Shown piece by piece: positions 1 to 64,000 of a stretch of 64,000 bases of DNA. Each line of letters opens with the position of its first letter. Positions within the stretch are counted from its first letter, which is position 1. Under the pieces are notes generated by a model. That model searched no databases, was not told where the DNA came from, and saw only the letters and a program-made list of their open reading frames with translations. The DNA comes from Escherichia coli (GTDB taxonomy: Bacteria > Pseudomonadota > Gammaproteobacteria > Enterobacterales > Enterobacteriaceae). The DNA lies in the NCBI RefSeq assembly GCF_022846255.1, contig NZ_AP025682.1. One strand, given 5' to 3'. Both the position numbers and the translations under genes were made by a program.

Positions 1-3000
1 ATTGCCAAAGGCCAGCATATACATCATTTACAGAATTTAATGATAATACTAAGCAGTATAATAATGCCTTTTGTCTCGGATTGAATAATACGTATGAGAA
101 ACAATCAAGCATCTGATGTAAGTTTGCCTTGCCAGTAGATTTACAAATAAAATCAAAAGGTAAAGAAAAACACATACCTGAATGTTCAAGTAACAGATTC
201 TGTGAGCTATAGCAGTAAGAACGTACTGCGTTCATGTGACTTATTTCTGGCGGATAAATAGCACTAATTAGTGTACGTTCCCCCGATTGAGCCAACATGG
301 CTCTGATAGCTAAGCGATAATAATCTGTTACCTTCTTCGGTTCATCTTCAGCCAGTTCAGTCCATGTAACGCATGGAGTACGTTTGGCATACTCCTGTGC
401 ATCACATGCCGGAATATAGTTAGTGCGCGGCAGATAGTCATCAGGCAGAGTTAGCAAGTCGAGGTTATCGTATGCTTTATTCGTGTCGCAGATCTCTTTG
501 GGTGTGTTATAGAAAGGATTGCCGACAAAGAAATGTGGACCAGATACAACCCATTGTGAAGGATTTTTTGGAAACTGTGTTTTTCGCAAAATTGTGCCGT
601 CATTTTGTGCATTAACTTCATTCCAATGCTGGGTTGCATAATAGCTGTTTGTAAAATCATTTAATCTCTTAGGTTGACGAGCAAACTTCTCAAGCACCGC
701 TACCAATTGTTTAGAATGTAATGCAGGAAGACGAGCTTGTAGGGCCGGCGTGTCGTCAGAATCATAGAGACGAGCAAATAGTCCTAATTTTATAAAATCA
801 ATAGTCACAATTCGATCTAAATGTCCCTGAAAATTCCATTTAGCTTTGGCCTTTCCATCAATCTCAGCTTCTTCTTTAATGCCTGGAACGTTACCATCAC
901 CTTTATGTTCGAAACATGCATCAATTGTTTGAGGAATAAACAAATTTACTATGTTCGAAAATACTGGCATTTGAGAAAATGGACCATAGATATTGATGCT
1001 GAATCTAGTGTGATTATCCACCTCAGCAAATAGTTTTATTTCATTCGCAAACTGAAAATGAGCCCTCAACCTCGGATAAACTGATGCACGCATCTGCCCA
1101 CCAGTAGGATCATCATAAATCCCTTCCGGGTGCAGGAGTCCTGTCACACCTCTTTCCGCCCCCAAACGCCACGCCTGCGGCAGGAAGCATTTATACAAAT
1201 TCGCTTTTTGACCTGCTAGTACCGGGTAGTTCTGCTGCGCATTGAGGAAGTTTTGCATCCCTTCACAGCCTTCATACTCGCTGCGCCAGGCCGCTTCCAG
1301 CGCCGGGATCTGGTTAAAGGTATCAATACGCAACGTGGCCAGCTTCGATGCACTCAGCTTACGCAGCACAAATTCCGGCTCGTAATCACCCAGCACGCCC
1401 GCTTCCTGCCATTCCACTTTCAGCCACGGCGGGTTTCCGAGCATCAGGTCAAAACCGCCGCGCTCGGCAAACAAGTCGCAGAACTCCAGATCCCAGTGGA
1501 AGAAACGGTACTGCTTTCTCAGGGCATCGACAATCGCCAGACGCGGCAAATGACGGAACAACACCTCGGTTTTCAGACGACCTGCGCCGGAAAACAGTGA
1601 AGACTCTTCTCGCAGCAGACCTTCTTCGGCAAACAGATCGCCGGTGGTGTGCTCCGCAACTTCAGTGACTTTTTCCGTGATTACAATCCCGTCGAGCAGG
1701 GTTTCAATCTCAAACAACCAGGTGCCGCGATCCGGTAGCTCATCGGCTTTGTCGATCGGCCAGAACCACAGCGCGCACCAGTAGTCCATTACCCAACGCA
1801 GCTTCTGGTAGGCACTGTTATCTTCAAGACGACCACTGAAGGTTTCATCTTTACTGCTCAGCGAAGAACGCGTCTGCTCGCTGTTTTCTGCCGGCCACAC
1901 CGGGTAGCTGTCGGCGGTTTTCAGACGTTCTGCTTTAAGTTGCTGGCGATAGGTGTTCCACAGAGCTTCCACCTTTTCGCTGATACGCTGCACATCAGCA
2001 ATCTCATGCCCGGCAAAGCTTTTAATAAACTCTTTGCGCCAGCTGTCCAGGGCTTTGAAGTCATCCGGATAACGCTGCTTAACAGTTTTATCGCTGTAGT
2101 TAGCCATACCGCCGTCGGGCAGCAGGAAGTGAAAAATCTGCGTCTCTTCACGCGGCGTGTTCATCGCCAGTTCAACCGGCTCGCTGTTAAGCCAGCTCGG
2201 ATCTTTGGCTTTTTTGTAGGTCAGTTCACTCTTGTTAAATACCTGACGGCGCGCGCCCACCAGCGAGTTACCGCAGTGCAGCTGGTAACCAAACCACGGT
2301 ACAAACGCATCGCCACTAATGGCGTTCAGCCACAGTGACACTTCCGCCAGTTCCACCGCCACCGGGTTTAAGTCCACGCCGAAAACGTTGTTGTCGGCAA
2401 TGTACATTTTCACCCGCTGTAACTCCTGGGTGTAACGATCCTGCGGAATACGGCGACCTTCCGCCTGCTGCTTATGGAACAGATACGCTTCCGCCAGCTG
2501 GTTGATGGCTTCGTTAAGGAACGCCGCGCTGCCCATCGCCGGTTCGCACACGGTGAGGTTTAAGATGGCATCAGCTTTGGCGTGCGGATCGGTAATCGGA
2601 TCAATTTGCTCTTTAAACAGCTCTTTCAGGGCATATTTAACCAAGGAGCGGGTCAGCACTTCCGGGGTGTAATAAGAGGCAGATTTCTCACGGTCGCGCC
2701 CGGCCATACGGTAGATAAAACTGCCTTTGCGGTGAATGCGCAGACTGCCGTCTTTCTCGTAGACCTTCTCGTCTTCGTGGTATTTGCCAATCTCATCCTT
2801 ACTGACGAAGTAACCCGTCTCCAGCTCGTTAAACTCTTCCCCGGCTTTCTTCACCTCGTAGAGATCTTCACTGGCGAAGAATCCGCGATAGGAAAGCAGC
2901 GCCTCATACACCGCACCTAACTGGTTGATACCCAACTGGCGATAAGAAATACGTCCGCGGCGGTTAAAGCGCCCTTTGCCCGGGCGGCTTAACGACATCG

Positions 3001-4345
3001 CCTGGATAATCTGTTGCAGGGTTTCGTTACGGAATACCACGCGGTTAAGAATGCGGGTGTTGTTGGCATCGAAAAGATGACTTTCCAGACGCGGGACGCT
3101 GAACTGATGACTATGGATGGTGATCCGGTCGCCGCTCTCCAGGTCACTCTGTATTTTCACGCCGCCGTTGTAGCCTTCGCGCACCAGTTTAAACAGCATA
3201 TTCAGACTGTCGTGGAAGTAGCGCCCGTTGCGATCTTCTTCGCTGGTCAGCGGGATCATCTCCAGATCGCGCAACGTTTCCAGGCTGTAACCTTGCAGAT
3301 AGGTTTTGGCGGTCATTGGCGCATAACCCAGCTCCGGGCGCGCTTCAATGTAGAACAGGAACAGCAGGCGGTACATGTAACGCAGACATTCGCGGCTCAG
3401 TTCATCCGGGTCCACCGCACGGTTACCGGTATAGTTTGCCAGGCCACGGTCGATCAGATAATGCATCGCTTCGTTGCCCAACAACTCTATGCTTTCGCGC
3501 AGGGCATATTTCAGATCTTCCGAAACACCAAACGCATGTTTGTGCGAATTGTCATCCAGCGAGTCAAGATATGGTGCCCCACTGCCCGGCAGCAGCGAAT
3601 CTTTATGTAGCAACACTGCCGTCGCTTTCAGCGTATCCGTTTCACGACGACTTAAAATCTCTTCAAAATCAAAACGTAGCAGACGGTTTTGCGCCCACTT
3701 AGTACGGTCCAACAACAATAGCTGACGGTTACCGAGCAGCAGCACAAAACGCGGCGGTTCATTTTGGGTGAAGACCGCCGTAGAGAGCAGATCCTGCCAG
3801 CTGCGATATTCACCGTTGGCTTTTTTGCGCAGGCTGTCGCGCTTATGTTTGTCGGTATCCGCCGGGAATTGCGCGGTCAGTAAGGAGAGCGCCAGCGGAT
3901 CCAGCGTTCCTTCTTCCTGATCGTGTGCTTCAACAATCCACAGCCACGGGCTACCGTCAGTGCTGTTGTAACGCGCCAGTACCGGCAGTGGTGTATCGTC
4001 ATCCAGCATTTGGATCTGCGGCGTAATTTCGTAGCCCAGCGCCTTTAACAATGGCTGCCAGCGATTACGTTGATCGGCCAGACGCTGCGGGATCTGACGC
4101 TGTTTTTCGTGCTCGGCAAGTTTGCGGAAAAACTCAGTCGCCAGACTGTTAAACTGGTTCCACGGAGCGCGGTATCCCGGCTCTACGTCTTTGCCCTGTT
4201 CACGAGCGGCACGCTCCGCTTCACGCGCGGCATTTTCCTGGGCTATCCAGGGTTCCAGCACATCGCGGATATCACTGGTGAAAACCTCACCCAAATAATG
4301 GTTAGAGTAAAATTCATTTTCGTTATTAATACCGACCAGCGCCAT
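1..4345 (-). CDS. Large N6-adenine DNA methyltransferase, PglX/DrmMI-like (partial: 3-prime end lies beyond window start)
   Basis: Minus-strand frame opens with ATG at 4345-4343 and has no stop before position 1, so it is absent from the ORF track (which lists only closed ORFs). In-frame motif I-like EPAMGSAAF (approx 2519-2545) and motif IV NPPW (1424-1435). Start lies 2 nt after the stop of the SNF2 gene. Plus-strand ORFs across this span are short and overlapping. Confidence 0.7.
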   Translation of the reverse strand, partial: MALVGINNENEFYSNHYLGEVFTSDIRDVLEPWIAQENAAREAERAAREQGKDVEPGYRAPWNQFNSLATEFFRKLAEHEKQRQIPQRLADQRNRWQPLLKALGYEITPQIQMLDDDTPLPVLARYNSTDGSPWLWIVEAHDQEEGTLDPLALSLLTAQFPADTDKHKRDSLRKKANGEYRSWQDLLSTAVFTQNEPPRFVLLLGNRQLLLLDRTKWAQNRLLRFDFEEILSRRETDTLKATAVLLHKDSLLPGSGAPYLDSLDDNSHKHAFGVSEDLKYALRESIELLGNEAMHYLIDRGLANYTGNRAVDPDELSRECLRYMYRLLFLFYIEARPELGYAPMTAKTYLQGYSLETLRDLEMIPLTSEEDRNGRYFHDSLNMLFKLVREGYNGGVKIQSDLESGDRITIHSHQFSVPRLESHLFDANNTRILNRVVFRNETLQQIIQAMSLSRPGKGRFNRRGRISYRQLGINQLGAVYEALLSYRGFFASEDLYEVKKAGEEFNELETGYFVSKDEIGKYHEDEKVYEKDGSLRIHRKGSFIYRMAGRDREKSASYYTPEVLTRSLVKYALKELFKEQIDPITDPHAKADAILNLTVCEPAMGSAAFLNEAINQLAEAYLFHKQQAEGRRIPQDRYTQELQRVKMYIADNNVFGVDLNPVAVELAEVSLWLNAISGDAFVPWFGYQLHCGNSLVGARRQVFNKSELTYKKAKDPSWLNSEPVELAMNTPREETQIFHFLLPDGGMANYSDKTVKQRYPDDFKALDSWRKEFIKSFAGHEIADVQRISEKVEALWNTYRQQLKAERLKTADSYPVWPAENSEQTRSSLSSKDETFSGRLEDNSAYQKLRWVMDYWCALWFWPIDKADELPDRGTWLFEIETLLDGIVITEKVTEVAEHTTGDLFAEEGLLREESSLFSGAGRLKTEVLFRHLPRLAIVDALRKQYRFFHWDLEFCDLFAERGGFDLMLGNPPWLKVEWQEAGVLGDYEPEFVLRKLSASKLATLRIDTFNQIPALEAAWRSEYEGCEGMQNFLNAQQNYPVLAGQKANLYKCFLPQAWRLGAERGVTGLLHPEGIYDDPTGGQMRASVYPRLRAHFQFANEIKLFAEVDNHTRFSINIYGPFSQMPVFSNIVNLFIPQTIDACFEHKGDGNVPGIKEEAEIDGKAKAKWNFQGHLDRIVTIDFIKLGLFARLYDSDDTPALQARLPALHSKQLVAVLEKFARQPKRLNDFTNSYYATQHWNEVNAQNDGTILRKTQFPKNPSQWVVSGPHFFVGNPFYNTPKEICDTNKAYDNLDLLTLPDDYLPRTNYIPACDAQEYAKRTPCVTWTELAEDEPKKVTDYYRLAIRAMLAQSGERTLISAIYPPEISHMNAVRSYCYSSQNLLLEHSGMCFSLPFDFICKSTGKANLHQMLDCFSYVLFNPRQKALLYCLVLSLNSVNDVYAGLWQ

Positions 4346-4347
4346 GA

Positions 4348-7206
4348 TTAACCCTCCGCTCCGGTGATAACAGCAATTACCTGAATGTAGGGTTCTTTTT
4401 CAGTCGTCATGGTGTCCTCAATCCATTCAATATAGCTGTCAAAATTGTGTTCTATTTCGCGTTGTCTCTGCTCTTTACGGCTCTGCTTAACTGACAATTG
4501 CTGTTTGTTATCGGCAAAATCCAGCTCAAGTTGGCTCAACTGCCGCCCACGCAAAACGTCCAGCTTTTGCAGATGCTCATTCAGTTGCTGGTTAATGTGC
4601 GTTTCAAACGCATTCCGATCATGGATGAATACCTCCCGGGCATGAGCAATAGCCGCTTCCAGTAAATCCTGCTGGCGCTGGTGATTACGATCTTTACCGC
4701 CGCTGTTAGTCAGCTTGTTACTCAACTGCGGATGACGTTGTAAAAACTCAGCAAATGGCTGACTGCCGATTAGCGATTCACGGTTAAAGCTCACCACTAT
4801 CCACGGGTTAACCATCGGATGTGATTTACGGTTCGGGAATAACCCGGAAAGAATGAAGTGATCTTCATCGGGTTCAAGCAAGTATGGCAGACGGATAACC
4901 GGTGCCTGATGACGACCAAAAGCCGAAGAGATTTTATCGTCCAGCCACTGCACTACCGGGTTGATTTGCCAGAGATACTGCACATCGGGCCAGGCATGTT
5001 GCTCACCGCGAGCGCGTGCAATCGCGTCGGTGATGACGGTTTTATCCTGACTTAAATAGAGCTGCCAGTTCTCCGGCGCGATTTCAGGCGGTAGCTGGTT
5101 GAAGCGGCGGCGTAACTCCTCCGGTGCCACCAGCGACAAGGTATTATCAGGCAAGGTTTCATACTGGATAGTTTGACCACTGGCTTTCAGGTAACCCAAT
5201 GCTCTTTCACAGTACGCCTGTTCGCTGGCAAACAAGCTGGTGTCTGTTTCGGTAACCATTGAGGCATCGCTGGAAACCGCACTGCATATTTCGCCAAACA
5301 GATCATGTTCGGCGCTTTCCGAGACGTTGCTGTTCAGCAGTTGATCAAACAGGCTGGCACCATCATCCTGCATCATGAACTCTGCAACCTGCTCTTCTTC
5401 CTCTTCCTGGGTAAATTTGCCGGTAAACTCCGAACTGTCCCCAATGTTCTTCTGCGCCTGTTCGTCTTTGTTGATCAACACTTCCAGTACGCGCATATCG
5501 CCATTGATCTGTGGTTCGCTGGCCTCGGTAAGCAGATAGCGGATTTGAGGCTGATGTTTTTGCCCATAGCGGTCAATACGCCCGTTACGTTGCTGGAATA
5601 CCATCAACGACCACGGAATATCAAAGTGAATCATTTTGTGGCTAAGGTGATGCAAGTTGATCCCTTCAGATGCCACATCCGAACAAACCAGAAGACGCAA
5701 CGGAGACTGCGTTTTACCAAAGGCTTCTACGGTTTCCATCAACACCGTATCGCCCTGATCGCCGCGCAGCGTGGCGATCTGGTCATCTTTCAATTTCAGA
5801 TCCGCTCGCAGTTGCTGTTCGAGGAACTCCAGCGTTTTAATGCTTTCGGTGAAGATCACCAGGCGATCTTCCGTGTTATTGGCTTTCCAGGCGAGGTCTT
5901 TTCGGATGGTGTCGAGCAGCAACTGGTATTTGCTAAACTGGCTGGCATCAATGTTATTCAGCGCCAACAGCAATGACTCCAGTTCGTTGATCTGGCTCTG
6001 GCTATTATGATCTTTACGGCTCTCAAGACGCTTCAGACGATTCGCCACTACGCTGGCACACGCCATCGGGCTGGAAAATAGCGCTTTTTCGAGGGTTATC
6101 TTGAACAGACGACCTTTGTTAGACTGGGCCTGTTCATCGTCATCATCACGGAACTGACTCTCAACCAGGCGACGGTATGCTTCTTCTTCGGCACCGGATG
6201 CCAGGCGAGTCAGTTTGACAATATTGCGCTCGGGGAACTCGCCAGACATCTGATCTTTCACGTCTTTTTTGAAGCGACGGACAACCAGATTTTTATCGGC
6301 AAAGTCGGCGTATTCATACTCTTTCGGGTTGGCGATCGCCGTCGGGTCAAGCATGTTCATCAGGCTGGCAAAACTTTCAGCTTTACCATCATGCGGCGTT
6401 GCTGAAAGCATAATCAGCGTATCGCTGCGCCCGGCGAGCAGCTTTGCCAGTTTACTGCGTAACGAACTGGTTCCACGTTCTGCGACGTTATGGGCCTCAT
6501 CAATGACAATAATATCCCACCAGGCATTTTCCAGATGGTGACGATATTCAATGTCTTGTTTCAGCGTATCGATGGAGATAATGGTCTTGTCAAAATAGTG
6601 AAACGGGTTGTGGTTGGTAGGGATGCGGTTACGCACCTTTTGTAAACCAGCAGAATCCAGGCGGGTCAATGGGATCGCAAAACGGCTCCAGAACTCCTTC
6701 TGGAATTGTGTCAGCATCGATTTAACCGCCAGAACCAGAATACGTTTTCCGCGCCCACGACGGATCAGTTCCGAAACCAGAATACCGGCTTCCAGCGTTT
6801 TACCCAGACCGACAGCGTCGGCAATGAGTATCCGCTGGCGCGGCTGTGCCAGCGCCATCCGCGTAGGGTCGAGCTGAAACGGCATGGAATCCATCGCCGC
6901 CAGATGACCAAAATGGACTTTACTGTCTGTCGGTACGCGTTGGCGTAACTGACTTTCGATATACAACTGCGCCGCCTGATAATTGGCGGATTCATCTTCC
7001 ACCAAATGCGTTTTTGCGGGATCCAGGATCTCTACTTTTTGTTCCAGTTTGGTCAGAAATAACCCTTCTTTACCGCGCACAAGCTCTGAAATACCATCGC
7101 AGGTCAGCAAATACCCACCATCACCACTGTCATCCGCCCGGCGAATACGCCATTCGGCATCACGAATAACCACCCGCATACCAGGTGCATAATTTTGCTT
7201 ATTCAT
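4348..7206 (-). CDS. SNF2/Rad54-family helicase-like ATPase (BrxHII/DrmD-like)
   Basis: 952-aa ORF; Walker A (ADAVGLGKT), DEAH box (VIDEAH), C-terminal helicase lobe motifs; tightly coupled to downstream methyltransferase. Confidence 0.8.
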   Translation of the reverse strand: MNKQNYAPGMRVVIRDAEWRIRRADDSGDGGYLLTCDGISELVRGKEGLFLTKLEQKVEILDPAKTHLVEDESANYQAAQLYIESQLRQRVPTDSKVHFGHLAAMDSMPFQLDPTRMALAQPRQRILIADAVGLGKTLEAGILVSELIRRGRGKRILVLAVKSMLTQFQKEFWSRFAIPLTRLDSAGLQKVRNRIPTNHNPFHYFDKTIISIDTLKQDIEYRHHLENAWWDIIVIDEAHNVAERGTSSLRSKLAKLLAGRSDTLIMLSATPHDGKAESFASLMNMLDPTAIANPKEYEYADFADKNLVVRRFKKDVKDQMSGEFPERNIVKLTRLASGAEEEAYRRLVESQFRDDDDEQAQSNKGRLFKITLEKALFSSPMACASVVANRLKRLESRKDHNSQSQINELESLLLALNNIDASQFSKYQLLLDTIRKDLAWKANNTEDRLVIFTESIKTLEFLEQQLRADLKLKDDQIATLRGDQGDTVLMETVEAFGKTQSPLRLLVCSDVASEGINLHHLSHKMIHFDIPWSLMVFQQRNGRIDRYGQKHQPQIRYLLTEASEPQINGDMRVLEVLINKDEQAQKNIGDSSEFTGKFTQEEEEEQVAEFMMQDDGASLFDQLLNSNVSESAEHDLFGEICSAVSSDASMVTETDTSLFASEQAYCERALGYLKASGQTIQYETLPDNTLSLVAPEELRRRFNQLPPEIAPENWQLYLSQDKTVITDAIARARGEQHAWPDVQYLWQINPVVQWLDDKISSAFGRHQAPVIRLPYLLEPDEDHFILSGLFPNRKSHPMVNPWIVVSFNRESLIGSQPFAEFLQRHPQLSNKLTNSGGKDRNHQRQQDLLEAAIAHAREVFIHDRNAFETHINQQLNEHLQKLDVLRGRQLSQLELDFADNKQQLSVKQSRKEQRQREIEHNFDSYIEWIEDTMTTEKEPYIQVIAVITGAEG

Positions 7207-7429
7207 CGGTTTTTCTGTCTATTTGGGGCAGTGGCGGTAACGTCATCCTGAAAAATGTGGCGCGGCACACTGCGATAAAAAAGAGGGCCTTAAAGATATC
7301 ATGAAGGCCCCCGGCAAAGTGACAAAATGGGAGGGAATGCGCATAATTTGCGCATGATTTTCAAACAAAAATTATTAAAAAGTGAGCTGGGTCAACTCCC
7401 CTGGAAGATATCCCCAGGGGAGCAATTAT

Positions 7430-10400
7430 TTATCCAGCGATAATATAACTCCTAAGGTCATTACCCGGGGCAACAGCTCGCGCTCGCGTGTTTGCCAGCA
7501 GTTCAACTTGCTGCGGTACTCGCAGGGAAAAATCAAAGAAGGTATCTTCAATACAGCGCCAGTAGCTAAGCCCCATGTCGAGCAGGACATAATGCTGACT
7601 GCCATCGCTGAAGGTGACTGTCAGTTCTCGTCCATGCTCCGTACTCTGGTTATCCCCCGTTAACCAGCTAATTGCTCCCGGCCACGCTGGCCCCAGATAT
7701 CCTTCTTCAAGTAAAGTGGTCACAACCTGCTGACGATCTTCCTCATTAAGCCACGCGTTATAGAGAGCGTCGTGTTGGCGAGAGTTGTAATCCAATTTTT
7801 TGACGCAAACAGTGAGGCTGGCGCGTTCCGCCATTCCCTGTCCAACCAGCTCGGTTAAGATTTCACCTAACAAACGCGCCGTGAATGGGCTATTAAGATA
7901 ACGATCGCTGTACTCAACATGCGTTATCTCTTTGTGGCGGGTAAATGCCTGCTTCCAGCCAGCGTGCTGTTGCGTGACTAACGACCAGAAACGCGAACCA
8001 AAACCTTCCAGCGGCCCGTCCAGTTGCTCGCAGAGGTTGATGCGCACCGCCCCGGTGGGTAAGGCGGGCAGTAAATCTTCTGCACTTAAGGTCTGACCCG
8101 AGAAGGTTTTTCCGGACGTTCCTTTAAGTGTCACTACTGGTGAGGACGCACTTTGTCCCCATAATTCACCAGGTGCAACGGTAGCGCTGTCGTCTGCGGC
8201 CCACTGTTGGCTTTGCCCTTCGCGAGTCACCTGCGCAAGCCAGCGTCCCTTTCCTTGCATGAGTTGCGCAGTGGCAATGGATTTCACTTGTAAGCGTCCT
8301 CCCGGCATCGCCGCCAACGCGGAAAGCTGATGTCTGGAGCTATCTGTTAAGTTTGCCAACGGCGTGGCCACCAGCAACTCAACATGCCCACCGGAGGAGG
8401 CAAACTGGAGCAACTCTTTAAATAATGGCCATTGGGCAAAATCCCACTGTTCCTGCGGCCCCGCAAGAACCAGCGAGCAGGAGTCATAAATCTCGCTGTT
8501 CAGGCATTGCGCAATACGTAAACTCAGCGGGTTAGTTTCAACCCGGCTACCATCGCCGAAGTACTGATATTCTGGCGCGAGGTTAAGTCGCTGCAACCGT
8601 ACATTGGTAAGCAGGGTTAATGCATGGTGACGATCTAATCTGTTGACATAATGCTGACTGTCGTAGCTGAGCAAGCAGTGGTGACAGAATTTATCGCAAC
8701 TGCAATCGAGCAATTTTCTGGCGTAATTAAAGACATCAGCCCAATGGTCGATCAATTGCACTGCATAACCTGCACCACCCGCATTATTGTCGTAAATGAA
8801 GATGGAATATCCGGTATAGCCATTGATATCGCGCGCTTGCTGCGTCGTCACGCCCAGCTCAGTATTTTCGATACCCAATTTATGCGCTAACCCTTCACGC
8901 AAAGCGACCGCAAGGGATCGCGCGGCAACCTCATCACGGATCAACAGGCCATTATCATCATTGAGTTGCAGCTCAACCATATCTGTACGACTGCTATACC
9001 CCAACCAAAGATCTTTATGCACATGACCGTGGCACAATTTATTGCTCCCCTGACGATCGTTACTGCCCCCTCGCAACAGGTAATGCGTATTTTCCCTCTC
9101 TGGGTTCTTAAGATTTTCAGGGGTACGCTGGGGTTGATTTTGAGATTCTGCCCGACCACATGAGAGGCAAATTGCGTAGCCGTGCCCAAATTCCCCTTCA
9201 CTGAAGTGGAACAATTCCCCACTATGGCTAAAACGGTAACGTCCTAACCCAGCATCGGGTAAAGAAACCCACACCGAAGACGGTACAAGAACACGTGGAT
9301 CTTTCCAGGGAAGTTGTGCAGGCATGGATACATCATTATGCGCCTGATAACGGATATCTGTCGCAAAACCAACAGGCTGTAAATAACGCTTCACATCAAG
9401 TTGCTGTATATCCGCTTTGCAGTGACTACATTCGACAGGACGGGTAGTACTGGTTGCCCCCGCACCACATTTACGACAATGCCAGAACCACGGAATATGA
9501 TGATCGCCTGACAGCTCCTGCCCGCTGGCAAGTACCTTGCCAAGCATAATGCCCGAGGAACGATATACTTTTCCGCCCAATACCACATCTGCACCTGGAG
9601 CATACTCGCGTAATGCTGTAGGCAAATCACGGCTGGGCAATTTTTCAATACGACGAGAAAAGCTTTCTCCCCCTTCATTAGGGTCAGCCTGAGTAGCTTT
9701 TATTGCGCGACGTTTTTCCAGCTCATCTGCCGTCAGATAATTGAAATTGACGACGCCAACCGGGAAACCATGCCCCGGCAGGAACGCTTCACTAATGAGT
9801 TTAGAAAACAGATATGCACCGCGATAATCACGAAGCTGATAAGCGATGGCTTTACCTGCTGGCGTTTCTTCCCACGCGCTGTTATCCGCCTTCAACGCTT
9901 CGATATTTTCCAACAGTATCGCAAGTTGGCTTCTCCAGCGGATATCAACCTGCTGCATCATTGCTTGTGTGCGGGTCAAGAGCTGGGTTGCCGTCAATGA
10001 CATCAGGACGGTTCCCTGAGTAAGGCGTTTAAGTTTATCCGCCAGCTGATCGGCCTGGTTATTTAACCAATGGAGAAAACGAAGACACTGGCTCTCATCA
10101 CCTTCAAAGAACCATTTGCAACTCAGTTTTGTCGCATCAGGAACTTCAGCTCGTAAAAACAGACCTAAAACCAGGGCATTAACATGTCGTTGAACAATAC
10201 TGCTGCTCCCAAAACGAACCCGTGGCGCACTGGCAGTAGTGTTGAACGCCCAGAGGGGGGCTTTGAATACCTCCATTCCATGCGCCGTGTTTTTACATAA
10301 CGTAATGGCAGCAGATGCACTCTCTCCACGTCGACCCGCGCGGCCTGCACGCTGCAAATAATTTGCCGGAGCTGGAGGAACGTTGTTCATTGCCACCAAA

Positions 10401-13400
10401 CTCATACCACCAATGTCCACCCCCATCTCCATGGTCGTGGAGCAGTTCAGCACATTAACTTTGCCTGACTTAAATTGTTTTTCATTAAACTGGTTCTGCT
10501 CAGGCGTTCTCTGCGCAGAGTGTTCCTCCAGACGATACCAGCTATCTTTCAGGGCCAGTCGGTCGCTGCGAGTAGACCATAATCCTTCCTCGCGGGCATG
10601 TTGAATCAGCGCATTACTTTCCAGCCACTCCAGACGTTCTTCTCGGGCGATTTCTCCACCACCAGACAAACGCCAGTGACGTACAGGAAGCTCAGGCATT
10701 TCAATCAACACTGCTTTTTCAGGTGCAATTTCTTTGCTACCCGGCAAATACGGAGAGTATCCCAGTAACGTGACGTCTAACGCACGTCGAGTATAGGGGC
10801 AACGCCACACTTGCTTTGGACTGTAAAATTCAGCTTGTTGTTTAATATCCAGCTGATAACCCGACTCAAACTGACGTAAGCAGGGTCGAATTGCATCCCA
10901 GACCTCAATCATTAAGTGGTTAACTAACGATTTCCAGTGAGCCTGCTCAGGTTGTATTGCCGGAAAGACTGCAATTAATAGCTTAATGACCCGGTTATAA
11001 TGGCGATCGCGTATTTGTGGCCAAAGTTGATCACGTTTCTGCCCTTTGTTTTTTTTATCTGGACCCTGGAGCATTTTTACCGGGAAACGAGCCCCCATCC
11101 AGCGAGGGTATTGCTCGTTTTCGTAAAAAACGGCACTGTTTTCACGTATAAAGAAATCAAGAGTAATCTTCAATAAATTACGCCATTCCGCTAATTGCTT
11201 ATCGGGATCGGGTAATAATGTCTTCCAGTCCTGCGGGCAGGTTGTAACTTTATCAATAAATGGATAGTGAATGGCTACCAGACCCAGACTTTCGAGGGTC
11301 CAGGCATTTTTAGGGCGGCGACCAAACTCACTGTATAAACAAAAATCTGCAAACTGTTGTTTAGTAAGATCAAGCCCAGACAATTCTTTAAAACTGCCTC
11401 TCATTCTATCGGCAAGGTCCACACTGCCAACCAGCTGTTCAGACAGTGTTTGCCATGACATGGTTTTCTTCTGCTGATTGCCAGAGTTAGCCTGGAGTAT
11501 TTGCATCGCTTCAGCATGATCCGGGCTTAAGGAACTCACCATCGGCTCGATAATTTTAAGTGCCTGAATGTCCGCCGGGCTAAGCTCTTCATTAGCAACC
11601 ATCGCTTTTTTCAGCGCGTCAATAGAGTTTTTTAAAGGAAGGATAGAAAACTGGGTAATAAAACTCTCTAACAATGCGCAGTGTGCCGGGCTGAGCTTTG
11701 CTGATGGCTCATTAATATTGGCCAACTCCTGGTAACAAAGAGCTCGCAACGTCGCTTTATCGGCATCCTGCTGTAAGCGGGCAGAAATGCGGGCAGTGCC
11801 CTGACGTGAATCCGTAAAGGTGAGCAGACGTCGACCATTAAACGGTCCTAACTGCTCTTCTCTTGTCTGCGGTAATGGTGAAAACTCCAGCAGAGTAGGA
11901 ATAATTTCATTTAAAAAAAAGGGCGCGCCAAGTCGAAGCGGACGGAATAAAGGATTATTTTTTCGTTGGGTGTCACCACAGCAAACACAAGCAAAGGAAT
12001 TATTACGTCCCTCACCTCGAGATTCCGGTCTTAACAGGTTTATTTCATAGTGCTTTTGCGCTTCACTATCAATTTTCCCCGCCGTCGTTTCTTCCAGAGA
12101 AATGATATATTTTTCACCATCGATCGCAATCAGACGATCAAATTGAGAGTTATTGTCTAATTCGTCGTTGTCTTCATCTTCAGAATAAACATCTACATCA
12201 AGAGCAAATTCATCCACTTCGGCAGCGGCGGGTTGCGCTACCAACCAGTTCGTTCCATCACCGCGCACCTCCTCTTTGGCAGACAAATAAGCTGAACCAC
12301 ACCCGGAGCAACGTAAAACTTCAAATACCGGCGCACCACAGTCACAATATTGGCGCTGCTCAAACCATACCTGACCAAATGGCCAGTCACTCTGATTTAA
12401 TTCATGCGCTTTATGTGAGCATTGTTTGTTTGAACATGCCCATAGACCCGCCAGTGTTCTGATAAACCCATGCATACGTAATGGCGTAAAAGCCAGTTCA
12501 CCTTCTCGCGATCTCGCCATTAGGTCGAGGAGTTGCAGTAACTCACGGTGATTAATATCTGGCCAGGTTCTTCTGGCAACATTGAGCAACTCACTCAAAC
12601 GTACTGCCTGCCGTCCGGGATGAGTTAACGCCTGACGCAATTGCTGGGCCACACGGTAATGACAAAGCTGTTGGTAAAGATCCTGAGGGCTCAAAGATTT
12701 AAGAGAAGTTAAAGATGTGGGATATTCATGACGAATCAGCGACTCCGATACCCGCGGTATTTGTCGATAGCCGCGAACCACTTTGACATCACGTTCTGTA
12801 ACGCCCGCAAGATCAGCGACAAATTTAGCAAGCTCCTTATTACCTTCAGGAGAGTCTTCACCAATAGTGGCAGAGGTCGCGATAATCTGCACAGGTTTAT
12901 CTGTGCCAGGTCCAACATTGAAAGCCTGCATAACACGACGTAAAAGCAGCGCTAACTCAGCAGCCTGAGAACCAATATAACTATGGGCTTCATCCAGGAC
13001 GATATACTTTAACATCCCCTGAGACTTTTCGATGATTGGGGCATCTTTACGACGAATCAGCATATATTCCAGCATGGTGGTATTCGTCACCATGATGGAA
13101 GGTGGTGCTTCGTAAATGGCTTCCCGACTCAAAGCTTGTTCAGGTACTTTCAACTGATCTTCCTGAACTTCGTATTTGGTATGCCGGGTTTCGCCATTAT
13201 ATAGCGCGAAGCGTATTTTCCCCTTAAATCCGCGCGTCCATTCGCGAAGCCGCTCCTGTTGGCTGTTAATTAATGCATTTAACGGATACAAGAAAATAGC
13301 TTGTGTCCCTGTTAGTGACTGACGGGTCGATTTTTGCTGACGAATAAGATCTTCCAGAACCGGTACCATAAAGCATTCTGTTTTCCCGGATCCCGTACCG

Positions 13401-13753
13401 CTGCTCACTAACAAGGATTTTTTGTCTTCCAGAATCGTTCGCCACGCCGTAAGTTGATGACGAAATGGCACCGGCGCTTTGCTCAATGCATCAACCAGCG
13501 GGCTGGAAATTAGCTTGTCCCGCAAATCCTCCATTGTTTCATCCGCAGGCATCCAGCCGAACGTGCTTTCGAATACCGGGTCTGCAAGCAGTGACCCCTC
13601 CTGACCGGGAGGCTGGAAATATTGTGATTCCAGATAATGAGTCAACGACTTGCTCCGCAATGCCAACTGACTTACCACCGACCTCACCGCGCGCTGATGA
13701 AGCTGATTTAGAAGTGGCGCATAATGCAGTTGCTGAACGTCCATCAATGACAT
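7430..13753 (-). CDS. druE: Giant DEAH-box helicase with multiple Cys4 zinc-ribbon clusters (DUF1998-like); DruE-like
   Basis: 2107-aa ORF; Walker A SSGTGSGKTE, DEAH box (VLDEAH), helicase motif VI QRAGRAGRRG about 1000 residues downstream; CxxC...CxxC clusters (CSNKQC...CDCG...CSGCG; HCRKCG...CSHCK; CLSCG; CSCDKFCHHC). Size and domain content match the hallmark Druantia helicase; DrmA/DrmB-type fusion not excluded. Confidence 0.55.
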   Translation of the reverse strand: MSLMDVQQLHYAPLLNQLHQRAVRSVVSQLALRSKSLTHYLESQYFQPPGQEGSLLADPVFESTFGWMPADETMEDLRDKLISSPLVDALSKAPVPFRHQLTAWRTILEDKKSLLVSSGTGSGKTECFMVPVLEDLIRQQKSTRQSLTGTQAIFLYPLNALINSQQERLREWTRGFKGKIRFALYNGETRHTKYEVQEDQLKVPEQALSREAIYEAPPSIMVTNTTMLEYMLIRRKDAPIIEKSQGMLKYIVLDEAHSYIGSQAAELALLLRRVMQAFNVGPGTDKPVQIIATSATIGEDSPEGNKELAKFVADLAGVTERDVKVVRGYRQIPRVSESLIRHEYPTSLTSLKSLSPQDLYQQLCHYRVAQQLRQALTHPGRQAVRLSELLNVARRTWPDINHRELLQLLDLMARSREGELAFTPLRMHGFIRTLAGLWACSNKQCSHKAHELNQSDWPFGQVWFEQRQYCDCGAPVFEVLRCSGCGSAYLSAKEEVRGDGTNWLVAQPAAAEVDEFALDVDVYSEDEDNDELDNNSQFDRLIAIDGEKYIISLEETTAGKIDSEAQKHYEINLLRPESRGEGRNNSFACVCCGDTQRKNNPLFRPLRLGAPFFLNEIIPTLLEFSPLPQTREEQLGPFNGRRLLTFTDSRQGTARISARLQQDADKATLRALCYQELANINEPSAKLSPAHCALLESFITQFSILPLKNSIDALKKAMVANEELSPADIQALKIIEPMVSSLSPDHAEAMQILQANSGNQQKKTMSWQTLSEQLVGSVDLADRMRGSFKELSGLDLTKQQFADFCLYSEFGRRPKNAWTLESLGLVAIHYPFIDKVTTCPQDWKTLLPDPDKQLAEWRNLLKITLDFFIRENSAVFYENEQYPRWMGARFPVKMLQGPDKKNKGQKRDQLWPQIRDRHYNRVIKLLIAVFPAIQPEQAHWKSLVNHLMIEVWDAIRPCLRQFESGYQLDIKQQAEFYSPKQVWRCPYTRRALDVTLLGYSPYLPGSKEIAPEKAVLIEMPELPVRHWRLSGGGEIAREERLEWLESNALIQHAREEGLWSTRSDRLALKDSWYRLEEHSAQRTPEQNQFNEKQFKSGKVNVLNCSTTMEMGVDIGGMSLVAMNNVPPAPANYLQRAGRAGRRGESASAAITLCKNTAHGMEVFKAPLWAFNTTASAPRVRFGSSSIVQRHVNALVLGLFLRAEVPDATKLSCKWFFEGDESQCLRFLHWLNNQADQLADKLKRLTQGTVLMSLTATQLLTRTQAMMQQVDIRWRSQLAILLENIEALKADNSAWEETPAGKAIAYQLRDYRGAYLFSKLISEAFLPGHGFPVGVVNFNYLTADELEKRRAIKATQADPNEGGESFSRRIEKLPSRDLPTALREYAPGADVVLGGKVYRSSGIMLGKVLASGQELSGDHHIPWFWHCRKCGAGATSTTRPVECSHCKADIQQLDVKRYLQPVGFATDIRYQAHNDVSMPAQLPWKDPRVLVPSSVWVSLPDAGLGRYRFSHSGELFHFSEGEFGHGYAICLSCGRAESQNQPQRTPENLKNPERENTHYLLRGGSNDRQGSNKLCHGHVHKDLWLGYSSRTDMVELQLNDDNGLLIRDEVAARSLAVALREGLAHKLGIENTELGVTTQQARDINGYTGYSIFIYDNNAGGAGYAVQLIDHWADVFNYARKLLDCSCDKFCHHCLLSYDSQHYVNRLDRHHALTLLTNVRLQRLNLAPEYQYFGDGSRVETNPLSLRIAQCLNSEIYDSCSLVLAGPQEQWDFAQWPLFKELLQFASSGGHVELLVATPLANLTDSSRHQLSALAAMPGGRLQVKSIATAQLMQGKGRWLAQVTREGQSQQWAADDSATVAPGELWGQSASSPVVTLKGTSGKTFSGQTLSAEDLLPALPTGAVRINLCEQLDGPLEGFGSRFWSLVTQQHAGWKQAFTRHKEITHVEYSDRYLNSPFTARLLGEILTELVGQGMAERASLTVCVKKLDYNSRQHDALYNAWLNEEDRQQVVTTLLEEGYLGPAWPGAISWLTGDNQSTEHGRELTVTFSDGSQHYVLLDMGLSYWRCIEDTFFDFSLRVPQQVELLANTRARAVAPGNDLRSYIIAG

Positions 13754-16700
13754 ACTCCTGCTTGTTCAAAATAATATTGATAGATTACCCCTAATTGCTG
13801 CGGGGCTTGCTGATAGTGGAATTCAAAAAGCGCAGACAGTTGATGTATCAAGTTATTATCTTTTTGGGTTAACAGCGCTGCGACTAACATCAAATTAAAA
13901 CGTTTTTCAAGCCGTGAGTGATATTTATCTTCAATCCAAAGCTTATTAAAAACAGATTTTAACTCTGGAGTAATAGCACTAGACCAAAGTTCTTTAGGGA
14001 AGATACTGATACGCCCAAAGCTGTCGGGGTTCCTTAATAGCATCTGTTTAGCTTCATTAAACTGCTCACGACTAACAGTTGGCAAGACATTACAACCGGC
14101 TGGTAGGAGTTCGCCATATGTAAGTAACATATTCGCAATGGGAGCCAGACGACGATCGATATGTGCACGATGGTTCATAAAAGCAATAAAGGGTTGCAAT
14201 ATATGTAATGCTAATGTTTTATCGTTAATCTGTTTTTCCAGATAAGCCCAACACTTTTGAAAAACATCTTTCCAGATTGAAACGGGAATCCATCCCCATG
14301 AAAAGGGTAATTCTTCCTGTATATCATAAATCGTATCGCTATCACCAGAAAGACATGATGATATTAACAACTGAACAACTACGCGGTAATTACTCGAAAT
14401 ACCTCTGAACAAATCCAGATCCAGCAAGGATAAGCCATTATTCATTTTGTATTTCTTAATATACTCCGTTAATAAACAGCAATAATTTTGCAAAGGATTG
14501 TTATCTATTTCAAAAATTAGCTCATTAAAATATTTTTTTCGCTGTTCGGAATCCGCTTCGCATAGAGCATTAAGTAATAAATCATTTGTCTGTAATACAG
14601 GTAGCCCCCATTTAATTACTGGTGCAATGCGAGCTGTACCATCAAGTTTCCCCACAATTAACCATGGGCTATCCTGAACATTCAGAGCTGAAAGATCATA
14701 AGCAAATTCATCTTTTTTTAGCAACGATATGTGTAAGCCAGGATCCTTAAGAGAAATAGCATCAACAACCAGCTCGTCTATTCTATTTGCAGGAAAAACA
14801 ACAGAATTTTTTATATCAACCAGTAACCCTTGATCGTGTTCAATAAAACTACCATCGTAGCGTTTAATACTGAGTGTTGCTTTATCCTTTCCAAATCTGT
14901 CAGAGTAAAAATCAACACATAATGTACTATTGCTGTTCCATGCACATGCCAGCATAGCATTTAGCAAATTATAGTTCTCATAAAGTGAAATTTGTTTTAA
15001 TTTGTCATTGCATCCTGATAAAAGAGGAAGGTCGGCATGTAAATAACGGAATTTTTCAGCTACTGGATTTTCATCCAACAACTCGATATTAAGATATCCT
15101 CTTCCAGCACAAGATATGGTTAACAACTCAGCATCTATTCCATGCAAATGCGCTATAGATGCCACACCATCAAAATGAACAGAACCATCATGAGTTACAA
15201 ATCGGCCACCGCTAACCGGCTTAGGTAATAATAGTTTAAGATTAGAACCATCTTTCCAGGAGACCCGTAAATCAACGGTATTTTCCAGCATCTCCGATGA
15301 ATTATAATAAATAGCACACTCGTTTTGTGAATAATCGGACTTAAGTGTTACTTTTTCATTATTTGAATATTTGTCAATTCTAGTATCCGTTATACCAGAA
15401 AGCATTATGATGCCTTGCTGAGCACTCTCAGGTATAATATTAATATCGAAGTCTGTTGGTAAAACTACAACTTTACCGCTAAATAAAACCTCATCATTAA
15501 CTATTCGTCTGACTTCTATCTGTCCTTTTGGCATTTCTGATGCGACAGAATACCAGGCATTGTTACCTGAACGAATGGAACGCCAAAAAAGTTCTTTCTC
15601 CGGTACAATGCCATATTGCAGATCCTTTTTCCAACCGATCTTCGGCCAGGCTCGATGGACAGGATAATCCGATTTAACCAGTTCAACTTCTGTCGATTTA
15701 ATATAATATTCAATCGCAGAATCATAAAGTTGCTGGGTGCGAATTGTACAAACTGCACCATCATGTAAAACAACGCTAAATACTCCACTTATTTTAGTTA
15801 AGCTGCGTTCACTGTTTTTCAGCAACCTTGGGATATCAAACTCACCTTCTCCACTAATATCTAAATGGCTATTTTTCGGTAGCGAAATAAACAGAGCATT
15901 TAGCCTGGAACTCACAGACCCCATACCGACAAGTTTTAGCTGCGATTCACTCTCATTCATCGCTTCAAAAACCCAGGGGAGTTCTTCAGTAAGTTCATAA
16001 CCGCCTTTTGGAATTGTGTGGCCTAACAGAATTGGACCTTCATGAAGCGACAACGAGATTTCGGCCATTGCATCTGCACCAGAGAGCTTTTGCATCGCAA
16101 TAGGTAATAACTCGACCCGCCAATCTTGCTGCTCATAACGGCTTAGCATTGCCAACCTTGCCCCGCCATTTCTCCATTTTCCTGAAATGATGAGTCGGGT
16201 CTGCTCCGGCTGAATATTGCATTCAAACAAAGAGGTTAACTGTTCTGTACGCATTATGGCCGGGAATCGGAACCGGGCATCACAATACCAACTGTCATCA
16301 ACATCGACCCAGATTCTTTCAACCTGAAGACTACTTGCACTGCGTATTTCAGAAGATTGAGAAAGTAATCGCCTTACAATCTCTGCAGCATTCGCTTCGG
16401 GGAGAACGAGTGGAAGTTGAAGATGCCAGTCTGGAGAGAGCTTACGTAATGCAGAAACGGGATCACTGCTTTGAGGTGGATGCTCACTAAGTAATCGGCA
16501 GAGAGTCTCGCAGAATTCACCGGCTATTTCATAGACCAGTTCGTTTTGCATTGTGACAGGAATCGTATCGCCTAATTCTTGTGCAATTTTAGCGGCAGGA
16601 TATTGAGATGCTTGCCCACGAAGCGCCTGATATATCCTTCTGAAATAGGTAATCAAATAACCGCTCTCATTTTCAATCATGCGGATAGGTAAACCACCTT

Positions 16701-17103
16701 CACAAGCCAGTGTATGCAGATAACCCGAAGCTTGCCCCAGGTTTCTTATCTTTCTTTTCCAGTAGCGAATGCCATCATTAACCAGCTTCTGTTGATGAAC
16801 ATACGGAACTTTCCAGTCAATAGAATCTAAAATTGTGTCCCATTTAGGGTGTCCGACCGTATGAGTCCGGCGGATAAACTCTGCGGCATATATGCTAAAT
16901 AGAACATCGCTATAGGAAATGAATATCGTTCTTGGATAACTACGGGGGGCATATGTACGCAGTAGTTCTGCCAAACTTTCGTACTCTGTATCAGTACAAC
17001 GGTAAGCATATAACGCCCGTCCATCAGCTCCGGATAATGAACGGCGACTAAAAAACATGTTAAGCCATTGCAAAAGTGGGTTAACTGGAGTTTTCACAAG
17101 CAA
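13744..17103 (-). CDS. druH: 1119-aa protein without recognisable motifs, translationally coupled to the giant helicase (DruH-like position)
   Basis: Long uninterrupted ORF; stop overlaps helicase start by 10 nt; no catalytic motif recognised by eye; position and size fit the DruH partner of type III Druantia, but the assignment is by context only. Confidence 0.45.
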   Translation of the reverse strand: MLVKTPVNPLLQWLNMFFSRRSLSGADGRALYAYRCTDTEYESLAELLRTYAPRSYPRTIFISYSDVLFSIYAAEFIRRTHTVGHPKWDTILDSIDWKVPYVHQQKLVNDGIRYWKRKIRNLGQASGYLHTLACEGGLPIRMIENESGYLITYFRRIYQALRGQASQYPAAKIAQELGDTIPVTMQNELVYEIAGEFCETLCRLLSEHPPQSSDPVSALRKLSPDWHLQLPLVLPEANAAEIVRRLLSQSSEIRSASSLQVERIWVDVDDSWYCDARFRFPAIMRTEQLTSLFECNIQPEQTRLIISGKWRNGGARLAMLSRYEQQDWRVELLPIAMQKLSGADAMAEISLSLHEGPILLGHTIPKGGYELTEELPWVFEAMNESESQLKLVGMGSVSSRLNALFISLPKNSHLDISGEGEFDIPRLLKNSERSLTKISGVFSVVLHDGAVCTIRTQQLYDSAIEYYIKSTEVELVKSDYPVHRAWPKIGWKKDLQYGIVPEKELFWRSIRSGNNAWYSVASEMPKGQIEVRRIVNDEVLFSGKVVVLPTDFDINIIPESAQQGIIMLSGITDTRIDKYSNNEKVTLKSDYSQNECAIYYNSSEMLENTVDLRVSWKDGSNLKLLLPKPVSGGRFVTHDGSVHFDGVASIAHLHGIDAELLTISCAGRGYLNIELLDENPVAEKFRYLHADLPLLSGCNDKLKQISLYENYNLLNAMLACAWNSNSTLCVDFYSDRFGKDKATLSIKRYDGSFIEHDQGLLVDIKNSVVFPANRIDELVVDAISLKDPGLHISLLKKDEFAYDLSALNVQDSPWLIVGKLDGTARIAPVIKWGLPVLQTNDLLLNALCEADSEQRKKYFNELIFEIDNNPLQNYCCLLTEYIKKYKMNNGLSLLDLDLFRGISSNYRVVVQLLISSCLSGDSDTIYDIQEELPFSWGWIPVSIWKDVFQKCWAYLEKQINDKTLALHILQPFIAFMNHRAHIDRRLAPIANMLLTYGELLPAGCNVLPTVSREQFNEAKQMLLRNPDSFGRISIFPKELWSSAITPELKSVFNKLWIEDKYHSRLEKRFNLMLVAALLTQKDNNLIHQLSALFEFHYQQAPQQLGVIYQYYFEQAGVCH

Positions 17104-17314
17104 CCTGCCTTCCTTTGATACAATTCGTAACAGGTTACTATCATCATAAAAAAGCTCAACCCGATGAACTCGCTAAAAATGAGACAAATCATTTATATCT
17201 CGAAAAAACTTGTTACAATCATGAGCGCTACACCGAACTTAACCATATAAATTATGTGTGTTTTGTTTATTTTTTAAACAATTACAACTATCCATTATTT
17301 ACACAGGTATCAAA

Positions 17315-18967
17315 ATGTTAGCGCAGCTTTTTGAGCAGTTGTTTCAATCGATAGACTCTACACTGATCACCAATATTTTCATCTGGGCTGTTATATTCGT
17401 ATTTTTATCAGCGTGGTGGTGTGACAAAAAAAATATACATAGTAAGTTTAGAGAATATGCTCCAACCTTAATGGGGGCATTAGGTATTCTGGGTACTTTC
17501 ATTGGTATTATTATTGGGTTACTCAATTTTAATACTGAAAGTATTGATACCAGCATCCCCGTATTATTAGGCGGCCTAAAAACAGCATTCATTACAAGCA
17601 TTGTAGGTATGTTTTTTGCCATTTTATTTAATGGAATGGATGCTTTCTTTTTTGCCAATAAACGAAGTGCGTTAGCAGAAAATAACCCTGAATCTGTTAC
17701 ACCTGAACATATCTATCATGAATTAAAAGAGCAGAACCAGACTCTGACTAAATTAGTCTCGGGTATTAACGGTGATAGTGAAGGTTCTCTTATTGCTCAA
17801 ATAAAATTACTACGTACTGAGATTAGCGATTCCTCGCAGGCACAATTAGCTAATCACACTCATTTCAGTAATAAGCTTTGGGAACAACTTGAACAATTTG
17901 CAGATCTAATGGCAAAAGGTGCTACAGAACAAATTATTGATGCTTTACGACAAGTCATTATTGATTTTAATGAAAATTTAACTGAACAGTTTGGTGAAAA
18001 CTTTAAAGCACTTGATGCCTCTGTAAAAAAACTTGTTGAGTGGCAGGAAAATTATAAAACGCAAGTTGAGCTGATGTCAGAACAATATCAACAAAGTGTC
18101 GAGTCTCTGGTTGAAACAAAAACTGCGGTTGCCGGGATTTGGGAAGAATGTAAAGAAATTCCTCTGGCTATGTCTGAACTGCGTGAAGTGCTTCAGGTGA
18201 ACCAACATCAAATCAGCGAACTCTCCCGCCATTTAGAAACCTTTGTCGCCATCCGCGATAAAGCTACAACCGTATTACCTGAAATACAGAACAAAATGGC
18301 TGAAGTGGGTGAACTGCTGAAATCCGGAGCTGCAAATGTTAGTGCATCTCTTGAGCAAACCAGCCAGCAAATACTTCTTAATGCAGATTCAATGCGCGTG
18401 GCCCTGGATGAAGGTACCGAAGGATTCAGACAATCGGTTACCCAAACACAACAAGCATTTGCCTCGATGGCACATGATGTCAGCAATTCCTCCGAAACTC
18501 TAACCAGCACGTTAGGTGAAACAATTACTGAAATGAAACAAAGTGGTGAAGAATTCCTGAAGTCACTAGAGTCGCACTCGAAAGAATTGCATAGAAATAT
18601 GGAACAAAATACGACTAATGTAATTGATATGTTCAGTAAGACTGGTGAAAAGATTAACCATCAACTATCCAGTAATGCCGATAATATGTTTGATTCAATC
18701 CAGACATCATTTGATAAGGCAAGTGCAGGGCTGACTTCTCAAGTCAGAGAATCAATTGAAAAATTTGCTCTATCCATCAACGAGCAGTTACATGCTTTTG
18801 AGCAAGCAACTGAACGTGAGATGAACCGTGAAATGCAATCATTAGGTAATGCTCTGCTTTCAATCAGCAAAGGTTTTGTCGGTAACTATGAAAAACTTAT
18901 TAAAGATTACCAAATAATTATGGGGCAGTTACAAGCATTAATTTCTGCTAATAAACATCGAGGGTAA
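17315..18967 (+). CDS. zorA: ZorA-like MotA/TolQ/ExbB-family membrane protein with long coiled-coil tail
   Basis: Hydrophobic N-terminal helices (LITNIFIWAVIFVFLSAWW; LMGALGILGTFIGIIIGL; FITSIVGMFFAILF) followed by ~350 aa of heptad-rich sequence. Likely start at ATG 17315 (ORF track starts at 17258); first gene of a three-gene operon. Confidence 0.7.
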   Translation: MLAQLFEQLFQSIDSTLITNIFIWAVIFVFLSAWWCDKKNIHSKFREYAPTLMGALGILGTFIGIIIGLLNFNTESIDTSIPVLLGGLKTAFITSIVGMFFAILFNGMDAFFFANKRSALAENNPESVTPEHIYHELKEQNQTLTKLVSGINGDSEGSLIAQIKLLRTEISDSSQAQLANHTHFSNKLWEQLEQFADLMAKGATEQIIDALRQVIIDFNENLTEQFGENFKALDASVKKLVEWQENYKTQVELMSEQYQQSVESLVETKTAVAGIWEECKEIPLAMSELREVLQVNQHQISELSRHLETFVAIRDKATTVLPEIQNKMAEVGELLKSGAANVSASLEQTSQQILLNADSMRVALDEGTEGFRQSVTQTQQAFASMAHDVSNSSETLTSTLGETITEMKQSGEEFLKSLESHSKELHRNMEQNTTNVIDMFSKTGEKINHQLSSNADNMFDSIQTSFDKASAGLTSQVRESIEKFALSINEQLHAFEQATEREMNREMQSLGNALLSISKGFVGNYEKLIKDYQIIMGQLQALISANKHRG

Positions 18968-18973
18968 TCGATC

Positions 18974-19681
18974 ATGGATAAGATTATAGGGAAACAATTA
19001 CCTAAAAAAGATCAAGATAATGAACACTGGGTATCCATGTCAGACCTAATGGCAGGGCTGATGATGGTTTTTATGTTCATATCTATTGCTTATATGCACT
19101 ACGTACGTATTGAAAAAGAAAAAATTAAAGAAGTTGCCGTAGCCTACGAGAATGCTCAGTTACAGCTTTATAATGCTCTGGATATTGAGTTTGCAAAGGA
19201 TTTGCAAGACTGGGATGCAGAGATCGATAAGCAGACTCTGGAGGTTCGATTTAAATCACCGGATGTTTTATTTGGCTTAGGAAGCATAGAGCTTAAACCA
19301 AAGTTTAAACTCATTCTTGACGACTTCTTTCCTCGCTACCTAAAAGTTCTTGATAATTATCAAGAACATATTACTGAAGTCCGCATTGAAGGTCACACAA
19401 GTACTGACTGGACTGGAACAACGAATCCTGATATTGCTTATTTTAATAATATGGCACTATCACAAGGTCGTACACGTGCAGTATTACAATACGTTTATGA
19501 TATAAAAAATATCGCGACACACCAACAATGGGTTAAAAGTAAATTTGCCGCAGTAGGTTATTCATCTGCACATCCCATTCTTGATAAAACCGGCAAGGAG
19601 GATCCTAATCGCTCTCGTCGTGTCACCTTCAAAGTTGTAACAAATGCCGAGTTGCAGATTAGAAAGATTATTCAGGAGTAA
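18974..19681 (+). CDS. zorB: ZorB-like MotB/OmpA-family protein (single TM plus peptidoglycan-binding domain)
   Basis: N-terminal TM helix (LMAGLMMVFMFISIAYM) and OmpA_C-like motifs (IEGHTSTD, NMALSQGRTRAVLQY, NRSRRVTFKV); 7-nt gap after zorA. Confidence 0.7.
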   Translation: MDKIIGKQLPKKDQDNEHWVSMSDLMAGLMMVFMFISIAYMHYVRIEKEKIKEVAVAYENAQLQLYNALDIEFAKDLQDWDAEIDKQTLEVRFKSPDVLFGLGSIELKPKFKLILDDFFPRYLKVLDNYQEHITEVRIEGHTSTDWTGTTNPDIAYFNNMALSQGRTRAVLQYVYDIKNIATHQQWVKSKFAAVGYSSAHPILDKTGKEDPNRSRRVTFKVVTNAELQIRKIIQE

Positions 19682-19684
19682 GAG

Positions 19685-20788
19685 ATGAAATTATCTATCG
19701 ACATTTCAGAACTTATTCAATTAGGGAAGAAAATGTTACCAGAAGGAGTCGATTTTTTTCTGGATGAATCCCCTATTGACTTTGATCCTATAGATATTGA
19801 GTTATCCACGGGTAAAGAAGTTAGTATCGAAGATCTTGACCCTGGTAGCGGGCTTATCTCTTATCATGGCCGCCAGGTTCTTTTATATATTAGGGACCAT
19901 TCAGGGCGTTATGATGCGGCTATCATCGATGGCGAAAAAGGAAAACGTTTTCATATTGCCTGGTGCAGAACTCTTGATGAAATGCGCCATAAAAATCGAT
20001 TTGAAAGGTATCATGCAACTAACCGCATAGATGGTTTATTCGAAATTGATGATGGTTCAGGTCGGAGCCAGGATGTTGATTTACGGGTATGTATGAATTG
20101 TCTGGAACGACTTAATTACAAAGGAAGTATTGATAAACAAAGGAAAAGAGAGATTTTTAAATCATTCTCATTAAATGAGTTTTTTTCAGATTATAGTACC
20201 TGTTTTCGTCATATGCCTAAGGGTATCTATGACAAAACAAATAGTGGGTATGTCGAAAACTGGAAAGATATATCAAAATCAATACGAGAAAAGGCCAAGT
20301 ATACTTGTAATGATTGTGGTGTGAATTTATCAACCGCCAAAAACTTGTGCCATGTCCATCATAAAAATGGCATCAAATATGATAATCACCATGAAAACCT
20401 TCTTGTTCTGTGTAAGGATTGCCATCGTAAACAGCCCCTCCATGAAGGTATATTCGTTACCCAAGCTGAGATGGCTATCATTCAACGTTTACGTTCCCAA
20501 CAAGGGTTATTAAAAGCCGAATCCTGGAATGAAATATATGACCTGACTGATCCATCAGTACATGGTGATATTAATATGATGCAACATAAAGGCTTTCAAC
20601 CTCCTGTTCCTGGGTTAGATCTTCAAAACTCAGAACATGAAATTATTGCAACCGTAGAAGCAGCATGGCCAGGCCTTAAAATTGCAGTTAACCTTACTCC
20701 CGCCGAAGTCGAAGGATGGAGAATATATACCGTGGGTGAGCTGGTTAAAGAAATACAAACAGGAGCCTTTACGTCAGCAACGTTGTAA
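19685..20788 (+). CDS. zorE: ZorE-like HNH endonuclease
   Basis: HNH motif CNDCG...CHVHHKNG...NHHENLLVLCKDCH; immediately follows zorB (4-nt gap); MotA/MotB/HNH trio matches Zorya type II gene content. Confidence 0.7.
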   Translation: MKLSIDISELIQLGKKMLPEGVDFFLDESPIDFDPIDIELSTGKEVSIEDLDPGSGLISYHGRQVLLYIRDHSGRYDAAIIDGEKGKRFHIAWCRTLDEMRHKNRFERYHATNRIDGLFEIDDGSGRSQDVDLRVCMNCLERLNYKGSIDKQRKREIFKSFSLNEFFSDYSTCFRHMPKGIYDKTNSGYVENWKDISKSIREKAKYTCNDCGVNLSTAKNLCHVHHKNGIKYDNHHENLLVLCKDCHRKQPLHEGIFVTQAEMAIIQRLRSQQGLLKAESWNEIYDLTDPSVHGDINMMQHKGFQPPVPGLDLQNSEHEIIATVEAAWPGLKIAVNLTPAEVEGWRIYTVGELVKEIQTGAFTSATL

Positions 20789-20798
20789 ATTCCGAAAC

Positions 20799-20824
20799 TC
20801 CGTGAAAGTTAAGGCTTTCACGGA
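20799..20824 (+). terminator. Hairpin downstream of zorE (candidate intrinsic terminator)
   Basis: Perfect 10-bp inverted repeat tccgtgaaag / ctttcacgga with 6-nt loop, 11 nt after the zorE stop; T-run not immediately adjacent. Confidence 0.4.
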
Positions 20825-20998
20825 AGATAAATATAATTTTCCTGATTTGTGACTCAAATTACAAAAGTCGTTTATGGCATAACTTGTCTGTTTTTTTTGG
20901 TGTAATAGGTATAAAGGCATATGCTATGGTTAGCCTTATATTTAAAACTTTCCTCATACGGGTGAAGGTTAAAGATTGGTAGATAGGTTACAGTCACA

Positions 20999-21496
20999 AT
21001 GAATAAAGCAATAACGGTGCTTGCTATAATGATGGCTTCATTTTCCGTAAATGCGTATGTATTACCGGAAACGCCTGTGCCATTTAAAAGTGGTACCGGA
21101 GCAATTGATAACAACACTGTCTACATTGGTTTAGGTAGCGCAGGTACGGCATGGTACAAGCTGGAGAAACAGACCAAAGATAAAAAATGGACAGCGTTAG
21201 CTGCATTTCCTGGTGGACCGAGAGATCAAGCAACTTCTGCATTTATTGATGGCAATCTGTATGTGTTTGACGGCATTGGCAAAAACAGTGAGGGCTTGAC
21301 TCAGGTATTTAATGACGTTCACAAATACAACCTCAAAACCAATAGCTGGGTTAAATTGATGTCGCACGCGCCGATGGGCATGGCGGGTCATGTGACATTT
21401 GTACACAACGGCAAGGCTTATGTTACTGGCGGTGTTAACCAGAATATCTTCAATGGCTATTTTGAAGATCTTAACGAAGCTGGAAAAGATTCAACA
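20999..21496 (+). pseudogene. nanM: nanM (yjhT) N-acetylneuraminate mutarotase, 3-prime truncated (first ~166 codons only)
   Basis: Translation matches my recollection of E. coli NanM from the signal peptide through ...EDLNEAGKDST, then diverges into an unrelated 36-codon tail before a stop at 21607; full-length NanM is about twice this length. Confidence 0.8.
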
Positions 21497-21614
21497 TACC
21501 GAACGCCGGAGAACTGGACGACGACACCACGAAGCAGTCATTTCAGTCGGGGGATGATTGTAGACAAATTTGTTGACGCTATTTTGCGGTTTTGGCGTGA
21601 AGGGTGAGCATTCA

Positions 21615-22193
21615 TTAATTTGATTTATTTGCATCCATCAACGCTTTTAACTGCTCCGGCGAAAACGGTGGTTTGCGTCGGTGCAACATCGCATGGCAAT
21701 TAGGGCACACAGGAAGCAAATCATTAACTGGATCCAGCTGGTAATTCTCTTTAATGGCTGAAAGCGGCACCAGGTGATGCACATGGATAAAGCCTTCAGC
21801 GATATCACCATAGATCTTCACCAGATCAACGCCGCATACGTTGCACTGGCATCCATGATGTTCGACCGCTTTATCTCGGGCCTTTTTATCGCGTTCATAG
21901 CGGTTTACTGTCACCTTTATCGCCGCACTTTCAACGTATGTCTCCTGCGACGGCAACTCATCCGGGAACAGAACGTCGGCTATGGGAGCCGCAGCGGCTT
22001 TATCCAGATGAATATGAAATCCCTGCTCTATGAGTAGCTTGAGACATTTAGATTTTATTCCGCCGGTGAAATCCGCAGGGGTAAATTGCGTCCCCGTCAT
22101 CAATGTCGCTGCGATGCCAGCAATCGCCTTCGAGGGGTAACGTCGGCCATGAATACAACCGCGCAGGCTGGAACTGATGAGTTTCTCCCGCAT
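21615..22193 (-). CDS. HNH endonuclease (192 aa)
   Basis: C-terminal HNH signature HHGCQCNVCG...HVHHLVPLS...NDLLPVCPNCH; N-terminal ~100 aa unassigned. Confidence 0.65.
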   Translation of the reverse strand: MREKLISSSLRGCIHGRRYPSKAIAGIAATLMTGTQFTPADFTGGIKSKCLKLLIEQGFHIHLDKAAAAPIADVLFPDELPSQETYVESAAIKVTVNRYERDKKARDKAVEHHGCQCNVCGVDLVKIYGDIAEGFIHVHHLVPLSAIKENYQLDPVNDLLPVCPNCHAMLHRRKPPFSPEQLKALMDANKSN

Positions 22194-22333
22194 CCCATAA
22201 ATGGATAGCTTCGATGATATACCGCCGCGGAAGATGATCGGGGAGTTTATTCATGGAGAATGTCCTTATACGTTCTCAGAACAGGCAGCAAAAAAACAAA
22301 TGAGATCAAGGTAATATATCTTCACTTGCAGGC

Positions 22334-23263
22334 TTGAACAGCAGAAAATTTGCGAGCATGATCGCAATTATTTCACTGCCAGGGATATCAATGGCTTCCA
22401 GTAAATCGCTACAGCAGGCAATTGCCAATATAAAAATCTGGCACAAGGGTGAACAGCGCGCGCCGCATAAGCCATTGTTATTGCTATATATATTAGCGGG
22501 ATACCTGAATGGACATCCGCGCCTTTTCGATTATGGCTCGGAAATCTACGAACCTCTGCACAGTTTACTGGAACGTTTTGGGCCACAGCGTTCACAGTAC
22601 CGACCTGATATGCCGTTCTGGCGATTACAAGGCGACGGATTCTGGCAATTACACAATGCCGAGCTTTGCTCAACAGCAGGGAGCAGCCGACAACCACCAG
22701 TGAAGGAACTGACTGAATACCACGTTGCAGGCGGTTTCGATGAACAGCACTACGCCCTGGTAACTGGCAATAAAAAACTCATCAATACTCTGGCGCAACA
22801 GATACTCGAAGCGCACTTCACCGAGAGTATTCAGGAAGAAATTGCTGACGAGCTGGGTTTTGATCTCCAGCAAATCCGTAAACAGCGCGACCCGTTATTT
22901 CGCAAAAATGTATTACGCGCTTATAACTACCAGTGCGCGATATGTGGCTTTAATATGCGCCACGACGACACCACCGTCGCGCTGGAAGCGGCGCATATAA
23001 AATGGAAACAGCACGGCGGTCCTTGTGAAATTCCTAATGGCCTGGCGCTTTGCGCAATTCACCATAAAGCCTTTGATAAAGGATCGATTGGCCTGGATGA
23101 AAATATGCGGGTACTGGTATCAGATGCGGTAAACGGCGGAGGGATCGTTGAGAAACTATTCTGGGATTTTGACGGGAAAACTATTGCTTTGCCGCAGGTA
23201 CGTAAAAATTACCCTTATGAGGGATTTGTGGAGTGGCATCGAAAAGAGGTTTTTAGGGGGTGA
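22334..23263 (+). CDS. Two-domain HNH endonuclease (309 aa), N-terminal putative DNA-recognition domain; candidate modification-dependent restriction enzyme
   Basis: C-terminal HNH signature YQCAICGF...AAHIKWKQHGG...NGLALCAIHHKAFD; ~200-aa N-terminal domain (HKPLLLLYILAGY...) unassigned; divergent from the 192-aa HNH gene. Confidence 0.6.
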   Translation: MNSRKFASMIAIISLPGISMASSKSLQQAIANIKIWHKGEQRAPHKPLLLLYILAGYLNGHPRLFDYGSEIYEPLHSLLERFGPQRSQYRPDMPFWRLQGDGFWQLHNAELCSTAGSSRQPPVKELTEYHVAGGFDEQHYALVTGNKKLINTLAQQILEAHFTESIQEEIADELGFDLQQIRKQRDPLFRKNVLRAYNYQCAICGFNMRHDDTTVALEAAHIKWKQHGGPCEIPNGLALCAIHHKAFDKGSIGLDENMRVLVSDAVNGGGIVEKLFWDFDGKTIALPQVRKNYPYEGFVEWHRKEVFRG

Positions 23264-23373
23264 GGTTGATAATACCGCGCCCCTATAATCTTGCCATCTC
23301 GTGCATTGAGATGTTAAAAGCTACAAATGTTCTCCCTATTTTTCAATGTAGACATTTATAGCAATATCAAAAT

Positions 23374-24372
23374 TTATTGTTCAGCTTTTTCAACAACAAA
23401 ACCATTTTGCCGTACAAACTCAATCAAGAGTTCAATATTAACAATGCCCCATTGATTAGAAATAGCAACAATTTCACCAGAGGGAAGTGTAATCAACGCA
23501 TCTTCATTAATATGATAGCGACTTTTTTGCTTCTCTGGTATCTGATCGATAAGCATAACCGTACGTTTTTTAAAGTCATCACTTAATCCATTTATTAAAT
23601 CATTATAACTTGCAGGATTAAATTGTCTTATCCAATCACGTAATAATTCAAGCGCTAATTTACGTTTATTAAGTTCTTTATCTTTATATATATACCACGT
23701 ATAGTCCTTCTCTTTTTTCTGACTGCTAATTAGCTGTTCATCACGTTTTTCACGAAATTTAACTTGATATTCTTCCAATTCAGGAACCGGTATGATTTGC
23801 TCTGCATTGATTAGAACATCATCATTAAATCTATAAGGCGTCAGACGAACACATCGAATGTCTACCCCCTTATCTCTTAACCAAATCGCAGTGGTAGTCA
23901 GTTCCTTGCTAAAATCCGATGATGCCAAAACAATTCTGATATCTTTTCCGAAATCAACAAGCTCAGTTTCATCCAATTCAACAAATTCAAGTATTTTTTC
24001 TTTCGCATCGGCATCGCAGTTTTGTTTTTTCAAATACGTCTGGAAATATTCACATGCTTTCGCAAAACTCATTGTGGAAATCATCGCCGCATATCGTAGT
24101 GCCTGTAACTCCATATGCGCCCCCGTTTCATCACGTTTTAATTCGATAACCACTAAATTTGCCTGTTTATCGATTGCCAATAAATCAATTCGCCGACGGC
24201 TATCTTCCCAGTCAGAAAACTCTTCGGAAATCACCAGACAATCAGGAGCAATAATATCTATATTTTTTTTGATTGCTTCCTGTAAATCATAACGTTCCTG
24301 TAATCCTTCCAGAGTAAATGTCGTTTTTTCTAAAGCATGTAGTTCTTTATTTGCGATATTGTACAGCGCCAC
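23374..24372 (-). CDS. PD-(D/E)xK nuclease, NucS/DUF91-like N-terminal domain plus unassigned C-terminal domain
   Basis: Motif RIDLLAIDKQANLVVIELKRDE (D...ExK with the typical DUF91 spacing) near residue 60-80; monocistronic-looking gene between the HNH pair and jetD. Confidence 0.5.
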   Translation of the reverse strand: MALYNIANKELHALEKTTFTLEGLQERYDLQEAIKKNIDIIAPDCLVISEEFSDWEDSRRRIDLLAIDKQANLVVIELKRDETGAHMELQALRYAAMISTMSFAKACEYFQTYLKKQNCDADAKEKILEFVELDETELVDFGKDIRIVLASSDFSKELTTTAIWLRDKGVDIRCVRLTPYRFNDDVLINAEQIIPVPELEEYQVKFREKRDEQLISSQKKEKDYTWYIYKDKELNKRKLALELLRDWIRQFNPASYNDLINGLSDDFKKRTVMLIDQIPEKQKSRYHINEDALITLPSGEIVAISNQWGIVNIELLIEFVRQNGFVVEKAEQ

Positions 24373-24498
24373 GTTTATCTTCCTTTTTTAACTGATTTTA
24401 CAGGGACTTTAACACAGTAAAAATTTTATTTCCTGAGCTGTAATCGATTAAGCTGATGCATTCAATGGGAATGATATCACCTAAAAAGCACATTATGA

Positions 24499-25554
24499 CT
24501 ATATAAATAAACCTAAAGAAGCCACACCTTCTTGGGGTAGACGCTGGTGGATCGCCAGAAGAGTCTTCATTTCTCGTAAAACAAACTTTGGCATCCAGCC
24601 ACACTGTAACTCGAAATCAAACCGTTCGTTGTTGGCGTTCCCTTCCGCTGTCATCAGGCCATTTAAGATCAGTTTATTATAAAGCCATTCATCTAAATGC
24701 AAGCTGATACCGTAATCATTAAGCAACTTACAACGCAACTGATGAGCGATTTTTAAGCCCGCAACATCCAGATCGCCAAAATAAAGTAGTTGTTCTACCT
24801 GTTCGACCTCAAGGAGTTGTGACACGCACTCCGCCTGACCGGAAACTTTGTTACCTGCGCCATAAATGACCAGTGACCAGCGAGTCTGTGCTCGATTAAG
24901 TTGGCATAGCCGATAATACACATCGGAGTTTTCAACAATGATAGCCGGAAGATCATGGCAACGAGATGACTCATACGGTAAAGGCGGCGCACGTCGAAAC
25001 GCGCCCATATCAGCCAAAGTCAGAGTGACATGCTTCCAGCCATCAGGTGGCAAGGAGTCCAGAGCTTTTTCGTCACCAAATATAAGCAGAGACCGCTCAC
25101 GATGTCCAAGCAAGCCCGGGAATAGCGACTTGTCGCCCCCGGTTTGGCGAAAAAGATATGTATTCAGCTGTTGTAAGCGTGCCTTGATTGGCTGGGTAAG
25201 TTGTCCTGTAATACGTCGGGCCAACCAGGGATGCCAGGCTATTTCTGATGTTGTCTTCGTAGGAACGATGGCACCTTCGTAAACAAAAGTACTTGGCAGG
25301 CTCATACCCCGCCAGTAACGCTGCCAACTCGCTTTGTGCTTAGGTTGAGCCCGCCAGTCCCTTTCAAGCAGTTGCGTAACAGCCTGACTCAGCAAATCAG
25401 GCACCTCCTGGCTCAAGGCCTCTTGATTGTGTGCGCGTAATACCTCATCCAGCACCGCATTAGCTTTCACTGTACGCACGGCCTTACCAGCGGCAAGACG
25501 ATGTTTATTGGCTGTCGACTCCAGTCGGGATAGCCAGATCATTACGCTACTCAT
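24499..25554 (-). CDS. jetD: JetD-like Toprim-domain protein (Wadjet)
   Basis: C-terminal Toprim-like acidic motifs (AIIVENSDVYY; LYFGDLDVAGLKIA); last gene of a four-gene minus-strand operon following an SMC-like ATPase. Confidence 0.65.
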   Translation of the reverse strand: MSSVMIWLSRLESTANKHRLAAGKAVRTVKANAVLDEVLRAHNQEALSQEVPDLLSQAVTQLLERDWRAQPKHKASWQRYWRGMSLPSTFVYEGAIVPTKTTSEIAWHPWLARRITGQLTQPIKARLQQLNTYLFRQTGGDKSLFPGLLGHRERSLLIFGDEKALDSLPPDGWKHVTLTLADMGAFRRAPPLPYESSRCHDLPAIIVENSDVYYRLCQLNRAQTRWSLVIYGAGNKVSGQAECVSQLLEVEQVEQLLYFGDLDVAGLKIAHQLRCKLLNDYGISLHLDEWLYNKLILNGLMTAEGNANNERFDFELQCGWMPKFVLREMKTLLAIHQRLPQEGVASLGLFI

Positions 25555-25566
25555 CTCATATCAACC

Positions 25567-28500
25567 TTAAATGACTGGATCGAACTGTGGCTTAGCAGCC
25601 AGAGAAGCCGCCCACAGGGCATGGCGTTCTTTATCAACGGTTACCAAATCGCGCCGCCTCAGTTTTTGAACTTTATTCAGGAAGAGATGGTTATCAAACA
25701 TTGATTGGGCGTTTTCATCCGAAATACCAGTCAGGTAGATGAGCTGGATTTTATAGGCTTTGGCCATTTGGGTTTGAATGCGCATTAGATCATTGGCATT
25801 CGATTTACCCAGCGGGTTATCGGCTAACAAGAATCCTGCACTTGAAATACCCGTATCGTACTCTCGTACTTTACCAACCGTCACAAACAGTAAAAAGGCA
25901 GATGTAAGGCGCTGTCCACCCGAACCTTCAAGTCGGGTGACAGGAGTCCATTGTGGACGGCTGGCATTCGTCTTCAGCAAACGCACCTCCAGTTCCCCTT
26001 CGCCAAATACCGACTGAACCAAATCAGCTGTCAAGGCGTCCCGATTGGGCGCTCGGGGTATCTGTCCCCTGGCTATCCACTGCTGCAAGCGGCTGCTGGC
26101 AAAACCCCTGATATCAGCGGCAACATCATTCAACCGGTCGGTCATTTTAATAATGGGCCGACCAGGCAGTACGGGGCAATCCTCAGGAATTTTGACCGAC
26201 ATCGCGCGCCTGAGAAGCTTAATCGCCCCTTCCAGATGAGCAGTCAGATGGGTGACAGTCAGATCAATCGAACGTTGGAATTGCTCGAGGCTGTCCTGCA
26301 CAGCTTCGAATACCTGCGAGATCCCTGTACCGACCCTCTCCAAATCGCCCAGCACTTCATGATAAGTTGCGATTGAGTCCAACGGCCGTAAGTATTCCTG
26401 ACTGGCTCGGGCGTCTGGATCCTTGGCCAACTCTTCTTCGATGCGTTTGCGGAATTTTCCCCAGACCGTAGAGACGCGCATATTTTGCTGTTTTAGCGTT
26501 TCATTTAAACCGGCATACACTTGGCATTGTGCAGCCAGATCGTCAGCATATTCTGTGATGCTCAGGATCCTACCAGGTAGACCTGCGGCAGAGCTCGGCG
26601 TAATGGGCTGGATCATCGCTTGAGCTGTTTTGGCGTTCTGTAGCCGCTCTTTCACATTTTCAATCTTTCTCAACAGCAGTGTCTTTTGTTCCAGTAGGAA
26701 CTTGATCTGGTGTTCAATCGCATAAAGGTTATTGACGATTTCAGCCAGAGACGTTTGGATTGCCTCTATCTCAATGGGCTTCTCTTCCCAGACAAAATCC
26801 TCGTCAAGTGCTTTACTAGCCTCCTCACAGCTTTGGGAAAATTTTTGCAGAGTTACCTGAGAGCTAATTAGATTTTGCGTGAATTGCTTTTGCTGTTCTT
26901 TGAGGCGTACGATGCTGTTATTAATTACCGTTAGCTCATTGATGGCCGCAGCTTTTACCTCATCCGGATATGTATTGTAGGTGGGTTGAGCGGTCAAACG
27001 ATCAGAGGCGTAACGTTGTGCCTGTTCAGCATCTTTCAGTTGTTGCTTGAGAACGGTCACTTGATCACCGTTGGCTGCTTCGAGCAATTTTTTGTGCGCC
27101 TGAGCAGCCATCTCATGGGCATATTCAGGGCTTCGTCCTTCCATACCTTCAGTCGCCGTAATCTCTGAATAGAACGGTTCGTTACACAGATTACTCCAGC
27201 TACCTATCTGGATAATTAAAAGGGTTTTCTCGGAGCGTTTGTTCTTCTCGAGCTCGCTCAGCCGTTCCAGCCTCTCTCTCTGGGTGTAAAGAGTGTTCTT
27301 GCTTCGCTGAATCTGTGCAGCTAACTGCTCCAGTTTCATTATCGCCGTTTCACGCTTCGCCCATTCTTTTTCTACAAAAAGACTCACTTTATCATGTGCT
27401 TTTTCTGCCTGAATTTTCTGCTGTTGGGCGTTGTTTAAACGCACCTGGACATCTCTCTTCTCGTCACGCAGTGTTTGCTCATCATGCTCAGCTTGCTTAA
27501 GTGCTGCATCAGCATTTTCCAGTATTAATAGAGCCAGCTCCCGTTGGTCAAGCAGTCCCGCCCAATGCTTACCATACTGTTCGTAATGCCGACTCCAGTC
27601 ATTCCTGAAAGATTCCAGTACTTTAAGGGCGCTCTCCGCAGCCTTCACACTGACTTCCTGCGACGCTACGGTATTCTCCAGGTCTTGCAGCCGGGTTTCG
27701 TAAGCGGCCTGGCTATATCCGTGCTTATCGGGGTTTGAGAGGACAACCTGTACTAATTCAGACGTTTCTCGGCGGAGATCTTGTGCTTCATCCAGCAAGT
27801 AAATAGCAATAGGTGCCTTCTTCCAGGGTAGGATCTCACTAATTTTATGGACCTGTTCAAACGTTACATTGTCGAGTGCGACCAGGCTCAGGTAGCGGCC
27901 AGGGTTCTGATCGATCACCGCTGCAATCTTTTGTGCATCATCGTTGTGAGCAGAGGCCAAATAGTGTGGAAATGTCCATAGCTTATCCCGTGCAATGCCC
28001 GCAGCATAAAACGCTTCAAGTGCCTCATTGACCTGCTTAGCAACCAGTTCATGTCCCGTCACCCTCAACTCGTCCAGTTCGTGCCGGGCTTGCAGTAAAC
28101 GCTCTTTCATTCCATTCAGCGTTTGAGCGTTCGCATTCAATACTTTGTCGAGCTGCAATCCACACAGCTCGCTGTGCCAACTCGTGTCTTCAATATCCAG
28201 ATCATGTCGCGTTGACGATGGCAGTTTTTGATAGGTTTTTGCTAAAAGTAAGGCACTATCCACAGCTGACTGGTGTTTTTGTTTAGCCAGAATGAGTTTT
28301 TGCTGGGCCTCACTTTTCTCAATTGATGCCTCCCGCACAACATTCAGCTGTGCTTCCAGCGCCTGCTCTTTCTGATGAAGAATTGTATTAGCCAGTTCTT
28401 CACTCTGCTTTGCATCGCGTAAGGTTAATTCCAGTCGGTATTGGGCTGCTACTGGTGTTTCATCCTTCTGGATCAACCCAGCTTCACATAATTCATTCCG

Positions 28501-30003
28501 TTGCGATTCGCCCTGAAATTTGTCTCTTTTATATCCGTCACGCTCCGTTTCCAGACCACCCAACGTCTTTTGTAGTTTATCGTATGACTGTCTGAGGACA
28601 TGGCTTTCCCTGTCCATCTGCCCTAATTCTTCCTCAAGCGTAGCCTCCTGCTGGCGATGTCTGTCGATTGCCCACTCTAATGTGCCCAAGGCTTCGCCAG
28701 CAGTACGCTCGAAAATCACCTGTAGCGGCCTTTCCGTTTCACTTTGGAATACCTTCAGATCTTCATCTGCCTGGCGGTACTCATTCAGGGCCTTAGCATA
28801 GGCTTTGTAGTCTATAGCAGCGTGAGTAATCTCAATCTGGTGCTGATTGGTATCGGCTTCGTCTTGAAGCGCATCGACTATCGCTTTTTGTTTGTCGAAC
28901 TGATGCTGCACGAGATCATATTCAAGCAGTGCTCTGCGCTTACCTAACTGCTCACGCAGAGACATCGCCTGGCCAATATGTGTTTGCAAACTATCCATGT
29001 TATCTTCAAGCTGCGTCTGTTCAACCTGAGCATCCCCGACAAAGGCTGCGAGATCGCGCATTGCTTCTCGGAAGCCATCATCCAGCAGTTGCTGCTGTGC
29101 CTGGATGCTTTCCAGCTGTTTAGCCGGATCAAGAAACGCCAGCCAGTTAGCCAGCACATCCTTCAGGAAGGACTCGTTACGACGAATCCCCTCTAACTCT
29201 CCCTGACGCTCAACTTCATGCGCTACCAGTTCCCGCAGCCGCTCAGCCGCATCTTTAGACATGGTGCAGGCGAAGAACGCGCCAAGGAAATCATGTTCAG
29301 TTTTGTATTCGATAAAACGGGTCAGGCCACCTTCTTCGGAGTTGAAGGTCACCATTGTTTTGATAAGATCAACGTTAATTTGTTGTTCCAGTAAAAATGC
29401 GCGCCACTCGTTCTGTCTGGTGGTTTTACGCCAATGCATACCGCCTTCACTACCGGCCTTGAGATTAAGCCAGCTATCAAAACTGCGCAGGCTATTGGCA
29501 TAGGGGCGCAGCTCAGAATTGCGTTCCGCGCGGGAATAAGAAGGGACTTCATCAAACGGCGCGCCCATCAGGGAGTCGGGCGCATCACAAATAAACAGTG
29601 TCCGGTCAACATCATCTCCATTACGCTGATGAGCATGTCCTAGTAATAACGTTTGTCCTGATTCATTGACCATCTCAACCAAAACAACAGAGAGTTCTTT
29701 ATAGAAGTAATTGCGGTAGTGGTATTCACTCTGGCGATGATTTGCCAGATATTGGGTGAAGTCACTAACGGACGGCTCAAAAATCGATAACAGCAGCGCG
29801 ATGTAGGTCGACTTACCACCCCCATTCACAAGCTGCTGATAAGTACTGGTCACCACCTTCGCATTCCTGACGGGCGAGCGCAGACCTTCAACAACAGGGC
29901 TACTGACCGCTTGAGACAGGCCAATATAGTCCAGTGTGAGGTCCTTGTAGAAAGCTTCTTCATGGCCTGCACCATCCATATAAACCCGTTTAATCAGCCA
30001 CAT
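25567..30003 (-). CDS. jetC: JetC-like SMC/MukB-family ATPase (Wadjet)
   Basis: 1478 aa; N-terminal P-loop (VNGGGKSTY), very long coiled-coil middle, C-terminal signature/Walker B region (LLADNPLGKSNANDL...IQLIYLTGISDE). Confidence 0.7.
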   Translation of the reverse strand: MWLIKRVYMDGAGHEEAFYKDLTLDYIGLSQAVSSPVVEGLRSPVRNAKVVTSTYQQLVNGGGKSTYIALLLSIFEPSVSDFTQYLANHRQSEYHYRNYFYKELSVVLVEMVNESGQTLLLGHAHQRNGDDVDRTLFICDAPDSLMGAPFDEVPSYSRAERNSELRPYANSLRSFDSWLNLKAGSEGGMHWRKTTRQNEWRAFLLEQQINVDLIKTMVTFNSEEGGLTRFIEYKTEHDFLGAFFACTMSKDAAERLRELVAHEVERQGELEGIRRNESFLKDVLANWLAFLDPAKQLESIQAQQQLLDDGFREAMRDLAAFVGDAQVEQTQLEDNMDSLQTHIGQAMSLREQLGKRRALLEYDLVQHQFDKQKAIVDALQDEADTNQHQIEITHAAIDYKAYAKALNEYRQADEDLKVFQSETERPLQVIFERTAGEALGTLEWAIDRHRQQEATLEEELGQMDRESHVLRQSYDKLQKTLGGLETERDGYKRDKFQGESQRNELCEAGLIQKDETPVAAQYRLELTLRDAKQSEELANTILHQKEQALEAQLNVVREASIEKSEAQQKLILAKQKHQSAVDSALLLAKTYQKLPSSTRHDLDIEDTSWHSELCGLQLDKVLNANAQTLNGMKERLLQARHELDELRVTGHELVAKQVNEALEAFYAAGIARDKLWTFPHYLASAHNDDAQKIAAVIDQNPGRYLSLVALDNVTFEQVHKISEILPWKKAPIAIYLLDEAQDLRRETSELVQVVLSNPDKHGYSQAAYETRLQDLENTVASQEVSVKAAESALKVLESFRNDWSRHYEQYGKHWAGLLDQRELALLILENADAALKQAEHDEQTLRDEKRDVQVRLNNAQQQKIQAEKAHDKVSLFVEKEWAKRETAIMKLEQLAAQIQRSKNTLYTQRERLERLSELEKNKRSEKTLLIIQIGSWSNLCNEPFYSEITATEGMEGRSPEYAHEMAAQAHKKLLEAANGDQVTVLKQQLKDAEQAQRYASDRLTAQPTYNTYPDEVKAAAINELTVINNSIVRLKEQQKQFTQNLISSQVTLQKFSQSCEEASKALDEDFVWEEKPIEIEAIQTSLAEIVNNLYAIEHQIKFLLEQKTLLLRKIENVKERLQNAKTAQAMIQPITPSSAAGLPGRILSITEYADDLAAQCQVYAGLNETLKQQNMRVSTVWGKFRKRIEEELAKDPDARASQEYLRPLDSIATYHEVLGDLERVGTGISQVFEAVQDSLEQFQRSIDLTVTHLTAHLEGAIKLLRRAMSVKIPEDCPVLPGRPIIKMTDRLNDVAADIRGFASSRLQQWIARGQIPRAPNRDALTADLVQSVFGEGELEVRLLKTNASRPQWTPVTRLEGSGGQRLTSAFLLFVTVGKVREYDTGISSAGFLLADNPLGKSNANDLMRIQTQMAKAYKIQLIYLTGISDENAQSMFDNHLFLNKVQKLRRRDLVTVDKERHALWAASLAAKPQFDPVI

Positions 30004-30005
30004 AC

Positions 30006-30902
30006 TTAAATCTCCGTCAAGCGTTGCGTTTCTGTGGTTCCAGTTGTAACTGGACGTTCATTGAGCGAAGGAAACTCCAGGGTATCTGCTAATGCTGCAA
30101 GATCGCTTTCAGCTAAATCGGACGACCGTTCTTCTACGGCTGGACTGATGCTCATGACAAAGCGCACCGTCTCTTCGATGCCAGTATGGCGCAGATAATG
30201 TTTGAGTTTTTGGGTCGGATACCAGTCGGACTCTCCCGACAAACTGCTGTCTTCGGCCAGAAAGCCTTCCTCCTGCAGCAGTTGTATCCAGCGCGTTGCC
30301 ATTTCTGTTTGCGAGCGAATACTTGAGACACGCCCTACCTTTTCGTCGTGAATACGGGGAATACGTTCTTCCTGCACAAACCTGGCCGCCATAAGTAGGC
30401 CATCTACGGTATCGTCACCCTCGGCCTTGCGCTGGGCAATCACCTGGTCGGCAACATTATTGAGCCTGGCTACCACCGAGGCTGCATTAATGGCGTTACT
30501 CTGACCGAACTCGACACGAACGGTGTCTGGAGTTGGAAACAAATCAGCCAGCAACGCAATCAGAGTTAAGCCTGCAAACAGGCGCTGTTCTTTCCGTTCC
30601 TTACCCTGTTGCTCAGCCATTGTTTCAGGTAGCAAGCGTTTGTTCAGCCAACCCAAAGATGGGGAAAACGGACCTCGGCCATCTGCAGCCAGTAATACCC
30701 CGTAGGTCTCATGAATCCCGAGATACCGCAATTTCATACCTGTCGCGACGCCACGGATAATCTCTGTGAACAGGGCATCACCTTGCAGATCAAGAGCACG
30801 TTGAATCAGCTCATCCCCCATTTTATATCCCAGTGAATTCATAATTGCCTGCGTGGCAATCTCGGCGTAGCGTTTAGTTTGTTGATGCGCGTTGTCGTAC
30901 AT
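30006..30902 (-). CDS. jetB: JetB-like (MksE-like) subunit (Wadjet)
   Basis: 298-aa ORF translationally coupled between jetA (4-nt overlap) and jetC (3-nt gap); assignment by size and operon position. Confidence 0.55.
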   Translation of the reverse strand: MYDNAHQQTKRYAEIATQAIMNSLGYKMGDELIQRALDLQGDALFTEIIRGVATGMKLRYLGIHETYGVLLAADGRGPFSPSLGWLNKRLLPETMAEQQGKERKEQRLFAGLTLIALLADLFPTPDTVRVEFGQSNAINAASVVARLNNVADQVIAQRKAEGDDTVDGLLMAARFVQEERIPRIHDEKVGRVSSIRSQTEMATRWIQLLQEEGFLAEDSSLSGESDWYPTQKLKHYLRHTGIEETVRFVMSISPAVEERSSDLAESDLAALADTLEFPSLNERPVTTGTTETQRLTEI

Positions 30903-30904
30903 AA

Positions 30905-32371
30905 CTACTCCTCAAAGGGGTATAAGGGAGCAACCGTTAACAGTTTGATATTGTTAGCCCGCCAGAGCGTTGTTTCGATAGCGCCGTCTATCTCCACTTC
31001 TATTGCGGGATCGCTGTTAGCTGCCAGGCTGCCAATATGGAGTAAACAAACCTGTTGCTCTTGTTCGGATAATTCTTCGCCCTCATAGGCGTCAAAAACA
31101 TCTCTAAAGCTCACATGCCCCCAATTCTTCAATCGGTCACTAACCCAATCGCTGCATTTTTTAATGACAGATTCAGGGATACCTCGCAGGTTGGTTTCAA
31201 TAGCTACAGGCTGATCGGTGAGGTCCTGTATCTCATGTGGAAGCGCCTGTTCAAATCTATCGAGATAAAGGTTCAGCAGCGCCTCAAGGTCAAACAGAAT
31301 GTGCCGATCATCATCCTGTCTTCGGGGAGCCAACAGGCGTGCGGTGAGATCATCGATTTCCTTTTCGACAGTGTCGGGGGAATGAGACAGCAAGGGCTTG
31401 AGTGCACCTTTTTCCAGTGTTTCCCGAAAGAGGGTATTATCTCTGGGAATAATGAGTTTCAGACGAGCTCGCTCAAAATCTTTATTCACATCCAGTAAGC
31501 AGTCTTGATAGCGCTGCGTAAAAGCGCAGACCTCAGCAAAAATCTCCTGTGCTCTACGTAGCTTATTTAATTTGTCGGGATTTAATTTCGAAATTCCTTC
31601 AACCAGCATTTCGGTAATGGCCGACATTGAGTTCTGGATATGTTCCAAAACCTCTCGGGTTTTATCAAAGGAATCATTGAGTACGGGACGGATATCGTGT
31701 GCATAAGATGCACTCAAATCACCAGACTGGGCGGCACGCACTTTCATCCGCATTCCAATCAGATATTGCTCCAGTTGCCGCTGTGTTGATTGGATTTGGT
31801 GTACTGCCTTGTCGATCTCTCCGCGACGGATCGTTTTAAGCGTGCGCCAGGCCAGAATCGCAGCGCGTTCTATCGGCGTTTCATCCAAGCGCAGGGTATA
31901 GAACAACATTCCTTCATCAGTCAGCGACCAGAGAATATCATCTGAGCCGGATAGCTGGTCATAGCGTACCAGACGGACTATCTGCTCTTCGGAATGCGTT
32001 CGTTGCGAGAAATCATAATAACGGAGGCGGAAAGGATCTTTGATCGCCACAAAAATCTTGCTGGCCACTTGTGCGTAGTCGGGTTCTTCTTGTCCCGGAT
32101 AGGCTTCATTGAGGTGCCCAACCAGACATAACTCCGCTTCCTTACGCGTCATTCCAGGCCGGCGCTCGCGGTCAGCATAATAAAGCATGGCGTCAAAGAG
32201 ATACATGATTGCCGCCAGCGCATCAAGCTCAACACCATCGAACGGATTTCGCTGAAGGGCGCTATATATTGAATCCAGCGTCCGCACGACCAGCAAGGCG
32301 TGAGACTGAATAGACAGCTCACGACGTGCCATTGATTCATTACGAGCCTGCTCCAAAAACCCTAGCGACAT
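30905..32371 (-). CDS. jetA: JetA-like (MksF/kleisin-like) subunit (Wadjet)
   Basis: 488-aa ORF, first gene of the operon; assignment by size and position upstream of JetB/JetC/JetD. Confidence 0.55.
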   Translation of the reverse strand: MSLGFLEQARNESMARRELSIQSHALLVVRTLDSIYSALQRNPFDGVELDALAAIMYLFDAMLYYADRERRPGMTRKEAELCLVGHLNEAYPGQEEPDYAQVASKIFVAIKDPFRLRYYDFSQRTHSEEQIVRLVRYDQLSGSDDILWSLTDEGMLFYTLRLDETPIERAAILAWRTLKTIRRGEIDKAVHQIQSTQRQLEQYLIGMRMKVRAAQSGDLSASYAHDIRPVLNDSFDKTREVLEHIQNSMSAITEMLVEGISKLNPDKLNKLRRAQEIFAEVCAFTQRYQDCLLDVNKDFERARLKLIIPRDNTLFRETLEKGALKPLLSHSPDTVEKEIDDLTARLLAPRRQDDDRHILFDLEALLNLYLDRFEQALPHEIQDLTDQPVAIETNLRGIPESVIKKCSDWVSDRLKNWGHVSFRDVFDAYEGEELSEQEQQVCLLHIGSLAANSDPAIEVEIDGAIETTLWRANNIKLLTVAPLYPFEE

Positions 32372-32417
32372 AACATTCTCCCTCTGAGACGGAAGCCACT
32401 ATAGTACTCCCCTGCCA

Positions 32418-32440
32418 ATTAAGCAAAGAAACTTTGCTTA
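32418..32440. promoter_or_regulatory. Perfect palindrome in the jetA/regulator divergent promoter region (candidate operator)
   Basis: ttaagcaaag-aaa-ctttgcttaa (10-bp arms, 3-bp spacer) followed by a T9 run; lies 47 bp upstream of jetA and ~105 bp upstream of the divergent regulator gene. Confidence 0.4.
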
Positions 32441-32546
32441 ATTTTTTTTTATAGCAATGTTATTTGTTTTGATGTCATTCGCCTTCTATACTCAGTCGGT
32501 ATATCAAACCGCAATTGATTAACCTGCAAATAAGAATAAAACTGAT

Positions 32547-33440
32547 ATGTACTACTCAAAGTTTCTTGAGAAACACAAATCCCCCCTCAGCCACGCACAA
32601 TGGTTGCGCTTGCGCTATATTGAGCGCCAGCTACTGTGGGAACGAAAAGTCACTTCGCGCATGATTGCTGAAGAGTTTGGCGTCTCGGCGCAACAAGCTC
32701 GTACTGATGTAAGAACCTATATGGAGGTCGCTCCAGGCAATGCTATTGAGAAGGGGGCCGGCCGAAAAGGGTATTTCCCCAGTACGACGTTTACGCCTGT
32801 TTTGCTGGGAGACAACGATCTGGTCTGGCGTGCGACGGTAGAATTTCAACCGCCGCAAGCGGCCCACGCGCAGGAAATCCCGCTCATCCATCGCGCCGTG
32901 CATAGCCGCACGCTGGCAATTTTTTTGTCAGCAATCGAACAGAAAGGACAAGTAAAAGTGACTTATGCGTCAATGGAAAACCCGGAAGGCATATCTCGTA
33001 CACTAAGCCCTACGGTAATTATCACCGTTAACGGGCGTCAGCATGTGCGAGCCTATGACTGGGGAAGTTCGGCGTTTAAGGACTTTGTTTTGGCGCGATT
33101 TCTGGACTCGCCGGAACTGATTGTTCCTGCACCCGCCCCGCCACGCAAAGATACCGCGTGGGAGGTCATAATCCCCGTGCGTTTTATCGCAAATCCAACA
33201 CTAAACAAAGCGCAACAAGAGGTAATTAAGCGGGACTATTTACTTGAACCCTCTGAATTCAACATTCGTGCACCAATGATTTTTTATTTATGCCCTGAAA
33301 ACAATCTGCCTAAAACAGATGATGAATATGCACAAGCTACTGACGCCAGCAGCCACGGCCCCTTTATCTACCCTGTTCTAGCTGTGCACGCCCAAACAGG
33401 GGAGCCTATTCATAAGTACCGCCATGCAGGTGAGAGATAG
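32547..33440 (+). CDS. HTH transcriptional regulator with WYL-like domain (BrxR/CapW-like)
   Basis: HTH segment (SRMIAEEFGVSAQQARTDVRTYM) followed by WYL-like core (VRAYDWGSSAFKDFVLARF); divergent from jetA. Confidence 0.45.
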   Translation: MYYSKFLEKHKSPLSHAQWLRLRYIERQLLWERKVTSRMIAEEFGVSAQQARTDVRTYMEVAPGNAIEKGAGRKGYFPSTTFTPVLLGDNDLVWRATVEFQPPQAAHAQEIPLIHRAVHSRTLAIFLSAIEQKGQVKVTYASMENPEGISRTLSPTVIITVNGRQHVRAYDWGSSAFKDFVLARFLDSPELIVPAPAPPRKDTAWEVIIPVRFIANPTLNKAQQEVIKRDYLLEPSEFNIRAPMIFYLCPENNLPKTDDEYAQATDASSHGPFIYPVLAVHAQTGEPIHKYRHAGER

Positions 33441-33559
33441 ACATTCTGTTTACTAATAATTTATAGCCATTTTCTGCTCCTGCATCAGAGATATGATGCA
33501 GGAATATTAAATACCAGCCACCTATAAATTATGATTTATTAATTTCTGATTCAGTTAAA

Positions 33560-33850
33560 TCCCTCTGAAAATAGACCCGTTTTAGTTCCATGCATCTTTA
33601 GAAATTCCGACCAAATAATGGGGTCGGCAAACATCTATTTGAGACGTTGGTTCTCATCCTCAAGATCCTTGATTATTTTAATATCAGAAGATTCCATACC
33701 GCCGTATCTGGACTTGCAGTTGTAGTAAGTGGCTTAAGATAAGCCGGCCTCCCGGCAGACATCTTTAACAGTTTGCCCGTATTCAAGCGATTTAATCACG
33801 GCGATAATCTGATTCTCAGTAAAAGGGACTTTACGCATAGCGATCTCCTT
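33560..33850 (-). mobile_element. Degenerate IS3-family transposase OrfA fragment
   Basis: Minus-strand ATG at 33838 with AGGAG RBS encodes MRKVPFTENQIIAVIKSLEYGQTVKDVCREAGLS then a stop; a shifted frame continues with a leucine-zipper-like ...KDLEDENQRLK...; no OrfB follows. Confidence 0.4.
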
Positions 33851-33948
33851 CATTGGCAGATTGATTATGCCGGAGGATCTCTAAATGTTAATGGCACGAT
33901 TATGCGGGATATTTACAATACCAGTCCAACCCTCAGCTTACTGCAATG

Positions 33949-34818
33949 TCAATCAAGAGGGATGGTCCACATTGACGTATCAAAATCGATCTCTGACCAG
34001 CGAGCAAAACGTAGCTCACTGGAGCGAATAAAGATAAGCAGAGTGAGTTCCGTTGCCCAGCGGGTTAGCGGCCTGCCGGTATAGCCGTCTATTTTCTCAA
34101 GTAACTCAGGGATGCGCTTTAACTCCAGCGCCGGACGATGCTGTCGATTACTGGAAGCAACCGCCCCCGCCATCTCTTGTGCCGGGTTATAATCAATTAA
34201 TCCACTTTGCACTGCATAACGCATGATGGCCGTGGTGCGCTGTTGAAGGCGGGAAGCCACTTCAAAACGTCCAGATTTCTCCACGGCTTTAATGGGAATT
34301 AACAGATCGCGGGTGCCCAGTTCAGCAATATTGCGAGCAACAATTGTTGGGAAGATATTGTCCTCCAGGCTCTTTTTTCCACGATTAGCATGATCTTCCG
34401 ACCATTTTTGGTTGGTTACGAGCCACTCTCTGGCAACCTTCTCGAAAGTAATAATCTCTTTCGCCTGCTCTTCTTTCACAGCACGTTTATGCTCACGAGG
34501 ATCGATACCAGCAGCGACCAGCTTTCTGGCCTCTTCCCTTTTCTTCCGCGCATCCGCCAGCGAAACATCCGGGTAAACGCCGAACGCCATCAAATGTTGT
34601 TTACCACCAAAACGGAAACGAAATCGCCAATACTTTGAACCGCCAGGTTTTACAAGTAAAGACATGCCGTCGCCGTCAACAAGTGAATACTCTTTCTCCT
34701 CAGGTTTTGCAGGACGAACTTTAGTATACGTTAGGGCTATAGTGGTCTTCCTTCCATTGGTATCTCGTGAGTATACAAGCAATATCGAATCGGCAAATAT
34801 ACTTATAAGTATACTCAC
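33949..34818 (-). pseudogene. P4-type tyrosine integrase, C-terminally truncated (intB-like remnant)
   Basis: Residues align with the N-terminal two thirds of the intact integrase at 51593-52840 (GSKYWRFRFRFGGKQ..., RLQQRTTAIMRYAVQSGLIDYNPAQ, LTLLIFIRSSELRFARWSEIDF) but end at ...WTIPLD before the catalytic region. Confidence 0.75.
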
Positions 34819-34903
34819 AAGCCTGTTGATGTGGGTTGAGTCAGGTTGACTTCAGTTGAGGAGAAAAGCTGGAAAAGCCTTGCGTAGCGCGGATTTCAGG
34901 CAT

Positions 34904-34927
34904 AAAAAAAGACCTCAGTTGAGGTCT
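34904..34927 (-). terminator. Intrinsic terminator (ancestral leuX terminator relic)
   Basis: Hairpin agacctca-gt-tgaggtct flanked by A7 on the plus strand, i.e. stem plus T7 on the minus strand; lies just downstream (minus sense) of the partial tRNA copy. Confidence 0.6.
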
Positions 34928-34940
34928 ATTTACATACTTT

Positions 34941-34963
34941 TGGTGCGAAGGCCGGACTCGAAC
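34941..34963 (-). repeat. 23-bp direct repeat of the leuX 3-prime end (att site / island junction)
   Basis: tggtgcgaaggccggactcgaac matches the 3-prime end of the tRNA at 53030-53054 except for one deleted base. Confidence 0.8.
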
Positions 34964-35685
34964 ATATTAATTATCCCGTTGTATTTAAGGCTATTTTATC
35001 AAAATCATTATTGAAGTACCATCATTAATACCATCATAGGTATTGTTCTCCTTTGGCAACAGTTCTTTGATATCGAAATACTTTAACGAACTTTTTATGA
35101 CATCATACTTTGAAGAAAAAATCACATACTGATTTTCATCCAGTACATCTTGCAAGACAAGGTATAAAACAGGGACTACGATTAAAAATAGCAAAGTCAT
35201 TCACTAAATGAATTCAAAATCAGTGATGTTCTTATCTGCAAGAATATAATATATTTAAAAGATTATAAGCAATATATAAATAATAATATAGCTTTAAAAA
35301 AACACACATGAATTAGAAGTTAAATACATTAATTAAAGAAACAAATAAGTAAGAATTTTGTTTTTAAATAACTCATGCAAACGCATCGTTTATTTATATT
35401 AAAGGAAAATGATGAAATCCAATCTAAATTTAAATAGCTACATTACAAACGAATAGAAAAAGAAGCATTTTCCATGTTAAACTACTATCTTGGTGAAGAC
35501 AGGGGGTATAGCCTTCTGCGGTAGCCTACGCTCTTCGAATGCAAAGCAAGAAAATAACCTTTATAATCAAATTGTTATGCAATGCGCTTGTAGAGCAAAG
35601 GTATCTTAAACGAATAGGTTTAACAGTTAAAGCCTCTTTACATAGGCTGAACAAGGGCAGTACTTGAAAATGATAAAATTGGGGT

Positions 35686-37371
35686 ATGTTTAAAATTATG
35701 AATGCCCATAGTTTAGAGATGAGAAAAGAGTTAGGAGCATATTATACTCCAAGTGCTCTTAGTCAAGTGATGTCAGATTGGGCAATTAGAAGACCAACTG
35801 ATAAAATACTTGAGCCAAGTTTTGGAGGCTGTGGCTTTTTAGAAAGCTGTGAAAAGAGCCTCATGGAGATAGGCTGCATAAACCCAATGGAAAATTTATT
35901 TGGGGTTGATGTAGACCAAAAAGCCTTTGATACTCTCAAAAAAAAATATGGGCATTTATTAATAAAAAAACATTTCATTTTAAGTGATTTCATTAACGTA
36001 TTTCCAAAAGATTTTGGCATTGAAGATTTTGAGGTTATCATTGGGAACCCTCCTTATATCTCTATGCATAATATGAGTTATGAACAAAGGAAGTCCTGTG
36101 AAAAAGTTTTTGCTGACTCACCTTTTAAAACAAAAACATTAGGACGCAATGCAAGTCTTTGGGGGTTTTTCTTACTCCATGCATTAAGCTTCATTCGAGA
36201 AAATGGACGAATAGCGTGGGTATTACCGAGTAGTTTTTTAAATGCCTATTATGCGAAAGAGCTTATAAGAATTTACAAAAATCATTTTAACCATCTAAAA
36301 ATAATAAAGATAAATGAAAGACTTTTCAAAAATGAAGGTGCCGATGAAATGTCAGTACTTTTTTTATGCGATGAGTTTCACAGGACACCTATCAATAATG
36401 GATACGTTTCAATTGGATTTGCTGACACATTAAATGAACTAACCAGCATAATGACTGGAACTAAAGAAAACAAATTAAATAGCTCTGAAAATTACAAATA
36501 TAATATATTAGATATTGACACATTAAATGTGATATCGTCTATAACAGAACATAAGTACAGTTTAAAAATACAGGATATTGCTGATATAAAGATTGGGATG
36601 GTAACCGGCATGAACAACTTCTTTATATTGGATCAAAATCAAATTTTAAAACATAATTTAGACAATAAACATTTTAGACCAGTTATTTCACGATTTTCAC
36701 ATTTGAAGGGAATTCACCACACATTAAAAAGACATACGAAGTTAATTGCAGACAATAAAAAAGGATTGCTATTACACGTCAGTCCAGATGATTTATATGA
36801 AAAACATAGTCCGTTGAGAAAATATTTATCACAAGTTGATAGAAAAGAACGAGTCAAAAACCGCACATTCAAAAAACGAAAAAAGTGGTTTCAACCAGAT
36901 GATGGTATTTACCCAGACGCATTTTTTTCATATATGGTTCATGAGTTTCCCAGAATGATATTAAATAAAGGGAAAGTTAACTGCACTAACTCAATACATC
37001 GTATCTTTTTCAAAGATATAGCATCTAATAAATTAAAAAAAGCATGTTGCATATCTCTTTTATCAACATTTTCACAACTTTCTGCCGAACTTGAAGGTCG
37101 GTCATATGGCTCAGGTGTGCTAAAAATAGAGCCTACCGCAGGAAAGAACATATCATTCTTAATTAAAGATGATTTAATACACGAGTTAAGCAACTTAAGT
37201 AAAGAAATAGATCAATTGCTTTTAAATAATGAAACAAGCAATGCCACTGCTTTAGTTGATAAGTTTTTTGTTGATAAGGGACTAATTAGCTTAGATGAAT
37301 TGAAAAGTCTTAAAAAAGGGTTATTCAGATTAAGAAAAGATCGATATAAAGGGGTCAAAAATTATGAGTGA
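35686..37371 (+). CDS. N6-adenine DNA methyltransferase (Eco57I-like gamma-class) with C-terminal extension
   Basis: Motifs GAYYTP, ILEPSFGGCGFL (motif I-like) and IIGNPPYIS (motif IV, approx 36044-36060); 561 aa; first gene of a tightly overlapping four-gene operon. Confidence 0.8.
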   Translation: MFKIMNAHSLEMRKELGAYYTPSALSQVMSDWAIRRPTDKILEPSFGGCGFLESCEKSLMEIGCINPMENLFGVDVDQKAFDTLKKKYGHLLIKKHFILSDFINVFPKDFGIEDFEVIIGNPPYISMHNMSYEQRKSCEKVFADSPFKTKTLGRNASLWGFFLLHALSFIRENGRIAWVLPSSFLNAYYAKELIRIYKNHFNHLKIIKINERLFKNEGADEMSVLFLCDEFHRTPINNGYVSIGFADTLNELTSIMTGTKENKLNSSENYKYNILDIDTLNVISSITEHKYSLKIQDIADIKIGMVTGMNNFFILDQNQILKHNLDNKHFRPVISRFSHLKGIHHTLKRHTKLIADNKKGLLLHVSPDDLYEKHSPLRKYLSQVDRKERVKNRTFKKRKKWFQPDDGIYPDAFFSYMVHEFPRMILNKGKVNCTNSIHRIFFKDIASNKLKKACCISLLSTFSQLSAELEGRSYGSGVLKIEPTAGKNISFLIKDDLIHELSNLSKEIDQLLLNNETSNATALVDKFFVDKGLISLDELKSLKKGLFRLRKDRYKGVKNYE

Positions 37372-39673
37372 AGATATTCTTTTTTTGAAGGATAAGATGA
37401 AAGCCCTCCTGGATAATGAGGCTCTCGATTATGATAAAGTATTAGAAACAGCAGTAAAAATCACCGAAAAAGACAACAACAATATTAGATTTTCTGTAGA
37501 TGCGAATTTAGTTAGAAGATTAGGTGAGCAGTTAGTCGCTAAAAAAACTACTGCTGTCAGTGAATTGGTGAAAAATGCTTATGACGCAGATTCGACATTA
37601 GTAAATGTATATTTCGAATTGAACGAAGCAAATCCTCGAATAGTCATATTCGATGACGGCACAGGTATGTCAAAGGAAGATATTATCAATGGATTCATGC
37701 GAATAAGCACAAGTGAAAAAGAAGATAACTCTGTTTCAGAACGATATCAGAGACTAAGAGCAGGTAGAAAAGGTATTGGGCGTTTTTCTACACAGCGATT
37801 AGGAAATTATTTAAAAATAATTACCAAGCAAGAAAATGAAGAGTTAGGATATTTAATAGAAATTAACTGGCAGCAGTTTTCAAAAAAGAAAAATATATCC
37901 TTCATTGCTAACACTATCTCAAAAATCGATGTGGATTTCATTCATGGAACAAAAATAATAATAGAAGATCTGAATGATAAAGATTGGTCTGATGGGAACA
38001 TAAAAACGGCTTATAAATATATTAAGAGCATTATAAATATTGCCCCAAGCGAGACAGATCCAGGTTTCCAAGTAAAGTTCTATTATAAAAATGCCAATGG
38101 CTATGAATTAGTTGCAGATGAGAAAACTGAAATTTTTTCTGATAGTGATGCTCATATTACAGCAACACTTGAAAATGGAAATGCTGTAGTGAGAGTTAGC
38201 AGTGAAACCCTTGGCATAAAAAATGAAAGCATAGATGTATGGTATGATGAAAAAAATAACATACGAAAATTCTCACATATAAACTCTCCAGTAAAGCTTG
38301 ATGCATACTATTTCTCATTAGCAACAGTTAACTCCAGAAAACAAGCGGCATATTTACGTGAAAATGGCGGAATAAAAATCTATCGAAATGGATTCAAGGT
38401 TTCTCCTTATGGAGAGCAGTATGATGACTGGACGGCTCTTGATGACTCGGTTCGAAGGAGAAAGATATTACCCCCTCATGGTAATCAAAACTTCTTTGGA
38501 CACGTCAAAGTTGAAGACCTAAATGGAATAGACTTTGAAGAAACGTCCTCAAGGGAAGGTCTGATTCATACCGATGCCTTTCAAGAACTTCGCCTCTTTG
38601 TATATAAAGCACTGACGGCTGCGGTAATAAGAATTAGTGAAGCCAGAAATATAAAAATAAATCCAAATGACCGTAGCTATGTTAAAGAAACTAAACCAAC
38701 AATATCAGTCAAAGATAAATTAAATATTGTATCTGAAACGATAAGCTCGGTTAGTAAATTGGTAGATGCAGCAACATCTGTTGATGACGTTTCAAGTGAT
38801 GGTGTCATTAATAACATTGAAGATAAAAGTATAAGAAACAAAATTATTGAAGATCTCCATGAAGCCGCAGATGAGCTAAAACAAGCGAGTGTGATATCTC
38901 AATCTTTAATCGATGAAATTGAGCTTCTTAGAGTGCTTGGCGCTATGGGCCTTGCTATTGGTGAGTTTACACACGAAATAAATTTATCAATAACAAGTTT
39001 GAGTATTAACGTTCAAAACCTTAAACAGTCTAAATTATTAGAGGAAGATAGAGACTCTGCTCTAAATAGCCTTGAAAATAATATTGCAACATTAAAATCA
39101 TTTACTAAATTTTTTGACAGTACTATACGTGAGAATGTAAACAGAAATAAGAAAGTTATTGAGATAAGAGACTCTATTGAGCCATTTTATGAATCGATGA
39201 AACCAATAATAGAACGCAAAGGAATTCAGTTTGCAATACATTATGAAGGTTATGAACTTTTTACGAAGCCGATTCATGTTTCAGAGCTATATTCTGTATT
39301 TATAAATCTCTTTACGAATGCATATAAAGCAATACTTCGTTCTGGAACAAATCCACGAAAAATGTCTTTAACTGCGAAAAAAGATAGTGAAGATATAATT
39401 ATCCGATTCGAAGATAGCGGTGATGGAATTGAACCTGCAAATAGAGAAAGAGTTTTTGAGCCTTTCTATACAACAAGTACACCATCAGGACCTTTTGAAA
39501 GTGATGATTTATCATTAAAAGGAATGGGATTGGGGTTATCAATCGTACGTGATCTCGTTGAATCCATGTCTGCAGAAATATCTATAGTTGATGCATCCGA
39601 TGGTTTTACAACGTGCTTTGAGTTGAGAATTCCAAAAGCTGATGATAAGGAAATACCAGATGACATCTATTAA
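37364..39673 (+). CDS. Dual Bergerat-fold ATPase: N-terminal MutL/HSP90/MORC-like GHKL module plus C-terminal histidine-kinase core (HisKA-like H-box + HATPase_c)
   Basis: N-terminal motifs ELVKNAYDAD (approx 37562-37591), DDGTGMS, GRKGIGRF; C-terminal H-box GEFTHEINLSITSL (approx 38961-39000), N-box LFTNAYKAIL, G1 EDSGDGIE, F-box FEPFYTT, G2 GMGLGLSIV; no obvious TM segment; start overlaps MTase stop by 8 nt. Confidence 0.7.
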   Translation: MSEDILFLKDKMKALLDNEALDYDKVLETAVKITEKDNNNIRFSVDANLVRRLGEQLVAKKTTAVSELVKNAYDADSTLVNVYFELNEANPRIVIFDDGTGMSKEDIINGFMRISTSEKEDNSVSERYQRLRAGRKGIGRFSTQRLGNYLKIITKQENEELGYLIEINWQQFSKKKNISFIANTISKIDVDFIHGTKIIIEDLNDKDWSDGNIKTAYKYIKSIINIAPSETDPGFQVKFYYKNANGYELVADEKTEIFSDSDAHITATLENGNAVVRVSSETLGIKNESIDVWYDEKNNIRKFSHINSPVKLDAYYFSLATVNSRKQAAYLRENGGIKIYRNGFKVSPYGEQYDDWTALDDSVRRRKILPPHGNQNFFGHVKVEDLNGIDFEETSSREGLIHTDAFQELRLFVYKALTAAVIRISEARNIKINPNDRSYVKETKPTISVKDKLNIVSETISSVSKLVDAATSVDDVSSDGVINNIEDKSIRNKIIEDLHEAADELKQASVISQSLIDEIELLRVLGAMGLAIGEFTHEINLSITSLSINVQNLKQSKLLEEDRDSALNSLENNIATLKSFTKFFDSTIRENVNRNKKVIEIRDSIEPFYESMKPIIERKGIQFAIHYEGYELFTKPIHVSELYSVFINLFTNAYKAILRSGTNPRKMSLTAKKDSEDIIIRFEDSGDGIEPANRERVFEPFYTTSTPSGPFESDDLSLKGMGLGLSIVRDLVESMSAEISIVDASDGFTTCFELRIPKADDKEIPDDIY

Positions 39674-40763
39674 CCTACTTTATATCGATGATGATCAGCC
39701 TCAGCAAGTAAAGGGTTTAATTGAAGCAATAATCAGTAAAGCGAGTTTTGATTTAAATATAACTCATAAACCGCCGACGAAAATGAGTGAAATAGCCATA
39801 GAGTTGAGACAAGGTTATGATGGTATCATCATAGATCAAAAACTTGACAGCTTTGTTGAGGGAGTAGAACCAGTTGATTACTTTGGTGCCGCGTTAGCAC
39901 AAAATTTGCGAACACTCATGGCGGGTAAGTCAGATAATATATCTTATAAGCCAATAATTTTACTCTCTCTCGAAAGCTTATTAATTGAATATTATAATCC
40001 CGATTCAAGCTCGCATGATCTATTTGATTTAGTTTTGAGTAAAAGCATATTAGAACAACCAGAATTGTTAGAAAAAAAAGTTCACTTAATAAAATCTATT
40101 GTGAATGCTTACAAACGTGCACATTCGGAAGACTCGTTATATCAATTGCTTTCTCTGAGCAGTAATTATTCATTGCTTGATAAAAGATTTGAAATATATA
40201 TTTCTCAGTATGATAAAGATATACATAAGCTCGTCACATCCATACACTCCACACTTCTGAGAAGTAGTGGCATGTTAGTTTCTGAGATAACTTTGGCAAC
40301 CAGACTGGGTATTAATATTGAAGAATCGCCAGACTGGCACCAAGTAATTGGGCACCTTGAGGAATATAAATACAATGGCATATTCTCTGATTATTATAAA
40401 AGATGGTGGTGGGCAGATGTAGAGTTGTGGATAAATAAAAAGCTTAACTGCCCAATAATTAAAGGATTAACCTCAGAAAAAAGAGTGGAGATCATCAAAG
40501 AAAAACTTGGCTTAGAACGATTGATGCCAATTCATAGCGTACATCCAGGCCAAAGCACCAAGTTTTGGGTTAATTGTATCATCAGTAAAGAACCTCTTGA
40601 TACAATAGATGCTCTTCGTGCATCATCTATGGAATTAAAACCTTGGGAAGATGATAAATACCTTTCAATTAAAACAGTGTTAGAGAGACGGGCCGAAAAA
40701 TATAAAGTACATCCAGAAGATAGAACAAAATTGGATCGAATTCGGGCGAGGTTTAAATTATAA
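39642..40763 (+). CDS. Receiver (REC)-like domain protein with unassigned ~250-aa C-terminal domain
   Basis: CheY-like pattern: LLYIDDD (beta1, acidic pocket), GIIIDQKL (candidate phospho-acceptor Asp), KPIILLSLES (beta4 Ser); divergent REC, so call is tentative; overlaps kinase gene stop. Confidence 0.5.
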   Translation: MIRKYQMTSINLLYIDDDQPQQVKGLIEAIISKASFDLNITHKPPTKMSEIAIELRQGYDGIIIDQKLDSFVEGVEPVDYFGAALAQNLRTLMAGKSDNISYKPIILLSLESLLIEYYNPDSSSHDLFDLVLSKSILEQPELLEKKVHLIKSIVNAYKRAHSEDSLYQLLSLSSNYSLLDKRFEIYISQYDKDIHKLVTSIHSTLLRSSGMLVSEITLATRLGINIEESPDWHQVIGHLEEYKYNGIFSDYYKRWWWADVELWINKKLNCPIIKGLTSEKRVEIIKEKLGLERLMPIHSVHPGQSTKFWVNCIISKEPLDTIDALRASSMELKPWEDDKYLSIKTVLERRAEKYKVHPEDRTKLDRIRARFKL

Positions 40764-41506
40764 TGAACAATAATACAACTTTGTTAGACGATATGTGTAG
40801 GCTCAGGGACTTTTTATATGATAGCCGCATATGCCCAGATATTAATCCTCTCAACCGTTTAATCAGTAAACTTAATGCAAATCTCCACTCCGAAACAGGG
40901 GAGGACTTTGAATACTCTTTAGACGATTTAGTATTTTATCTTAGCGAAAAATCTGGAACAATTTGTCCGACCCAAATTACACCCAAAGAAAACCCTATTG
41001 AAATACATTTGGAACTTATATTAAAAAGTGAAGGCCCTTATGAATTTTCGAAGATTAAAGAACTTTCAGGGCAATTACGACTTAAAGCTGAGTGGATCAA
41101 TGACACAACAGAAAAAATTGAGATAAAAACATCACATAGTGCTTGGCATTTTGATTATCATGTTCCTCAAATGGGGGATGGCGTAAATTCATTTACTCAT
41201 CCTCAATTCCATTTACAAAATGGAGGAAACAGGCTGACTGATAATTTAAATGACTATGGAGAGTTAATGATTCTTGATGCTCCAAGACTACCTTTACCTC
41301 CTATGGATGTGATATTAGCCATTGACTTTATTATTTCAAATTTCTTTGGTTCTATTTGGCAACAAGCATTATGTGATTCAGAATACATTGATGTAGTTAA
41401 AAGAGCACAAAAAGCATGGTGGAAACCTTATTATGAAGGTATAAGTCAACACTGGTCTGGCAATGGCTCAGGAATATCCAATATCCTAATTCCAAACCTT
41501 CTGTAG
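40763..41506 (+). CDS. Hypothetical protein (247 aa), fourth gene of the operon; possible effector
   Basis: ATG overlaps preceding stop (ATAATG); His-rich segment HFDYHVPQMGDGVNSFTHPQFH; no confident motif. Confidence 0.6.
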   Translation: MNNNTTLLDDMCRLRDFLYDSRICPDINPLNRLISKLNANLHSETGEDFEYSLDDLVFYLSEKSGTICPTQITPKENPIEIHLELILKSEGPYEFSKIKELSGQLRLKAEWINDTTEKIEIKTSHSAWHFDYHVPQMGDGVNSFTHPQFHLQNGGNRLTDNLNDYGELMILDAPRLPLPPMDVILAIDFIISNFFGSIWQQALCDSEYIDVVKRAQKAWWKPYYEGISQHWSGNGSGISNILIPNLL

Positions 41507-41771
41507 TGTATCAAAATCTGTTAACCATCTCCAATTACGAATAGCAATATTTATATAAAACTAATTTTTTATTTTAAACAACTTCAGCAAGGGCTAACTC
41601 TCAGCATCTCCTTCGGTGATACTTTGAGTTGCTCCTTGTTTTTTCGCCCTTTGGTTGAAAAAATTAAAAGCAAAACCAACCCTATACATTGACTTTTTCA
41701 GCATCTATCATATAAATAAAATAAGCATAATGGACATGCTTATTTTACTTTACTATATGAAAGGAGTTCAT

Positions 41772-42185
41772 ATGAATGATAGGAATCATACTTTTAATAA
41801 GTTCGAGCCATTCAGAAGTTGTAGCTATGAAAATTTTACTTCTGCTAAAACACTCTCCCAGCAGACACGTTCTCATTGTATTAGTATCAGATTAAATGAT
41901 GCCGAGTTATCTTACGTTGATGGCTTACGAGAAGATCTCAACCGTGCTGTTTGGATACGTATGTCAGCATTGAATCGTCTCCCTTCCAAAATTCCTGAAA
42001 TAAATCTAATTGTCTGGAAAGACCTTGCCAAAGCATCTCAGAATCTGAATAACCTCGTTCAGCATCTCAACACTAAATCACACGATAGTCCTTTTACTAT
42101 CACCGAAATTTATACGGTACAAAAAAGAATAAAAGCACTAAGAGATGCCCTTCTGTCAGCAAATCGATCTGTCAGTGATAAATAA
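41772..42185 (+). CDS. MobC-like mobilization accessory protein
   Basis: Strong RBS aaggag 5 nt upstream of ATG 41772; small basic protein with ribbon-helix-helix-like segment (CISIRLNDAELSYVDGLRED); stop overlaps relaxase start (TAATG). Confidence 0.55.
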   Translation: MNDRNHTFNKFEPFRSCSYENFTSAKTLSQQTRSHCISIRLNDAELSYVDGLREDLNRAVWIRMSALNRLPSKIPEINLIVWKDLAKASQNLNNLVQHLNTKSHDSPFTITEIYTVQKRIKALRDALLSANRSVSDK

Positions 42186-43372
42186 TGAAAGGGATGCAAA
42201 AAATCCGCAGAGGAAAGAGTTTTGCTGGTGTCGTCCTCTATGCGTTAAAGCCCGGTTCTCATCATAAAAAAGACCCTATCGTGATCGGTGGAAATATAAC
42301 GATAGTTGGCAATGCCGCTAAAGATCTGATCGCTGAATTTGATAGCACCAAACAGCTTCGCCCTGACGTGCAAAAGGCTGTTTGGCACAACTCGCTTCGC
42401 TTACCTAAAGGTGAATCACTAACGGCTAAACAGTGGTCTGAAATAGCAGATGATTACATGTCCCGCATGGGCTTCTCTGAAACGCATCTCAGATGCTACG
42501 TCCTACATGACGACGAAGATGGCCAGCACATCCATATCATCGCCAGCAGAGTGTCTCTTGATGCCGGAAAGCTCTACCTCGGCAGGAATGAGAACCTGGC
42601 AAGCACGAGAATAATTCAGCAACTTGAAAGAAATTACAATCTGACAAGAACCAAAGGGCCAGGAGCTAAAGCATCTACATCTTCTCTTTCCTCTAAACCG
42701 AAACATAAAAAATCACGTAATGAGGCTATGTTAGAGGAGAGAACTGGTGAACCATGCCCTAAATCCATCATCCAAAGGGCTATAGATTCGATAACATTAA
42801 ATCCTATAGCAATTGATGACTTCGTTGAAAAGCTGAATAGCATAGGGATTACGGCGAAAAGCAATATTTCTTCAACTGGCAAGATGAATGGATTTTCCTT
42901 TGAATGCAAAGGTGTTGTGTTCAAAGCTTCCCAGCTTGGCAAGAAGTATAGTTGGAAGAACCTGGAATCAATGATTTCAATGAATTACAACTCACACATT
43001 GGTGATGAAAAACCTGTCATCCCTGAACCTGCTGCCCATCGCAGCAACGAAGCTGTCATACCTATAGTGGAAGACTATTCTGATGAAAAGATTTACCCTG
43101 AGATAAGGGTACCCTTACCAAGACCTGACACAGCGCCCACAAAACCTACAAGCATGACAATGCGTTGGATCGCAACCATACCTTATCTTGTGAGTGTTAT
43201 TAGCGCACTTAAAACGATGCGTATCCCCTTTCTAAAGGCGTTCAATGGCCCAAGGAAGTTCTTTTCCGTGTCCATGATTCACCTGTCCTCTGTAAGCCTG
43301 AAACAGACCAAAACGAATAATTTCAAACCAAAAAGTTCCCACCAAAAGGCCCACAAGCCCCTTCTCCCCTGA
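42185..43372 (+). CDS. Mobilization relaxase (MobA/VirD2-like)
   Basis: Relaxase histidine triad region HDDEDGQHIHIIASRV (HxH motif), N-terminal nickase-like domain; coupled to the MobC-like gene. Confidence 0.65.
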   Translation: MKGMQKIRRGKSFAGVVLYALKPGSHHKKDPIVIGGNITIVGNAAKDLIAEFDSTKQLRPDVQKAVWHNSLRLPKGESLTAKQWSEIADDYMSRMGFSETHLRCYVLHDDEDGQHIHIIASRVSLDAGKLYLGRNENLASTRIIQQLERNYNLTRTKGPGAKASTSSLSSKPKHKKSRNEAMLEERTGEPCPKSIIQRAIDSITLNPIAIDDFVEKLNSIGITAKSNISSTGKMNGFSFECKGVVFKASQLGKKYSWKNLESMISMNYNSHIGDEKPVIPEPAAHRSNEAVIPIVEDYSDEKIYPEIRVPLPRPDTAPTKPTSMTMRWIATIPYLVSVISALKTMRIPFLKAFNGPRKFFSVSMIHLSSVSLKQTKTNNFKPKSSHQKAHKPLLP

Positions 43373-43580
43373 TTTCTCCACAGATAAACGATCGTTATAA
43401 TCGATCGATTTATTTATATTGATAGTCAATAACAATCAATAGGTAAATAATCGATCGGTACAAGCAATTTGCTATGTCCTTAGAAGTGTTCAAAATGTAC
43501 TTTCATGCATAAATCGGATAATAGGTTGATTTTACTAGCCTATTTTTCTATCCACGTATCGAACATGCAGGGACTGAAGT

Positions 43581-44171
43581 ATGAGATATCTCATGATGAA
43601 GCGTGTAATGTTAGCAATCCTTCTTCCGTTTATTGTTGGATGTTTATTTGGTGCTAAAGCATTATCAGAGTATTGGGTTGTGTGGTTTTTTGTTTGTGCA
43701 ATGTTGATGATCACAGCCTGGGGCGTGTGGTTAAAAAATAAAAACAGAGGTTCCAGCTTCAGCTACCTGAATGATAATGAAGATGGTGTATTTATCTACA
43801 AATTTCATAATCAAGAGATGCGTTTAGATAAAGCCAAAAAAGAGCTTTATTTAAAAGATGGGTTAAACGAAAAAACCTACACTTTTTCCGATGTTGAAAG
43901 CTGGGAATATAAAATTAGCACAGGTGGTCAGATCCTCACTTCAGGTCTTAACCCTACAACTAACTTGATTAACAATAAGATTCTTGGTGAAAACATTAAT
44001 GACACCGGCTTCTTTATCAAAGTTAAAGACATCAGAAACCCTGAGTGGCATATTCGATTCTTCCCTCAAGAAGGATCTTATAAAGATCAGAGGGGATTAA
44101 TTAGCTTAAAAAAACAGATGATGCAGTGGATGACCGTTTTTGACTTAATCGTAAATGCTGATACAAAGTAA
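43581..44171 (+). CDS. Hypothetical inner-membrane protein (two predicted TM helices)
   Basis: N-terminal hydrophobic segments (VMLAILLPFIVGCLFGA; WVVWFFVCAMLMITAWGVWL) then soluble domain; function unknown. Confidence 0.6.
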   Translation: MRYLMMKRVMLAILLPFIVGCLFGAKALSEYWVVWFFVCAMLMITAWGVWLKNKNRGSSFSYLNDNEDGVFIYKFHNQEMRLDKAKKELYLKDGLNEKTYTFSDVESWEYKISTGGQILTSGLNPTTNLINNKILGENINDTGFFIKVKDIRNPEWHIRFFPQEGSYKDQRGLISLKKQMMQWMTVFDLIVNADTK

Positions 44172-44182
44172 GGAAAACAAGA

Positions 44183-44473
44183 ATGAAAAAAACCATGCTA
44201 CTATTATTAGCTTCAATGTCGCTGACAGGTTGCAACAGTGAACCATCCGATGCAGATATTTCAAAAGCCATGCAGAGCTTTATGAGTGAGATGCATGGTA
44301 CCCTGAACTCGTCTAAAAAACTTGCGTGTAAAGATATAGAGAGTGATGGCAGTTATCTCTGCTCTGTAGAGTTCGATGCTAAACTTCCAATCGTGGGCCA
44401 TAGAGAATCGACGCTAGAATTAAAGTTTATTAAATCCGATGACTCCTGGAAAGCAATGGCTCCATCTAAATAA
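44183..44473 (+). CDS. Small lipoprotein (96 aa)
   Basis: Signal peptide with lipobox (LLLASMSLTGC); 11 nt downstream of the membrane protein gene. Confidence 0.6.
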   Translation: MKKTMLLLLASMSLTGCNSEPSDADISKAMQSFMSEMHGTLNSSKKLACKDIESDGSYLCSVEFDAKLPIVGHRESTLELKFIKSDDSWKAMAPSK

Positions 44474-44566
44474 ACTTAATTATATTTGACAATAGAAAAA
44501 TAGTACGTCATAGATAGTAAATTGATAACAACCAGTGGGTTGAGCCACTGGCTGTTATCCCAATGG

Positions 44567-44644
44567 TTAATACACGGATGTACTAACCACCATTAAAAGG
44601 ATAAACAACATCACCTTTAATGCACGGGAGCGTTTTTTAGACAT
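44567..44644 (-). CDS. Unannotated 25-aa hydrophobic peptide (MSKKRSRALKVMLFILLMVVSTSVY); type I toxin-like small ORF
   Basis: Minus-strand ATG with GGAG 6 nt upstream; basic N-terminus then a single hydrophobic helix; a 14-bp imperfect hairpin (approx 44524-44558) lies just downstream. Below the ORF-track length cutoff. Confidence 0.3.
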   Translation of the reverse strand: MSKKRSRALKVMLFILLMVVSTSVY

Positions 44645-44730
44645 ACGCCACTCCTTCTTTTTCATCATCAACCTTATTGTTGGTGATGTTGCCTCTTTGG
44701 GCTGATGCAGATTATCATTTTAGAATACTA

Positions 44731-44756
44731 AAAGCATCCTTTCGGATGCTTTTTTT
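44731..44756. terminator. Bidirectional intrinsic terminator
   Basis: aaagcatcc-tttc-ggatgcttt hairpin flanked by an A-run upstream and T-run downstream, between convergent/adjacent transcription units. Confidence 0.6.
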
Positions 44757-44850
44757 CGCCTTGAAAATATTAGCAAGATAATAATCCATAAAGGATAATA
44801 TAAAAACCAAAATAATATGCTACGGTAGTTGTTATAAAAATCACATAAAA

Positions 44851-45273
44851 CTACAGTCCATATTTTTTCCTTTTATCCTTCATCAATAATTCTCTTTTTA
44901 GGGTAGAAGCCTCATGTTTCCTTCTCTCATTAATATAGACTTTTTCGGTTCTACTACCATTGCTCACAATGAAATTGATAAGTGAAGAGCATACGTTTTT
45001 CATACGCTCTTTATCGAGCATGTCATTTTCAATATTATTGATATTGCAGTAATAAGAAAGTAGTAAAAAATTCAACACTACTTCCCTGTTTGAGAACGTT
45101 AGTTTTTCTATTTCAGGCTGGTATTTAATGTAGAACCCGGCACAAAACAGGTATGATTGTTCGATAATTTGTTGCTCTGAGAAGTCTGATTCAGAGAGTT
45201 TATCAACGAATCGATCAAGTAGAAGAAGATACCTTTCCATCAAATGAATATTTATTTTTTCCATAACATGCAT
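44851..45273 (-). CDS. Hypothetical protein (140 aa)
   Basis: ORF in AT-rich island cargo downstream of the recombinase operon; no motif recognised. Confidence 0.5.
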   Translation of the reverse strand: MHVMEKINIHLMERYLLLLDRFVDKLSESDFSEQQIIEQSYLFCAGFYIKYQPEIEKLTFSNREVVLNFLLLSYYCNINNIENDMLDKERMKNVCSSLINFIVSNGSRTEKVYINERRKHEASTLKRELLMKDKRKKYGL

Positions 45274-45357
45274 CCTTGCAATTTATTTTGCCATCCTGAC
45301 AATTAAATAAATACCATAATTATTAATCACGTCAATAGTTAAAACCTATCTATTTTA

Positions 45358-45756
45358 TTAAAGGTATTTTGCAGGTAACGGATTATTAAGTTCTTCAATC
45401 GTTATTTGTTTAAGGTGAGCATTATAAAGCCATACTTTGAACTGCTCTAAATAGCGTTCATTTAATGCCTTCAAAGCCTCATTTTCTGCTTCAAGTCTTC
45501 TAATTCGTTGAGAAGCCACTTTTAAATTAGCAGGTTTTACAGTATGTATTGCACCAGATTTGATAGTGGCCTTTTTCACACTGAAGCTTTCTGCAATCCT
45601 TACATGACTACTTAAGGATTGTCTTGATGGTCTTTTCCCAATAATCCTTACTAACCTGTCGCACAAAGCATCCCAGGTTAGTTTTTCATCTATAGACCAT
45701 GTGTTAATAACATCTACAATCTTCTTCTCATGATAACCATTTATATGCTTAGCCAT
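45358..45756 (-). CDS. Small basic coiled-coil protein (132 aa), accessory gene of the recombinase operon
   Basis: Starts 1 nt after the stop of the 543-aa recombinase; heptad segment RIRRLEAENEALKALNERYLEQ. Confidence 0.55.
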   Translation of the reverse strand: MAKHINGYHEKKIVDVINTWSIDEKLTWDALCDRLVRIIGKRPSRQSLSSHVRIAESFSVKKATIKSGAIHTVKPANLKVASQRIRRLEAENEALKALNERYLEQFKVWLYNAHLKQITIEELNNPLPAKYL

Positions 45757-47388
45757 TTATTCTCCTTTTTTTATTCTCTTATGGAATTCATACCATCTAT
45801 CAGCATTTATGTTCCCATCATTTTTATCATACAGTGTTCTTTTTGAAATTTTATCGTGAATTTTTGAAATCGTTTCGTTATCTAAACCAGAATTCTCAAT
45901 CGGATAATGTTCACACGGCTTAAACGCATATGAGTGCTTGCAGTAGCCATGTTTTGATACCAGTACTGCACCACTACTAAGTGAATCAAACTCATTAAGA
46001 ACCACCACTGGAATATCCTTTATTCTGTGCTCATTAACACACACTGATAACTTTTGTTCTCTTATTGCTTTAGACATTTGAAGATGCGATCTGTGGTCAT
46101 AAGAAAAATTTTGAGAAATAAGCTTACGTCCAGACCAGCGAGCAATACTAAACTCATCCATACCATTTATTTGAGCAAAAGTGTTGAGAAGATGCCTCAG
46201 TTGATGTGTTCTTAGCAAATATGGGCTACCATCATCATTTATATAACCATGTCTTTTAAATACATTTAAATATCCTTTTATATAATCAGAATCAACGATA
46301 TCAGTTTTAAAAAAATTCGTTGTAGGTCTGAATAACTTATCTAACATTTCCTTTTTATTTTGATTTAACTGTCCTTCAGTTAACAAGCAAAGCGCATTAG
46401 AATATTTGATTTTCTTCTCTCTATCATACCAAAAGAGATCTGGAGGTATATTTTCTTTAAGGGTTCCCATCGTTGAATTAGAGTAATTCTTTTGAATTTC
46501 AGCAGCCAATAATCTCGCTTGACTTGATAATTCTTTTAATCTGCTAATAGCCTTTTTTGCTACAGGTATCATTAAAGTTGGAATCCATTTTATATTGCCT
46601 TCATACCCTTTTGCTGAAAAAAATCTTAAACCGTATCTTTGAATGCCCTTTCCATCACATTCTGTAATTTCACAATCCACTGGCAAAGCTAAAATTTCCG
46701 ATATCCTACTCGGTGCACACATAAGTAAAGCAAGCACAGATGTAGTAAATATATCTCTTGACGATAATTGTTCATCCCGCTTTGAAAAAATCTCAGCAAT
46801 CGCAATAACTGATTTGATATCAGGCAATCTAGAATGGCCTTCCAGTGAAGAATCATAACCAGTCCAAGACTGAGTAATCCTATACCTAATTGGACTTATC
46901 CAAAATAAATAAGATGAGTTAGTCATCCTATTATCATTTAAAAATGAACTCAATTTCTCAAGTTCTTTCCCAATAGCAAATGCATGTGCTTTAGAATACT
47001 TTTCAGAGGCTATCCTTATGCATTCATCAAAGATTGAATTGTTGCAATAGTTTACATTAGCTTCCATATTGATTTTAAGTAAAACGAATTCGACAATCTT
47101 CAACATTGATAATGTTGAGTGTTTCGTCTTAGATTTATTGAATGAATGCACATGCAACATATATGCTTTAGCAAAATTAATAAAGCTATCATCTAAGCAT
47201 TCTTTGCTGTTTAGGTTGTTTTTTGAGTTAAACTTAGTAAACCTATATAAACCTTTCCATTTATTGCTTTCCCAAGAAGTTGTTAAATTATTATTAGAAA
47301 TAGTACTCTTACAAAACTCGATGAACTTAATAACATTATCGTGAGGGTTGTTTTTATTGCTTGGTTCAAAAATAAATATATTGTTCAT
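45757..47388 (-). CDS. Tyrosine recombinase (543 aa), third of three tandem recombinases
   Basis: Catalytic-region motifs PSRISEIL (box I Arg), HQLRHLLNT (HxxR), downstream Tyr region; 4-nt overlap with the upstream recombinase gene. Confidence 0.65.
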   Translation of the reverse strand: MNNIFIFEPSNKNNPHDNVIKFIEFCKSTISNNNLTTSWESNKWKGLYRFTKFNSKNNLNSKECLDDSFINFAKAYMLHVHSFNKSKTKHSTLSMLKIVEFVLLKINMEANVNYCNNSIFDECIRIASEKYSKAHAFAIGKELEKLSSFLNDNRMTNSSYLFWISPIRYRITQSWTGYDSSLEGHSRLPDIKSVIAIAEIFSKRDEQLSSRDIFTTSVLALLMCAPSRISEILALPVDCEITECDGKGIQRYGLRFFSAKGYEGNIKWIPTLMIPVAKKAISRLKELSSQARLLAAEIQKNYSNSTMGTLKENIPPDLFWYDREKKIKYSNALCLLTEGQLNQNKKEMLDKLFRPTTNFFKTDIVDSDYIKGYLNVFKRHGYINDDGSPYLLRTHQLRHLLNTFAQINGMDEFSIARWSGRKLISQNFSYDHRSHLQMSKAIREQKLSVCVNEHRIKDIPVVVLNEFDSLSSGAVLVSKHGYCKHSYAFKPCEHYPIENSGLDNETISKIHDKISKRTLYDKNDGNINADRWYEFHKRIKKGE

Positions 47389-48710
47389 AATGCTCTCCAG
47401 GGATTGAATTTTTTACACGTTAAGCATTTCAAATCCTCTTTCGTATCTTCTAATAAGAAAAATGCATCTGAAACATACTTGATAAAAAAGTTCTTGTTTT
47501 CTTCAATCTCTATGCCCATAAGTATATTAGATAAGGGGTTAAAAAACGCACTTAGTCTCTTATCGATGTCATAAACGTTGTCAGGATTGTTTTTTATATA
47601 TATCATAGAAGAGTTTACTGATTTATGATCTAAGGCTTTAGCAATCACCTCAATTGAGGCTCCTTCGTTAGCCAGTCGACTTCCTAACGTATATCTGAAT
47701 CTTCTAGCATTAAGTTCTATATAGCTGTTAGTCCTTTCTGACCTAACATCGAATTTTGACGGAAAGTGTTTTAATAGTTTTGACATAACTGAATTTTTCA
47801 TATGGAAAAAATCTGTTGTTAAATCAGATAAAAAATCCTCAATCCTTTTTGTTTCCGTAATCTTATCTAAATTCATGAAGATTGGTAATTCGCCTCTATA
47901 GTTATTAATCCCAACACTGAATTTATCTTCAACAAACGCCTGATTTTGATTAATTAGCATTGATAAACTGTCATATAAGAACGGTTCTATCATTACCATA
48001 TTAAATTCTTTTCTGAAACATTTTCTTTGTTTTACTTTTGGTACATTCAAAAAGCACCCTCTCTCATTTTTAATGAGATCTTTAGCTTTTAGAGATATCA
48101 ATTGTAATGGCCTTCTTCCTGTTATTGCCAGCAAAAGGATATAACAATACAAAAAGCATTGAATTTTCTTCTCATGATAAAATTTTCCAACGGCGTTAAT
48201 AATGTTATTGAATTCCGTTTCAGTTAAAGGTCCTTTATTTGGATCTCGTCTTTTAACTGCATCTCCTGTTTGGTTTGGAATGATTTTTATTTTCTCCAGC
48301 ATTCTAATGGCAGTCGCATCTACCCCAGGGTAATTGAGATTTTTCCATTTAGTGATGAAAGCCTTAATTGAGTTTAGTTTGTAGTTTCTTTCTGAACCTA
48401 AATAAACATTCAATTGATATATTGCTTTGTCATCAATAGTATCGATGGTCATTGCACCAAACCACTTATAAAATAGATTGTTAATATTTTGTATATAAAA
48501 AGAACTATATTCAGACGCATAGTAAGCTAATGTTTTTAAGTAGCTAAGTTTCATTTTTGTAGGCATTCTATCTACAACTTTATGAGGGTATACGCAGTTT
48601 TCTTTATCAAGTTGCCATTTCTTATCTGACAGTTTGAAACTATATCTATTCATCTTAGCAAAAAAAATTTGCTCACTTTCAATACATTTTATTTCCACAT
48701 TAAACCCCAC
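47385..48710 (-). CDS. Tyrosine recombinase (441 aa), second of three
   Basis: Motifs ITGRRPLQLISLK (box I Arg), RFRYTLGSRL and LDHKSVNSSMIY (box II); overlaps neighbours at both ends. Confidence 0.65.
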   Translation of the reverse strand: MGFNVEIKCIESEQIFFAKMNRYSFKLSDKKWQLDKENCVYPHKVVDRMPTKMKLSYLKTLAYYASEYSSFYIQNINNLFYKWFGAMTIDTIDDKAIYQLNVYLGSERNYKLNSIKAFITKWKNLNYPGVDATAIRMLEKIKIIPNQTGDAVKRRDPNKGPLTETEFNNIINAVGKFYHEKKIQCFLYCYILLLAITGRRPLQLISLKAKDLIKNERGCFLNVPKVKQRKCFRKEFNMVMIEPFLYDSLSMLINQNQAFVEDKFSVGINNYRGELPIFMNLDKITETKRIEDFLSDLTTDFFHMKNSVMSKLLKHFPSKFDVRSERTNSYIELNARRFRYTLGSRLANEGASIEVIAKALDHKSVNSSMIYIKNNPDNVYDIDKRLSAFFNPLSNILMGIEIEENKNFFIKYVSDAFFLLEDTKEDLKCLTCKKFNPWRAL

Positions 48711-49905
48711 TAATTATTTTACTTACTGATTTATAGACCTTTAGGACGACATCCTTCTCTTGTTGGGATATATATTTAAAATTGTATCTATTACACATGA
48801 TTGACTCCTTTGACCAACCCATTAGATAATTCCTTAAATCTTTCCTTCTACTATATTCTAATTCAGCGCCTTCAATTCCTTTAGAATACATATAATTCCA
48901 AGAGTGCCTTAACCTATGACCTGAAAGATTATATAGCTTTGGACTTGCTCGTTTCAGTGTTGATATCACCTTCTCATAAGCTGAAATGCTTAAGGGTTCT
49001 CCTGCGTTTTTTCCGGTGCAATGAGCCACGAATAAGAAATTATGTTTTTTCCTTTTTGTCATTTTTTCCCTGCTATTGCTTATGTAATCAAAAATTTCAC
49101 TGGCTAACTCATCAGATAACGGAATAACCCTTTCTCCAGTCTTTACTAATGGCTGATAAGCTCTTCCATCTTCTTTTGAATCATGTCTTCTGACTACACT
49201 TAAAGTGTTGTCTCTGAGATCAAAATCATCTATTTTAAGATTGAGCAACTCTCCAGCCCTTAAACCTAAATTTAAGAGCAAGGTAAATATTAGTCTGTTC
49301 CTGACCTGTACTTCCTTATGAAAAGGGTTTTCAATCCCACCAATTTCCAATAGACGGAAAAGCACATTGATCTCTTCTTCATTTAACGATTTTTCAGATA
49401 TTTCATTCATATTCAATGAACTGTTTCTTGGAATATGTGCTCTGATACTTTCAATAAATACTTCTACTTCATACTTTGCATGAATCCCCTTTGACGAATG
49501 AACTAATCCACATAACCACTTAAGGTAGCGTGAAAAAACGTGTACTCTATAACTAAAGGTTCTCTTTGCAATAAACCTATTACTTGCTGATTTTATATTT
49601 ATAATTTTTTGTCTATCGAATCTTTGTTTCGCATATCTTACCAGATCATCTATTTCTGCAACGCTGAGATACTTTTTAAGCTCAATTCTCTCAACTATAT
49701 TAATTTTCCTACTATCTAAGAAATTACTAAAAATTAGTAAGTTAGTTGCAACTATTTCCATAGTTGAGGCGGTTGCGCCTCTATTTCTTATGTCTGTAGT
49801 AAGAAATAGATTTTGATAGTAAGCTGGTAGATTACTATTTTTATCAAGGATCAGGCATCCTCGCTCCCCATTACTCATGATGAATTTCTTTACTTTATAT
49901 CCCAT
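48700..49905 (-). CDS. Tyrosine recombinase (401 aa), first of three
   Basis: Motifs LGLRAGELLNLKIDD (box I Arg), GHRLRHSW (HxxR), LMGWSKESIMCNRY (box II Tyr). Confidence 0.65.
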   Translation of the reverse strand: MGYKVKKFIMSNGERGCLILDKNSNLPAYYQNLFLTTDIRNRGATASTMEIVATNLLIFSNFLDSRKINIVERIELKKYLSVAEIDDLVRYAKQRFDRQKIINIKSASNRFIAKRTFSYRVHVFSRYLKWLCGLVHSSKGIHAKYEVEVFIESIRAHIPRNSSLNMNEISEKSLNEEEINVLFRLLEIGGIENPFHKEVQVRNRLIFTLLLNLGLRAGELLNLKIDDFDLRDNTLSVVRRHDSKEDGRAYQPLVKTGERVIPLSDELASEIFDYISNSREKMTKRKKHNFLFVAHCTGKNAGEPLSISAYEKVISTLKRASPKLYNLSGHRLRHSWNYMYSKGIEGAELEYSRRKDLRNYLMGWSKESIMCNRYNFKYISQQEKDVVLKVYKSVSKIISGV

Positions 49906-50029
49906 TTTGACCTCATTCTTTACAAATTAATATCACTCTCACTTATTAAATATATTCCAATTCAAAATAATTCAAATTTTTTACAATGGCTTTAGTTTAT
50001 TTGGTATATATATTAATGGCTTGAAAAAA

Positions 50030-50049
50030 TTTATTTGACGTCAAATAAA
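50030..50049. repeat. 20-bp perfect palindrome upstream of the recombinase trio
   Basis: tttatttgacgtcaaataaa centred on GACGTC, ~125 bp upstream of the first recombinase start codon. Confidence 0.5.
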
Positions 50050-50287
50050 CAGGTACGGCTAGTATTGAGTATCCATACCCGATATTAAGAAAACCATCTT
50101 CAACCCTTATAGCAAAAGCTCTGCTAGAAAAAAGGTAAAGAATTACGTCAAATATACTTATTTTTCAGATACAAACTTTACAAAGCCTCTTTTTTTTCAA
50201 AGCCACTAAGTAAACTCAAAAGATCTCTAAATTCCTTTTTCTTAATACATTATCAAAAGTTAAAAAATCCATGAAGCAGCATTCCTG

Positions 50288-50491
50288 TTAAGCGACATGC
50301 TTTCTTGAATTTTCGATAATTAATTGAATCCATTCATCGATTTCGCTTTCTACAAAAGCGGTAGCACGAATACCGATCTTTACTGGCTGTGGGAACCGAT
50401 TTTGGCTGATAAGACGATAGATCCACGCTTTACCAAATCCAGTTTTCTTCATGACTTCTGGTAAACGGATGAGACGAGCTTGATTTTCCAT
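50288..50491 (-). CDS. alpA: AlpA-family phage/island transcriptional regulator (excisionase-like HTH)
   Basis: MENQARLIRLPEVMKKTGFGKAWIYRLISQNRFPQPVKIG... typical AlpA HTH; RBS agga 7 nt upstream of ATG 50491 (the ORF-track start at 50575 is probably too long); adjacent to the integrase module. Confidence 0.75.
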   Translation of the reverse strand: MENQARLIRLPEVMKKTGFGKAWIYRLISQNRFPQPVKIGIRATAFVESEIDEWIQLIIENSRKHVA

Positions 50492-50611
50492 ATGTATGTC
50501 CTCTGTTGTGTCTACAGGGCTACAGTACAAATGAATTTCGAATGGATGAAGCGAGATTACGAACATCAGAGCCATCCCTGGCTCGAAACTATGAGTCTCT
50601 GGAGATTCATA

Positions 50612-51523
50612 TCACTCAGAGTCTGAGAGTTTCATAACATCCGAAACCCTCATTTCTTTAACATGCTGATTTTTATTGATAAAAAAGTTAAATTGCCTTA
50701 AAAAATCAATTTCTACAGTTTTCATTGCGAAAGGCCGATCAGCATCTCTTATATGATATCCTTGGCGAATCGCCTTATCATCATCTTCATCCGTGTATAG
50801 CAATCGAGATAATCTGTCGTCTGACAGAAGTAATTTTTTTCTTTCTGACCATGCGAGCAAATCAAGCATAGGGATAATTCGATAGCTAATTAATTTTTTT
50901 ATTGCCCCATAACCAAATCTGACTGCATCAAGTGGTGCAGGTTTAACGCCTTTTACTTTTCGCCATTGTGGTAATGATACTCGCAGGGCCTCAGCTATCT
51001 CATCATCGCTTCCACCCGCAAGATCGATTTCTAACATAATCGTAGTAGGAAACTGTTCAGGAATTTTTTCGGAAATATATTCATTTTCAATAGTGGAATC
51101 AATTTTATATTGTTCTGTATTTGCTCTAATGAATAAAGCCTTTCTCATACAATCAAAACTGATATTTGCTATTCGATCAACAGTAGTAATAAAAAAGTAT
51201 GGGGGTTGATATAATTTATTTTCGGCATCCATATAATTTAAGTGCTTCTCTTTGATAAGAAAAGGATCACCATCCAATATCTGCATATAATTTTTCAATA
51301 CTGTTTTCTGCATTCCTTCTTCTATTACTGGTTTGAAAAAATAGGTTCTCGCCCATATTTCATGGTAAAGCATATTAATAGAAATGTTTTCAAACCCTCG
51401 ATATTTGTCCAAATCAAACCACGTTTTCACTGCTTTGGTGTCTTCTGATGTCCAACTATTCATTTTTACCCAAGATTTCATTAATGCCACTCCGTTGTAA
51501 AAAGTTTTACTTCGTAATAGCAC
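50612..51523 (-). CDS. Hypothetical protein (303 aa) of the integrase-alpA module
   Basis: ORF between integrase and alpA on the same strand; no motif recognised. Confidence 0.55.
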   Translation of the reverse strand: MLLRSKTFYNGVALMKSWVKMNSWTSEDTKAVKTWFDLDKYRGFENISINMLYHEIWARTYFFKPVIEEGMQKTVLKNYMQILDGDPFLIKEKHLNYMDAENKLYQPPYFFITTVDRIANISFDCMRKALFIRANTEQYKIDSTIENEYISEKIPEQFPTTIMLEIDLAGGSDDEIAEALRVSLPQWRKVKGVKPAPLDAVRFGYGAIKKLISYRIIPMLDLLAWSERKKLLLSDDRLSRLLYTDEDDDKAIRQGYHIRDADRPFAMKTVEIDFLRQFNFFINKNQHVKEMRVSDVMKLSDSE

Positions 51524-51592
51524 ATAAATCGCAAATAAAAAAATGGCGTCTCAATTGGTTATTGAATACGCCATTTTACTCATAAAAATCAG

Positions 51593-52840
51593 TTAGTTAT
51601 TAAAATCAAAAGGTGCAATTCTTCTCTTAGTTGTTTCATCAAGATAATCAGCCCACCACTGCAACATCAACCTACGCTCATCCAAATGCTCAGCTTTATG
51701 AATGTATGCGGCACGAACGGAGTTCCGCTCCTGATGGCTCATCTGCCTCTCAACAGCATCTCTCGACCACTTTCCTGACTCGATCAAAGCACTACAAGCC
51801 ATCGCTCTAAAACCATGCCCACATACCTCAACGGTTGTGTCATAACCCATCGCCCTGAGCGCCTTGTTCACTGTGTTTTCGCTCATAGGTTTTCTGAAAT
51901 CATGATCGCCAATGAATACCAGGTCGCATTCGCCGCTGATTTCTCTGATGGCTTTTAGAAGTTCTAAAGCCTGACGACTTAACGGCACGAGGTGTGGGGT
52001 CTTCATTTTTGAACCTCGATGGGAATGTTTGACTCCTGGCAATAGCTCGCGTTCTCCAGGGATAGTCCACATCGCATTTTCAAAGTCGATCTCCGACCAT
52101 CTTGCGAATCGGAGTTCAATGGAACGGATAAAAATGAGCAATGTCAGCTTCACAGCTAATTTAGTAAGTTTCCTACCTTTAAAGCTTTCAATGCGCTCTA
52201 AAAGCTCTGAGAACCTATCAAATGGTAAGGCTGGTCTGTGGGTTCGTTTCGCAACTGTAATTGCCCCAGACATATCTTGTGCTGGATTGTAGTCAATTAA
52301 GCCATTCTGGACGGCATATCGCATTACTGCCGTAGTCCTTTGCTGTAGTCGGGAAGCAACTTCCAGTCGTCCAGAAGCTTCAACGGCCTTGATAGGGGCG
52401 ATAAGATCTCTGGTATTAAGCTCGGATATTTTTCTTTTACCAATAGCAGTAAAGAGACCATCCTCCATGCTTTTTAGAACTCTTTCGCTGTGAGAATCTG
52501 ACCATTTCCTTTTACAGGCAGTATGCCAGTCCCTTGCAACAGCTTCGAATGTCAGGGCTTCGCTTTGCTCAATCTTATCTGCTTTTTTCTTTTCAGAAGG
52601 ATCGATACCATCAGATACCAACTTTTTGGCTTCATCTCGCTTCCTGCGGGCTTCACCAAGAGAGACCATTGGATAAACACCCAATGCTAAAACTTTCTGT
52701 TTGCCCCCGAAACGGTATTGGAGTCGCCAGTACTTTGAACCATTGGGGTTGATCAGCAGGTGCATACCCTGCCCATCTGTGAGTTTGAAAGGTTTATCGG
52801 AGGGCTTTGTTGTTCGAACTTTGATATCAGTGAGTGCCAT
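51593..52840 (-). CDS. P4-type tyrosine integrase (intact)
   Basis: 415 aa; N-terminal GSKYWRLQYRFGGKQ and C-terminal catalytic region (HGFRAMACSAL, conserved Tyr region AAYIHKAE); starts 190 bp from the tRNA 3-prime end. Confidence 0.85.
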   Translation of the reverse strand: MALTDIKVRTTKPSDKPFKLTDGQGMHLLINPNGSKYWRLQYRFGGKQKVLALGVYPMVSLGEARRKRDEAKKLVSDGIDPSEKKKADKIEQSEALTFEAVARDWHTACKRKWSDSHSERVLKSMEDGLFTAIGKRKISELNTRDLIAPIKAVEASGRLEVASRLQQRTTAVMRYAVQNGLIDYNPAQDMSGAITVAKRTHRPALPFDRFSELLERIESFKGRKLTKLAVKLTLLIFIRSIELRFARWSEIDFENAMWTIPGERELLPGVKHSHRGSKMKTPHLVPLSRQALELLKAIREISGECDLVFIGDHDFRKPMSENTVNKALRAMGYDTTVEVCGHGFRAMACSALIESGKWSRDAVERQMSHQERNSVRAAYIHKAEHLDERRLMLQWWADYLDETTKRRIAPFDFNN

Positions 52841-53029
52841 CAGTTGATACCTCCATTGTTGGTACCAAAATCAATCGAACCGAGAATACCATCAGTTATA
52901 CCATCATCGGTTGGTATATGTTCAAGGAATTGAGTAGACGTGAACAGACTAAGCCAAGTCAGAAACTCGCTTAACTTACTGTTTTTTTGGACTAAAGTAG
53001 ACGTTAGTAGACTTGAAAAAAGCTTTGTA

Positions 53030-53114
53030 TGGTGCCGAAGGCCGGACTCGAACCGGCACGTATTTCTACGGTTGATTTTGAATCAACTGCGTCTACCGAT
53101 TTCGCCACTTCGGC
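53030..53114 (-). tRNA. leuX: tRNA-Leu (leuX-like, 85 nt with long variable arm)
   Basis: Acceptor stem GCCGAAG/CUUCGGC, T-arm GGTTCGAGTCC and 3-prime CCA read on the minus strand; sits between ahr and a P4-type integrase as at the K-12 leuX locus. Confidence 0.9.
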
Positions 53115-53309
53115 ACTGAAGAGGTATGCGGAAAACGTTGTGAATTATACCTGTCACGCGCCACCATGCAAGCGCCAGCTTGCTCGCACCTCGCTAAGTG
53201 CTGAAATTTTCAGCATTGCATACCGCGATGTGTAACCTTTGTCACACTCCAGGCACCCCGCCCTGCCATGCTCTACACTTCCCAGACCACACCAGAGAAG
53301 GACCAAAAA

Positions 53310-54329
53310 ATGTCGATGATAAAAAGCTATGCCGCAAAAGAAGCGGGTGGCGAACTGGAAGTTTATGAGTACGATCCCGGTGAACTGAAGCCACAAGATG
53401 TTGAAGTGCAGGTGGATTACTGCGGGATCTGTCATTCCGATCTGTCAATGATCGATAATGAATGGGGATTTTCACAATATCCACTGGTTGCCGGGCATGA
53501 GGTGATTGGTCGCGTAGTGGCGCTCGGGAGTGCCGCGCAGGATAAAGGTTTGCAGGTCGGTCAGCGTGTCGGGATTGGCTGGACGGCGCGTAGCTGCGGG
53601 CATTGCGATGCCTGTATTAGCGGTAATCAGATCAACTGCGAGCAAGGTGCGGTGCCAACAATTATGAATCGCGGCGGTTTTGCCGAGAAGTTGCGTGCAG
53701 ACTGGCAATGGGTGATCCCACTGCCGGAAAATATCGATATCGAGTCCGCCGGGCCGCTGCTGTGTGGTGGTATCACGGTCTTTAAACCGCTGTTGATGCA
53801 CCATATCACTGCCACCAGCCGCGTTGGGGTAATTGGTATTGGCGGGCTGGGGCATATAGCTATAAAACTTCTGCACGCAATGGGATGCGAGGTGACAGCC
53901 TTTAGTTCTAATCCGGCGAAAGAGCAGGAAGTGCTGGCGATGGGTGCCGATAAAGTGGTGAATAGCCGCGATCCACAGGCACTGAAAGCACTGGCGGGGC
54001 AGTTTGATCTCATTATCAACACCGTCAACGTCAGCCTCGACTGGCAGCCCTATTTTGAGGCGCTGACCTATGGCGGTAATTTCCATACGGTCGGTGCGGT
54101 CCTCACGCCGCTGTCTGTTCCGGCCTTTACGTTAATTGCGGGCGACCGCAGCGTCTCTGGTTCAGCAACCGGTACACCTTATGAGTTGCGTAAGCTGATG
54201 CGCTTTGCCGCCCGCAGCAAGGTTGTGCCGACTACCGAACTGTTCCCGATGTCGAAAATTAACGACGCCATCCAGCATGTGCGCGATGGTAAAGCGCGCT
54301 ACCGCGTGGTGTTGAAAGCAGATTTTTGA
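53310..54329 (+). CDS. ahr: NADPH-dependent aldehyde reductase Ahr (YjgB), zinc-type alcohol dehydrogenase
   Basis: Translation [26 protein letters not shown]... with zinc-ADH motifs ([15 protein letters not shown]); RBS upstream of ATG 53310. Confidence 0.9.
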
Positions 54330-54332
54330 AAA

Positions 54333-54896
54333 TCATTCGCAGCGCTGATCTGAGGCGCTGCCCTCTTTCGCACATATTCTGTTTTGTCTTATCGCCAGCA
54401 CAGCCTGCCGACATTGTTCGGTGACATTGGCAATATCATGGTTGATATCAATGCGCACAATATCCTGCTCATCTTCTTGTGGACGCTCCAGTGCCTCAAA
54501 CTGACTTTTTAGTAACGCTACCGGCATAAAATGCCCAGCCCGACGCTGCATTCGCGCGAGAATAGTTTCATAGTCGCCATCTAACCAGAGGAAATGAACA
54601 TGGGGGCTACCCTTGCGTAAAATATCACGATACTGTTTTTTTAATGATGAACAGACAATAAATCCTGTTTCATTCTTTTTATAAAGACTGTATGAAGCAT
54701 CATTTAAGCGTTCCAGCCAGGGAAGTCGATCTTCATCAGATAATGGAATACCCTGCGACATTTTATCTATATTTTTGGCTGGATGAAGATCGTCACCATC
54801 AATAAATTTAGCAGATAATAACGCGGCAACCTTGCTACCAATTAATGTTTTACCACTCCCTGAAACACCCATCAAAATAAAGCTTTCACCCGCCAT
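54333..54896 (-). CDS. idnK: Gluconokinase (thermosensitive, IdnK)
   Basis: 187 aa with P-loop GVSGSGKT; divergent from idnD as in the E. coli idn locus. Confidence 0.9.
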   Translation of the reverse strand: MAGESFILMGVSGSGKTLIGSKVAALLSAKFIDGDDLHPAKNIDKMSQGIPLSDEDRLPWLERLNDASYSLYKKNETGFIVCSSLKKQYRDILRKGSPHVHFLWLDGDYETILARMQRRAGHFMPVALLKSQFEALERPQEDEQDIVRIDINHDIANVTEQCRQAVLAIRQNRICAKEGSASDQRCE

Positions 54897-55112
54897 TTAA
54901 AATCTCCTGAATCATCTTACCTGCGGCGATACTACGCCTGGTGGCATAATAATTTCACGTTTTTTTATTTCTGCTGATAAGAATTACAAGGCACATCACG
55001 TTATGCGTAACATAGTAATGTAACAATTTTCTGACGTGATCTTCATCACAAATAATGACAATTAAAACCGCTTAAATGCTTCCGAGGTGTCTACCTGACC
55101 AGTGAGGAATTT
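54897..55112. promoter_or_regulatory. Divergent idnK/idnD promoter region
   Basis: 216-bp AT-rich intergenic region between divergently oriented idnK and idnDOTR; operator positions not mapped here. Confidence 0.4.
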
Positions 55113-56144
55113 ATGCAAGTGAAAACACAGTCCTGCGTTGTTGCGGGCAAGAAAACTGTTGCCGTTACCGAGCAGACGATAGATTGGAATAATAATGGAA
55201 CATTAGTACAAATAACCCGAGGTGGAATTTGCGGTTCCGATTTACATTATTATCAGGAAGGAAAAGTAGGTAATTTCATGATAAAGGCACCGATGGTGTT
55301 AGGTCATGAAGTTATCGGTAAAGTTATTCATAGCGACTCATCAGAATTACATGAAGGGCAAACGGTAGCCATTAATCCGTCTAAACCGTGCGGTCACTGC
55401 AAATACTGCATTGAACATAACGAGAATCAGTGTACAGAGATGCGTTTTTTTGGCAGTGCCATGTATTTCCCTCATGTTGATGGTGGCTTTACCCGTTATA
55501 AAATGGTCGAAACGTCGCAATGTGTCCCTTATCCGGCCAAAGCTGACGAAAAGGTTATAGCTTTTGCCGAACCTTTAGCCGTCGCGATTCATGCCGCACA
55601 TCAGGCCGGCGAGTTACAGGGCAAGCGAGTATTTATTTCTGGTGTTGGGCCCATTGGCTGCCTGATTGTCAGTGCAGTGAAAACACTGGGGGCCGCGGAA
55701 ATTGTCTGTGCCGATGTGAGTCCCCGTTCCCTTTCGCTGGGCAAAGAGATGGGGGCGGATGTGCTCGTAAACCCACAAAACGACGACATGGATCACTGGA
55801 AAGCGGAAAAAGGCTATTTCGATGTCAGCTTTGAAGTGTCCGGTCATCCTTCATCAGTGAATACCTGTCTGGAGGTCACTCGTGCACGCGGCGTAATGGT
55901 GCAGGTAGGTATGGGAGGCGCGATGGCAGAATTCCCAATGATGACATTGATTGGTAAGGAGATTTCACTCAAAGGCTCTTTCCGTTTTACCAGCGAATTT
56001 AATACCGCAGTGTCATGGCTGGCGAATGGCGTTATTAATCCACTGCCTTTACTGAGTGCTGAATATCCCTTCACTGACCTGGAAGAGGCGCTACGTTTCG
56101 CCGGTGATAAAACCCAGGCAGCAAAAGTCCAGCTTGTTTTCTAA
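55113..56144 (+). CDS. idnD: L-idonate 5-dehydrogenase
   Basis: 343 aa zinc-ADH family (GICGSDLHY, GHEVIGKV); first gene of idnDOTR. Confidence 0.9.
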   Translation: MQVKTQSCVVAGKKTVAVTEQTIDWNNNGTLVQITRGGICGSDLHYYQEGKVGNFMIKAPMVLGHEVIGKVIHSDSSELHEGQTVAINPSKPCGHCKYCIEHNENQCTEMRFFGSAMYFPHVDGGFTRYKMVETSQCVPYPAKADEKVIAFAEPLAVAIHAAHQAGELQGKRVFISGVGPIGCLIVSAVKTLGAAEIVCADVSPRSLSLGKEMGADVLVNPQNDDMDHWKAEKGYFDVSFEVSGHPSSVNTCLEVTRARGVMVQVGMGGAMAEFPMMTLIGKEISLKGSFRFTSEFNTAVSWLANGVINPLPLLSAEYPFTDLEEALRFAGDKTQAAKVQLVF

Positions 56145-56167
56145 GAGATAAATAAAGGAATAATACA

Positions 56168-56932
56168 ATGAACGATCTATTTTCACTGGCAGGAAAAAAT
56201 ATCTTGATTACCGGTTCAGCACAGGGCATTGGCTTTTTACTGGCAACCGGCCTGGGTAAATATGGCGCACAAATAATTATTAATGATATTACTGCCGAAC
56301 GCGCAGAACTTGCTGTAGAAAAACTCCACCAGGAGGGTATTCAGGCCGTTGCCGCACCTTTTAATGTTACTCATAAACATGAAATTGATGCCGCCGTTGA
56401 ACATATCGAAAAGGACATCGGCCCCATTGATGTGCTGGTGAATAACGCCGGTATCCAGCGCCGTCATCCTTTTACTGAGTTCCCTGAACAAGAGTGGAAT
56501 GATGTGATCGCAGTAAACCAGACCGCCGTGTTCCTGGTGTCGCAAGCGGTAACTCGTCACATGGTTGAACGCAAGGCAGGTAAAGTTATTAATATTTGCT
56601 CGATGCAAAGCGAACTGGGACGTGACACCATCACCCCTTATGCCGCATCGAAAGGGGCGGTAAAAATGCTCACCCGCGGCATGTGCGTCGAGCTGGCGCG
56701 CCACAATATTCAGGTCAACGGTATTGCGCCGGGCTATTTCAAAACAGAAATGACTAAAGCACTGGTTGAGGACGAAGCCTTCACCGCCTGGTTGTGCAAA
56801 CGGACCCCCGCCGCACGCTGGGGAGATCCGCAGGAACTGATTGGTGCTGCGGTGTTCCTTTCTTCAAAAGCCTCTGATTTCGTAAACGGCCACCTGTTGT
56901 TTGTTGATGGCGGCATGTTAGTGGCTGTTTAA
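56168..56932 (+). CDS. idnO: 5-keto-D-gluconate 5-reductase (short-chain dehydrogenase)
   Basis: 254 aa SDR with TGSAQGIG Rossmann motif and YAASKGAV active-site region. Confidence 0.9.
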   Translation: MNDLFSLAGKNILITGSAQGIGFLLATGLGKYGAQIIINDITAERAELAVEKLHQEGIQAVAAPFNVTHKHEIDAAVEHIEKDIGPIDVLVNNAGIQRRHPFTEFPEQEWNDVIAVNQTAVFLVSQAVTRHMVERKAGKVINICSMQSELGRDTITPYAASKGAVKMLTRGMCVELARHNIQVNGIAPGYFKTEMTKALVEDEAFTAWLCKRTPAARWGDPQELIGAAVFLSSKASDFVNGHLLFVDGGMLVAV

Positions 56933-56996
56933 CAGCTACTACCCTACGTGCAGCGCGAAAGCGCTGCTTTTCTGGCACTAATAAGAGATAAAGACT

Positions 56997-58316
56997 ATGC
57001 CATTAATCATTATTGCGGCAGGCGTCGCGCTGCTTCTTATCCTGATGATCGGCTTTAAAGTTAACGGCTTTATTGCCCTCGTTCTGGTCGCTGCCGTCGT
57101 CGGATTTGCCGAAGGGATGGATGCACAGGCCGTCCTGCACTCTATACAAAATGGTATCGGCAGCACACTCGGCGGGCTGGCAATGATCCTCGGTTTCGGG
57201 GCCATGTTAGGCAAGCTGATTTCTGATACGGGCGCGGCACAACGTATCGCCACTACGCTGATTGCTACTTTTGGTAAAAAACGCGTGCAATGGGCGCTAG
57301 TGATCACCGGTCTGGTTGTGGGCCTCGCCATGTTTTTTGAAGTGGGTTTTGTCCTGCTGTTGCCGTTGGTATTTACCATCGTGGCATCATCTGGATTACC
57401 CCTGTTGTATGTTGGCGTACCGATGGTAGCAGCGCTCTCTGTAACCCACTGTTTTCTGCCGCCACATCCAGGGCCTACTGCCATCGCGACTATCTTTGAG
57501 GCTAATCTCGGAACGACTTTACTGTATGGATTTATCATTACCATTCCGACAGTTATTGTCGCAGGACCGCTGTTTTCTAAACTGCTAACTCGCTTTGAGA
57601 AAGCACCACCGGAAGGCTTATTTAATCCTCATCTGTTTAGCGAAGAGGAGATGCCCTCCTTCTGGAACAGTATTTTTGCTGCAGTGATCCCGGTCATCCT
57701 GATGGCTATCGCCGCCGTTTGTGAAATTACGTTACCGAAAACTAACACCGTGCGCCTCTTCTTTGAATTTGTCGGTAACCCTGCCGTTGCGCTGTTTATT
57801 GCCATTGTTATTGCGATTTTCACACTGGGCCGACGTAATGGACGCACCATCGAGCAAATCATGGATATCATTGGGGATTCTATAGGCGCTATCGCGATGA
57901 TTGTGTTTATTATCGCTGGCGGCGGCGCGTTTAAGCAGGTATTAGTAGATAGCGGTGTCGGGCAGTATATTTCACACTTAATGACCGGAACTACGCTTTC
58001 GCCGTTATTGATGTGCTGGACTGTCGCGGCGCTGTTGCGTATCGCTCTGGGCTCTGCCACCGTCGCGGCCATTACCACCGCGGGTGTGGTGTTGCCGATT
58101 ATCAACGTTACCCATGCCGATCCCGCTTTAATGGTACTGGCAACTGGTGCGGGCAGCGTGATCGCGTCACACGTAAACGACCCTGGCTTCTGGCTATTTA
58201 AAGGGTATTTTAATCTGACGGTTGGTGAAACGTTGCGTACCTGGACGGTGATGGAAACCCTTATTTCTATTATGGGTTTGCTGGGCGTGTTAGCCATTAA
58301 CGCCGTATTGCACTGA
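56997..58316 (+). CDS. idnT: L-idonate/5-ketogluconate/gluconate transporter (GntP family)
   Basis: 439 aa polytopic membrane protein; position in idn operon. Confidence 0.9.
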   Translation: MPLIIIAAGVALLLILMIGFKVNGFIALVLVAAVVGFAEGMDAQAVLHSIQNGIGSTLGGLAMILGFGAMLGKLISDTGAAQRIATTLIATFGKKRVQWALVITGLVVGLAMFFEVGFVLLLPLVFTIVASSGLPLLYVGVPMVAALSVTHCFLPPHPGPTAIATIFEANLGTTLLYGFIITIPTVIVAGPLFSKLLTRFEKAPPEGLFNPHLFSEEEMPSFWNSIFAAVIPVILMAIAAVCEITLPKTNTVRLFFEFVGNPAVALFIAIVIAIFTLGRRNGRTIEQIMDIIGDSIGAIAMIVFIIAGGGAFKQVLVDSGVGQYISHLMTGTTLSPLLMCWTVAALLRIALGSATVAAITTAGVVLPIINVTHADPALMVLATGAGSVIASHVNDPGFWLFKGYFNLTVGETLRTWTVMETLISIMGLLGVLAINAVLH

Positions 58317-58382
58317 AAGAATAAAATATTGTGATGTAGTTTCGGGGGAAGATTGAAGATTCCCCCGACGTTGGGAGAAGTT

Positions 58383-59381
58383 ATGCGCAATCACAGAATT
58401 TCTTTACAGGATATCGCTACGCTGGCTGGCGTAACAAAAATGACCGTGAGTCGTTATATCCGCTCGCCGAAAAAGGTGGCAAAGGAAACAGGCGAGCGCA
58501 TCGCCAAAATTATGGAAGAGATCAATTATATCCCTAATCGCGCTCCCGGCATGTTGTTGAATGCACAAAGTTATACCCTCGGTATCTTGATTCCGTCATT
58601 TCAAAATCAACTCTTCGCTGACATTCTCGCGGGAATAGAATCCGTCACCTCTGTGCATAATTATCAGACCATTATTGCTAATTACAATTACGATCGCGAT
58701 TCCGAAGAAGAGTCGGTGATTAACCTGCTCTCTTATAACATTGACGGGATTATTCTTTCGGAAAAATATCACACCATCAGGACGGTGAAATTTCTGCGTT
58801 CAGCCACCATTCCGGTCGTGGAATTGATGGATGTACAGGGAGAACGGCTGGATATGGAGGTCGGTTTTGATAATCGGCAGGCTGCTTTTGACATGGTGTG
58901 TACCATGCTGGATAAGCGAGTCAGGCGCAAAATTCTGTATCTCGGTTCCAAAGATGACACCCGCGATGAACAGCGTTATCAGGGGTATTGCGATGCGATG
59001 ATGCTGCATAATCTTTCCCCATTACGCATGAATCCACGCGCCATCTCATCCATTCATTTAGGAATGCAGTTAATGCGTGATGCCCTTAGCGCAAACCCGG
59101 ATTTAGACGGTGTATTTTGCACCAATGACGATATTGCGATGGGTGCGCTTCTGCTGTGCCGCGAGCGAAACCTCGCCGTGCCAGAACAAATTTCCATTGC
59201 GGGTTTTCATGGGCTGGAGATTGGCAGGCAAATGATCCCAAGCCTCGCCAGCGTAATTACTCCCCGTTTTGATATTGGTCGGATGGCCGCCCAAATGTTG
59301 CTGAGCAAAATTAAGAATAACGATCACAACCACAACACTGTTGACCTCGGGTATCAGATTTATCACGGTAACACGCTTTAG
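58383..59381 (+). CDS. idnR: LacI-family transcriptional regulator IdnR
   Basis: N-terminal HTH ([21 protein letters not shown]) and periplasmic-binding-like domain; likely start at ATG 58383 giving 332 aa (ORF track begins at 58353). Confidence 0.85.
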
Positions 59382-59458
59382 GTTATTTTCTCTGCATTAC
59401 ACATATTCTCTTTGCCGGACGTTGCCTATACTCCAGGCAGGAAACTGGAGGAAATCTC

Positions 59459-60961
59459 ATGAGCGAACCCCTGTTAATTGCCCGCACGCCGGACACAGAA
59501 CTGTTTTTACTGCCGGGAATGGCTAACCGCCATGGGCTGATTACCGGCGCAACGGGGACGGGTAAAACCGTTACGCTGCAAAAACTGGCGGAGTCATTGT
59601 CGGAAATCGGCGTGCCTGTGTTTATGGCTGATGTGAAAGGTGATTTAACGGGAGTTGCGGAGGAAGGTACATCTTCGGAAAAACTGCTCGCAAGGCTTAA
59701 AAATATCGGCGTAAATGACTGGCAACCTCATACTAATCCGGTGGTGGTGTGGGATATCTTTGGCGAGAAAGGCCATCCGGTGCGGGCGACGGTTTCGGAT
59801 CTGGGGCCGCTGTTGCTGGCACGACTGTTGAATCTCAACGATGTGCAATCTGGCGTGCTGAATATCATTTTCCGCATTGCTGACGATCAGGGATTGTTGC
59901 TGCTCGACTTTAAAGATCTGCGGGCAATTACCCAGTACATCGGCGATAACGCCAAATCCTTCCAGAATCAGTACGGTAATATCAGTAGTGCATCGGTTGG
60001 TGCCATCCAGCGCGGGCTGTTGTCGCTGGAACAGCAAGGCGCAGCACACTTCTTTGGTGAGCCGATGCTGGATATCAAAGACTGGATGCGCACCGATGCC
60101 AACGGTAAAGGCGTTATCAATATCCTCAGCGCCGAGAAGCTCTACCAGATGCCGAAACTGTACGCCGCCAGCCTGCTGTGGATGCTTTCAGAGTTGTATG
60201 AACAATTGCCGGAAGCGGGCGATCTGGAGAAACCAAAACTGGTGTTTTTCTTCGACGAAGCGCATCTGCTGTTTAACGATGCACCGCAGGTACTGCTGGA
60301 TAAGATTGAGCAGGTGATAAGGCTTATTCGCTCAAAAGGCGTGGGCGTCTGGTTCGTTTCGCAAAACCCGTCAGATATCCCGGATAACGTGCTCGGGCAG
60401 CTCGGTAATCGCGTTCAACACGCTTTGCGTGCTTTTACGCCTAAAGATCAGAAAGCAGTGAAGGCAGCGGCGCAAACCATGCGGGCCAATCCAACATTTG
60501 ATACCGAAAAGGCAATCCAGGAACTGGGGACGGGCGAAGCGTTAATCTCGTTTCTCGATGCGAAAGGAAGCCCTTCAGTGGTGGAACGGGCGATGGTGAT
60601 TGCCCCCTGTTCACGAATGGGGCCGGTGACGGAAGATGAGCGCAATGGCTTGATTAACCACTCCCCGGTGTATGGCAAGTACGAGGATGACGTGGACCGG
60701 GAATCCGCCTATGAGATGTTGCAAAAAGGCTTTCAGGCCAGTATCGAGCAGCAAAATAATCCTCCCGCGAAAGGGAAAGAGGTGGCGGTGGATGACGGTA
60801 TTCTCGGTGGATTGAAGGATATTTTGTTTGGCACTACCGGACCACGCGGCGGGAAGAAAGATGGTGTGGTGCAAACAATGGCAAAAAGCGCCGCCCGCCA
60901 GGTGACGAATCAGATTGTGCGCGGGATGTTGGGGAGTTTGCTGGGGGGGAGAAGAAGGTAA
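59459..60961 (+). CDS. yjgR: DUF853-family P-loop NTPase YjgR
   Basis: 500 aa with Walker A (GATGTGKT) and Walker B (VFFFDEAH). Confidence 0.85.
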
Positions 60962-60981
60962 GCCAGGTGCGATTTGTCTTT

Positions 60982-61016
60982 GCCTGATGCGACGCTGGCG
61001 CGCCGCATCAGGCCTA
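60982..61016. repeat. REP (repetitive extragenic palindromic) element
   Basis: Imperfect palindrome gcctgatgcgacgctggcgcgccgcatcaggc followed by ctac, typical enterobacterial REP architecture, in the yjgR-lptG intergenic region. Confidence 0.6.
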
Positions 61017-61085
61017 CACTACTGCAATATATTGAATTTTCATGATCTTTCAGGCATGAACGAAACACACTTTGCTAACAATAAT

Positions 61086-61107
61086 AAAGGGAGCTTTCGC
61101 TCCCTTT
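61086..61107. terminator. Bidirectional intrinsic terminator between convergent yjgR and lptG
   Basis: aaagggagc-tttc-gctcccttt hairpin with A-run 5-prime and T-run 3-prime. Confidence 0.7.
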
Positions 61108-61121
61108 ATTCGTTCATTCGG

Positions 61122-62207
61122 TTACGATTTTCTCATTAACAGCCACAGGCTGATTAAGAAGAAGCTGGCACTTGGCAACAGTGCGCCGATGATCGGTGGG
61201 ATGCCGTAAACCAACGTCAGCGGGCCGAAGATCTGGTCCAGTACGTAGAAGACAAAACCGAAGCTAATACCAGTGACCACACGCACGCCCATCGGTACGC
61301 TACGCAGTGGGCCAAAGATGAACGACAGCGCCATCAGCATCATCACCGCCACGGATAGCGGCTGGAAGATTTTGCTCCACATGTTGAGCTGATAACGTCC
61401 GGCATCCTGACCGCTCGACTTCAGATACTTCACATAGTTGTGCAAACCGCTGATAGAGAGTGCATCCGGGTCCAGCGCCACCACGCCCAGTTTGTCTGGC
61501 GTGAGGTTGGTTTTCCAGGTGCCGCTCACCGTCTGCGAACCGGTGATCTGTTTCGGATTGGTCAAATCAGATTCATCAACCTGCGACAGACGCCAGACTT
61601 TATGTTCCGGGTCAAACTTCGCGGTAGCGGCATAGCGTACGGATTGCAGACGACGATTCTCGTTAAAGGCATAAATACTGATGCCACCTAACTCTTCGTC
61701 ACCTTTAACCCGCTCAATGTAGACGAAGTTGTTGCCATCTTTCGCCCATAAACCTTGCTGGGTAGAGAGCAACGAGCCGCCGTACATCGCCTGCGCACGG
61801 TAGTTACGCGCCATCTGCTCGCCCTGCGGCGCGACCCATTCACCAATCGCCATCGTCAGCAAGACCAGCGGAATGGCGGTTTTCATCACCGACAGCGCCA
61901 CCTGCATACGGGTAAAACCAGAAGCCTGCATCACCACCAGTTCGCTGCGCTGCGCCAGCATCCCAAGACCAAGCAACGCCCCAAGCAGAGCCGCCATCGG
62001 GAAGAAGATTTGCACATCTTTCGGCACGCTCAGCAAGGTATACATTCCTGCGCCTAACGCGTCGTAACTCCCCTGCCCGGCTTTTTTCAGCTGATCGACA
62101 AACTTGATAATGCCGGACAGCGACACCAGCATGAACAGCGTCATCATGATGGTGGTGAAAATAGTTTTACCGATATAGCGGTCAAGTACGCCAAAAGGTT
62201 GCATCAC
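61122..62207 (-). CDS. lptG: LPS export ABC transporter permease LptG
   Basis: 361 aa polytopic membrane protein; overlaps lptF stop by 4 nt. Confidence 0.9.
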   Translation of the reverse strand: MMQPFGVLDRYIGKTIFTTIMMTLFMLVSLSGIIKFVDQLKKAGQGSYDALGAGMYTLLSVPKDVQIFFPMAALLGALLGLGMLAQRSELVVMQASGFTRMQVALSVMKTAIPLVLLTMAIGEWVAPQGEQMARNYRAQAMYGGSLLSTQQGLWAKDGNNFVYIERVKGDEELGGISIYAFNENRRLQSVRYAATAKFDPEHKVWRLSQVDESDLTNPKQITGSQTVSGTWKTNLTPDKLGVVALDPDALSISGLHNYVKYLKSSGQDAGRYQLNMWSKIFQPLSVAVMMLMALSFIFGPLRSVPMGVRVVTGISFGFVFYVLDQIFGPLTLVYGIPPIIGALLPSASFFLISLWLLMRKS

Positions 62208-63304
62208 ACCGCTCCTTTACGCGAAAAACTGGCGCGCAGGCGGCGGACCGGCACGGTGTCCCAAAGGTTGAGAACAATCGCCAAAGCCAGATAAATCAGG
62301 TTAACGGTCCACATCCACAGCGTCGGGTCCAGCTTACCTTTACCGCCGTTCGATTTCAGGGAGGTCTGGATCAGGAAGAACAACAGATACAGCAGCATGG
62401 CTGGCAGCATCGACAGTACGCGCCCCTGACGCGGGTTAACCACGCTCAGCGGTACGACCATAAGTGCCATCATAAACACGGTGAACACCAACGTGATACG
62501 CCAGTTCAGTTCTGCGCGAGCACGATCGGTGTCAGTGTTCCACAATGTGCGCATGTCCATCTGGTCGGTATCGTTCGGGTCGAGCGCCACCGCCTGGTGA
62601 CCAATGATCGCCTGATAATCCTGGAAATCCGTAATGCGGAAATCACGTAACAGTGCAGTGCCTTCGAAGCGCGTTCCCTGGTTGAGAGTGACGACCTGGG
62701 AGCCGTCGCGCAGCTGGGTTAAATGTCCGGAATCGGCCACCACCACAGAAGGTCGTGCATTACCTTTTGGTCGAATTTGCGCGAGGAACACATCTTTGAA
62801 ATCGCTGCCGTCAACGCTTTCGATGAACAGCACCGAGCTGCCATTAGTCGCTTGCTGGAATTGCCCTTGCGCCAGCGCCGCCATGCCAGGGTTCGCTTTC
62901 GCTTCTGCTAACACTTCATCCTGATGACGCGATGACCATGGTCCCGCCCACATCACGTTAACCGCCGCGACGATTGCCGTGAACACCGCAAGGATCATTG
63001 CCGCTTTCACCAGCACCGCTTTGCTCAGACCGCAGGCATGCATTACCGTAATTTCACTTTCGGTATACAGTTTGCCCAGCGTCATCAGCAGCCCGAGGAA
63101 CAGGCTTAATGGCAGGATAAGCTGCGCCATTTCCGGCACGCCCAACCCGAGAAGGGAGAGCACCAGGTTCGCCGGAATATCGCCGTCAACCGCTGCGCCG
63201 AGGATCCTCACTAACTTTTGACAGAAGAAGATCAAAAGCAAGATGAAGAGTATCGCCAGCTGGCTTTTGAGCGTCTCCCGCACCAGATATCTTATGATTA
63301 TCAC
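62204..63304 (-). CDS. lptF: LPS export ABC transporter permease LptF
   Basis: 366 aa polytopic membrane protein divergent from pepA. Confidence 0.9.
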   Translation of the reverse strand: MIIIRYLVRETLKSQLAILFILLLIFFCQKLVRILGAAVDGDIPANLVLSLLGLGVPEMAQLILPLSLFLGLLMTLGKLYTESEITVMHACGLSKAVLVKAAMILAVFTAIVAAVNVMWAGPWSSRHQDEVLAEAKANPGMAALAQGQFQQATNGSSVLFIESVDGSDFKDVFLAQIRPKGNARPSVVVADSGHLTQLRDGSQVVTLNQGTRFEGTALLRDFRITDFQDYQAIIGHQAVALDPNDTDQMDMRTLWNTDTDRARAELNWRITLVFTVFMMALMVVPLSVVNPRQGRVLSMLPAMLLYLLFFLIQTSLKSNGGKGKLDPTLWMWTVNLIYLALAIVLNLWDTVPVRRLRASFSRKGAV

Positions 63305-63567
63305 TTTAAATACGCCCGTAAAAACTCGTCTTTTGCAGGATTTTAGCTTGTTTCATGGCTTAAACGTCATTTATTCTCTTGAGTCGTCGAAATCGTCGCT
63401 AAGATAATTATACTCAACGGATTCACCTCTCAGATTTTGTTCTGACGTGCCAATGCCGTAATAACGTTAAGATTAACACGAAGTCATCGCAACAGCGGAC
63501 ATGAGTTACGAAAGCTTGCAATTCTATCTGTAGCCACCGCCGTTGTCTTTAAGATTCAGGAGCGTAG

Positions 63568-64000
<433 letters not shown>

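Follow-up and report, generated by a model that had tools for sequence, protein, structure and literature searches.

A candidate type I toxin-antitoxin family resembling Ibs/Sib in architecture on a tRNA-Leu island of Escherichia coli

Introduction

Genes for type I toxins hardly ever appear in annotations, since gene callers pass over open reading frames (ORFs) as short as theirs. Here, we ask whether a seemingly empty spacer on the Escherichia coli chromosome encodes such a peptide, and to which kind of genetic element it would belong. The spacer lies in a stretch of 64,000 nucleotides (contig NZ_AP025682.1 of assembly GCF_022846255.1; hereafter, the window), to which the chromosome of E. 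coli TUM11353 (NZ_CP134380.1) is identical. It is bounded by the stop codon of a lipoprotein gene (44473) and that of a convergent gene for a 140-residue protein (44851). An initial annotation, made from the letters of the window, had described this spacer as otherwise empty, and had placed in it an unannotated gene for a hydrophobic peptide of 25 codons resembling type I toxins. In agreement with the first part of this description, the annotation pipeline PGAP lists no feature between 44474 and 44850 in the identical RefSeq record NZ_CP134380.1.

The spacer belongs to an island of approximately 28 kb that extends from a truncated nanS gene (at about 24.6 kb of the window) to a tRNA-Leu gene (53031-53115). 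The island carries defense genes, namely a type I restriction-modification system, AbiEii, and a methylase with an ATPase, as well as a mob operon encoding a 137-residue protein, a relaxase, a DUF4755 protein, and a 96-residue lipoprotein. Several tyrosine recombinases are likewise present on this tRNA-Leu island.

Results

Reading of the minus strand at 44644..44567 directly yields an ORF of 25 codons plus stop codon, MSKKRSRALKVMLFILLMVVSTSVY, with the ATG at 44644-44642 and the TAA at 44569-44567. It is preceded on the same strand by the Shine-Dalgarno (SD) sequence GGAG(UG) at 44649..44654, of which the GGAG (44654-44651) is separated from the ATG by six bases (TGGCGT). Both the ORF and the GGAG-N6-ATG start proposed in the initial annotation are thus present. 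They are not peculiar to the window: the ORF, the SD, and the hairpin downstream of the ORF recur at corresponding positions in diverged islands, and the SD and the ATG are conserved among the variants described below. Moreover, the best 12-residue Kyte-Doolittle window reaches 2.6-2.9 in all variants, in line with the single hydrophobic helix assigned to the peptide. The basic N-terminus, which was likewise regarded as characteristic, is present in the window but is not a trait of the family, since the peptides of type B (see below) start with MRNNH.., MNNNL.., or MKNNH..; a lysine or arginine at position 10 is the only basic feature common to all.

A longer in-frame start (MMKKKEWR...) is available in the window. 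The corresponding extended form, MMKKKEWRM..., was rejected because it is closed by upstream in-frame stop codons in the variant group represented by L002 and in type B, which indicates that the ATG at 44644 is the right start. A role as leader peptide or upstream ORF was excluded as well, given that the minus strand has no downstream gene and the neighboring gene is convergent. ORFs on the plus strand (MLPLWADADYHF... in the window and a 31-residue ORF, MAAS..., in L008 and L015) are not conserved between variants.

With the neighboring lipoprotein as a handle, we collected islands that have diverged from this one, and a conserved DNA box was scanned for in one genome per species and in metagenome contigs. 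This comparative sample, which is small and drawn from one island family, comprises 11 distinct variants from Enterobacter, Klebsiella indica, Pectobacterium, and metagenomes. Ten of them reach through the ORF, the eleventh (L046) being a short contig that stops at the hairpin downstream of it. An ATG, an SD, and a hydrophobic ORF of 25-26 codons ending in a tyrosine codon and a stop codon are found at the same position in nine of these ten variants, and the remaining one (L015) carries a frameshift of one nucleotide. The peptides fall into two types. Type A includes the window peptide itself, those of Klebsiella indica (L016, MNKKRSRALKV...), of L047 (MNKNRSR...), and of L011 (MNKKRSRTLKVMLFIILMTVSTYVY), the form present in Enterobacter and others (MFFKKHSFTLKVILFIALMSVSTYVY; L002, and also L003, L004, L022, and L014), and that of L009 and L010 (...TLYVILFITLM...). 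Type B includes L008 (MRNNHLNLLRIAIFISILLYSHPAY), L045 (MNNNLLFLLRIAIFISILMYSHSAY), and Pectobacterium carotovorum DSM 30168 (L020, MKNNHLQVLRMVIFISLLLYSSSLY).

Between types A and B, 35-43 of the 78 ORF nucleotides differ, corresponding to a nucleotide divergence of up to 55%. Kept across both types are the ATG, an SD located 5-7 nucleotides upstream, the length, the hydrophobic core, and the terminal tyrosine codon with the stop codon, and six residues of the peptide are invariant (M1, L9, F14, I15, S21, and Y25). When random substitutions were simulated at the observed divergence with composition-matched bases, an intact ORF survived in about 1% of the between-type simulations, and an ORF that was both intact and equally hydrophobic in at most 0.001 of them; the corresponding fraction within type B is 0.005-0.007. 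In addition, the other two frames contain stop codons in every variant examined, the second codon positions are the least changed, and the one length difference, between two type-A subgroups, amounts to a whole codon. An excess of synonymous changes was not significant at this ORF length; codon-based tests are weak here, because the ORF is short and an overlapping antisense RNA would confound them. Taken together, the pattern of conservation indicates that the ORF is probably a genuine coding gene.

Searches of sequence databases with the peptide and the surrounding DNA returned next to nothing. Five peptides of the family gave no match at E<=10 to the Pfam family Ibs_toxin (PF13956), for which a tandem IbsC used as control passed with 78 bits (E 4e-22). 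NCBIfam assigned them to no family and yielded no Ibs match; its best hit, the YjcZ model 'tiny_TM_bacill' (E 0.011), lies below the cut-off and is compositional. Neither Pfam nor NCBIfam provided a match to the Hok/Gef profile. At the RNA and DNA level, a search of Rfam with three variants at permissive thresholds produced only sub-threshold, terminator-like matches and neither Sib at E<=10 nor another antitoxin RNA, and nhmmer, run with a profile built from the five sib loci of K-12, found nothing in nine variants. A HMMER search with a 33-residue form of the peptide against 1.84 billion representative proteins retrieved only the ORF itself, and among 15 billion predicted proteins the peptide is found only as a single cluster of three mis-started calls (32, 32, and 56 residues), of which one is named 'uncharacterised protein' (Enterobacter hormaechei) and another 'hypothetical protein'. 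Substrings of the peptide gave nothing relevant in a literature search. The scarcity of database relatives is expected, as gene callers skip ORFs of fewer than 30 codons.

A more sensitive comparison of profiles did reveal a resemblance to Ibs. Alignment of the family with the five K-12 Ibs peptides by hhalign gave a probability of 85.5% (E 5.7e-6), residues 11-25 of the family being aligned end to end with residues 5-19 of Ibs such that S21 is matched with S15 and Y25 with Y19. None of 400 column-shuffled Ibs profiles reached the score of 21.3 (mean 9.8, maximum 19.2), and six other small hydrophobic toxins used as controls, ShoB, TisB, ZorO, LdrD, DinQ, and Fst, scored nothing against the family. 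Considering that Pfam, NCBIfam, Rfam, and nhmmer all fail to detect it, the similarity of the peptides rests on 15 hydrophobic columns, and we regard the match to Ibs as specific but weak.

The ORF is followed by a hairpin (44524..44559) that begins, on the minus strand, seven nucleotides past the stop codon. Its arms (44524-44538 and 44545-44559) enclose a hypervariable loop of six nucleotides. The initial annotation had reported an imperfect hairpin with a stem of 14 bp; one imperfect position is indeed present, but the stem measures 15 bp. The hairpin would serve as a stem-loop in two transcripts, at the 3′-end of the peptide mRNA as well as at the 5′-end of the predicted antisense RNA. Its stem differs wholly in sequence between types A and B with pairing retained, and within type B a compensatory change converts a G-C into an A-U pair. 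In all six type-A variants the imperfect position is an A.C mismatch when read on the plus strand but a G.U pair in the mRNA, that is, on the minus strand, and the position of this pair moves by one between subgroups. This asymmetry between the strands points to selection acting on the minus-strand RNA rather than on a DNA site or palindrome.

On the other side of the ORF, a bidirectional intrinsic terminator with the composition A4-GCATCC-TTTC-GGATGC-T7 can be read at 44730..44756. This corroborates the earlier placement of the gene beside such a terminator, which is located upstream of the ORF on the minus strand. Covariation is in line with this reading, as five variants have C-G and four have U-A at one position of its stem. 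On the plus strand, the terminator would stop the antisense RNA as well as any read-through from the mob operon; on the minus strand, it would stop transcription of the gene for the 140-residue protein.

The predicted antisense RNA and the predicted peptide mRNA fold far better than shuffled sequences, with z-scores of -6.8 and -7.0, respectively; owing to the complementarity of the strands, these two values depend on each other. Folding of nine variants predicted a paired SD in each of them, with most per-base probabilities between 0.8 and 1.0; pairing is weakest in L020, with 0.3-0.5 for the first two bases of the SD. Within type A, the partner of the SD is provided by codons 5-6 (44627..44632, minus strand), where GGAGUG is predicted to pair with CGCUCC with a probability of 0.92-0.99 in the window and with CACUCC in the L002 group, a change that converts a U.G into a U-A pair. 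In type B, another stem, formed around the start codon, engages the SD.

Substitutions concentrate in the loops of both hairpins. Between L002 and L014, four of seven columns of the hairpin loop differ and three of 288 columns elsewhere, two of which belong to the loop of the terminator (Fisher P 4e-6). The hairpin loops of the variants include GTTGAG, CGCGAA, TTCGCG, and ATTCCTC, and one of them, TTCGCG, is the reverse complement of another, CGCGAA. Diversifying selection on kissing-loop specificity could account for these patterns, and so could flipping of palindromes by mutation.

The initial annotation had suggested searching the plus strand for the promoter of an antisense RNA. Directly after the stop codon of the lipoprotein gene we found the element ATATTTGACAA, which is unchanged across types that are otherwise about 50% diverged. 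It contains a perfect TTGACA (44486..44491, plus strand), invariant in all variants, as predicted -35 hexamer. Further downstream, the segment 44503..44516 comprises an invariant block, GTACGTCATA (44503-44512), and the candidate -10 hexamer TAGATA (44511-44516), read from the sequence. In type B the latter is replaced by TATATT, TAAGTT, or TAAGAT, and the spacer between both hexamers measures 18-19 nucleotides. About seven nucleotides separate the candidate -10 hexamer from the first base of the hairpin. The TTGACA is thus placed to start an RNA at the hairpin, in support of the suggestion, whereas the -10 hexamer is weak: in type A it is a poor TAGATA without the final T behind a spacer of 19 nucleotides. 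The block GTACGTCATA is invariant despite its position in the spacer and -10 region of the predicted promoter.

The cis-antisense RNA that would start here is a candidate antitoxin of about 233 nucleotides (44524..44756, plus strand; both ends predicted), which would begin with the hairpin, continue with the complement of the entire ORF, its SD, and the 5′-UTR, and finish with the intrinsic terminator. Read-through from the mob operon would yield the same antisense sequence, since the hairpin, read on the plus strand, lacks a U-tract. For the peptide mRNA, we predict a length of about 190 nucleotides (44515..44704, minus strand), with a start near 44702-44704 and an equally predicted 3′-end. 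The proposed extended -10 element, TGATAATCT (44709..44717, minus strand), reads TG-A-TAATCT in the window and is located just inside the terminator; at the same conserved place, the other type-A variants carry TGGTAATCT and the type-B variants TG(C/T)TACTAT. A consensus promoter scan of the locus called neither of the two predicted promoters, and in the case of the antisense promoter this can be attributed to the weak -10 hexamer. Both promoters are thus proposed from their conservation, none having passed the strict scan.

The cassette as a whole covers about 317 bp (44479..44795) in the window and is present in most related islands; on the right-hand side, an AT-rich alignment allows the boundary to be placed only approximately. 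In L005 (Escherichia sp. DSM 109009) and L007 it is cleanly absent, with 59 bp in its place, and the flanking genes for the relaxase, the DUF4755 protein, and the lipoprotein are retained. L045 is a mosaic, in which a type-A-like flank is joined to a type-B module. Two copies are damaged: in L015 one extra A in a run of A residues reduces the peptide to MKK followed by a stop codon, and in L047 the SD is changed from GGAG to TGAG. In L032, a low-coverage contig, the 5′ half is missing. The cassette is rare, being present in one of 5426 complete E. coli genomes, and true matches amounted to two in 100,044 species genomes and two in the metagenome scan. Among the carriers are E. coli TUM11353, Enterobacter hormaechei GCA_002976855.1, and the type strain Pectobacterium carotovorum DSM 30168. 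Plasmid collections gave no match by tblastn or blastn, and a scan of viral contigs only two chance matches.

Discussion

What, then, does the spacer encode? Within the reach of sequence analysis, the coding conservation, the hydrophobic helix, the predicted sequestration of the SD, and the TTGACA box agree with the type I toxin proposed initially, and we assign a probability of roughly 0.6 to the reading that the cassette represents a type I toxin-antitoxin family that is new and rare, is carried by an island, and resembles Ibs/Sib in architecture. Observed in the sequences are the conserved coding ORF, RNA helices that are either conserved or compensated, conserved promoter-like boxes, and the occurrence of the cassette as a unit that is present or absent. 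The label 'toxin' derives from this architecture and from the weak similarity to Ibs, and it is from the sequence that we infer both transcripts with their ends, toxicity, repression by RNA, and a stabilizing role of the cassette.

The module would operate as follows. The extended -10 element TGATAATCT (44717-44709) would drive synthesis of the minus-strand mRNA of about 190 nucleotides, in which a local stem with codons 5-6 would sequester the SD and a stable hairpin would form the 3′-end. If translated, this mRNA would give rise to a single-helix membrane peptide of 25 residues with an Ibs-like C-terminal half, which at high levels would be expected to depolarize or otherwise poison the inner membrane. 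From the opposite strand, the promoter with the perfect TTGACA would generate the RNA of about 233 nucleotides that is complementary to the ORF, the SD, and the 5′-UTR and runs from the hairpin to the bidirectional terminator, and read-through from the mob operon would add to the antisense RNA. Pairing of both RNAs would block translation and/or trigger cleavage. Cells that have become free of the island would lose the labile RNA first and would consequently be killed or arrested; for this reason we propose that the cassette stabilizes the mobilizable tRNA-Leu island. Abortive phage defense may be a further role.

The alternatives differ in whether the peptide is made at all and in what the conserved structures are for. 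A translated small membrane protein that is not a toxin but modulates a membrane complex or the transfer of the island, with the antisense RNA as incidental read-through from the mob operon, appears unlikely to us. The coding evidence alone does not imply toxicity, many E. coli single-helix proteins of 20-30 residues are regulators and not toxins, and the weak -10 hexamer of the antisense promoter would suit incidental transcription. However, such a protein would need neither an invariant TTGACA positioned exactly to start an RNA at the hairpin, nor a complete antisense overlap of ORF and SD, nor an SD that is predicted to be sequestered in all folded variants; these features, like the specific match to Ibs, the inactivated copies, and the present-or-absent behavior of the cassette, are typical of type I toxin loci. 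We consider it distinctly unlikely that no peptide is made and that the locus is a conserved RNA or terminator structure at the ends of convergent operons, possibly with a small RNA on the plus strand, the ORF being a by-product of the T-rich strand. The strong structure predicted for both strands would fit, and so would the insignificant synonymous excess, the failure to match any protein family, and an exhaustive protein search that returned the ORF alone, called once as a 32-residue 'uncharacterised protein'. Yet missing relatives are to be expected for an ORF below the 30-codon limit of gene callers, and the remaining observations speak for a peptide: a hydrophobic ORF stays intact between the types at P<=0.001 in composition-matched simulations; start, stop, SD, and length are kept at a nucleotide difference of 55%; stop codons interrupt the other frames in every variant that was examined; and the indel between the type-A subgroups is a whole codon.

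Very improbable, in our assessment, is that the hairpin and the invariant GTACGTCATA constitute a DNA site, either the oriT of the relaxase or a recombination site. An inverted repeat 11-15 nucleotides away from a strictly conserved block that adjoins a relaxase operon is suggestive of such a site, and co-varying arms of inverted repeats are also expected of oriT hairpins. An oriT, however, should accompany every cognate relaxase operon and is usually located upstream of the mob genes, which does not apply to the cassette: in L005 and L007 the genes for the relaxase, the DUF4755 protein, and the lipoprotein persist without it, and L005 has no GTACGTCATA anywhere. A separate set of clustered inverted repeats (41629-41763), situated just before the mob genes and hence at the usual position of an oriT, is conserved in all islands including L005. 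Furthermore, the G.U pair of the mRNA strand is a mismatch in DNA, and a DNA site would leave the conserved ORF and SD unexplained.

Returning to the type I toxin-antitoxin family as the favored reading, a bolder version of it would regard the cassette as the first relative borne by a mobile element of Ibs/Sib, a repeat family hitherto seen as purely chromosomal and inherited vertically, with the hypervariable loops of otherwise near-identical hairpins as kissing-loop specificity determinants that render the addiction modules of the variants non-cross-reacting. A change in the loop of a cis-antisense pair keeps the cognate match and breaks cross-recognition, so that non-cross-reacting modules would be the outcome. 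We consider this version doubtful and put it forward tentatively.

If functional, the cassette would add a new toxin/antisense family to the Enterobacterales, would provide the poorly understood, defense-carrying mobilizable tRNA-Leu islands with a stabilizing function, and could connect, in evolutionary terms, the Ibs/Sib repeats of the chromosome with addiction modules of the plasmid type. Moreover, the variants form a natural series with the same stems and different loops, which lends itself as a test set for how cis-antisense RNAs discriminate between cognate and non-cognate targets. If the peptide is non-toxic, a conserved, unannotated gene for a small membrane protein would still stand. 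Either way, the advance is incremental and relevant mainly to research on toxin-antitoxin systems, small proteins, and mobile elements.

Among the known type I systems, hok/sok resembles the cassette in its location on mobile elements and its presumed stabilizing role, as well as in a structured mRNA with sequestered SD and 3′ stem-loop and a cis-antisense RNA with a recognition hairpin, both RNAs being predicted in the case of the cassette. In contrast to hok/sok, the cassette exhibits neither similarity to Hok/Gef nor a mok-like overlapping reading frame; Sok covers the leader only and not the ORF, and Hok comprises about 50 residues with a periplasmic domain. With Zor/Orz, ShoB/OhsC, TisB/IstR-1, and DinQ/AgrB the cassette has in common a small single-helix peptide and, as predicted here, a structured 5′-UTR that hides the SD.

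The closest counterpart is the architecture of Ibs/Sib, which has been singled out as the sole system whose antisense RNA covers the entire ORF and the initiation region (PMC2943612; PMC8594479). The predicted antisense RNA of the cassette (44524-44756) likewise spans ORF and SD (44567-44654), both peptides are very small, hydrophobic, and end in S-x3-Y-stop, and the order of parts, consisting of TTGACA promoter, 5′ hairpin, stop-to-start complement, anti-SD, and terminator, is that of sibA-E/ibsA-E. [quoted passage not shown] The region that IbsC needs is the region shared with the family. There are differences as well. The peptides of the family contain 25-26 residues as compared to 18-19 in Ibs, with an additional polar or basic N-terminus of 6-7 residues, and their C-terminal motif is S[THS]x[VAL]Y instead of SFxAY. 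The predicted antisense RNA of about 233 nucleotides would exceed Sib (about 140 nucleotides) by some 90 nucleotides and would continue for approximately 75 nucleotides after the SD as far as a terminator that precedes the mRNA promoter, whereas Sib lies inside the ibs mRNA. Finally, Ibs/Sib is a duplicated locus of the core chromosome without reported link to mobile elements (PMC2887945), while the cassette is present as a single copy on a mobilizable island. Because of this duplicated chromosomal setting, the longer peptide and antisense RNA, and the failure of the Ibs and Sib profiles, we do not file the cassette as a member of Ibs/Sib; it would work like Ibs/Sib, and a distant kinship with this system is possible.

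Distribution and variation of the candidate toxin-antitoxin cassette

Among the related islands fetched for comparison (L-numbers), L005 from Escherichia sp. DSM 109009 (L005:4286-4344) and L007 (L007:2329-2387) carry a 59-bp spacer in place of the entire candidate type I toxin-antitoxin cassette, so that in this family of islands the cassette is an optional insertion. This spacer contains another hairpin, AAACCAT...ATGGTTT. Moreover, the segment L045:1186-1390 is a mosaic that combines a type-A-like flank of the lipoprotein gene (ACTTAATTATATTTGACAATAG...) with the hairpin and the ORF of type B, the second of the two diverged cassette classes; the ORF ends with the stop codon TGA, not TAA. 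Judged from this arrangement, the L045 mosaic suggests that modules have been swapped between island backbones.

Several copies of the cassette appear, from their sequences, to have been inactivated, namely those of L015, L047, and L032. The A-run downstream of the ATG in L015 (approximately 2880-2960) is longer by one A, resulting in MKK followed by a stop codon. The L047 copy, located on the reverse strand downstream of the lipoprotein gene, has the Shine-Dalgarno motif GGAG changed to TGAG, and in L032 the 5′-half of the ORF is missing together with its promoter, on a low-coverage and possibly chimeric contig.

Variable loops and a constant block in a predicted promoter

Comparison of the window with the equivalent positions in L002, L009, L011, L014, L015, and L020 reveals that substitutions cluster in the loops of the 15-bp hairpin (44539-44544) and the bidirectional terminator (44740-44743), whereas the stems are constant. 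Between L002 (Enterobacter and others) and L014, four of the seven loop columns are changed as compared to only three of the 288 other columns, and two of these three differences lie in the terminator loop. The hairpin loop TTCGCG of L002 is the reverse complement of the loop CGCGAA present in L011 and in L020 (Pectobacterium carotovorum DSM 30168); the terminator loops TTTC of the window and GAAA of L015 are likewise reverse complements of each other.

In the spacer/-10 region of a promoter, the sequence is normally free to vary. However, the block GTACGTCATA in the spacer/-10 region of the predicted antisense promoter (44503-44512) is unchanged in all variants of types A and B. It occurs just once within the window, is missing from the cassette-less L005, and might represent a regulator binding site.

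Genetic surroundings of the cassette

The inverted-repeat cluster at 41629-41763, directly upstream of the mobC-like gene (41772-42185), is 73-99% conserved in every related island, even in L005, which lacks the cassette, and likely comprises the oriT and the promoter region of the mob operon. Between the type I restriction-modification system and the mob genes, there is a block of four genes (35686-41506), two of them annotated as hypothetical proteins and the others as an N-6 DNA methylase and a 'sensor histidine kinase' (2310 bp). This block resembles a defence-type operon, as yet uncharacterised, that the island carries as cargo. Other cargo occupies its place in L009 (Eco57I-like methylase), L002 (ThiF/JAB genes), L003 (reverse transcriptase), and L014 (AAA ATPase).

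The run of recombination genes at 45757-52841 comprises a gene for a 'DNA-binding protein' of 543 residues, a neighbouring pair of tyrosine recombinase genes in which the stop codon of one overlaps the start codon of the other, and then a third integrase gene, which adjoins the tRNA-Leu gene (53031-53115). Two elements that integrated one behind the other at leuX may together make up the island.

Follow-up and report, generated by a model that had tools for sequence, protein, structure and literature searches.

Background

The GInts (Tn6571 family, related to Tn554) were described by Bardaji et al. 2017 (PMC5385486) and surveyed by Idola et al. 2023 (PMC10214605), and their presence in E. coli defence islands was reported by Hochhauser et al. 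2023 (PMC10121019); there are earlier reports of E. coli GInts and of islands labelled "IME__GInt", and the kind of module discussed here is already catalogued in this species. In the canonical arrangement an operon of overlapping genes in AT-rich DNA, in the order ginA-ginB-ginC-ginD, marks the 5' end of the island beside attL and the target, the defence-gene cargo comes after ginD, and the 3' end is short and AT-rich. Canonical islands are flanked by imperfect direct repeats of 10-17 nt (attL and attR), and circular excision and integration need all four gin genes. GinC is divergent, has a recombinase fold and is often annotated as hypothetical, and GinD has been reported in the literature as TnpC-like. 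The overlap of the attachment site is variable, and variation of attI through integration and excision has been documented (PMC5385486).

Tn554 of the staphylococci (tnpA, tnpB, tnpC) similarly combines several tyrosine recombinases with a small protein, TnpA being about 360 aa and TnpB about 630 aa, plus TnpC (PMC10214605); its insertion is site-specific, and variable 6-7-bp junction sequences are carried between sites. The strand-biased circularizing elements (SEs) of the Gammaproteobacteria, rare in Escherichia at 0.3% of replicons, have a four-gene recombination operon (intA-tfp-intB-srap), imperfect terminal inverted repeats of 13-19 bp and a 6-bp "fingerprint/footprint" by conserved terminal motifs. 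RIT elements consist of exactly ritA, ritB and ritC, encoding standard integrase domains, with no fourth conserved gene and with long terminal inverted repeats. The CP4-57-like integrative mobilizable elements (IMEs) at tRNA genes of E. coli have a tRNA-adjacent P4-type integrase, a repeat of the tRNA 3' end, an AlpA protein, defence cargo, and a relaxase but no transfer apparatus. We compare with these systems a recombinase locus in a 64-kb stretch of E. coli DNA, which as a whole is called the window below.

The gin operon and its products

Positions 45358-49905 hold four intact ORFs on the minus strand, overlapping or abutting: ginA (48700..49905, 401 aa), ginB (47385..48710, 441 aa), ginC (45757..47388, 543 aa) and ginD (45358..45756, 132 aa). 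The ginA stop and the ginB start overlap or abut (RefSeq starts ginB at a GTG at 48698, which gives 437 aa instead of 441 aa), ginB and ginC overlap by 4 nt (ATGA), and ginC abuts ginD with a gap of 0 nt; translational coupling among the ORFs is retained. The list of ORFs thus confirms what a sequence-only reading of this DNA had described, namely three consecutive, overlapping recombinase ORFs and a small gene in one AT-rich operon; its GC content is 32.3%, as against 34.7% for the whole surrounding island and 50.3% for the flanking chromosome. None of the four ORFs is truncated, and hundreds of genomes hold homologues that are identical or almost identical to them. A scan for promoters and terminators returned signals not above the shuffled expectation, and these were left unused.

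GinA matches the Pfam family Phage_integrase (PF00589) at 2e-18 and has the catalytic set R, H330-x-x-R333, W and Y. The match of GinB to the same family is weak (1e-6), its score against NCBIfam NF041502 ("integrase_1") is 325.6 bits, slightly below the cut-off of 350, and its box II reads R-R-F-R in place of H-x-x-R. In BLASTP comparisons with the proteins of Pseudomonas stutzeri DSM4166, cognate pairs were significant for GinA (32% identity over 228 aa, E 3e-28), GinB (25% over 227 aa, E 2e-12) and GinC (two matched fragments, E 2e-6 and 1e-5), whereas non-cognate pairs gave E > 0.01 throughout and E > 0.2 for GinA. Among themselves the three proteins have no BLAST-detectable similarity.

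GinC, annotated by RefSeq as "DNA-binding protein" or "hypothetical", matched nothing in Pfam; like GinD and the product of the neighbouring gene orf140, it had no match in PADLOC, PHROGs or NCBIfam, and for GinD no library gave a family match. The AlphaFold model of GinC (pLDDT 76.6) has 39 significant structural matches in the PDB (E <= 0.001), all to tyrosine recombinases, among them Tn1549 Int, Cre, IntI, XerH and XerA. The residues R228, H395-x-x-R398, W418 and Y430 are invariant across 24 homologues and are kept at identities of 36-74%. Judged from the predicted structure, GinC is a tyrosine-recombinase-fold protein despite the missing Pfam match, and the earlier proposal that the third ORF encodes a tyrosine recombinase is borne out by the modelled fold together with the motifs. 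GinD was assigned through its identity to WP_001052044.1, an accession that occurs 56 times in the table of ginC-ginD synteny that Idola et al. 2023 (PMC10214605) compiled with PSI-BLAST. Separately, membership in the "gamma-mobile-trio GmtY" family was considered and dropped, the matches being weak (about 22-24 bits against a cut-off of 340).

Because GinA, GinB and GinC match their P. stutzeri counterparts, GinC has the predicted fold, and GinD is listed in the published survey, we conclude that 45358-49905 is a complete ginABCD operon, that is, a GInt module of the Tn6571 family, related to Tn554, and not an RIT element, Tn554 or an SE. Gene order, overlaps, positional homology, base composition and the divergent, recombinase-fold GinC are all GInt-like, as are the cargo of defence genes and the variable overlap of the putative attachment site. 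A difference is that the motif of R, HxxR, W and Y, described as incomplete in the Pseudomonas GinC, is retained whole by the GinC of this clade. Tn554, from which the module was set apart by published descriptions of architecture, has two recombinases only, belongs to Firmicutes, and has no embedding island, relaxase or tRNA integrase. From the SEs it was set apart by gene order, motifs and published clusters: the SE operon places a non-catalytic protein second and a large IntB third, while here the order is catalytic, catalytic, divergent and small; in the published clustering GinC/GinD stand apart from Tfp/Srap, and the GinD found here falls in the GInt set. Of the suggestion that the locus was RIT-like or Tn554-type, the relationship of this multi-recombinase module to Tn554 stands. 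The RIT likeness does not: there is a fourth gene, the third protein lacks a PF00589 match, long terminal inverted repeats are missing, and three mutually dissimilar proteins follow the GinA/B/C/D pattern instead.

The surrounding island

The operon lies in an island of about 18 kb, an IME set in leuX by its own P4-type integrase. One end is the tRNA-Leu (CAA) gene leuX (53030..53114, minus strand, located by ARAGORN), the attachment site on the attL side. Two copies of a 23-bp repeat of the leuX 3' end (TGGTGCGAAGGCCGGACTCGAAC) delimit the island, one in leuX from 53030 on and the other at 34941..34963, the distal end, found by k-mer match to the tRNA and backed also by the coverage pattern in other genomes. 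With its own integrase beside a tRNA gene, direct repeats of the tRNA terminus and a relaxase, the island has the make-up of an IME; no conjugation or transfer genes were found among the ORFs of 34.9-53.0 kb.

The backbone order is int, DUF6387, alpA, the gin region, orf140, cargo and relaxase. On the minus strand, the integrase adjoining leuX (51593..52840; NCBIfam NF007246, 5e-72) is followed by a DUF6387 gene (50612..51523; RefSeq annotation, with PF19924 in homologues) and by an AlpA-family helix-turn-helix gene of the excisionase or regulator type upstream of the gin region (50288..50575; PHROG excisionase families and RefSeq, whose product is shorter at 67 aa; PF05930 was found in homologues). 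Directly after ginD comes orf140 (44851..45273, minus strand), a conserved backbone gene present in both gin-carrying and gin-less relatives. The variable cargo begins past the stop codon of orf140, not past ginD, and similarity between islands stops at 44834-44858 in more than 10 contexts. On the plus strand are a mobilization module (41655..43372; a 176-aa accessory ORF and a 395-aa relaxase matching NCBIfam TraI/MobA(P) at 1e-19 and named "relaxase/mobilization nuclease" by RefSeq) and the cargo (35686..41506; PADLOC and NCBIfam), which comprises a type II DNA methyltransferase, two ORFs of unknown function, and a fusion protein in which the N-terminal domain of a restriction enzyme is joined to a histidine-kinase ATPase.

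This setting departs from that of a canonical GInt in that the operon is inside the island: upstream of it lie the alpA, DUF6387 and P4 integrase genes of the same island, whose ends are leuX and the repeat. The operon thus does not adjoin a chromosomal target. A P4-type integrase, AlpA, a relaxase and direct repeats derived from the tRNA all belong to the island itself, which has no flanking repeats made by Gin. Compared with the tRNA IMEs, it has a complete second recombination system where related IMEs carry a replication-initiator module.

Distribution of the module

The gin block occurs in 361 of 5,426 complete E. coli genomes, in every case on the chromosome; no plasmid copies were found in these genomes, and there was never more than one copy per genome. 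The identical copies elsewhere in the genome that the sequence-only reading had suggested looking for are thus lacking, and because of this once-per-genome, chromosomal recurrence the block is not a product of chance. Five E. coli sites (leuX, proL, ssrA, thrW and a fifth), four of which are identified tRNA or tmRNA genes, share the order DUF6387-AlpA-ginABCD-orf140...relaxase, which recurs in Pectobacterium, Kosakonia and Salmonella. A clade with a GinC of 624 aa has the same order in three chromosomal contexts, and the position of the module in the island family is constant down to about 40% GinC identity, other genera included. The gin-carrying block is found in both orientations relative to the tRNA and int; in strain W2-5, all of it lies between tRNA-Pro repeats, and the P4 integrase is at the opposite end.

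A query made of joined flanks (the EDL933 orf140 side and the alpA side) gave no contiguous blastn match in the 5,426 E. coli genomes, so that no empty site with alpA joined to orf140 was found. Gin-less relatives have a replication-initiator or MarR-like module at the gin position. KY179 and Z1323PEC0013 have neither gin genes nor the core arms described below, yet orf140, the ORF next to it and the relaxase are retained in both. The terminal inverted repeats and target-site duplications expected of a transposon were likewise not to be found: terminal inverted or direct repeats around the block were chance-level matches only, there was no target duplication, and no convincing inverted repeats bracketed 44.0-51.0 kb.

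A candidate core recombination site

The region upstream of ginA (49906..50287), with blocks conserved in distant clades, contains a candidate core recombination site, a palindrome and repeated motifs. The candidate core (50052..50079), which is what is new in this analysis, reads GGTACGGCTA-GT-ATTGA-G-TATCCATACC on the plus strand, with imperfect inverted arms of 10 bp (8/10 matching) around a spacer of 8 bp. The five bases at its centre (50064-50068) are hypervariable: 16 distinct pentamers occur at 19 genome loci and 14 at 17 further metagenome contigs, with an entropy of 1.53 bits as compared with 0.05 and 0.24 for the two flanks. Conserved arms are present in E. coli, Klebsiella, Pantoea, Enterobacter, Citrobacter, Erwinia, Kosakonia and Pectobacterium, and are missing from gin-less relatives. 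In 363 of 363 E. coli genomes, as at every other locus, the two arms occur together, and no split (Gin-integrated) core was found at these approximately 400 loci. When the ginA-side arm was scanned for in species-representative genomes and metagenomes, every true match retained the alpA-side arm (most of the 35 genome matches were due to chance, in unrelated phyla), and viral contigs gave no match. There is no second copy of the core or of its half-sites elsewhere in the window, and the published Pseudomonas att sequences have no resemblance to it.

Adjoining the ginA-side arm is a perfect 20-bp palindrome, TTTATTTGACGTCAAATAAA (50030..50049), which in a second clade reads TTTCTTTCACGTGAAAGAAA, with paired changes that keep it perfect; it is probably a protein-binding site. 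The motifs TGTAAAG and ACGTCAAA are repeated on both sides of the core and could serve as arm-type or regulatory sites. The alpA-side arm, with its TGTAAAG motifs, is found solely in company with gin; downstream of alpA, gin-less relatives lack both. A break in similarity at 50184, at one time read as an element end, is a 39-bp indel in the lineage of the window.

Between islands the gin block is 95-100% identical even where the flanks are only 55-80% identical. The reverse case is seen in EDL933 and SX45, in which the alpA side is 99-100% identical as far as the core, the five overlap bases all differ, and the gin operon beyond is only 60-75% identical. The flanks of the core fall into two left types and two right types, and all four combinations are found. 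Judged from these alignments, the gin module behaves as an exchangeable unit within the island, and crossovers between islands fall at the core. On the left the exchanged cassette has no sharp limit: it ends in the intergenic region or within the first approximately 100 nt of orf140, so that ordinary homologous recombination contributes as well. In their divergence orf140 and the relaxase follow the alpA side and not gin. At about 45283-45290, ahead of the orf140 ribosome-binding site, there is a variable stretch of 3-7 nt; a fixed second junction here was rejected, as the length varies and the breakpoints differ between pairs. Of the idea that a transposon had inserted in the island, the exchangeable unit survives, while an empty site, a second end and a target duplication are all missing.

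Interpretation and alternatives

The explanation that we favor, with a probability of roughly 0.6, is that ginABCD is an integral second recombination system of the leuX IME, with an unsplit site, and not a separately inserted transposon. From its position about 150 bp upstream of ginA (50052-50079), its dyad symmetry and the comparative patterns, we infer that the core is what the Gin proteins would most likely bind and cut. Since it is unsplit, it would be the counterpart of attI in a circular GInt, not of an attL junction. An excised island circle cut at the core would have the canonical GInt layout of ginABCD, cargo and AT-rich 3' end; on the alpA side of the core there is an AT-rich stretch carrying repeated motifs, which would be that 3' end only if the island is circularly permuted. 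Strand exchange by Gin with partner sites bearing other overlap sequences would give new pentamers, and the gin cassette would as a consequence be swapped between otherwise diverged islands. Because the pentamers differ between almost all lineages and the crossovers fall at the core, the comparisons indicate that Gin-mediated exchange with heterologous-overlap partner sites occurs in nature; because the pentamer is constant within the O157:H7 lineage, Gin activity would be infrequent on short time scales.

A nested compact GInt or Tn554-like transposon of about 4.8-5.3 kb, running from the core through ginABCD, and perhaps orf140 also, which had entered existing islands site-specifically at the junction of alpA and orf140 and had the pentamer as attL coupling sequence, would account for the near-identity of the block between diverged islands and for a right breakpoint of cassette replacement exactly at the core. 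The constant position fits the strict target choice of GInts, and in Tn554, SE and GInt elements the junction bases are known to vary; yet a constant target should yield a constant junction, not a hypervariable one. With no empty site in the 5,426 E. coli genomes, no second end, terminal inverted repeat or target duplication, with a left boundary that is not a fixed point, with single chromosomal copies, and with an alpA-side arm and motifs that accompany gin only and so are not a general target, we consider this transposon unlikely. If instead the element were a large canonical GInt, extending from the core leftwards via ginABCD, orf140, relaxase and cargo to about 34.96 kb and inserted downstream of alpA in a minimal int-DUF6387-alpA island, ginABCD would stand at the 5' end before the cargo, as in GInts, and the two orientations of the block relative to the tRNA and int would find an explanation. 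That reading is improbable, given that KY179 and Z1323PEC0013 retain orf140, its neighbour and the relaxase without gin or core arms, that no arm-like partner was found at the distal end, and that orf140 and the relaxase go with the alpA side in divergence.

Unrelated integrase remnants were what the sequence-only reading had thought would be suggested by the lack of a RitABC pattern and of element ends; neither pattern nor ends were found, but that conclusion is wrong for this locus. The lack of split sites, the stable O157:H7 pentamer and the arginine of GinB in place of the first box II histidine fit an inactive remnant, made up of unrelated or decaying integrase genes, and we nevertheless give this reading very little credence in view of four full-length ORFs near-identical in hundreds of genomes, catalytic residues conserved over 36-74% identity, retained translational coupling, and a site architecture conserved across genera, compensatory palindrome change included. 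Three adjacent, overlapping tyrosine recombinase genes would also suit an RIT element or an SE, and the fourth small gene the latter, and the 6-bp SE footprint resembles the variable overlap here; but each of GinA, GinB and GinC matches its Gin counterpart, the gene order is not that of an SE, long terminal inverted repeats are missing, and GinD is listed in the GInt set apart from the Tfp/Srap cluster, which leaves this reading with next to no likelihood.

Returning to an integral second recombination system, its role for the island might be a second integration route, fusion with other elements, or the shuffling of modules. More tentatively, and with the odds still against it, the two systems may divide the work: the P4 integrase would park the island in tRNA genes, and GinABCD would carry out transient exchange with heterologous partner sites on other islands, on plasmids or on phages. 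With each event the five overlap bases would be rewritten, making the pentamer a record of past events, and modules would be shuffled between islands with breakpoints exactly at the core.

Implications

As a gene finding the module is ordinary, because it is already catalogued. GInts are, however, among the least understood bacterial mobile elements, as regards the need for three recombinases and a helper, their sites outside Pseudomonas, and intercellular movement. The E. coli form provides a compact candidate site of defined sequence in a host that is easy to work with, and natural recombinants mark the crossover. If the tentative division of work between the two systems is true, the GInt machinery here would be a device for inter-element recombination or hitch-hiking, and not the integrase of the island. 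The E. coli gin form is present also in O157:H7 and in many defence-gene islands, and it may help to explain how anti-phage cargo and modules are reshuffled among them.

The gin operon

The four minus-strand open reading frames agree exactly with the operon described in the sequence-only reading: ginA (48700-49905, 401 aa), ginB (47385-48710, 441 aa), ginC (45757-47388, 543 aa) and ginD (45358-45756, 132 aa), with neighbouring genes overlapping or abutting. The operon has a GC content of 32%, compared with 35% for the island around it and 50% for the chromosome on the right. The earlier assignment of the three larger proteins as tyrosine recombinases is borne out as well. Pfam identifies the integrase catalytic domain in GinA and, weakly, in GinB; GinC has no Pfam match and was therefore examined separately. 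Residues R228, H395-x-x-R398, W418 and Y430 are invariant in the GinC alignment (24 homologues, 36-74% identity), and the AlphaFold model of GinC (pLDDT 76.6) gave 39 significant PDB matches (E <= 0.001), all of them tyrosine recombinases, including Tn1549 Int, Cre, IntI, XerH and XerA. The gin block is present in 361 of 5,426 complete E. coli genomes, in one copy each, and is never plasmid-borne.

GinB scores 325.6 bits against NCBIfam NF041502 ("integrase_1", an equivalog family), narrowly missing the curated cut-off of 350, and such proteins therefore carry only generic RefSeq names. RefSeq names for GinC are "DNA-binding protein" or "hypothetical".

Relationship to known element types

Four-gene recombination operons have been published for two element types, the GInts of the Tn6571 family (PMC5385486) and the SEs, strand-biased circularizing integrative elements (PMC10214605). 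In BLASTP searches against the partial P. stutzeri DSM4166 Gin proteins printed in the supplement of the GInt paper (PMC5385486), the 401-aa protein matched GinA (32% identity, E 3e-28), the 441-aa protein GinB (25% identity, E 2e-12) and the 543-aa protein two GinC fragments (E 2e-6 and 1e-5). No non-cognate pair was significant, and mutual BLASTP of the three window recombinases gave no match among them. RefSeq WP_001052044.1 has the same sequence as the 132-aa protein and accounts for 56 entries of the ginC-ginD synteny list published by Idola et al. 2023 (PMC10214605), who report ginC-ginD blocks in 7.5% of Escherichia replicons. According to Hochhauser et al. 2023 (PMC10121019), GInts ("Tn6571 family") act as carriers of defence systems in several hotspots of E. 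coli; the tables of that study label some islands "IME__GInt". Given the cognate GinA, GinB and GinC matches, the listed GinD accession and the published E. coli GInts, the gin module is of a known kind, the GInt type, already catalogued in E. coli. In Pseudomonas GInts, excision and integration require all of ginA-ginB-ginC-ginD (PMC5385486).

The sequence-only reading had proposed a multi-recombinase mobility module resembling RIT or Tn554 elements. The relationship to Tn554 holds at the level of kind, but the cognate Gin matches place the module with the GInts. RIT elements were rejected because the window module has a fourth gene and lacks long terminal inverted repeats, and Tn554 itself because it has two recombinases where the window module has three. 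An SE was likewise rejected, as the SE gene order is intA-tfp-intB-srap and the SE and Gin proteins fall into separate clusters (PMC10214605).

The leuX island

The tRNA-Leu(CAA) gene leuX (53030-53114), with a P4-type integrase adjoining it, and a 23-bp repeat of the tRNA 3' end (34941-34963) bound an island of about 18 kb. Reading from leuX on the minus strand, the island contains the integrase, a DUF6387 gene (50612-51523), the HTH gene alpA (50288-50575), a 380-bp non-coding region, ginABCD and the backbone gene orf140 (44851-45273). Its opposite-strand part encodes two small ORFs, a relaxase with an accessory ORF, and methyltransferase/restriction-like cargo. The island is an integrative mobilizable element.

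In the cargo, a type II N6-methyltransferase gene (35686-37371) lies upstream of a plus-strand gene (37364-39673) for a 769-aa protein with an N-terminal BbrUII/HgiDII-type restriction-enzyme domain and a C-terminal histidine-kinase (HisKA/HATPase) region, followed by two ORFs without an assigned family. This may be an unusual restriction or defence system. The leuX locus carries two islands, one behind the other: on its left the 18-kb island is followed, at 33949-34963 and from there down to about 4 kb, by the remnant of an integrase and then by an older island. The remnant, a truncated intB-like integrase (289-aa ORF), is on the left side of the 23-bp repeat; its counterpart in K-12 and most other strains directly adjoins leuX. 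Beyond the remnant, the older island has very large ORFs of 2107, 1119 and 1478 aa.

Insertion or integral module

The recombinase genes had been suggested to be a transposon nested within the island. The order DUF6387-alpA-ginABCD-orf140...relaxase is found, however, at five E. coli sites: leuX (the window, TUM11353), proL (W2-5), ssrA/ypjA (O157:H7 EDL933, CUVET21-1780 and SX45), thrW (WS4437A-1) and a fifth site in NWU_3. The same gene order is seen in Pectobacterium (GinC 73% identical), in Kosakonia (64%) and, in three chromosomal contexts, in a clade whose GinC is 624 aa long (about 43%). In W2-5 the whole block is inside tRNA-Pro repeats with the P4 integrase at the opposite end, so the P4 system integrates the island with gin inside. 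A query joining the orf140-side and alpA-side flanks, as in an empty site, found no contiguous match in 5,426 E. coli genomes, and neither a second end nor the terminal inverted repeats or target-site duplications of a transposon were found around the gin block. Two relatives without gin, KY179 and Z1323PEC0013, retain alpA, orf140 and the relaxase, and have in the gin slot a replication initiator with a small ORF and a MarR-like gene with small ORFs, respectively, so it seems that different modules for maintenance or recombination can occupy this slot. The transposon proposal is partly supported: on the identity contrasts described below gin is an exchangeable unit, but the missing empty site and ends and the order kept across sites and genera speak against a simple insertion. 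It is more likely that gin is an integral, exchangeable module of the leuX mobilizable island than a transposon inserted there.

Several observations concern the sister islands. Those of JNEC-KY179 and Z1323PEC0013 have the int-DUF6387-alpA and orf140-relaxase backbone in common with the window island, and their gin slots are at 10410-11509 (L004) and 10369-11756 (L012) of the respective loci. In the proL island of W2-5 (L002, 7173-26401), the module of P4 integrase and attP has the opposite orientation to the DUF6387...relaxase block when compared with the leuX and thrW islands, and has therefore been exchanged or flipped without the rest of the island. Compared with the islands of W2-5 and O157:H7, the window has a 39-bp insertion (50185-50223) between the gin upstream region and alpA; a similarity break at 50184 was considered as an element end and rejected, as this insertion produces it. 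In O157:H7 Sakai (NC_002695.2, 3493468-3498823; H140) the gin module is annotated under "prophage Sp17; lambda-like phage", but its order DUF6387-alpA-gin-orf140, beside ypjA, is the one seen throughout this family of mobilizable islands; two neighbouring elements have probably been joined in the prophage annotation.

A candidate recombination site

Alignment of the regions upstream of ginA revealed a conserved motif, which in the gin sense reads ATCG GGTATGGATA C-NNNNN-AC TAGCCGTACC TG, then TTTATTTGACGTCAAATAAA. Its core consists of 10-bp arms (50052-50061 and 50070-50079, plus-strand coordinates) forming an imperfect inverted repeat (8/10 matching) around an 8-bp spacer, the five central positions of which (50064-50068) are the N pentamer. 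Inverted arms around a short spacer are the usual layout of tyrosine-recombinase core sites, as in Cre/loxP, FLP/FRT and Xer/dif, and 50052-50079 is a candidate recombination site. The arms are conserved in E. coli, Klebsiella, Pantoea, Enterobacter, Citrobacter, Erwinia, Kosakonia and Pectobacterium, and the dyad symmetry of their outer GGT and inner TA is kept in four diverged clades. The pentamer takes 16 forms in 19 sequences. In ten sequences nearly identical apart from the pentamer, mean entropy is 1.53 bits within it, compared with 0.05 for the ginA flank and 0.24 for the alpA flank. Another 17 contigs, from metagenomes, show 14 forms. In two Pectobacterium loci the pentamer is the sole difference over the roughly 145 nt compared; in O157:H7 it is constant.

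Beside the core is a 20-bp palindrome (50030-50049), perfect in two versions, TTTATTTGACGTCAAATAAA and TTTCTTTCACGTGAAAGAAA, that differ by paired, symmetry-keeping changes (the window and loci L023, L024, L029, L039, L042 and L070). Because it stays perfect through paired changes, the palindrome would indicate a bound dimer. Repeats of the motifs TGTAAAG and ACGTCAAA flank the core on either side. A gin core region of enterobacterial type, nearly identical to that of E. coli, also occurs on a 1866-nt scaffold (L036) labelled as a Flavobacterium psychrophilum MAG, most likely a binning contaminant.

Exchange at the core

A comparison of the window with four further E. coli islands gives 95-100% identity over the stretch of about 45200-50100, while identity in the flanks is lower: about 78% in orf140, about 70% in alpA, and about 55-60% in DUF6387 and the relaxase. 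EDL933 and SX45, which occupy the same ssrA/ypjA site, show the reverse: alpA, DUF6387 and orf140 are 99-100% identical, but the gin operons only 60-75%. By these comparisons the gin block is an exchangeable unit. In the EDL933/SX45 pair, identity drops from 99-100% to about 65% exactly at the pentamer. Across the aligned loci, two left-flank and two right-flank types occur in all four combinations, so that crossovers must fall in a stretch of about 45 nt around the core. On the left the exchanged cassette has no fixed limit: in NWU_3 it ends in the ginD-orf140 spacer, in SX45 within about 100 nt of the start of orf140. This end looks like the product of ordinary homologous recombination. An unsplit hypervariable core to which crossovers map has not been described, as far as the searched literature shows.

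A canonical integrated GInt has a hybrid attL upstream of ginA. Here both arms are together in 363/363 E. coli genomes, in every true match among species-representative genomes and in 17/17 metagenome contigs; no split site was found among them, nor was a partner site found. Neither the two arms nor the motif-rich alpA-side segment is present downstream of alpA in gin-less relatives, so the arm on the alpA side is part of the gin module and not of a general target. The simplest reading of these alignments is that the core is an unsplit attachment site, attI in GInt terms. An excised island circle opened at the core would read ginABCD, cargo, AT-rich 3' end, which is the canonical GInt layout. 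In GInts attI varies through integration/excision cycles (PMC5385486), and a 6-bp carry-over is documented for SE and Tn554 (PMC10214605).

Proposed mechanism

The likeliest mechanism is one in which GinA, GinB and GinC, with GinD helping, would come together on the core and the motifs beside it and exchange strands with a partner site across the 8-bp overlap. Were the partner another island's core, fusions might result, and their later resolution by homologous recombination would swap the gin-side segment; were it a heterologous site, the overlap would be rewritten. The P4-type integrase with AlpA would carry out tRNA integration and excision and the relaxase would provide transfer, with the Gin reaction presumably of some benefit to the island that carries it.

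Follow-up and report, generated by a model that had tools for sequence, protein, structure and literature searches.

A one-sided palindrome beside the predicted attI core of a gin recombinase module in Escherichia coli

What is a perfect 20-bp palindrome doing in the short leader between a regulatory gene and a set of recombinase genes? The question is raised by TTTATTTGACGTCAAATAAA, found at 50030-50049 in a 64,000-nucleotide stretch of an Escherichia coli genome (contig NZ_AP025682.1 of RefSeq assembly GCF_022846255.1), referred to here as the window. It had been picked out from the sequence as a possible recombinase binding or crossover site, or an operator, for a trio of recombinase genes. 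The palindrome itself is confirmed and is unique in the window, where tttatttgacgtcaaataaa (50030-50049) is the sole match even when three mismatches are tolerated. Perfect palindromes with arms of at least 10 bp occur twice in the window (50030-50049 and 19346-19367), and shuffles that preserve the local 500-bp composition give an expectation of 0.1. The second one is 22 bp long (GTTCTTGATAATTATCAAGAAC), and its centre GATAATTATC resembles a Fur box. The genetic context had also been read correctly, the site being inside the 382-bp gap (49906-50287) between alpA and the first recombinase gene, ginA, whose ATG is 125 bp downstream. The best reading of the palindrome is that it marks the ginA-proximal arm of attI, the recombination site of a GInt. 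That it is an accessory protein-binding element of this predicted site, belonging to the ginABCD module, has in our judgement about an even chance of being right.

The leuX island and the gin operon

The palindrome belongs to a low-GC island of 18.1 kb that is bounded by an 18-bp repeat of the leuX 3' end. The main features are the following.

34946..34963, no strand assigned: 18-bp direct repeat of the leuX 3' end at the far island end, identical to 53036-53053
42185-43372: MobA/VirD2-type relaxase
45358..45756, minus strand: ginD, 132 aa, candidate palindrome binder, 100% tblastn identity to the L001 region
45757..47388, minus strand: ginC, 543 aa, annotated as 'DNA-binding protein'; the O157 orthologue is GinC in the PMC10214605 supplement
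47385..48710, minus strand: ginB, tyrosine recombinase, ORF of 441 aa, Pfam PF00589
48700..49905, minus strand: ginA, tyrosine recombinase, 401 aa, Pfam PF00589
50288..50491, minus strand: alpA, Phage_AlpA helix-turn-helix protein, upstream neighbour of the conserved block described below
50612-51523, minus strand: DUF6387 protein
51593-52840, minus strand: P4-type integrase, adjoining leuX
53030..53114, minus strand: leuX, tRNA-Leu(CAA), the integration site

The island also encodes a DUF4755 protein, and its cargo at 35686-41506 encodes a 561-aa Eco57I-like N6 methyltransferase, a protein of 769 aa that contains two GHKL ATPase domains, and a further two without a family match; the cargo may serve in restriction or defence. 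Over 13.4 kb the window is 99.2% identical to E. coli strain TUM11353. Just past the leuX repeat, at 33949-34818, there is a second P4-type integrase gene, truncated to its Arm-DNA-bind_3 and Phage_int_M domains only, which points to islands in tandem at leuX.

The four gin ORFs (401, 441, 543 and 132 aa) are contiguous or overlapping on the minus strand, and together with a 140-aa ORF (p140) they span 44851-49905. For ginB, RefSeq annotates 437 aa in L001, a locus 99.2% identical to this one, and the NCBIfam model NF041502 scores just under its cut-off. The kind of element, a GInt, is already known. As in the published GInts, there are two clear tyrosine recombinases, a divergent third and a small fourth protein, in the same gene order (PMC5385486); here these are two PF00589 genes, a third with R, HxxR, W and Y, and a small fourth gene, all in one orientation. 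The third protein, GinC, has no sequence match in Pfam or the PDB. In an alignment of GinC sequences with 33-96% identity, R228, H395-x-x-R398, W418 and Y430 are invariant, and this R...HxxR...W...Y series looks like a complete tyrosine-recombinase box I/II signature. The published motif is in contrast incomplete, as GinC is described as being without the first arginine (PMC5385486) or without the catalytic motif (PMC10214605). The L001 product that matches the 132-aa protein of the window is WP_001052044.1. This protein, together with WP_001052051.1 and WP_001059531.1 of O157, is found in the ginC-ginD synteny blocks of Additional file 10 of PMC10214605, which come from PSI-BLAST searches started with GinC and GinD of Pseudomonas stutzeri (DSM 4166) (PMC10214605).

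Close relatives diverge directly after the ginD stop codon, which matches the start of the cargo in published GInts (PMC5385486, Bardaji et al.). The gap between ginD and the 140-aa ORF (45274-45357, minus strand) contains a conserved promoter-like TTGACA-16 nt-TATTTC preceded by TGA, with an inverted repeat TGATAG...CTATTG over the -35 and another, TTGTCA-GGA-TGACAA, downstream. This gap was considered as attR and rejected, as it is conserved, lacks a variable hexamer and resembles a regulated promoter. On the other side, all loci of the window's family that extend far enough upstream encode DUF6387 and AlpA ahead of the gin block (DUF6387 down to 29% identity), as do the more distant L078 and L080/L081, with or without a P4-type integrase. 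The exception is L082/L083 (1-3293), where two RVT_1 reverse-transcriptase genes and another integrase replace the DUF6387 and alpA genes.

A conserved leader and its hypervariable spacer

Upstream of ginA lies a block of about 265 bp in which conservation far exceeds that of the surrounding genes. Stretches of this block are nearly identical in elements whose GinA proteins are only 67-70% identical, as seen in an alignment of E. coli relatives with ten loci from Enterobacter, Pantoea, Erwinia, Citrobacter, Kosakonia and Klebsiella. The leader contains the following elements.

49918..49926, minus strand: proximal motif TTTGTAAAG, which directly repeats the distal motif and lies just 5' of the ginA ribosome-binding site
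50024..50029, minus strand: T6 run (TTTTTT) on the gin side of the palindrome, shared by T1 and T2 loci but missing from T3 loci (the palindrome types given below)
50030..50049, no strand assigned: palindrome of type T1, TTTATTTGACGTCAAATAAA, proposed accessory binding site of a gin-encoded dimer
50050..50062, minus strand: ginA-proximal core arm CTAGCCGTACCTG, conserved in all loci including L078 (GinA 47%)
50063..50068, minus strand: 6-bp spacer TCAATA, presumed overlap and crossover, 59 distinct sequences in 76 copies
50069..50083, minus strand: ginA-distal core arm ATCGGGTATGGATAC, imperfect inverted repeat of the proximal arm
50145..50153, minus strand: third copy of a half-site-like 9-mer, ATTTGACGT, with G/A variation independent of the palindrome type
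50173..50184, minus strand: distal motif TTTGTAAAGTTT at the outer edge of the block, beyond which three unrelated types of flank start

The place of the palindrome within the block is fixed. It starts exactly 3 nt past CTAGCCGYAC in 77 of 77 related loci, and in L078, where GinA is only 47% identical, both core and palindrome are kept at the same offset. In E. coli the block occurs in 363 genomes, always with a single copy of the palindrome. Short palindromes are commoner in AT-rich DNA such as this, and a chance palindrome without function would on that account be conceivable. The expectation is only 0.1 per window, however, and the palindrome keeps its offset in some 80 loci, even where GinA identity drops to 47% and while the neighbouring leader diverges. 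This conservation rules out a chance origin, which is effectively refuted and retains next to no probability.

Directly beside the palindrome, at 50050-50083, lies the sequence ATCGGGTATGGATAC-N6-CTAGCCGTACCTG (minus strand), whose two arms (GGTATGGATAC and GGTACGGCTAG) repeat each other imperfectly in inverted orientation. The core sites of tyrosine recombinases are laid out in this way, as inverted arms flanking a 6-bp centre. The spacer between the arms, about 160 bp upstream of ginA, was compared across loci, 63 further ones coming from a metagenome scan in which both arms were required and the spacer was left free; 76 copies with enough flanking sequence were analysed. Among the 76 copies there are 59 spacer variants, which follow the pattern NNNN[A/T]A: position 6 is A in 75 of 76 copies, and position 5 is A or T. 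Spacers diverge to saturation (about 0.5 per site) while 279 flanking bases differ by 0.7%. Between pairs with identical bases at 400 third-codon positions of ginA the divergence is already 0.34 per site, and at 1.2% ginA third-position divergence it is 0.53 per site. The spacer thus changes at about 40 times the synonymous rate, so that relaxed constraint is an insufficient explanation and an active process is needed. The arms also vary in a coordinated way across the core, GGATAC being found with CTG and GACTAC with TGG.

Such behaviour is familiar from published elements. GInts make 6-nt staggered cuts, and in 50% of re-excised circles the attI overhang has been swapped for that of attB (PMC5385486). 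The site in the window shares with them its position just upstream of ginA and a 6-nt overlap with sequence turnover, the latter seen here as comparative evidence only. The attS site of SEs is likewise built from two motifs, C and C', that form imperfect inverted repeats of 13-19 bp, and the 6-bp spacer between them is passed on from one site to the next (PMC10214605). Taken together, the inverted arms, the spacer turnover and the published behaviour of GInts and SEs lead us to read 50050-50083 as the probable crossover core, the attI of this GInt. This bears directly on the original prediction. Its proposal of a recombinase binding or crossover site holds as far as the palindrome lies in a recombination-site region linked to the trio and is very probably bound by protein, as its type co-segregates with gin. 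The crossover part does not hold, since the signature of a hypervariable 6-bp spacer is found 13 bp away, within 50050-50083, and the ACGT at the centre of the palindrome is invariant. The palindrome is therefore probably not the crossover itself.

The palindrome could still be a second core, with 7-bp arms TTTATTT and AAATAAA around an overlap GACGTC (50037-50042), used by one of the recombinases. Inverted 7-bp arms around a 6-bp centre resemble tyrosine-recombinase cores, with three recombinase paralogues more than a single DNA specificity is to be expected, and in the distant relatives L080 and L085 the palindromes overlap the core arm and repeat arm-like bases. If the same machinery acted on it, though, the same turnover would be predicted, and the central hexamer has only three states, always palindromic and with ACGT invariant, whereas the spacer 13 bp away has 59. 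A partner copy is missing as well, and we regard a second core as very unlikely. The partner site envisaged at the other end of the element was sought within the window with up to 3 mismatches, with blastn-short and with half-site and arm searches, and neither a copy nor a pair of half-sites was found; in E. coli the palindrome stands alone in 363 of 363 genomes. The window likewise contains no second arm-like copy of the core. The arm-like sequence GGTAAGGGTAC at 43109-43119 was discarded, since it belongs to an unrelated 14-bp palindrome within the relaxase gene.

The third copy of ATTTGACGT was rejected as a co-varying half-site, as it does not track the palindrome type, and it is probably a separate motif. 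The sequence TTTGTAAAG(TTT) forms a direct repeat, with one copy at the block's outer edge and the other just ahead of the ginA ribosome-binding site, and TGTAAA motifs are present at comparable places in GInt leaders with 35-47% GinA identity (L078, L079, L080, L082, L084). These TGTAAA motifs may be arm-type binding sites. The outer edge at 50184 had also been considered as one end of a 5.35-kb mobile module (44834-50184), based on BLAST breaks against O157, L006 and L007. This module was rejected because the alignment continues past 44834 at lower identity, and 50184 is simply the edge of the conserved block.

Palindrome forms and candidate binding proteins

Across about 80 loci the palindrome is found in three forms, and all internal differences between them are symmetric.

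T1: TTTATTTGACGTCAAATAAA
T2: TTTCTTTCACGTGAAAGAA[A/T/G]
T3: TTTATTTAACGTTAAATATA

Pair 4:17 is either A:T or C:G, and pair 8:13 is found in three Watson-Crick states (G:C, C:G or A:T). The central ACGT and the flanking runs of T and A (the T/A triplets) are invariant, and pairing is lost in some loci only at the outermost one or two positions, as in the T2b, T2c and T3 forms. The covariation amounts to three haplotypes, and so reflects few evolutionary events. With this in mind, the symmetric switches and the invariant bases indicate base-specific recognition of a dyad, with switches in specificity. Strict base conservation together with concerted two-sided changes argues for a dyad-symmetric protein site rather than a purely structural hairpin.

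Two explanations based on structure can be weighed against the same data. The first is that a cruciform, or a hairpin in a single-stranded intermediate, guides strand-specific processing. A perfect AT-rich palindrome beside a nicking site, with covariation that keeps the pairing, would suit such a role, and for the SEs, strand-biased relatives of GInts, single-stranded intermediates have been hypothesised (PMC10214605). The conclusion of that work is nevertheless that SE intermediates are double-stranded (PMC10214605), and in the loci studied here the sequence is conserved well past what pairing needs, while outer pairs are broken in T2b, T2c and T3. We consider a role as DNA structure to be highly improbable. 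The second is that the palindrome and its T-run form an intrinsic terminator or attenuator that halts alpA transcripts before they reach ginA. On the gin-sense strand of T1 and T2 loci there is indeed a hairpin followed by T5-T7, and compensatory changes keep it paired. The hairpins are weak, however (-5.4 kcal/mol for T1 and -7.8 kcal/mol for T2), their stems contain one or two GC pairs, and T3 is unfolded (-1.7, z = -0.1) and lacks the T-run. A terminator scan does not call the palindrome, and there is no sequence variation at eight of the ten pairs or in the loop, a constraint beyond what structure alone would require. A terminator is, if anything, slightly more improbable still than a DNA structure. 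In Rfam, the only match is a chance snoRNA hit (E = 0.18) under the gathering score.

If the palindrome is a protein site, the next question is which protein binds it. Palindrome type T1 is found with GinA proteins of 94-100% identity to that of the window, and T2 and T3 with GinA proteins of 67-72%. AlpA proteins of 99-100%, about 90% and about 72% identity, on the other hand, are each seen with both T1 and T2, and the palindrome type assorts independently of both the AlpA type and p140. As the type follows the gin clade and not AlpA or p140, the binder is most likely encoded within ginA-D and not by alpA or the host. AlpA, DUF6387 and p140 were rejected as binders for the same reason, their types assorting independently of that of the palindrome. 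Within the operon GinD is the leading candidate, with GinC as the alternative. GinD is conserved across the family, and its structural model (pLDDT 83) has a four-helix N-terminal domain and a C-terminal helix of 38 residues, which fits a dimeric DNA binder. Searches with the fold and against the PDB gave no significant match; weak ones to bZIP and bHLH-ZIP coiled coils (E 0.1-0.8) do not count as evidence. The predicted recognition region of GinD, GKRPSRQSLSSH, is nearly identical in T1 and T2 elements even though their palindromes differ, which weakens GinD as the determinant of specificity. GinD has been compared to TnpC of Tn554, which sets the orientation of insertion (PMC5385486).

A mechanism consistent with these observations would be as follows. 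The Gin recombinases would cut in a staggered way across the 6-bp overlap at 50063-50068, between the two inverted-repeat arms. A dimer encoded by gin (GinD or GinC) would dock on the palindrome, and so abut the ginA-proximal arm only. The bound palindrome would turn a nearly symmetric core into an asymmetric one, and in this way could set orientation or directionality. With its position between outside transcription and ginA, the palindrome could in addition damp or insulate the expression of gin.

This last step touches on the operator that had originally been suggested. The stronger version of that idea is that the palindrome is mainly a transcriptional operator, which represses gin or insulates it from alpA or outside read-through, with no direct role in recombination. 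The site is in the leader, 125 bp upstream of ginA, and dyad symmetry with specificity switches would suit the operator of a repressor equally well. Accessory sites of recombinases double as operators elsewhere, for instance in the res site of Tn3 and the IRS of Tn5401. In published GInts, transcription enters ginA from outside, besides starting at an internal promoter (PMC5385486). On the other hand, no sigma-70-like promoter overlaps or closely flanks the palindrome on either strand. TTGACG, present in each arm, was examined as a -35 element and dismissed for want of a suitably spaced -10 on either strand. The position of the palindrome is locked with zero variation to the core arm, not to a recognisable promoter element, and its type is independent of AlpA, the only obvious regulator nearby. 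An operator without a recombination role is for these reasons unlikely. A regulatory function may nonetheless go together with the accessory-site reading preferred here, as by analogy accessory recombination sites often regulate as well.

An inverted-repeat core with one-sided accessory motifs directly upstream of a recombinase gene is also the arrangement in the TnpI-IRS systems of Tn4430 and Tn5401, and in lambda attP. In these, the accessory sites impose directionality and can regulate transcription. In them it is the recombinase itself, Xis, IHF or Fis that occupies the accessory motifs, and the overlaps are not known to be hypervariable. The comparison is offered as an analogy and implies no homology between the sites.

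Distribution, exchange and related elements

Of 5426 complete E. coli genomes, 363 (about 6.7%) carry a single gin module, among them the O157:H7 genomes sampled, and the block was absent from the plasmid collection searched. For comparison, GInts have been reported in 7.5% of Escherichia replicons (PMC10214605). Wherever the 5' part of ginA is present in these E. coli genomes (363 of 363), the block is complete and unsplit. Neither a split attL/attR pair nor an empty attB was found in these 363 genomes, and the metagenome pattern by design required an intact core; in E. coli the distal 115 bp are always accompanied by the half with the palindrome. Since the site is never split and the distal 115 bp are never alone, the distal side is not simply target DNA. 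The idea of the core as an attL junction with the distal 115 bp as target DNA was rejected on the same grounds, and also because the arm variants on the two sides are linked. These observations suggest that the whole island would be the GInt circle, opened at the P4-integrase/tRNA site and not at attI.

The two sides of the core appear to have been exchanged between islands. In pairwise comparisons among 52 loci, the divergence of the 115 bp beyond the spacer correlates more with the alpA side (Spearman 0.78) than with ginA (0.43), and the segment from the palindrome to the ginA ATG more with ginA (0.84) than with the alpA side (0.50). In discordant pairs each segment follows its own side (0.96 vs 0.79; 0.88 vs 0.95). 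The correlations and the discordant pairs together point to exchange between related islands at or very near the core. It is conceivable, though distinctly unlikely, that the gin trio is a module exchanger which acts at an intact attI, swapping the int-alpA and gin-cargo halves of related islands and repeatedly rewriting the overlap, with palindrome types as specificity tags and with integration left to the P4-type integrase and AlpA. If this were the case, genomic islands would fall into recombination 'compatibility groups', each Gin set acting solely on its own class of sites.

Compared to published GInts, the element in the window thus differs in several ways. The attI-form site is intact in every genome seen, and it is inside a tRNA-gene island with a P4-type integrase. 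GInts insert at a specific attB with ginABCD at their 5' end, between hybrid attL and attR sites (10-11-nt imperfect direct repeats); excision and integration depend on all four genes, and circles arise as intermediates. In the window no such pair of repeats was found, the island being bounded instead by the 18-bp leuX repeat. Neither a palindrome nor an inverted repeat is mentioned in PMC5385486. SEs also have four core genes, including a non-standard protein with a recombinase fold and a small TnpC-like protein. Their gene order is different (IntA-Tfp-IntB-Srap), and SE and GInt proteins form separate clusters (PMC10214605). The GmtY model of the SE and gamma-mobile-trio group scores 24 and 22 bits here against a cut-off of 340, and the proteins are listed among the GInt blocks. 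Tn554 (TnpA, TnpB and TnpC, with att554) shares two tyrosine recombinases, a small orientation protein and a transferred 6-bp core (PMC10214605, PMC5385486), but it has no third recombinase-like protein and its hosts are Firmicutes. RITs consist of three recombinases of 315-410 aa with the catalytic tyrosine, between 34-bp terminal inverted repeats and without a fourth gene (PMC10214605, Table 1). In the window the three proteins have 401, 441 and 543 aa and are followed by a conserved fourth gene, and no terminal inverted repeats were found.

In the literature consulted, the anatomy of the site, the specificity variants of the palindrome and the always-intact site in mobilisable, tRNA-integrated islands are undescribed, and the termini of enterobacterial GInts are undefined in published work. 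GInts, SEs and Tn554-like elements move genes for resistance, virulence and defence against phages. The locus provides a testable map of a GInt site, with two arms, a 6-bp overlap with measurable turnover, a one-sided palindrome and the repeated TGTAAAG, and the natural T1, T2 and T3 variants are a ready set of swaps for assigning the binding protein. Unsplit gin modules inside relaxase-carrying islands that integrate at tRNA genes also change how GInts are to be delimited in genome surveys.

More distant relatives show how far this layout extends. Where GinA is 35-39% identical, the sequence upstream of ginA still shows a 6-8-bp centre flanked by inverted arms, as well as TGTAAA motifs. At the ginA-proximal arm, L080/L081 have an unrelated perfect palindrome of 16 bp (CACCTTATATAAGGTG) and L085 another of 18 bp (ATTCCCCAGCTGGGGAAT), both about 130-150 bp from the ginA ATG, a distance similar to that in the window. 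L079 has a clear core with no adjoining palindrome. Judging from these leaders, a one-sided palindrome is recurrent in GInts, but not universal. L080 4250 and L081 4253 are the same island (99.8% identical, GinA 39% identical to that of the window) in two chromosomal contexts. This island has no integrase beside DUF6387, and its left edge carries TGGTCGGCACGAGAGGATT, which by eye resembles the 3' end of a tRNA gene.

Follow-up and report, generated by a model that had tools for sequence, protein, structure and literature searches.

The closest described relatives of the gene analysed here lie in ROD21-like (EARL) islands, in which an 843 bp gene accompanies the RDF gene, an adjacency noted in 2018 (PMC6035254); its length matches that of a DUF6387 subgroup with proteins of 281 aa. 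The EARL core comprises type IV pilus genes, a MobA/MobL-family (MOBQ) relaxase and TraD, often with H-NS, and places int and the RDF gene at opposite ends. In ROD21, the AlpA homologue SEN1998 has the features of an RDF and binds both att regions, and its deletion or over-expression shifts the excision of ROD21 only slightly (PMC8844411). SEN1999, probably the ROD21 copy of the DUF6387 gene, serves just as an island boundary or primer site in PMC3976249, PMC7074111 and PMC8844411. In ICEKp258.2 of K. pneumoniae ST258, ORF28 (KPNJ2_RS09320) is a DUF6387 gene beside the AlpA gene ORF27, and the gene table of a Serratia island lists DUF6387, AlpA and recombinases in that order. The literature mentions of DUF6387 that we found are confined to the gene tables for these two elements, with no functional test among them, and the supplementary files of the ICEKp258.2 paper contain nothing on the family. 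In several other mobile elements the interval between int and xis houses master regulators: Stl of SaPIs, cI of P2 and 186, ImmR/ImmA of ICEBs1 and InrR of ICEclc, the last beside a P4-family integrase (intB13).

The window analysed here is a stretch of 64,000 nucleotides of Escherichia coli DNA. A minus-strand ORF ending at 50612 was flagged in it by the initial annotation, which took it to be a 303-aa gene with no recognisable motif in a conserved position between int and alpA, and possibly accessory or defence cargo. The 303 codons do exist when counted from GTG 51523, a codon that on inspection of the sequence has no ribosome-binding site upstream. The likely product is shorter, with 289 residues from ATG 51481, which has GGAG 8 nt on its 5' side. 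RefSeq contains an identical 289-aa coding sequence from E. coli TUM11353 (99.9% DNA identity), labelled 'DUF6387 family protein'. ATG 51463 (283 aa) is also possible because the first methionine of most homologues aligns with residue 7. The features of the locus are collected in Table 1.

Table 1. Features of the att-proximal end of the leuX island and its distal boundary (positions in the window).
Feature	Position	Strand	Basis and remarks
Distal att repeat TGGTGCGAAGGCCGGACTCGAAC	34941..34963	+	k-mer match; 23/24 positions identical to the tRNA 3' end, one base missing
Non-coding element 3' of alpA, ending GGTATGGATAC	50066..50185	-	Alignment A3; mean column identity 85%
alpA-family excisionase/transcriptional regulator, 67 aa from ATG 50491	50288..50491 (ORF to 50575)	-	PF05930, E=2.7e-20
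DUF6387-alpA intergenic region, 120 bp	50492..50611	-	Empty state of cargo hotspot
DUF6387-family gene, 289 aa	50612..51481	-	Pfam PF19924, RefSeq CDS, dN/dS, structure model
Putative terminator-like hairpin AAAATGGCGT / ACGCCATTTT, 18-nt loop and T-run	51533..51577	-	Inverted repeat and sequence
P4-type tyrosine integrase, 415 aa	51593..52840	-	Pfam Arm-DNA-bind_3, Phage_int_M, Phage_integrase
tRNA-Leu(CAA) (leuX)	53030..53114	-	ARAGORN; Rfam tRNA, 59.4 bits

The flagged ORF is a real gene. In 200 shuffles of the 18-kb island the stop-free stretch had a mean of 114 and a maximum of 222 codons, and the ORF exceeds all of them. Measured against alleles that are 88–95% identical, its dN/dS of 0.09–0.10 indicates purifying selection and is comparable to the values for int (0.05–0.06) and alpA (0.06–0.13). 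A chance ORF, or a pseudogene in decay and without function, has a negligible probability: frameshifted copies occur in a few degenerate islands (L024, L040, L041, L043 and L045), but the length beyond every shuffle, the low dN/dS, the 466 representatives of the family, the confident structure model (pLDDT 92) and a Pfam match with E=2.7e-78 all argue against it. The selection and conservation data together essentially exclude a non-functional ORF.

The gene resides in an island of ~18.1 kb and ~30–35% G+C that is bounded by att repeats (34941–53054), with the 3' end of leuX (53030–53054) as att core. From leuX inwards the order is int, the DUF6387 gene, alpA and three overlapping tyrosine-recombinase-like genes. 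The alpA product matches PHROG families of excisionases and regulators. Homology break-points place the edge of the conserved backbone at the non-coding element 3' of alpA, which forms the junction with the three-recombinase module; an Rfam search of 49800–53200 returned no RNA family besides the tRNA. A sigma-54-like reading of the element (TGGCAG-N5-TTGCT at several loci) was dropped: the window lacks the GG and the -12 element varies. The module consists of overlapping ORFs of 401, 441 and 543 aa together with a 132-aa ORF and has a sharp 5' junction ~160 nt before its first gene. Two of its three recombinase ORFs match Phage_integrase and the third has no Pfam match; GinC is described as lacking some typical recombinase domains and as often annotated hypothetical (PMC5385486). 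In its organisation the module would fit a GInt/Tn6571-type element, at whose 5' end three tyrosine-recombinase genes follow one another and are joined by a small fourth one. A further small ORF has 140 aa, and the rest of the island encodes a protein with DUF4755, a MobA/VirD2-type relaxase (PF03432), a type II methyltransferase accompanied by a GHKL-ATPase protein, and hypothetical proteins.

The likeness of this locus to the EARL islands lies in the gene pair itself: a member of the same family is situated 5' of an AlpA-family RDF gene on the same strand; in the window the alpA start is 120 bp downstream. The settings differ. In EARL islands the DUF6387 gene is at the end opposite the integrase and the tRNA is tRNA-Asn, whereas here the gene immediately follows a P4-type integrase beside tRNA-Leu, so that int and alpA share one end. 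No pilin, TraD or H-NS is present among the ORFs of the leuX island, which carries the three-recombinase module, the relaxase (MobA/VirD2-type, as above) and the methyltransferase system instead. It is not an EARL island, being neither at an Asn-tRNA gene with the conserved direct repeat of those islands (its repeat copies the leuX 3' end) nor built on the EARL syntenic core. Nor does it have the core of P4-like satellites: int and alpA are its only representatives of that group, which further comprises psu, delta, sid, epsilon and the alpha primase gene.

The product of the gene is a soluble, moderately acidic protein of ~285 aa that belongs to the DUF6387 family. Its match to Pfam PF19924 is full-length (263.6 bits; gathering cut-off 28.9), with residues 10–265 aligned to positions 2–258 of the 258-position model. 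The description 'no recognisable motif' therefore stands in the functional sense and fails at the level of family assignment. All 66 diverse relatives tested match PF19924 alone. Among 1.84 billion representatives, a profile search recognised 466 members of the family (E≤0.001); no domain fusion was seen among the 150 of these that were listed, where full-length proteins had ~256–385 aa and the rest were fragments. At 289 aa, the flagged protein fits the single-domain pattern of the family (~260–330 aa, no second domain). A word-indexed search gave 112 clusters, in which every attached organism name belongs to the Enterobacterales, and the nine distant members that were looked up are, where named, from the same order (Serratia, Xenorhabdus, Erwinia, Izhakiella and Enterobacter). 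The sequences thus point to a family that is narrow in taxonomy, yet highly divergent, reaching ~20% identity; within this one order relatives fall to 20–30% identity, while the integrases hold 40–90%.

In the diverse alignment, Trp21 and Tyr27 are invariant and Arg45, Gly71, Arg174 and Asp207 nearly so, and no catalytic motif was seen. The C-terminal half is the best conserved and contains the motifs WRK, R.G..TIKK and YR.IP.LD with a cluster of basic residues. The isoelectric point of the flagged protein is 6.2, mildly acidic, with a family median of 5.5; AlpA is basic (pI 10). No membrane segment was predicted, and Pfam detected neither a DNA-binding or helix–turn–helix (HTH) domain nor an effector-type domain. 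The structure model is mostly α-helical with a mean pLDDT of 92.2, and its predicted fold appears to have no solved relative. Beyond the Pfam family, no fold relative emerged, a PDB sequence search with the 66-sequence profile gave no match and one with the single protein gave just chance matches to G6PD (E ~1). The protein has no match in NCBIfam, and PADLOC-DB v2 (5,027 models) contains no family that matches at E≤1. Neighbouring genes of the window gave strong PADLOC matches, as did the cargo of relatives.

A match to a housekeeping phage gene (replication, structural or lysis), which would have spoken against the initial annotation, was looked for and not found. A tblastn search of 50,697 phage records gave no true match, the lone hit being a Salmonella chromosomal contig, and the sole match in PHROGs is phrog_23422, of 'unknown function'. 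Among 72,556 plasmid records four contain DUF6387, and two of these (H28 and H30) keep the DUF6387–AlpA order. The 3.7-kb 'plasmid' OX345049.1 was considered as an excised mini-circle and ruled out, the record being a linear contig from a draft assembly. DUF6387 occurs almost exclusively in islands of the kind described here. YfjH, encoded in CP4-57 of E. coli K-12, offers a parallel in being an uncharacterised protein of ~300 aa between a P4-type intA and alpA. It differs in lying on the opposite strand and in having no Pfam family, and it is unrelated to DUF6387: as a candidate relative it was ruled out by an hhalign probability of 0.2%.

The gene neighbourhood was compared across 60 loci seeded on DUF6387, of which 45 came from genome contigs searched with a closer DUF6387 alignment, 12 from exact-protein look-ups (one close and five distant members) and three from plasmids. 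The next gene on the same strand encodes an AlpA-family protein in 44 loci and an HTH_17 excisionase-type protein in two, so that the conserved position proposed for the gene is borne out in 46 of the 60. In five further loci AlpA is found beyond 1–5.5 kb of inserted genes; two loci (L005 and L011) have the same inserts and their sequence stops short of alpA, three lack alpA and four could not be assessed. The spacing between the DUF6387 gene and alpA is ~100–130 bp in most loci (120 bp in the window). Sixteen of the 60 loci have a P4-type int immediately 5' of the DUF6387 gene and in the same orientation. Among these 16 are loci whose family members are only ~20–30% identical, including the remotest ones that were analysed (profile E-values of 1e-11 to 1e-26). 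Elsewhere the DUF6387 gene opens the island at its edge or is opposed by a divergent integrase. Conservation of the order int–DUF6387–alpA reaches down to ~20% identity, and ancestrally the gene is also a partner of a P4-type int.

What surrounds this module varies. The DUF6387–alpA pair accompanies the three-recombinase module in ~20 loci, among them a very common allele in E. coli genomes of ~4.8–5.5 Mb; it is also present with an H-NS/DUF4756 backbone like that of ROD21 and ICEKp258.2, in elements with a Bro-N protein and a DUF927-type primase, and in some islands with a relaxase. At each junction between int, DUF6387, alpA and the recombinase module, alleles have recombined freely; in L015/L017, for instance, 51% identity for DUF6387 goes with 90% for AlpA. 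DUF6387 is thus a backbone gene of the 18-kb leuX island and part of an att-proximal module with alpA, often also with a P4-type int, that recurs in islands with different transfer equipment.

The part of the locus that does receive cargo is the gap between the DUF6387 gene and alpA. In two loci (L026 and L011) the inserted genes encode a cyclase of the CBASS type (E=1e-198) and a 2TM effector. L046 carries Olokun OloA/OloB and an adjacent pair that, as read from the sequence, is putatively MazEF-like. A two-gene set with a PADLOC candidate match ('cll') occupies the gap in L004 and L005, and other uncharacterised genes do so in L009 and L014. At the right edge of the cargo in L004 and L014, before the alpA promoter region, lies a remnant of ~40 nt of a DUF6387 3' end (…RVSDVMKLSDSE*), and therefore an allele and its cargo were exchanged by recombination within the 3' end of the gene. 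The gap is a cargo hotspot with the DUF6387 gene as its flank, and the window carries the empty state. The arrangement resembles the hotspot system reported in 2022 (PMC9122126) in that DUF6387 and alpA bracket a short gap with CBASS, Olokun, 'cll' and other genes; it differs in that the flagged ORF is a flank rather than cargo, that the island is not a P4-like satellite and that the gap is empty here. A literature search turned up no relevant report of a defence hotspot linked to alpA.

These loci relocate the suggestion that the slot between int and alpA holds cargo: CBASS and Olokun do lie in the int–alpA interval, one step over, between DUF6387 and alpA, and the flagged ORF is not part of them. 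The view of the ORF itself as accessory or defence cargo is not supported, given the lack of a PADLOC match and a gene order retained to ~20% identity; DUF6387 is not exchangeable cargo of its islands. The nearest surviving form of that earlier idea is a long-fixed, moron-like accessory 'conflict' gene that would serve exclusion, anti-defence or defence sensing and have no role in excision. We consider this alternative the main rival of the regulatory interpretation given below, and less likely than it. It would suit the fast evolution of the family (20–30% identity compared with 40–90% for the integrases), a fold with no apparent solved relative, an acidic and apparently non-enzymatic protein, and an adjacent gap into which CBASS and Olokun have demonstrably inserted. 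Yet none of the 5,027 PADLOC models matches the protein, which has no effector-type domain or membrane segment; the gene is virtually absent from phages and plasmids, unlike typical defence and anti-defence genes; it holds a single fixed place beside alpA over deep divergence and across element types; and it stays when the cargo is swapped.

Elsewhere the interval has other occupants. In a non-circular test, 61 loci in viral contigs were seeded on relatives of the integrase. Where alpA is downstream of int in them, the interval is either empty or filled by unrelated same-strand ORFs of 212, ~245, 241 or 324 aa, for which Pfam has no family, and a DUF6387-like protein appears in it once. In line with what the initial annotation supposed of the slot, other elements with a P4-type int and alpA have unrelated genes in this interval. 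The AlpA proteins beside DUF6387 group with one another (for 37 of 38 the nearest neighbour is also DUF6387-associated), but AlpA proteins that are 72–75% identical sit beside DUF6387 in some cases and beside an unrelated protein of ~245 aa in others, and in others again have no accompanying ORF of ≥60 aa. Because both the integrase-seeded loci and the AlpA neighbours show a different occupant or none, we conclude that the interval varies between lineages and that DUF6387 is one deeply conserved occupant of it. The different occupants beside AlpA proteins of 72–75% identity imply that the gene is exchangeable, which also fits a role in conflict or as cargo and adds to the case for a moron-like gene.

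The transcription signals around the gene suggest a unit of its own. The terminator-like hairpin separates the int stop codon from the DUF6387 start; it was missed by the consensus terminator scan because of its long loop. Hairpins with T-runs are found at the equivalent place after int in other lineages (L009, L010, L017, L021 and L026). The DUF6387–alpA gap contains a palindrome, GAGCCAGGGATGGCTC, at 50569–50584 and a -10-like TACTGT at 50522–50527, ~30 nt before the alpA ATG. Across loci a TATAGT-like box with a poor -35 element is conserved ~30–35 nt 5' of the alpA start, as would be expected of a regulated promoter. A consensus promoter scan yielded eight sites, no more than the 7.3 of shuffles, and is uninformative as to a promoter for the DUF6387 gene. 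Together, the hairpins after int, the -10 box of alpA and the cargo insertions between the two genes suggest that DUF6387 is transcribed as its own unit and that the alpA promoter is regulated separately. Since cargo can lie between DUF6387 and alpA, co-transcription of the two is not required.

Our tentative interpretation, the likeliest of those considered here, is that DUF6387 acts as a non-enzymatic regulator or specificity factor of the switch that controls excision or activation of the island. The protein would act in trans and without catalysis to give a lineage-specific control of this switch, setting or sensing the timing of AlpA (or Int) activity; its binding partner might be AlpA or Int, or else DNA or RNA contacted by the conserved basic core of the C-terminal half. 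This interpretation is based on the fixed place of the gene in the control region, its restriction to islands and its independence of the mode of transfer, as well as on the regulated-looking alpA promoter, the conserved basic core and the parallel with regulators encoded between int and xis. The parallel with the latter covers position, fast lineage-specific evolution, unrelated slot-mates in related elements and an apparently separate transcription unit. It does not extend to sequence or fold similarity or to a detectable HTH, and DUF6387 is co-directional with int and alpA rather than divergent. The likeness to these master regulators is an analogy of position only.

Some observations count against a regulatory role. 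DUF6387 is not universal in modules of P4-type int and alpA: in some, int is followed directly by alpA, and others have unrelated genes. The free recombination of alleles argues against tight co-evolution of the DUF6387 and AlpA proteins. An own promoter and terminator would be an architecture typical also of morons, and the stand-alone unit between the terminator-like hairpin and the alpA promoter, in a slot that holds unrelated genes elsewhere, is equally what a conflict gene would show.

The att-proximal position could alternatively reflect a structural accessory of recombination, an intasome or architectural component or a factor for the choice of target or orientation, that would work with the P4-type integrase and AlpA at attP, attL and attR. 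The DUF6387 gene always lies near att, either after the att-adjacent int or first at the island end, where in the circular form int would lie across attP. The conserved basic C-terminal core would suit such a function, for which TnpC/GinD, small integration-stimulating proteins of multi-recombinase elements, are a precedent (PMC5385486). It is nonetheless improbable: many pairs of P4-type int and AlpA work without DUF6387, with int and alpA adjacent elsewhere; the partners of DUF6387 are very different integrases (39–99% identity, different tRNA targets), including divergently oriented ones; and the protein is acidic overall with no DNA-binding domain detected by Pfam.

A role in replication or maintenance of the excised circle, as an initiator, partition or stability factor, is very unlikely. 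In some islands, such as SGI1 and GIsul2, Rep genes lie near int/xis, and the size of ~285 aa and the proximity to int/xis recall them; the host elements of DUF6387 differ in transfer mode and all have a circular form. However, the Pfam, NCBIfam, PDB sequence and fold searches revealed no similarity to Rep, partition or toxin proteins, there are no iteron-like repeats near the gene, and several relatives already carry separate replication proteins or primases.

The regulatory interpretation can be widened, at a correspondingly low likelihood, to the other occupants of the interval. DUF6387 would then be one of several unrelated, interchangeable proteins X in an int–X–alpA arrangement, and these would supply the master regulators or sensors that are still missing for islands of the P4-integrase/AlpA type and for satellite-like elements. 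Each X might keep alpA silent and answer a different inducer (a protein of a helper phage or plasmid, or stress), like Stl of SaPIs or the immunity repressors of phages. ROD21, ICEKp258.2 of K. pneumoniae ST258 and primase-carrying PICI-like elements would be candidates for regulators of this type. If true, such interchangeability would explain why the position is fixed and also why divergence is rapid and specific to each lineage.

For the window itself the result is modest, in that the ORF is a catalogued backbone gene and not a new defence system. The exact protein and the DUF6387 family were already catalogued and the association with the RDF had been noted in 2018. New are the extension of this association beyond EARL islands to elements with leuX/P4-type int, three recombinases or a primase and its persistence to ~20% identity, together with a fold that, as modelled, is without a solved relative, the hotspot for defence cargo behind the gene and the unrelated genes that occupy the interval in other lineages. 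The excision decision of P4-integrase/AlpA-type islands is poorly understood; examples of such islands are ROD21, a virulence island of Salmonella, and ICEKp258.2 of epidemic K. pneumoniae ST258. SEN1998 alone alters the excision of ROD21 only slightly (PMC8844411), and DUF6387, directly 5' of the RDF gene and with an unmatched fold, is an obvious candidate for the missing control element. The DUF6387–alpA pair can also be used as a landmark in searches for new defence cargo, as illustrated by CBASS, Olokun and the uncharacterised gene sets of relatives.

At the other end of the island, a truncated, older P4-type integrase is located just past the distal repeat (33949–34818), which points to tandem accretion of islands at leuX.

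The gene that encodes the DUF6387 protein is not the only occupant of the slot between the P4-type integrase gene and alpA. Viral contigs collected through relatives of the integrase carry unrelated ORFs on the same strand in this position (L076/L082, L090-L102, L114 and L085), with sizes of 212, ~245, 241 and 324 amino acids, and no Pfam family was found for any of the four. The AlpA proteins of the group with the ~245-residue ORF are 72-75% identical to those adjoining distant DUF6387 members. The DUF6387-AlpA pair also occurs on pINF177.2, a conjugative IncFIB/HI1B plasmid, where the integrase gene is divergent from the pair across a gap of 435 bp. A ROD21-like island in its circular (attP) form would be expected to have its genes arranged in this way.

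Downstream of alpA, a non-coding element displays a mean column identity of 85% across loci, although the proteins flanking it are only 50-75% identical across the same loci. The last bases of the element are GGTATGGATAC. At loci with the three-recombinase module, GGTATGGATAC is followed by 4-5 variable bases and then ACTAGCCGT; at loci that lack the module, homology ends exactly at GGTATGGATAC. The element looks like a module junction or an attachment site, and it possibly contains an outward promoter.

In the module itself, three tyrosine-recombinase-like genes (401, 441 and 543 residues) stand in a row and overlap, and two smaller ORFs of 132 and 140 residues come after them. The first gene of the module starts ~125 nt downstream of the perfect palindrome. 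The gene organization of the module resembles that described for GInt/Tn6571 elements (ginABCD). The same five-gene block follows alpA in ~20 related loci, among them a very common allele from E. coli genomes of ~4.8-5.5 Mb.

The cargo of the leuX island includes an Eco57I-like type II N6-methyltransferase, the gene of which overlaps that of a 769-residue protein with two GHKL-ATPase domains and a weak PADLOC match to REase_II, together with two unannotated proteins of 373 and 247 residues. This cargo may represent an atypical, modification-dependent defence operon. A truncated P4-type integrase of 289 residues, retaining the N-terminal and central domains only, adjoins a degenerate leuX 3'-end copy, which points to islands having accreted in tandem at leuX.

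Features of the window and of a related plasmid locus
Feature	Coordinates	Strand	Remarks
DrmD-like SNF2 helicase	4348-7206
Druantia type III, DruE3	7430-13753
Druantia type III, DruH3	13744-17103
Zorya type II (ZorA2/B2/E2)	17258-20788
Truncated nanM-like gene	20999-21607
Type III Wadjet	24499-32371	-	PADLOC matches
WYL-domain protein gene	32547-33440		Divergent from Wadjet
Truncated P4-type integrase and degenerate leuX 3'-end copy	33949-34963
Island cargo genes	35686-41506
Three tyrosine-recombinase-like genes and small ORFs	45358-49905	-
Perfect 20-nt palindrome TTTATTTGACGTCAAATAAA	50030-50049		Just within 5' end of module
Conserved non-coding element, ~120 nt	50066-50185	-	Downstream of alpA; alignment A3
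Integrase and DUF6387→AlpA	2902-6302 of L123		K. pneumoniae plasmid pINF177.2, CP110748.1

Further defence systems occur elsewhere in the window. JetA3, JetC3 and JetD3 of the Wadjet system match PADLOC models with E values of 0 to 1e-244, and the JetB position is occupied by a 298-residue gene. The Zorya, Druantia and DrmD-like genes are stacked within 4348-20788, and the truncated nanM-like gene marks core-genome remains.
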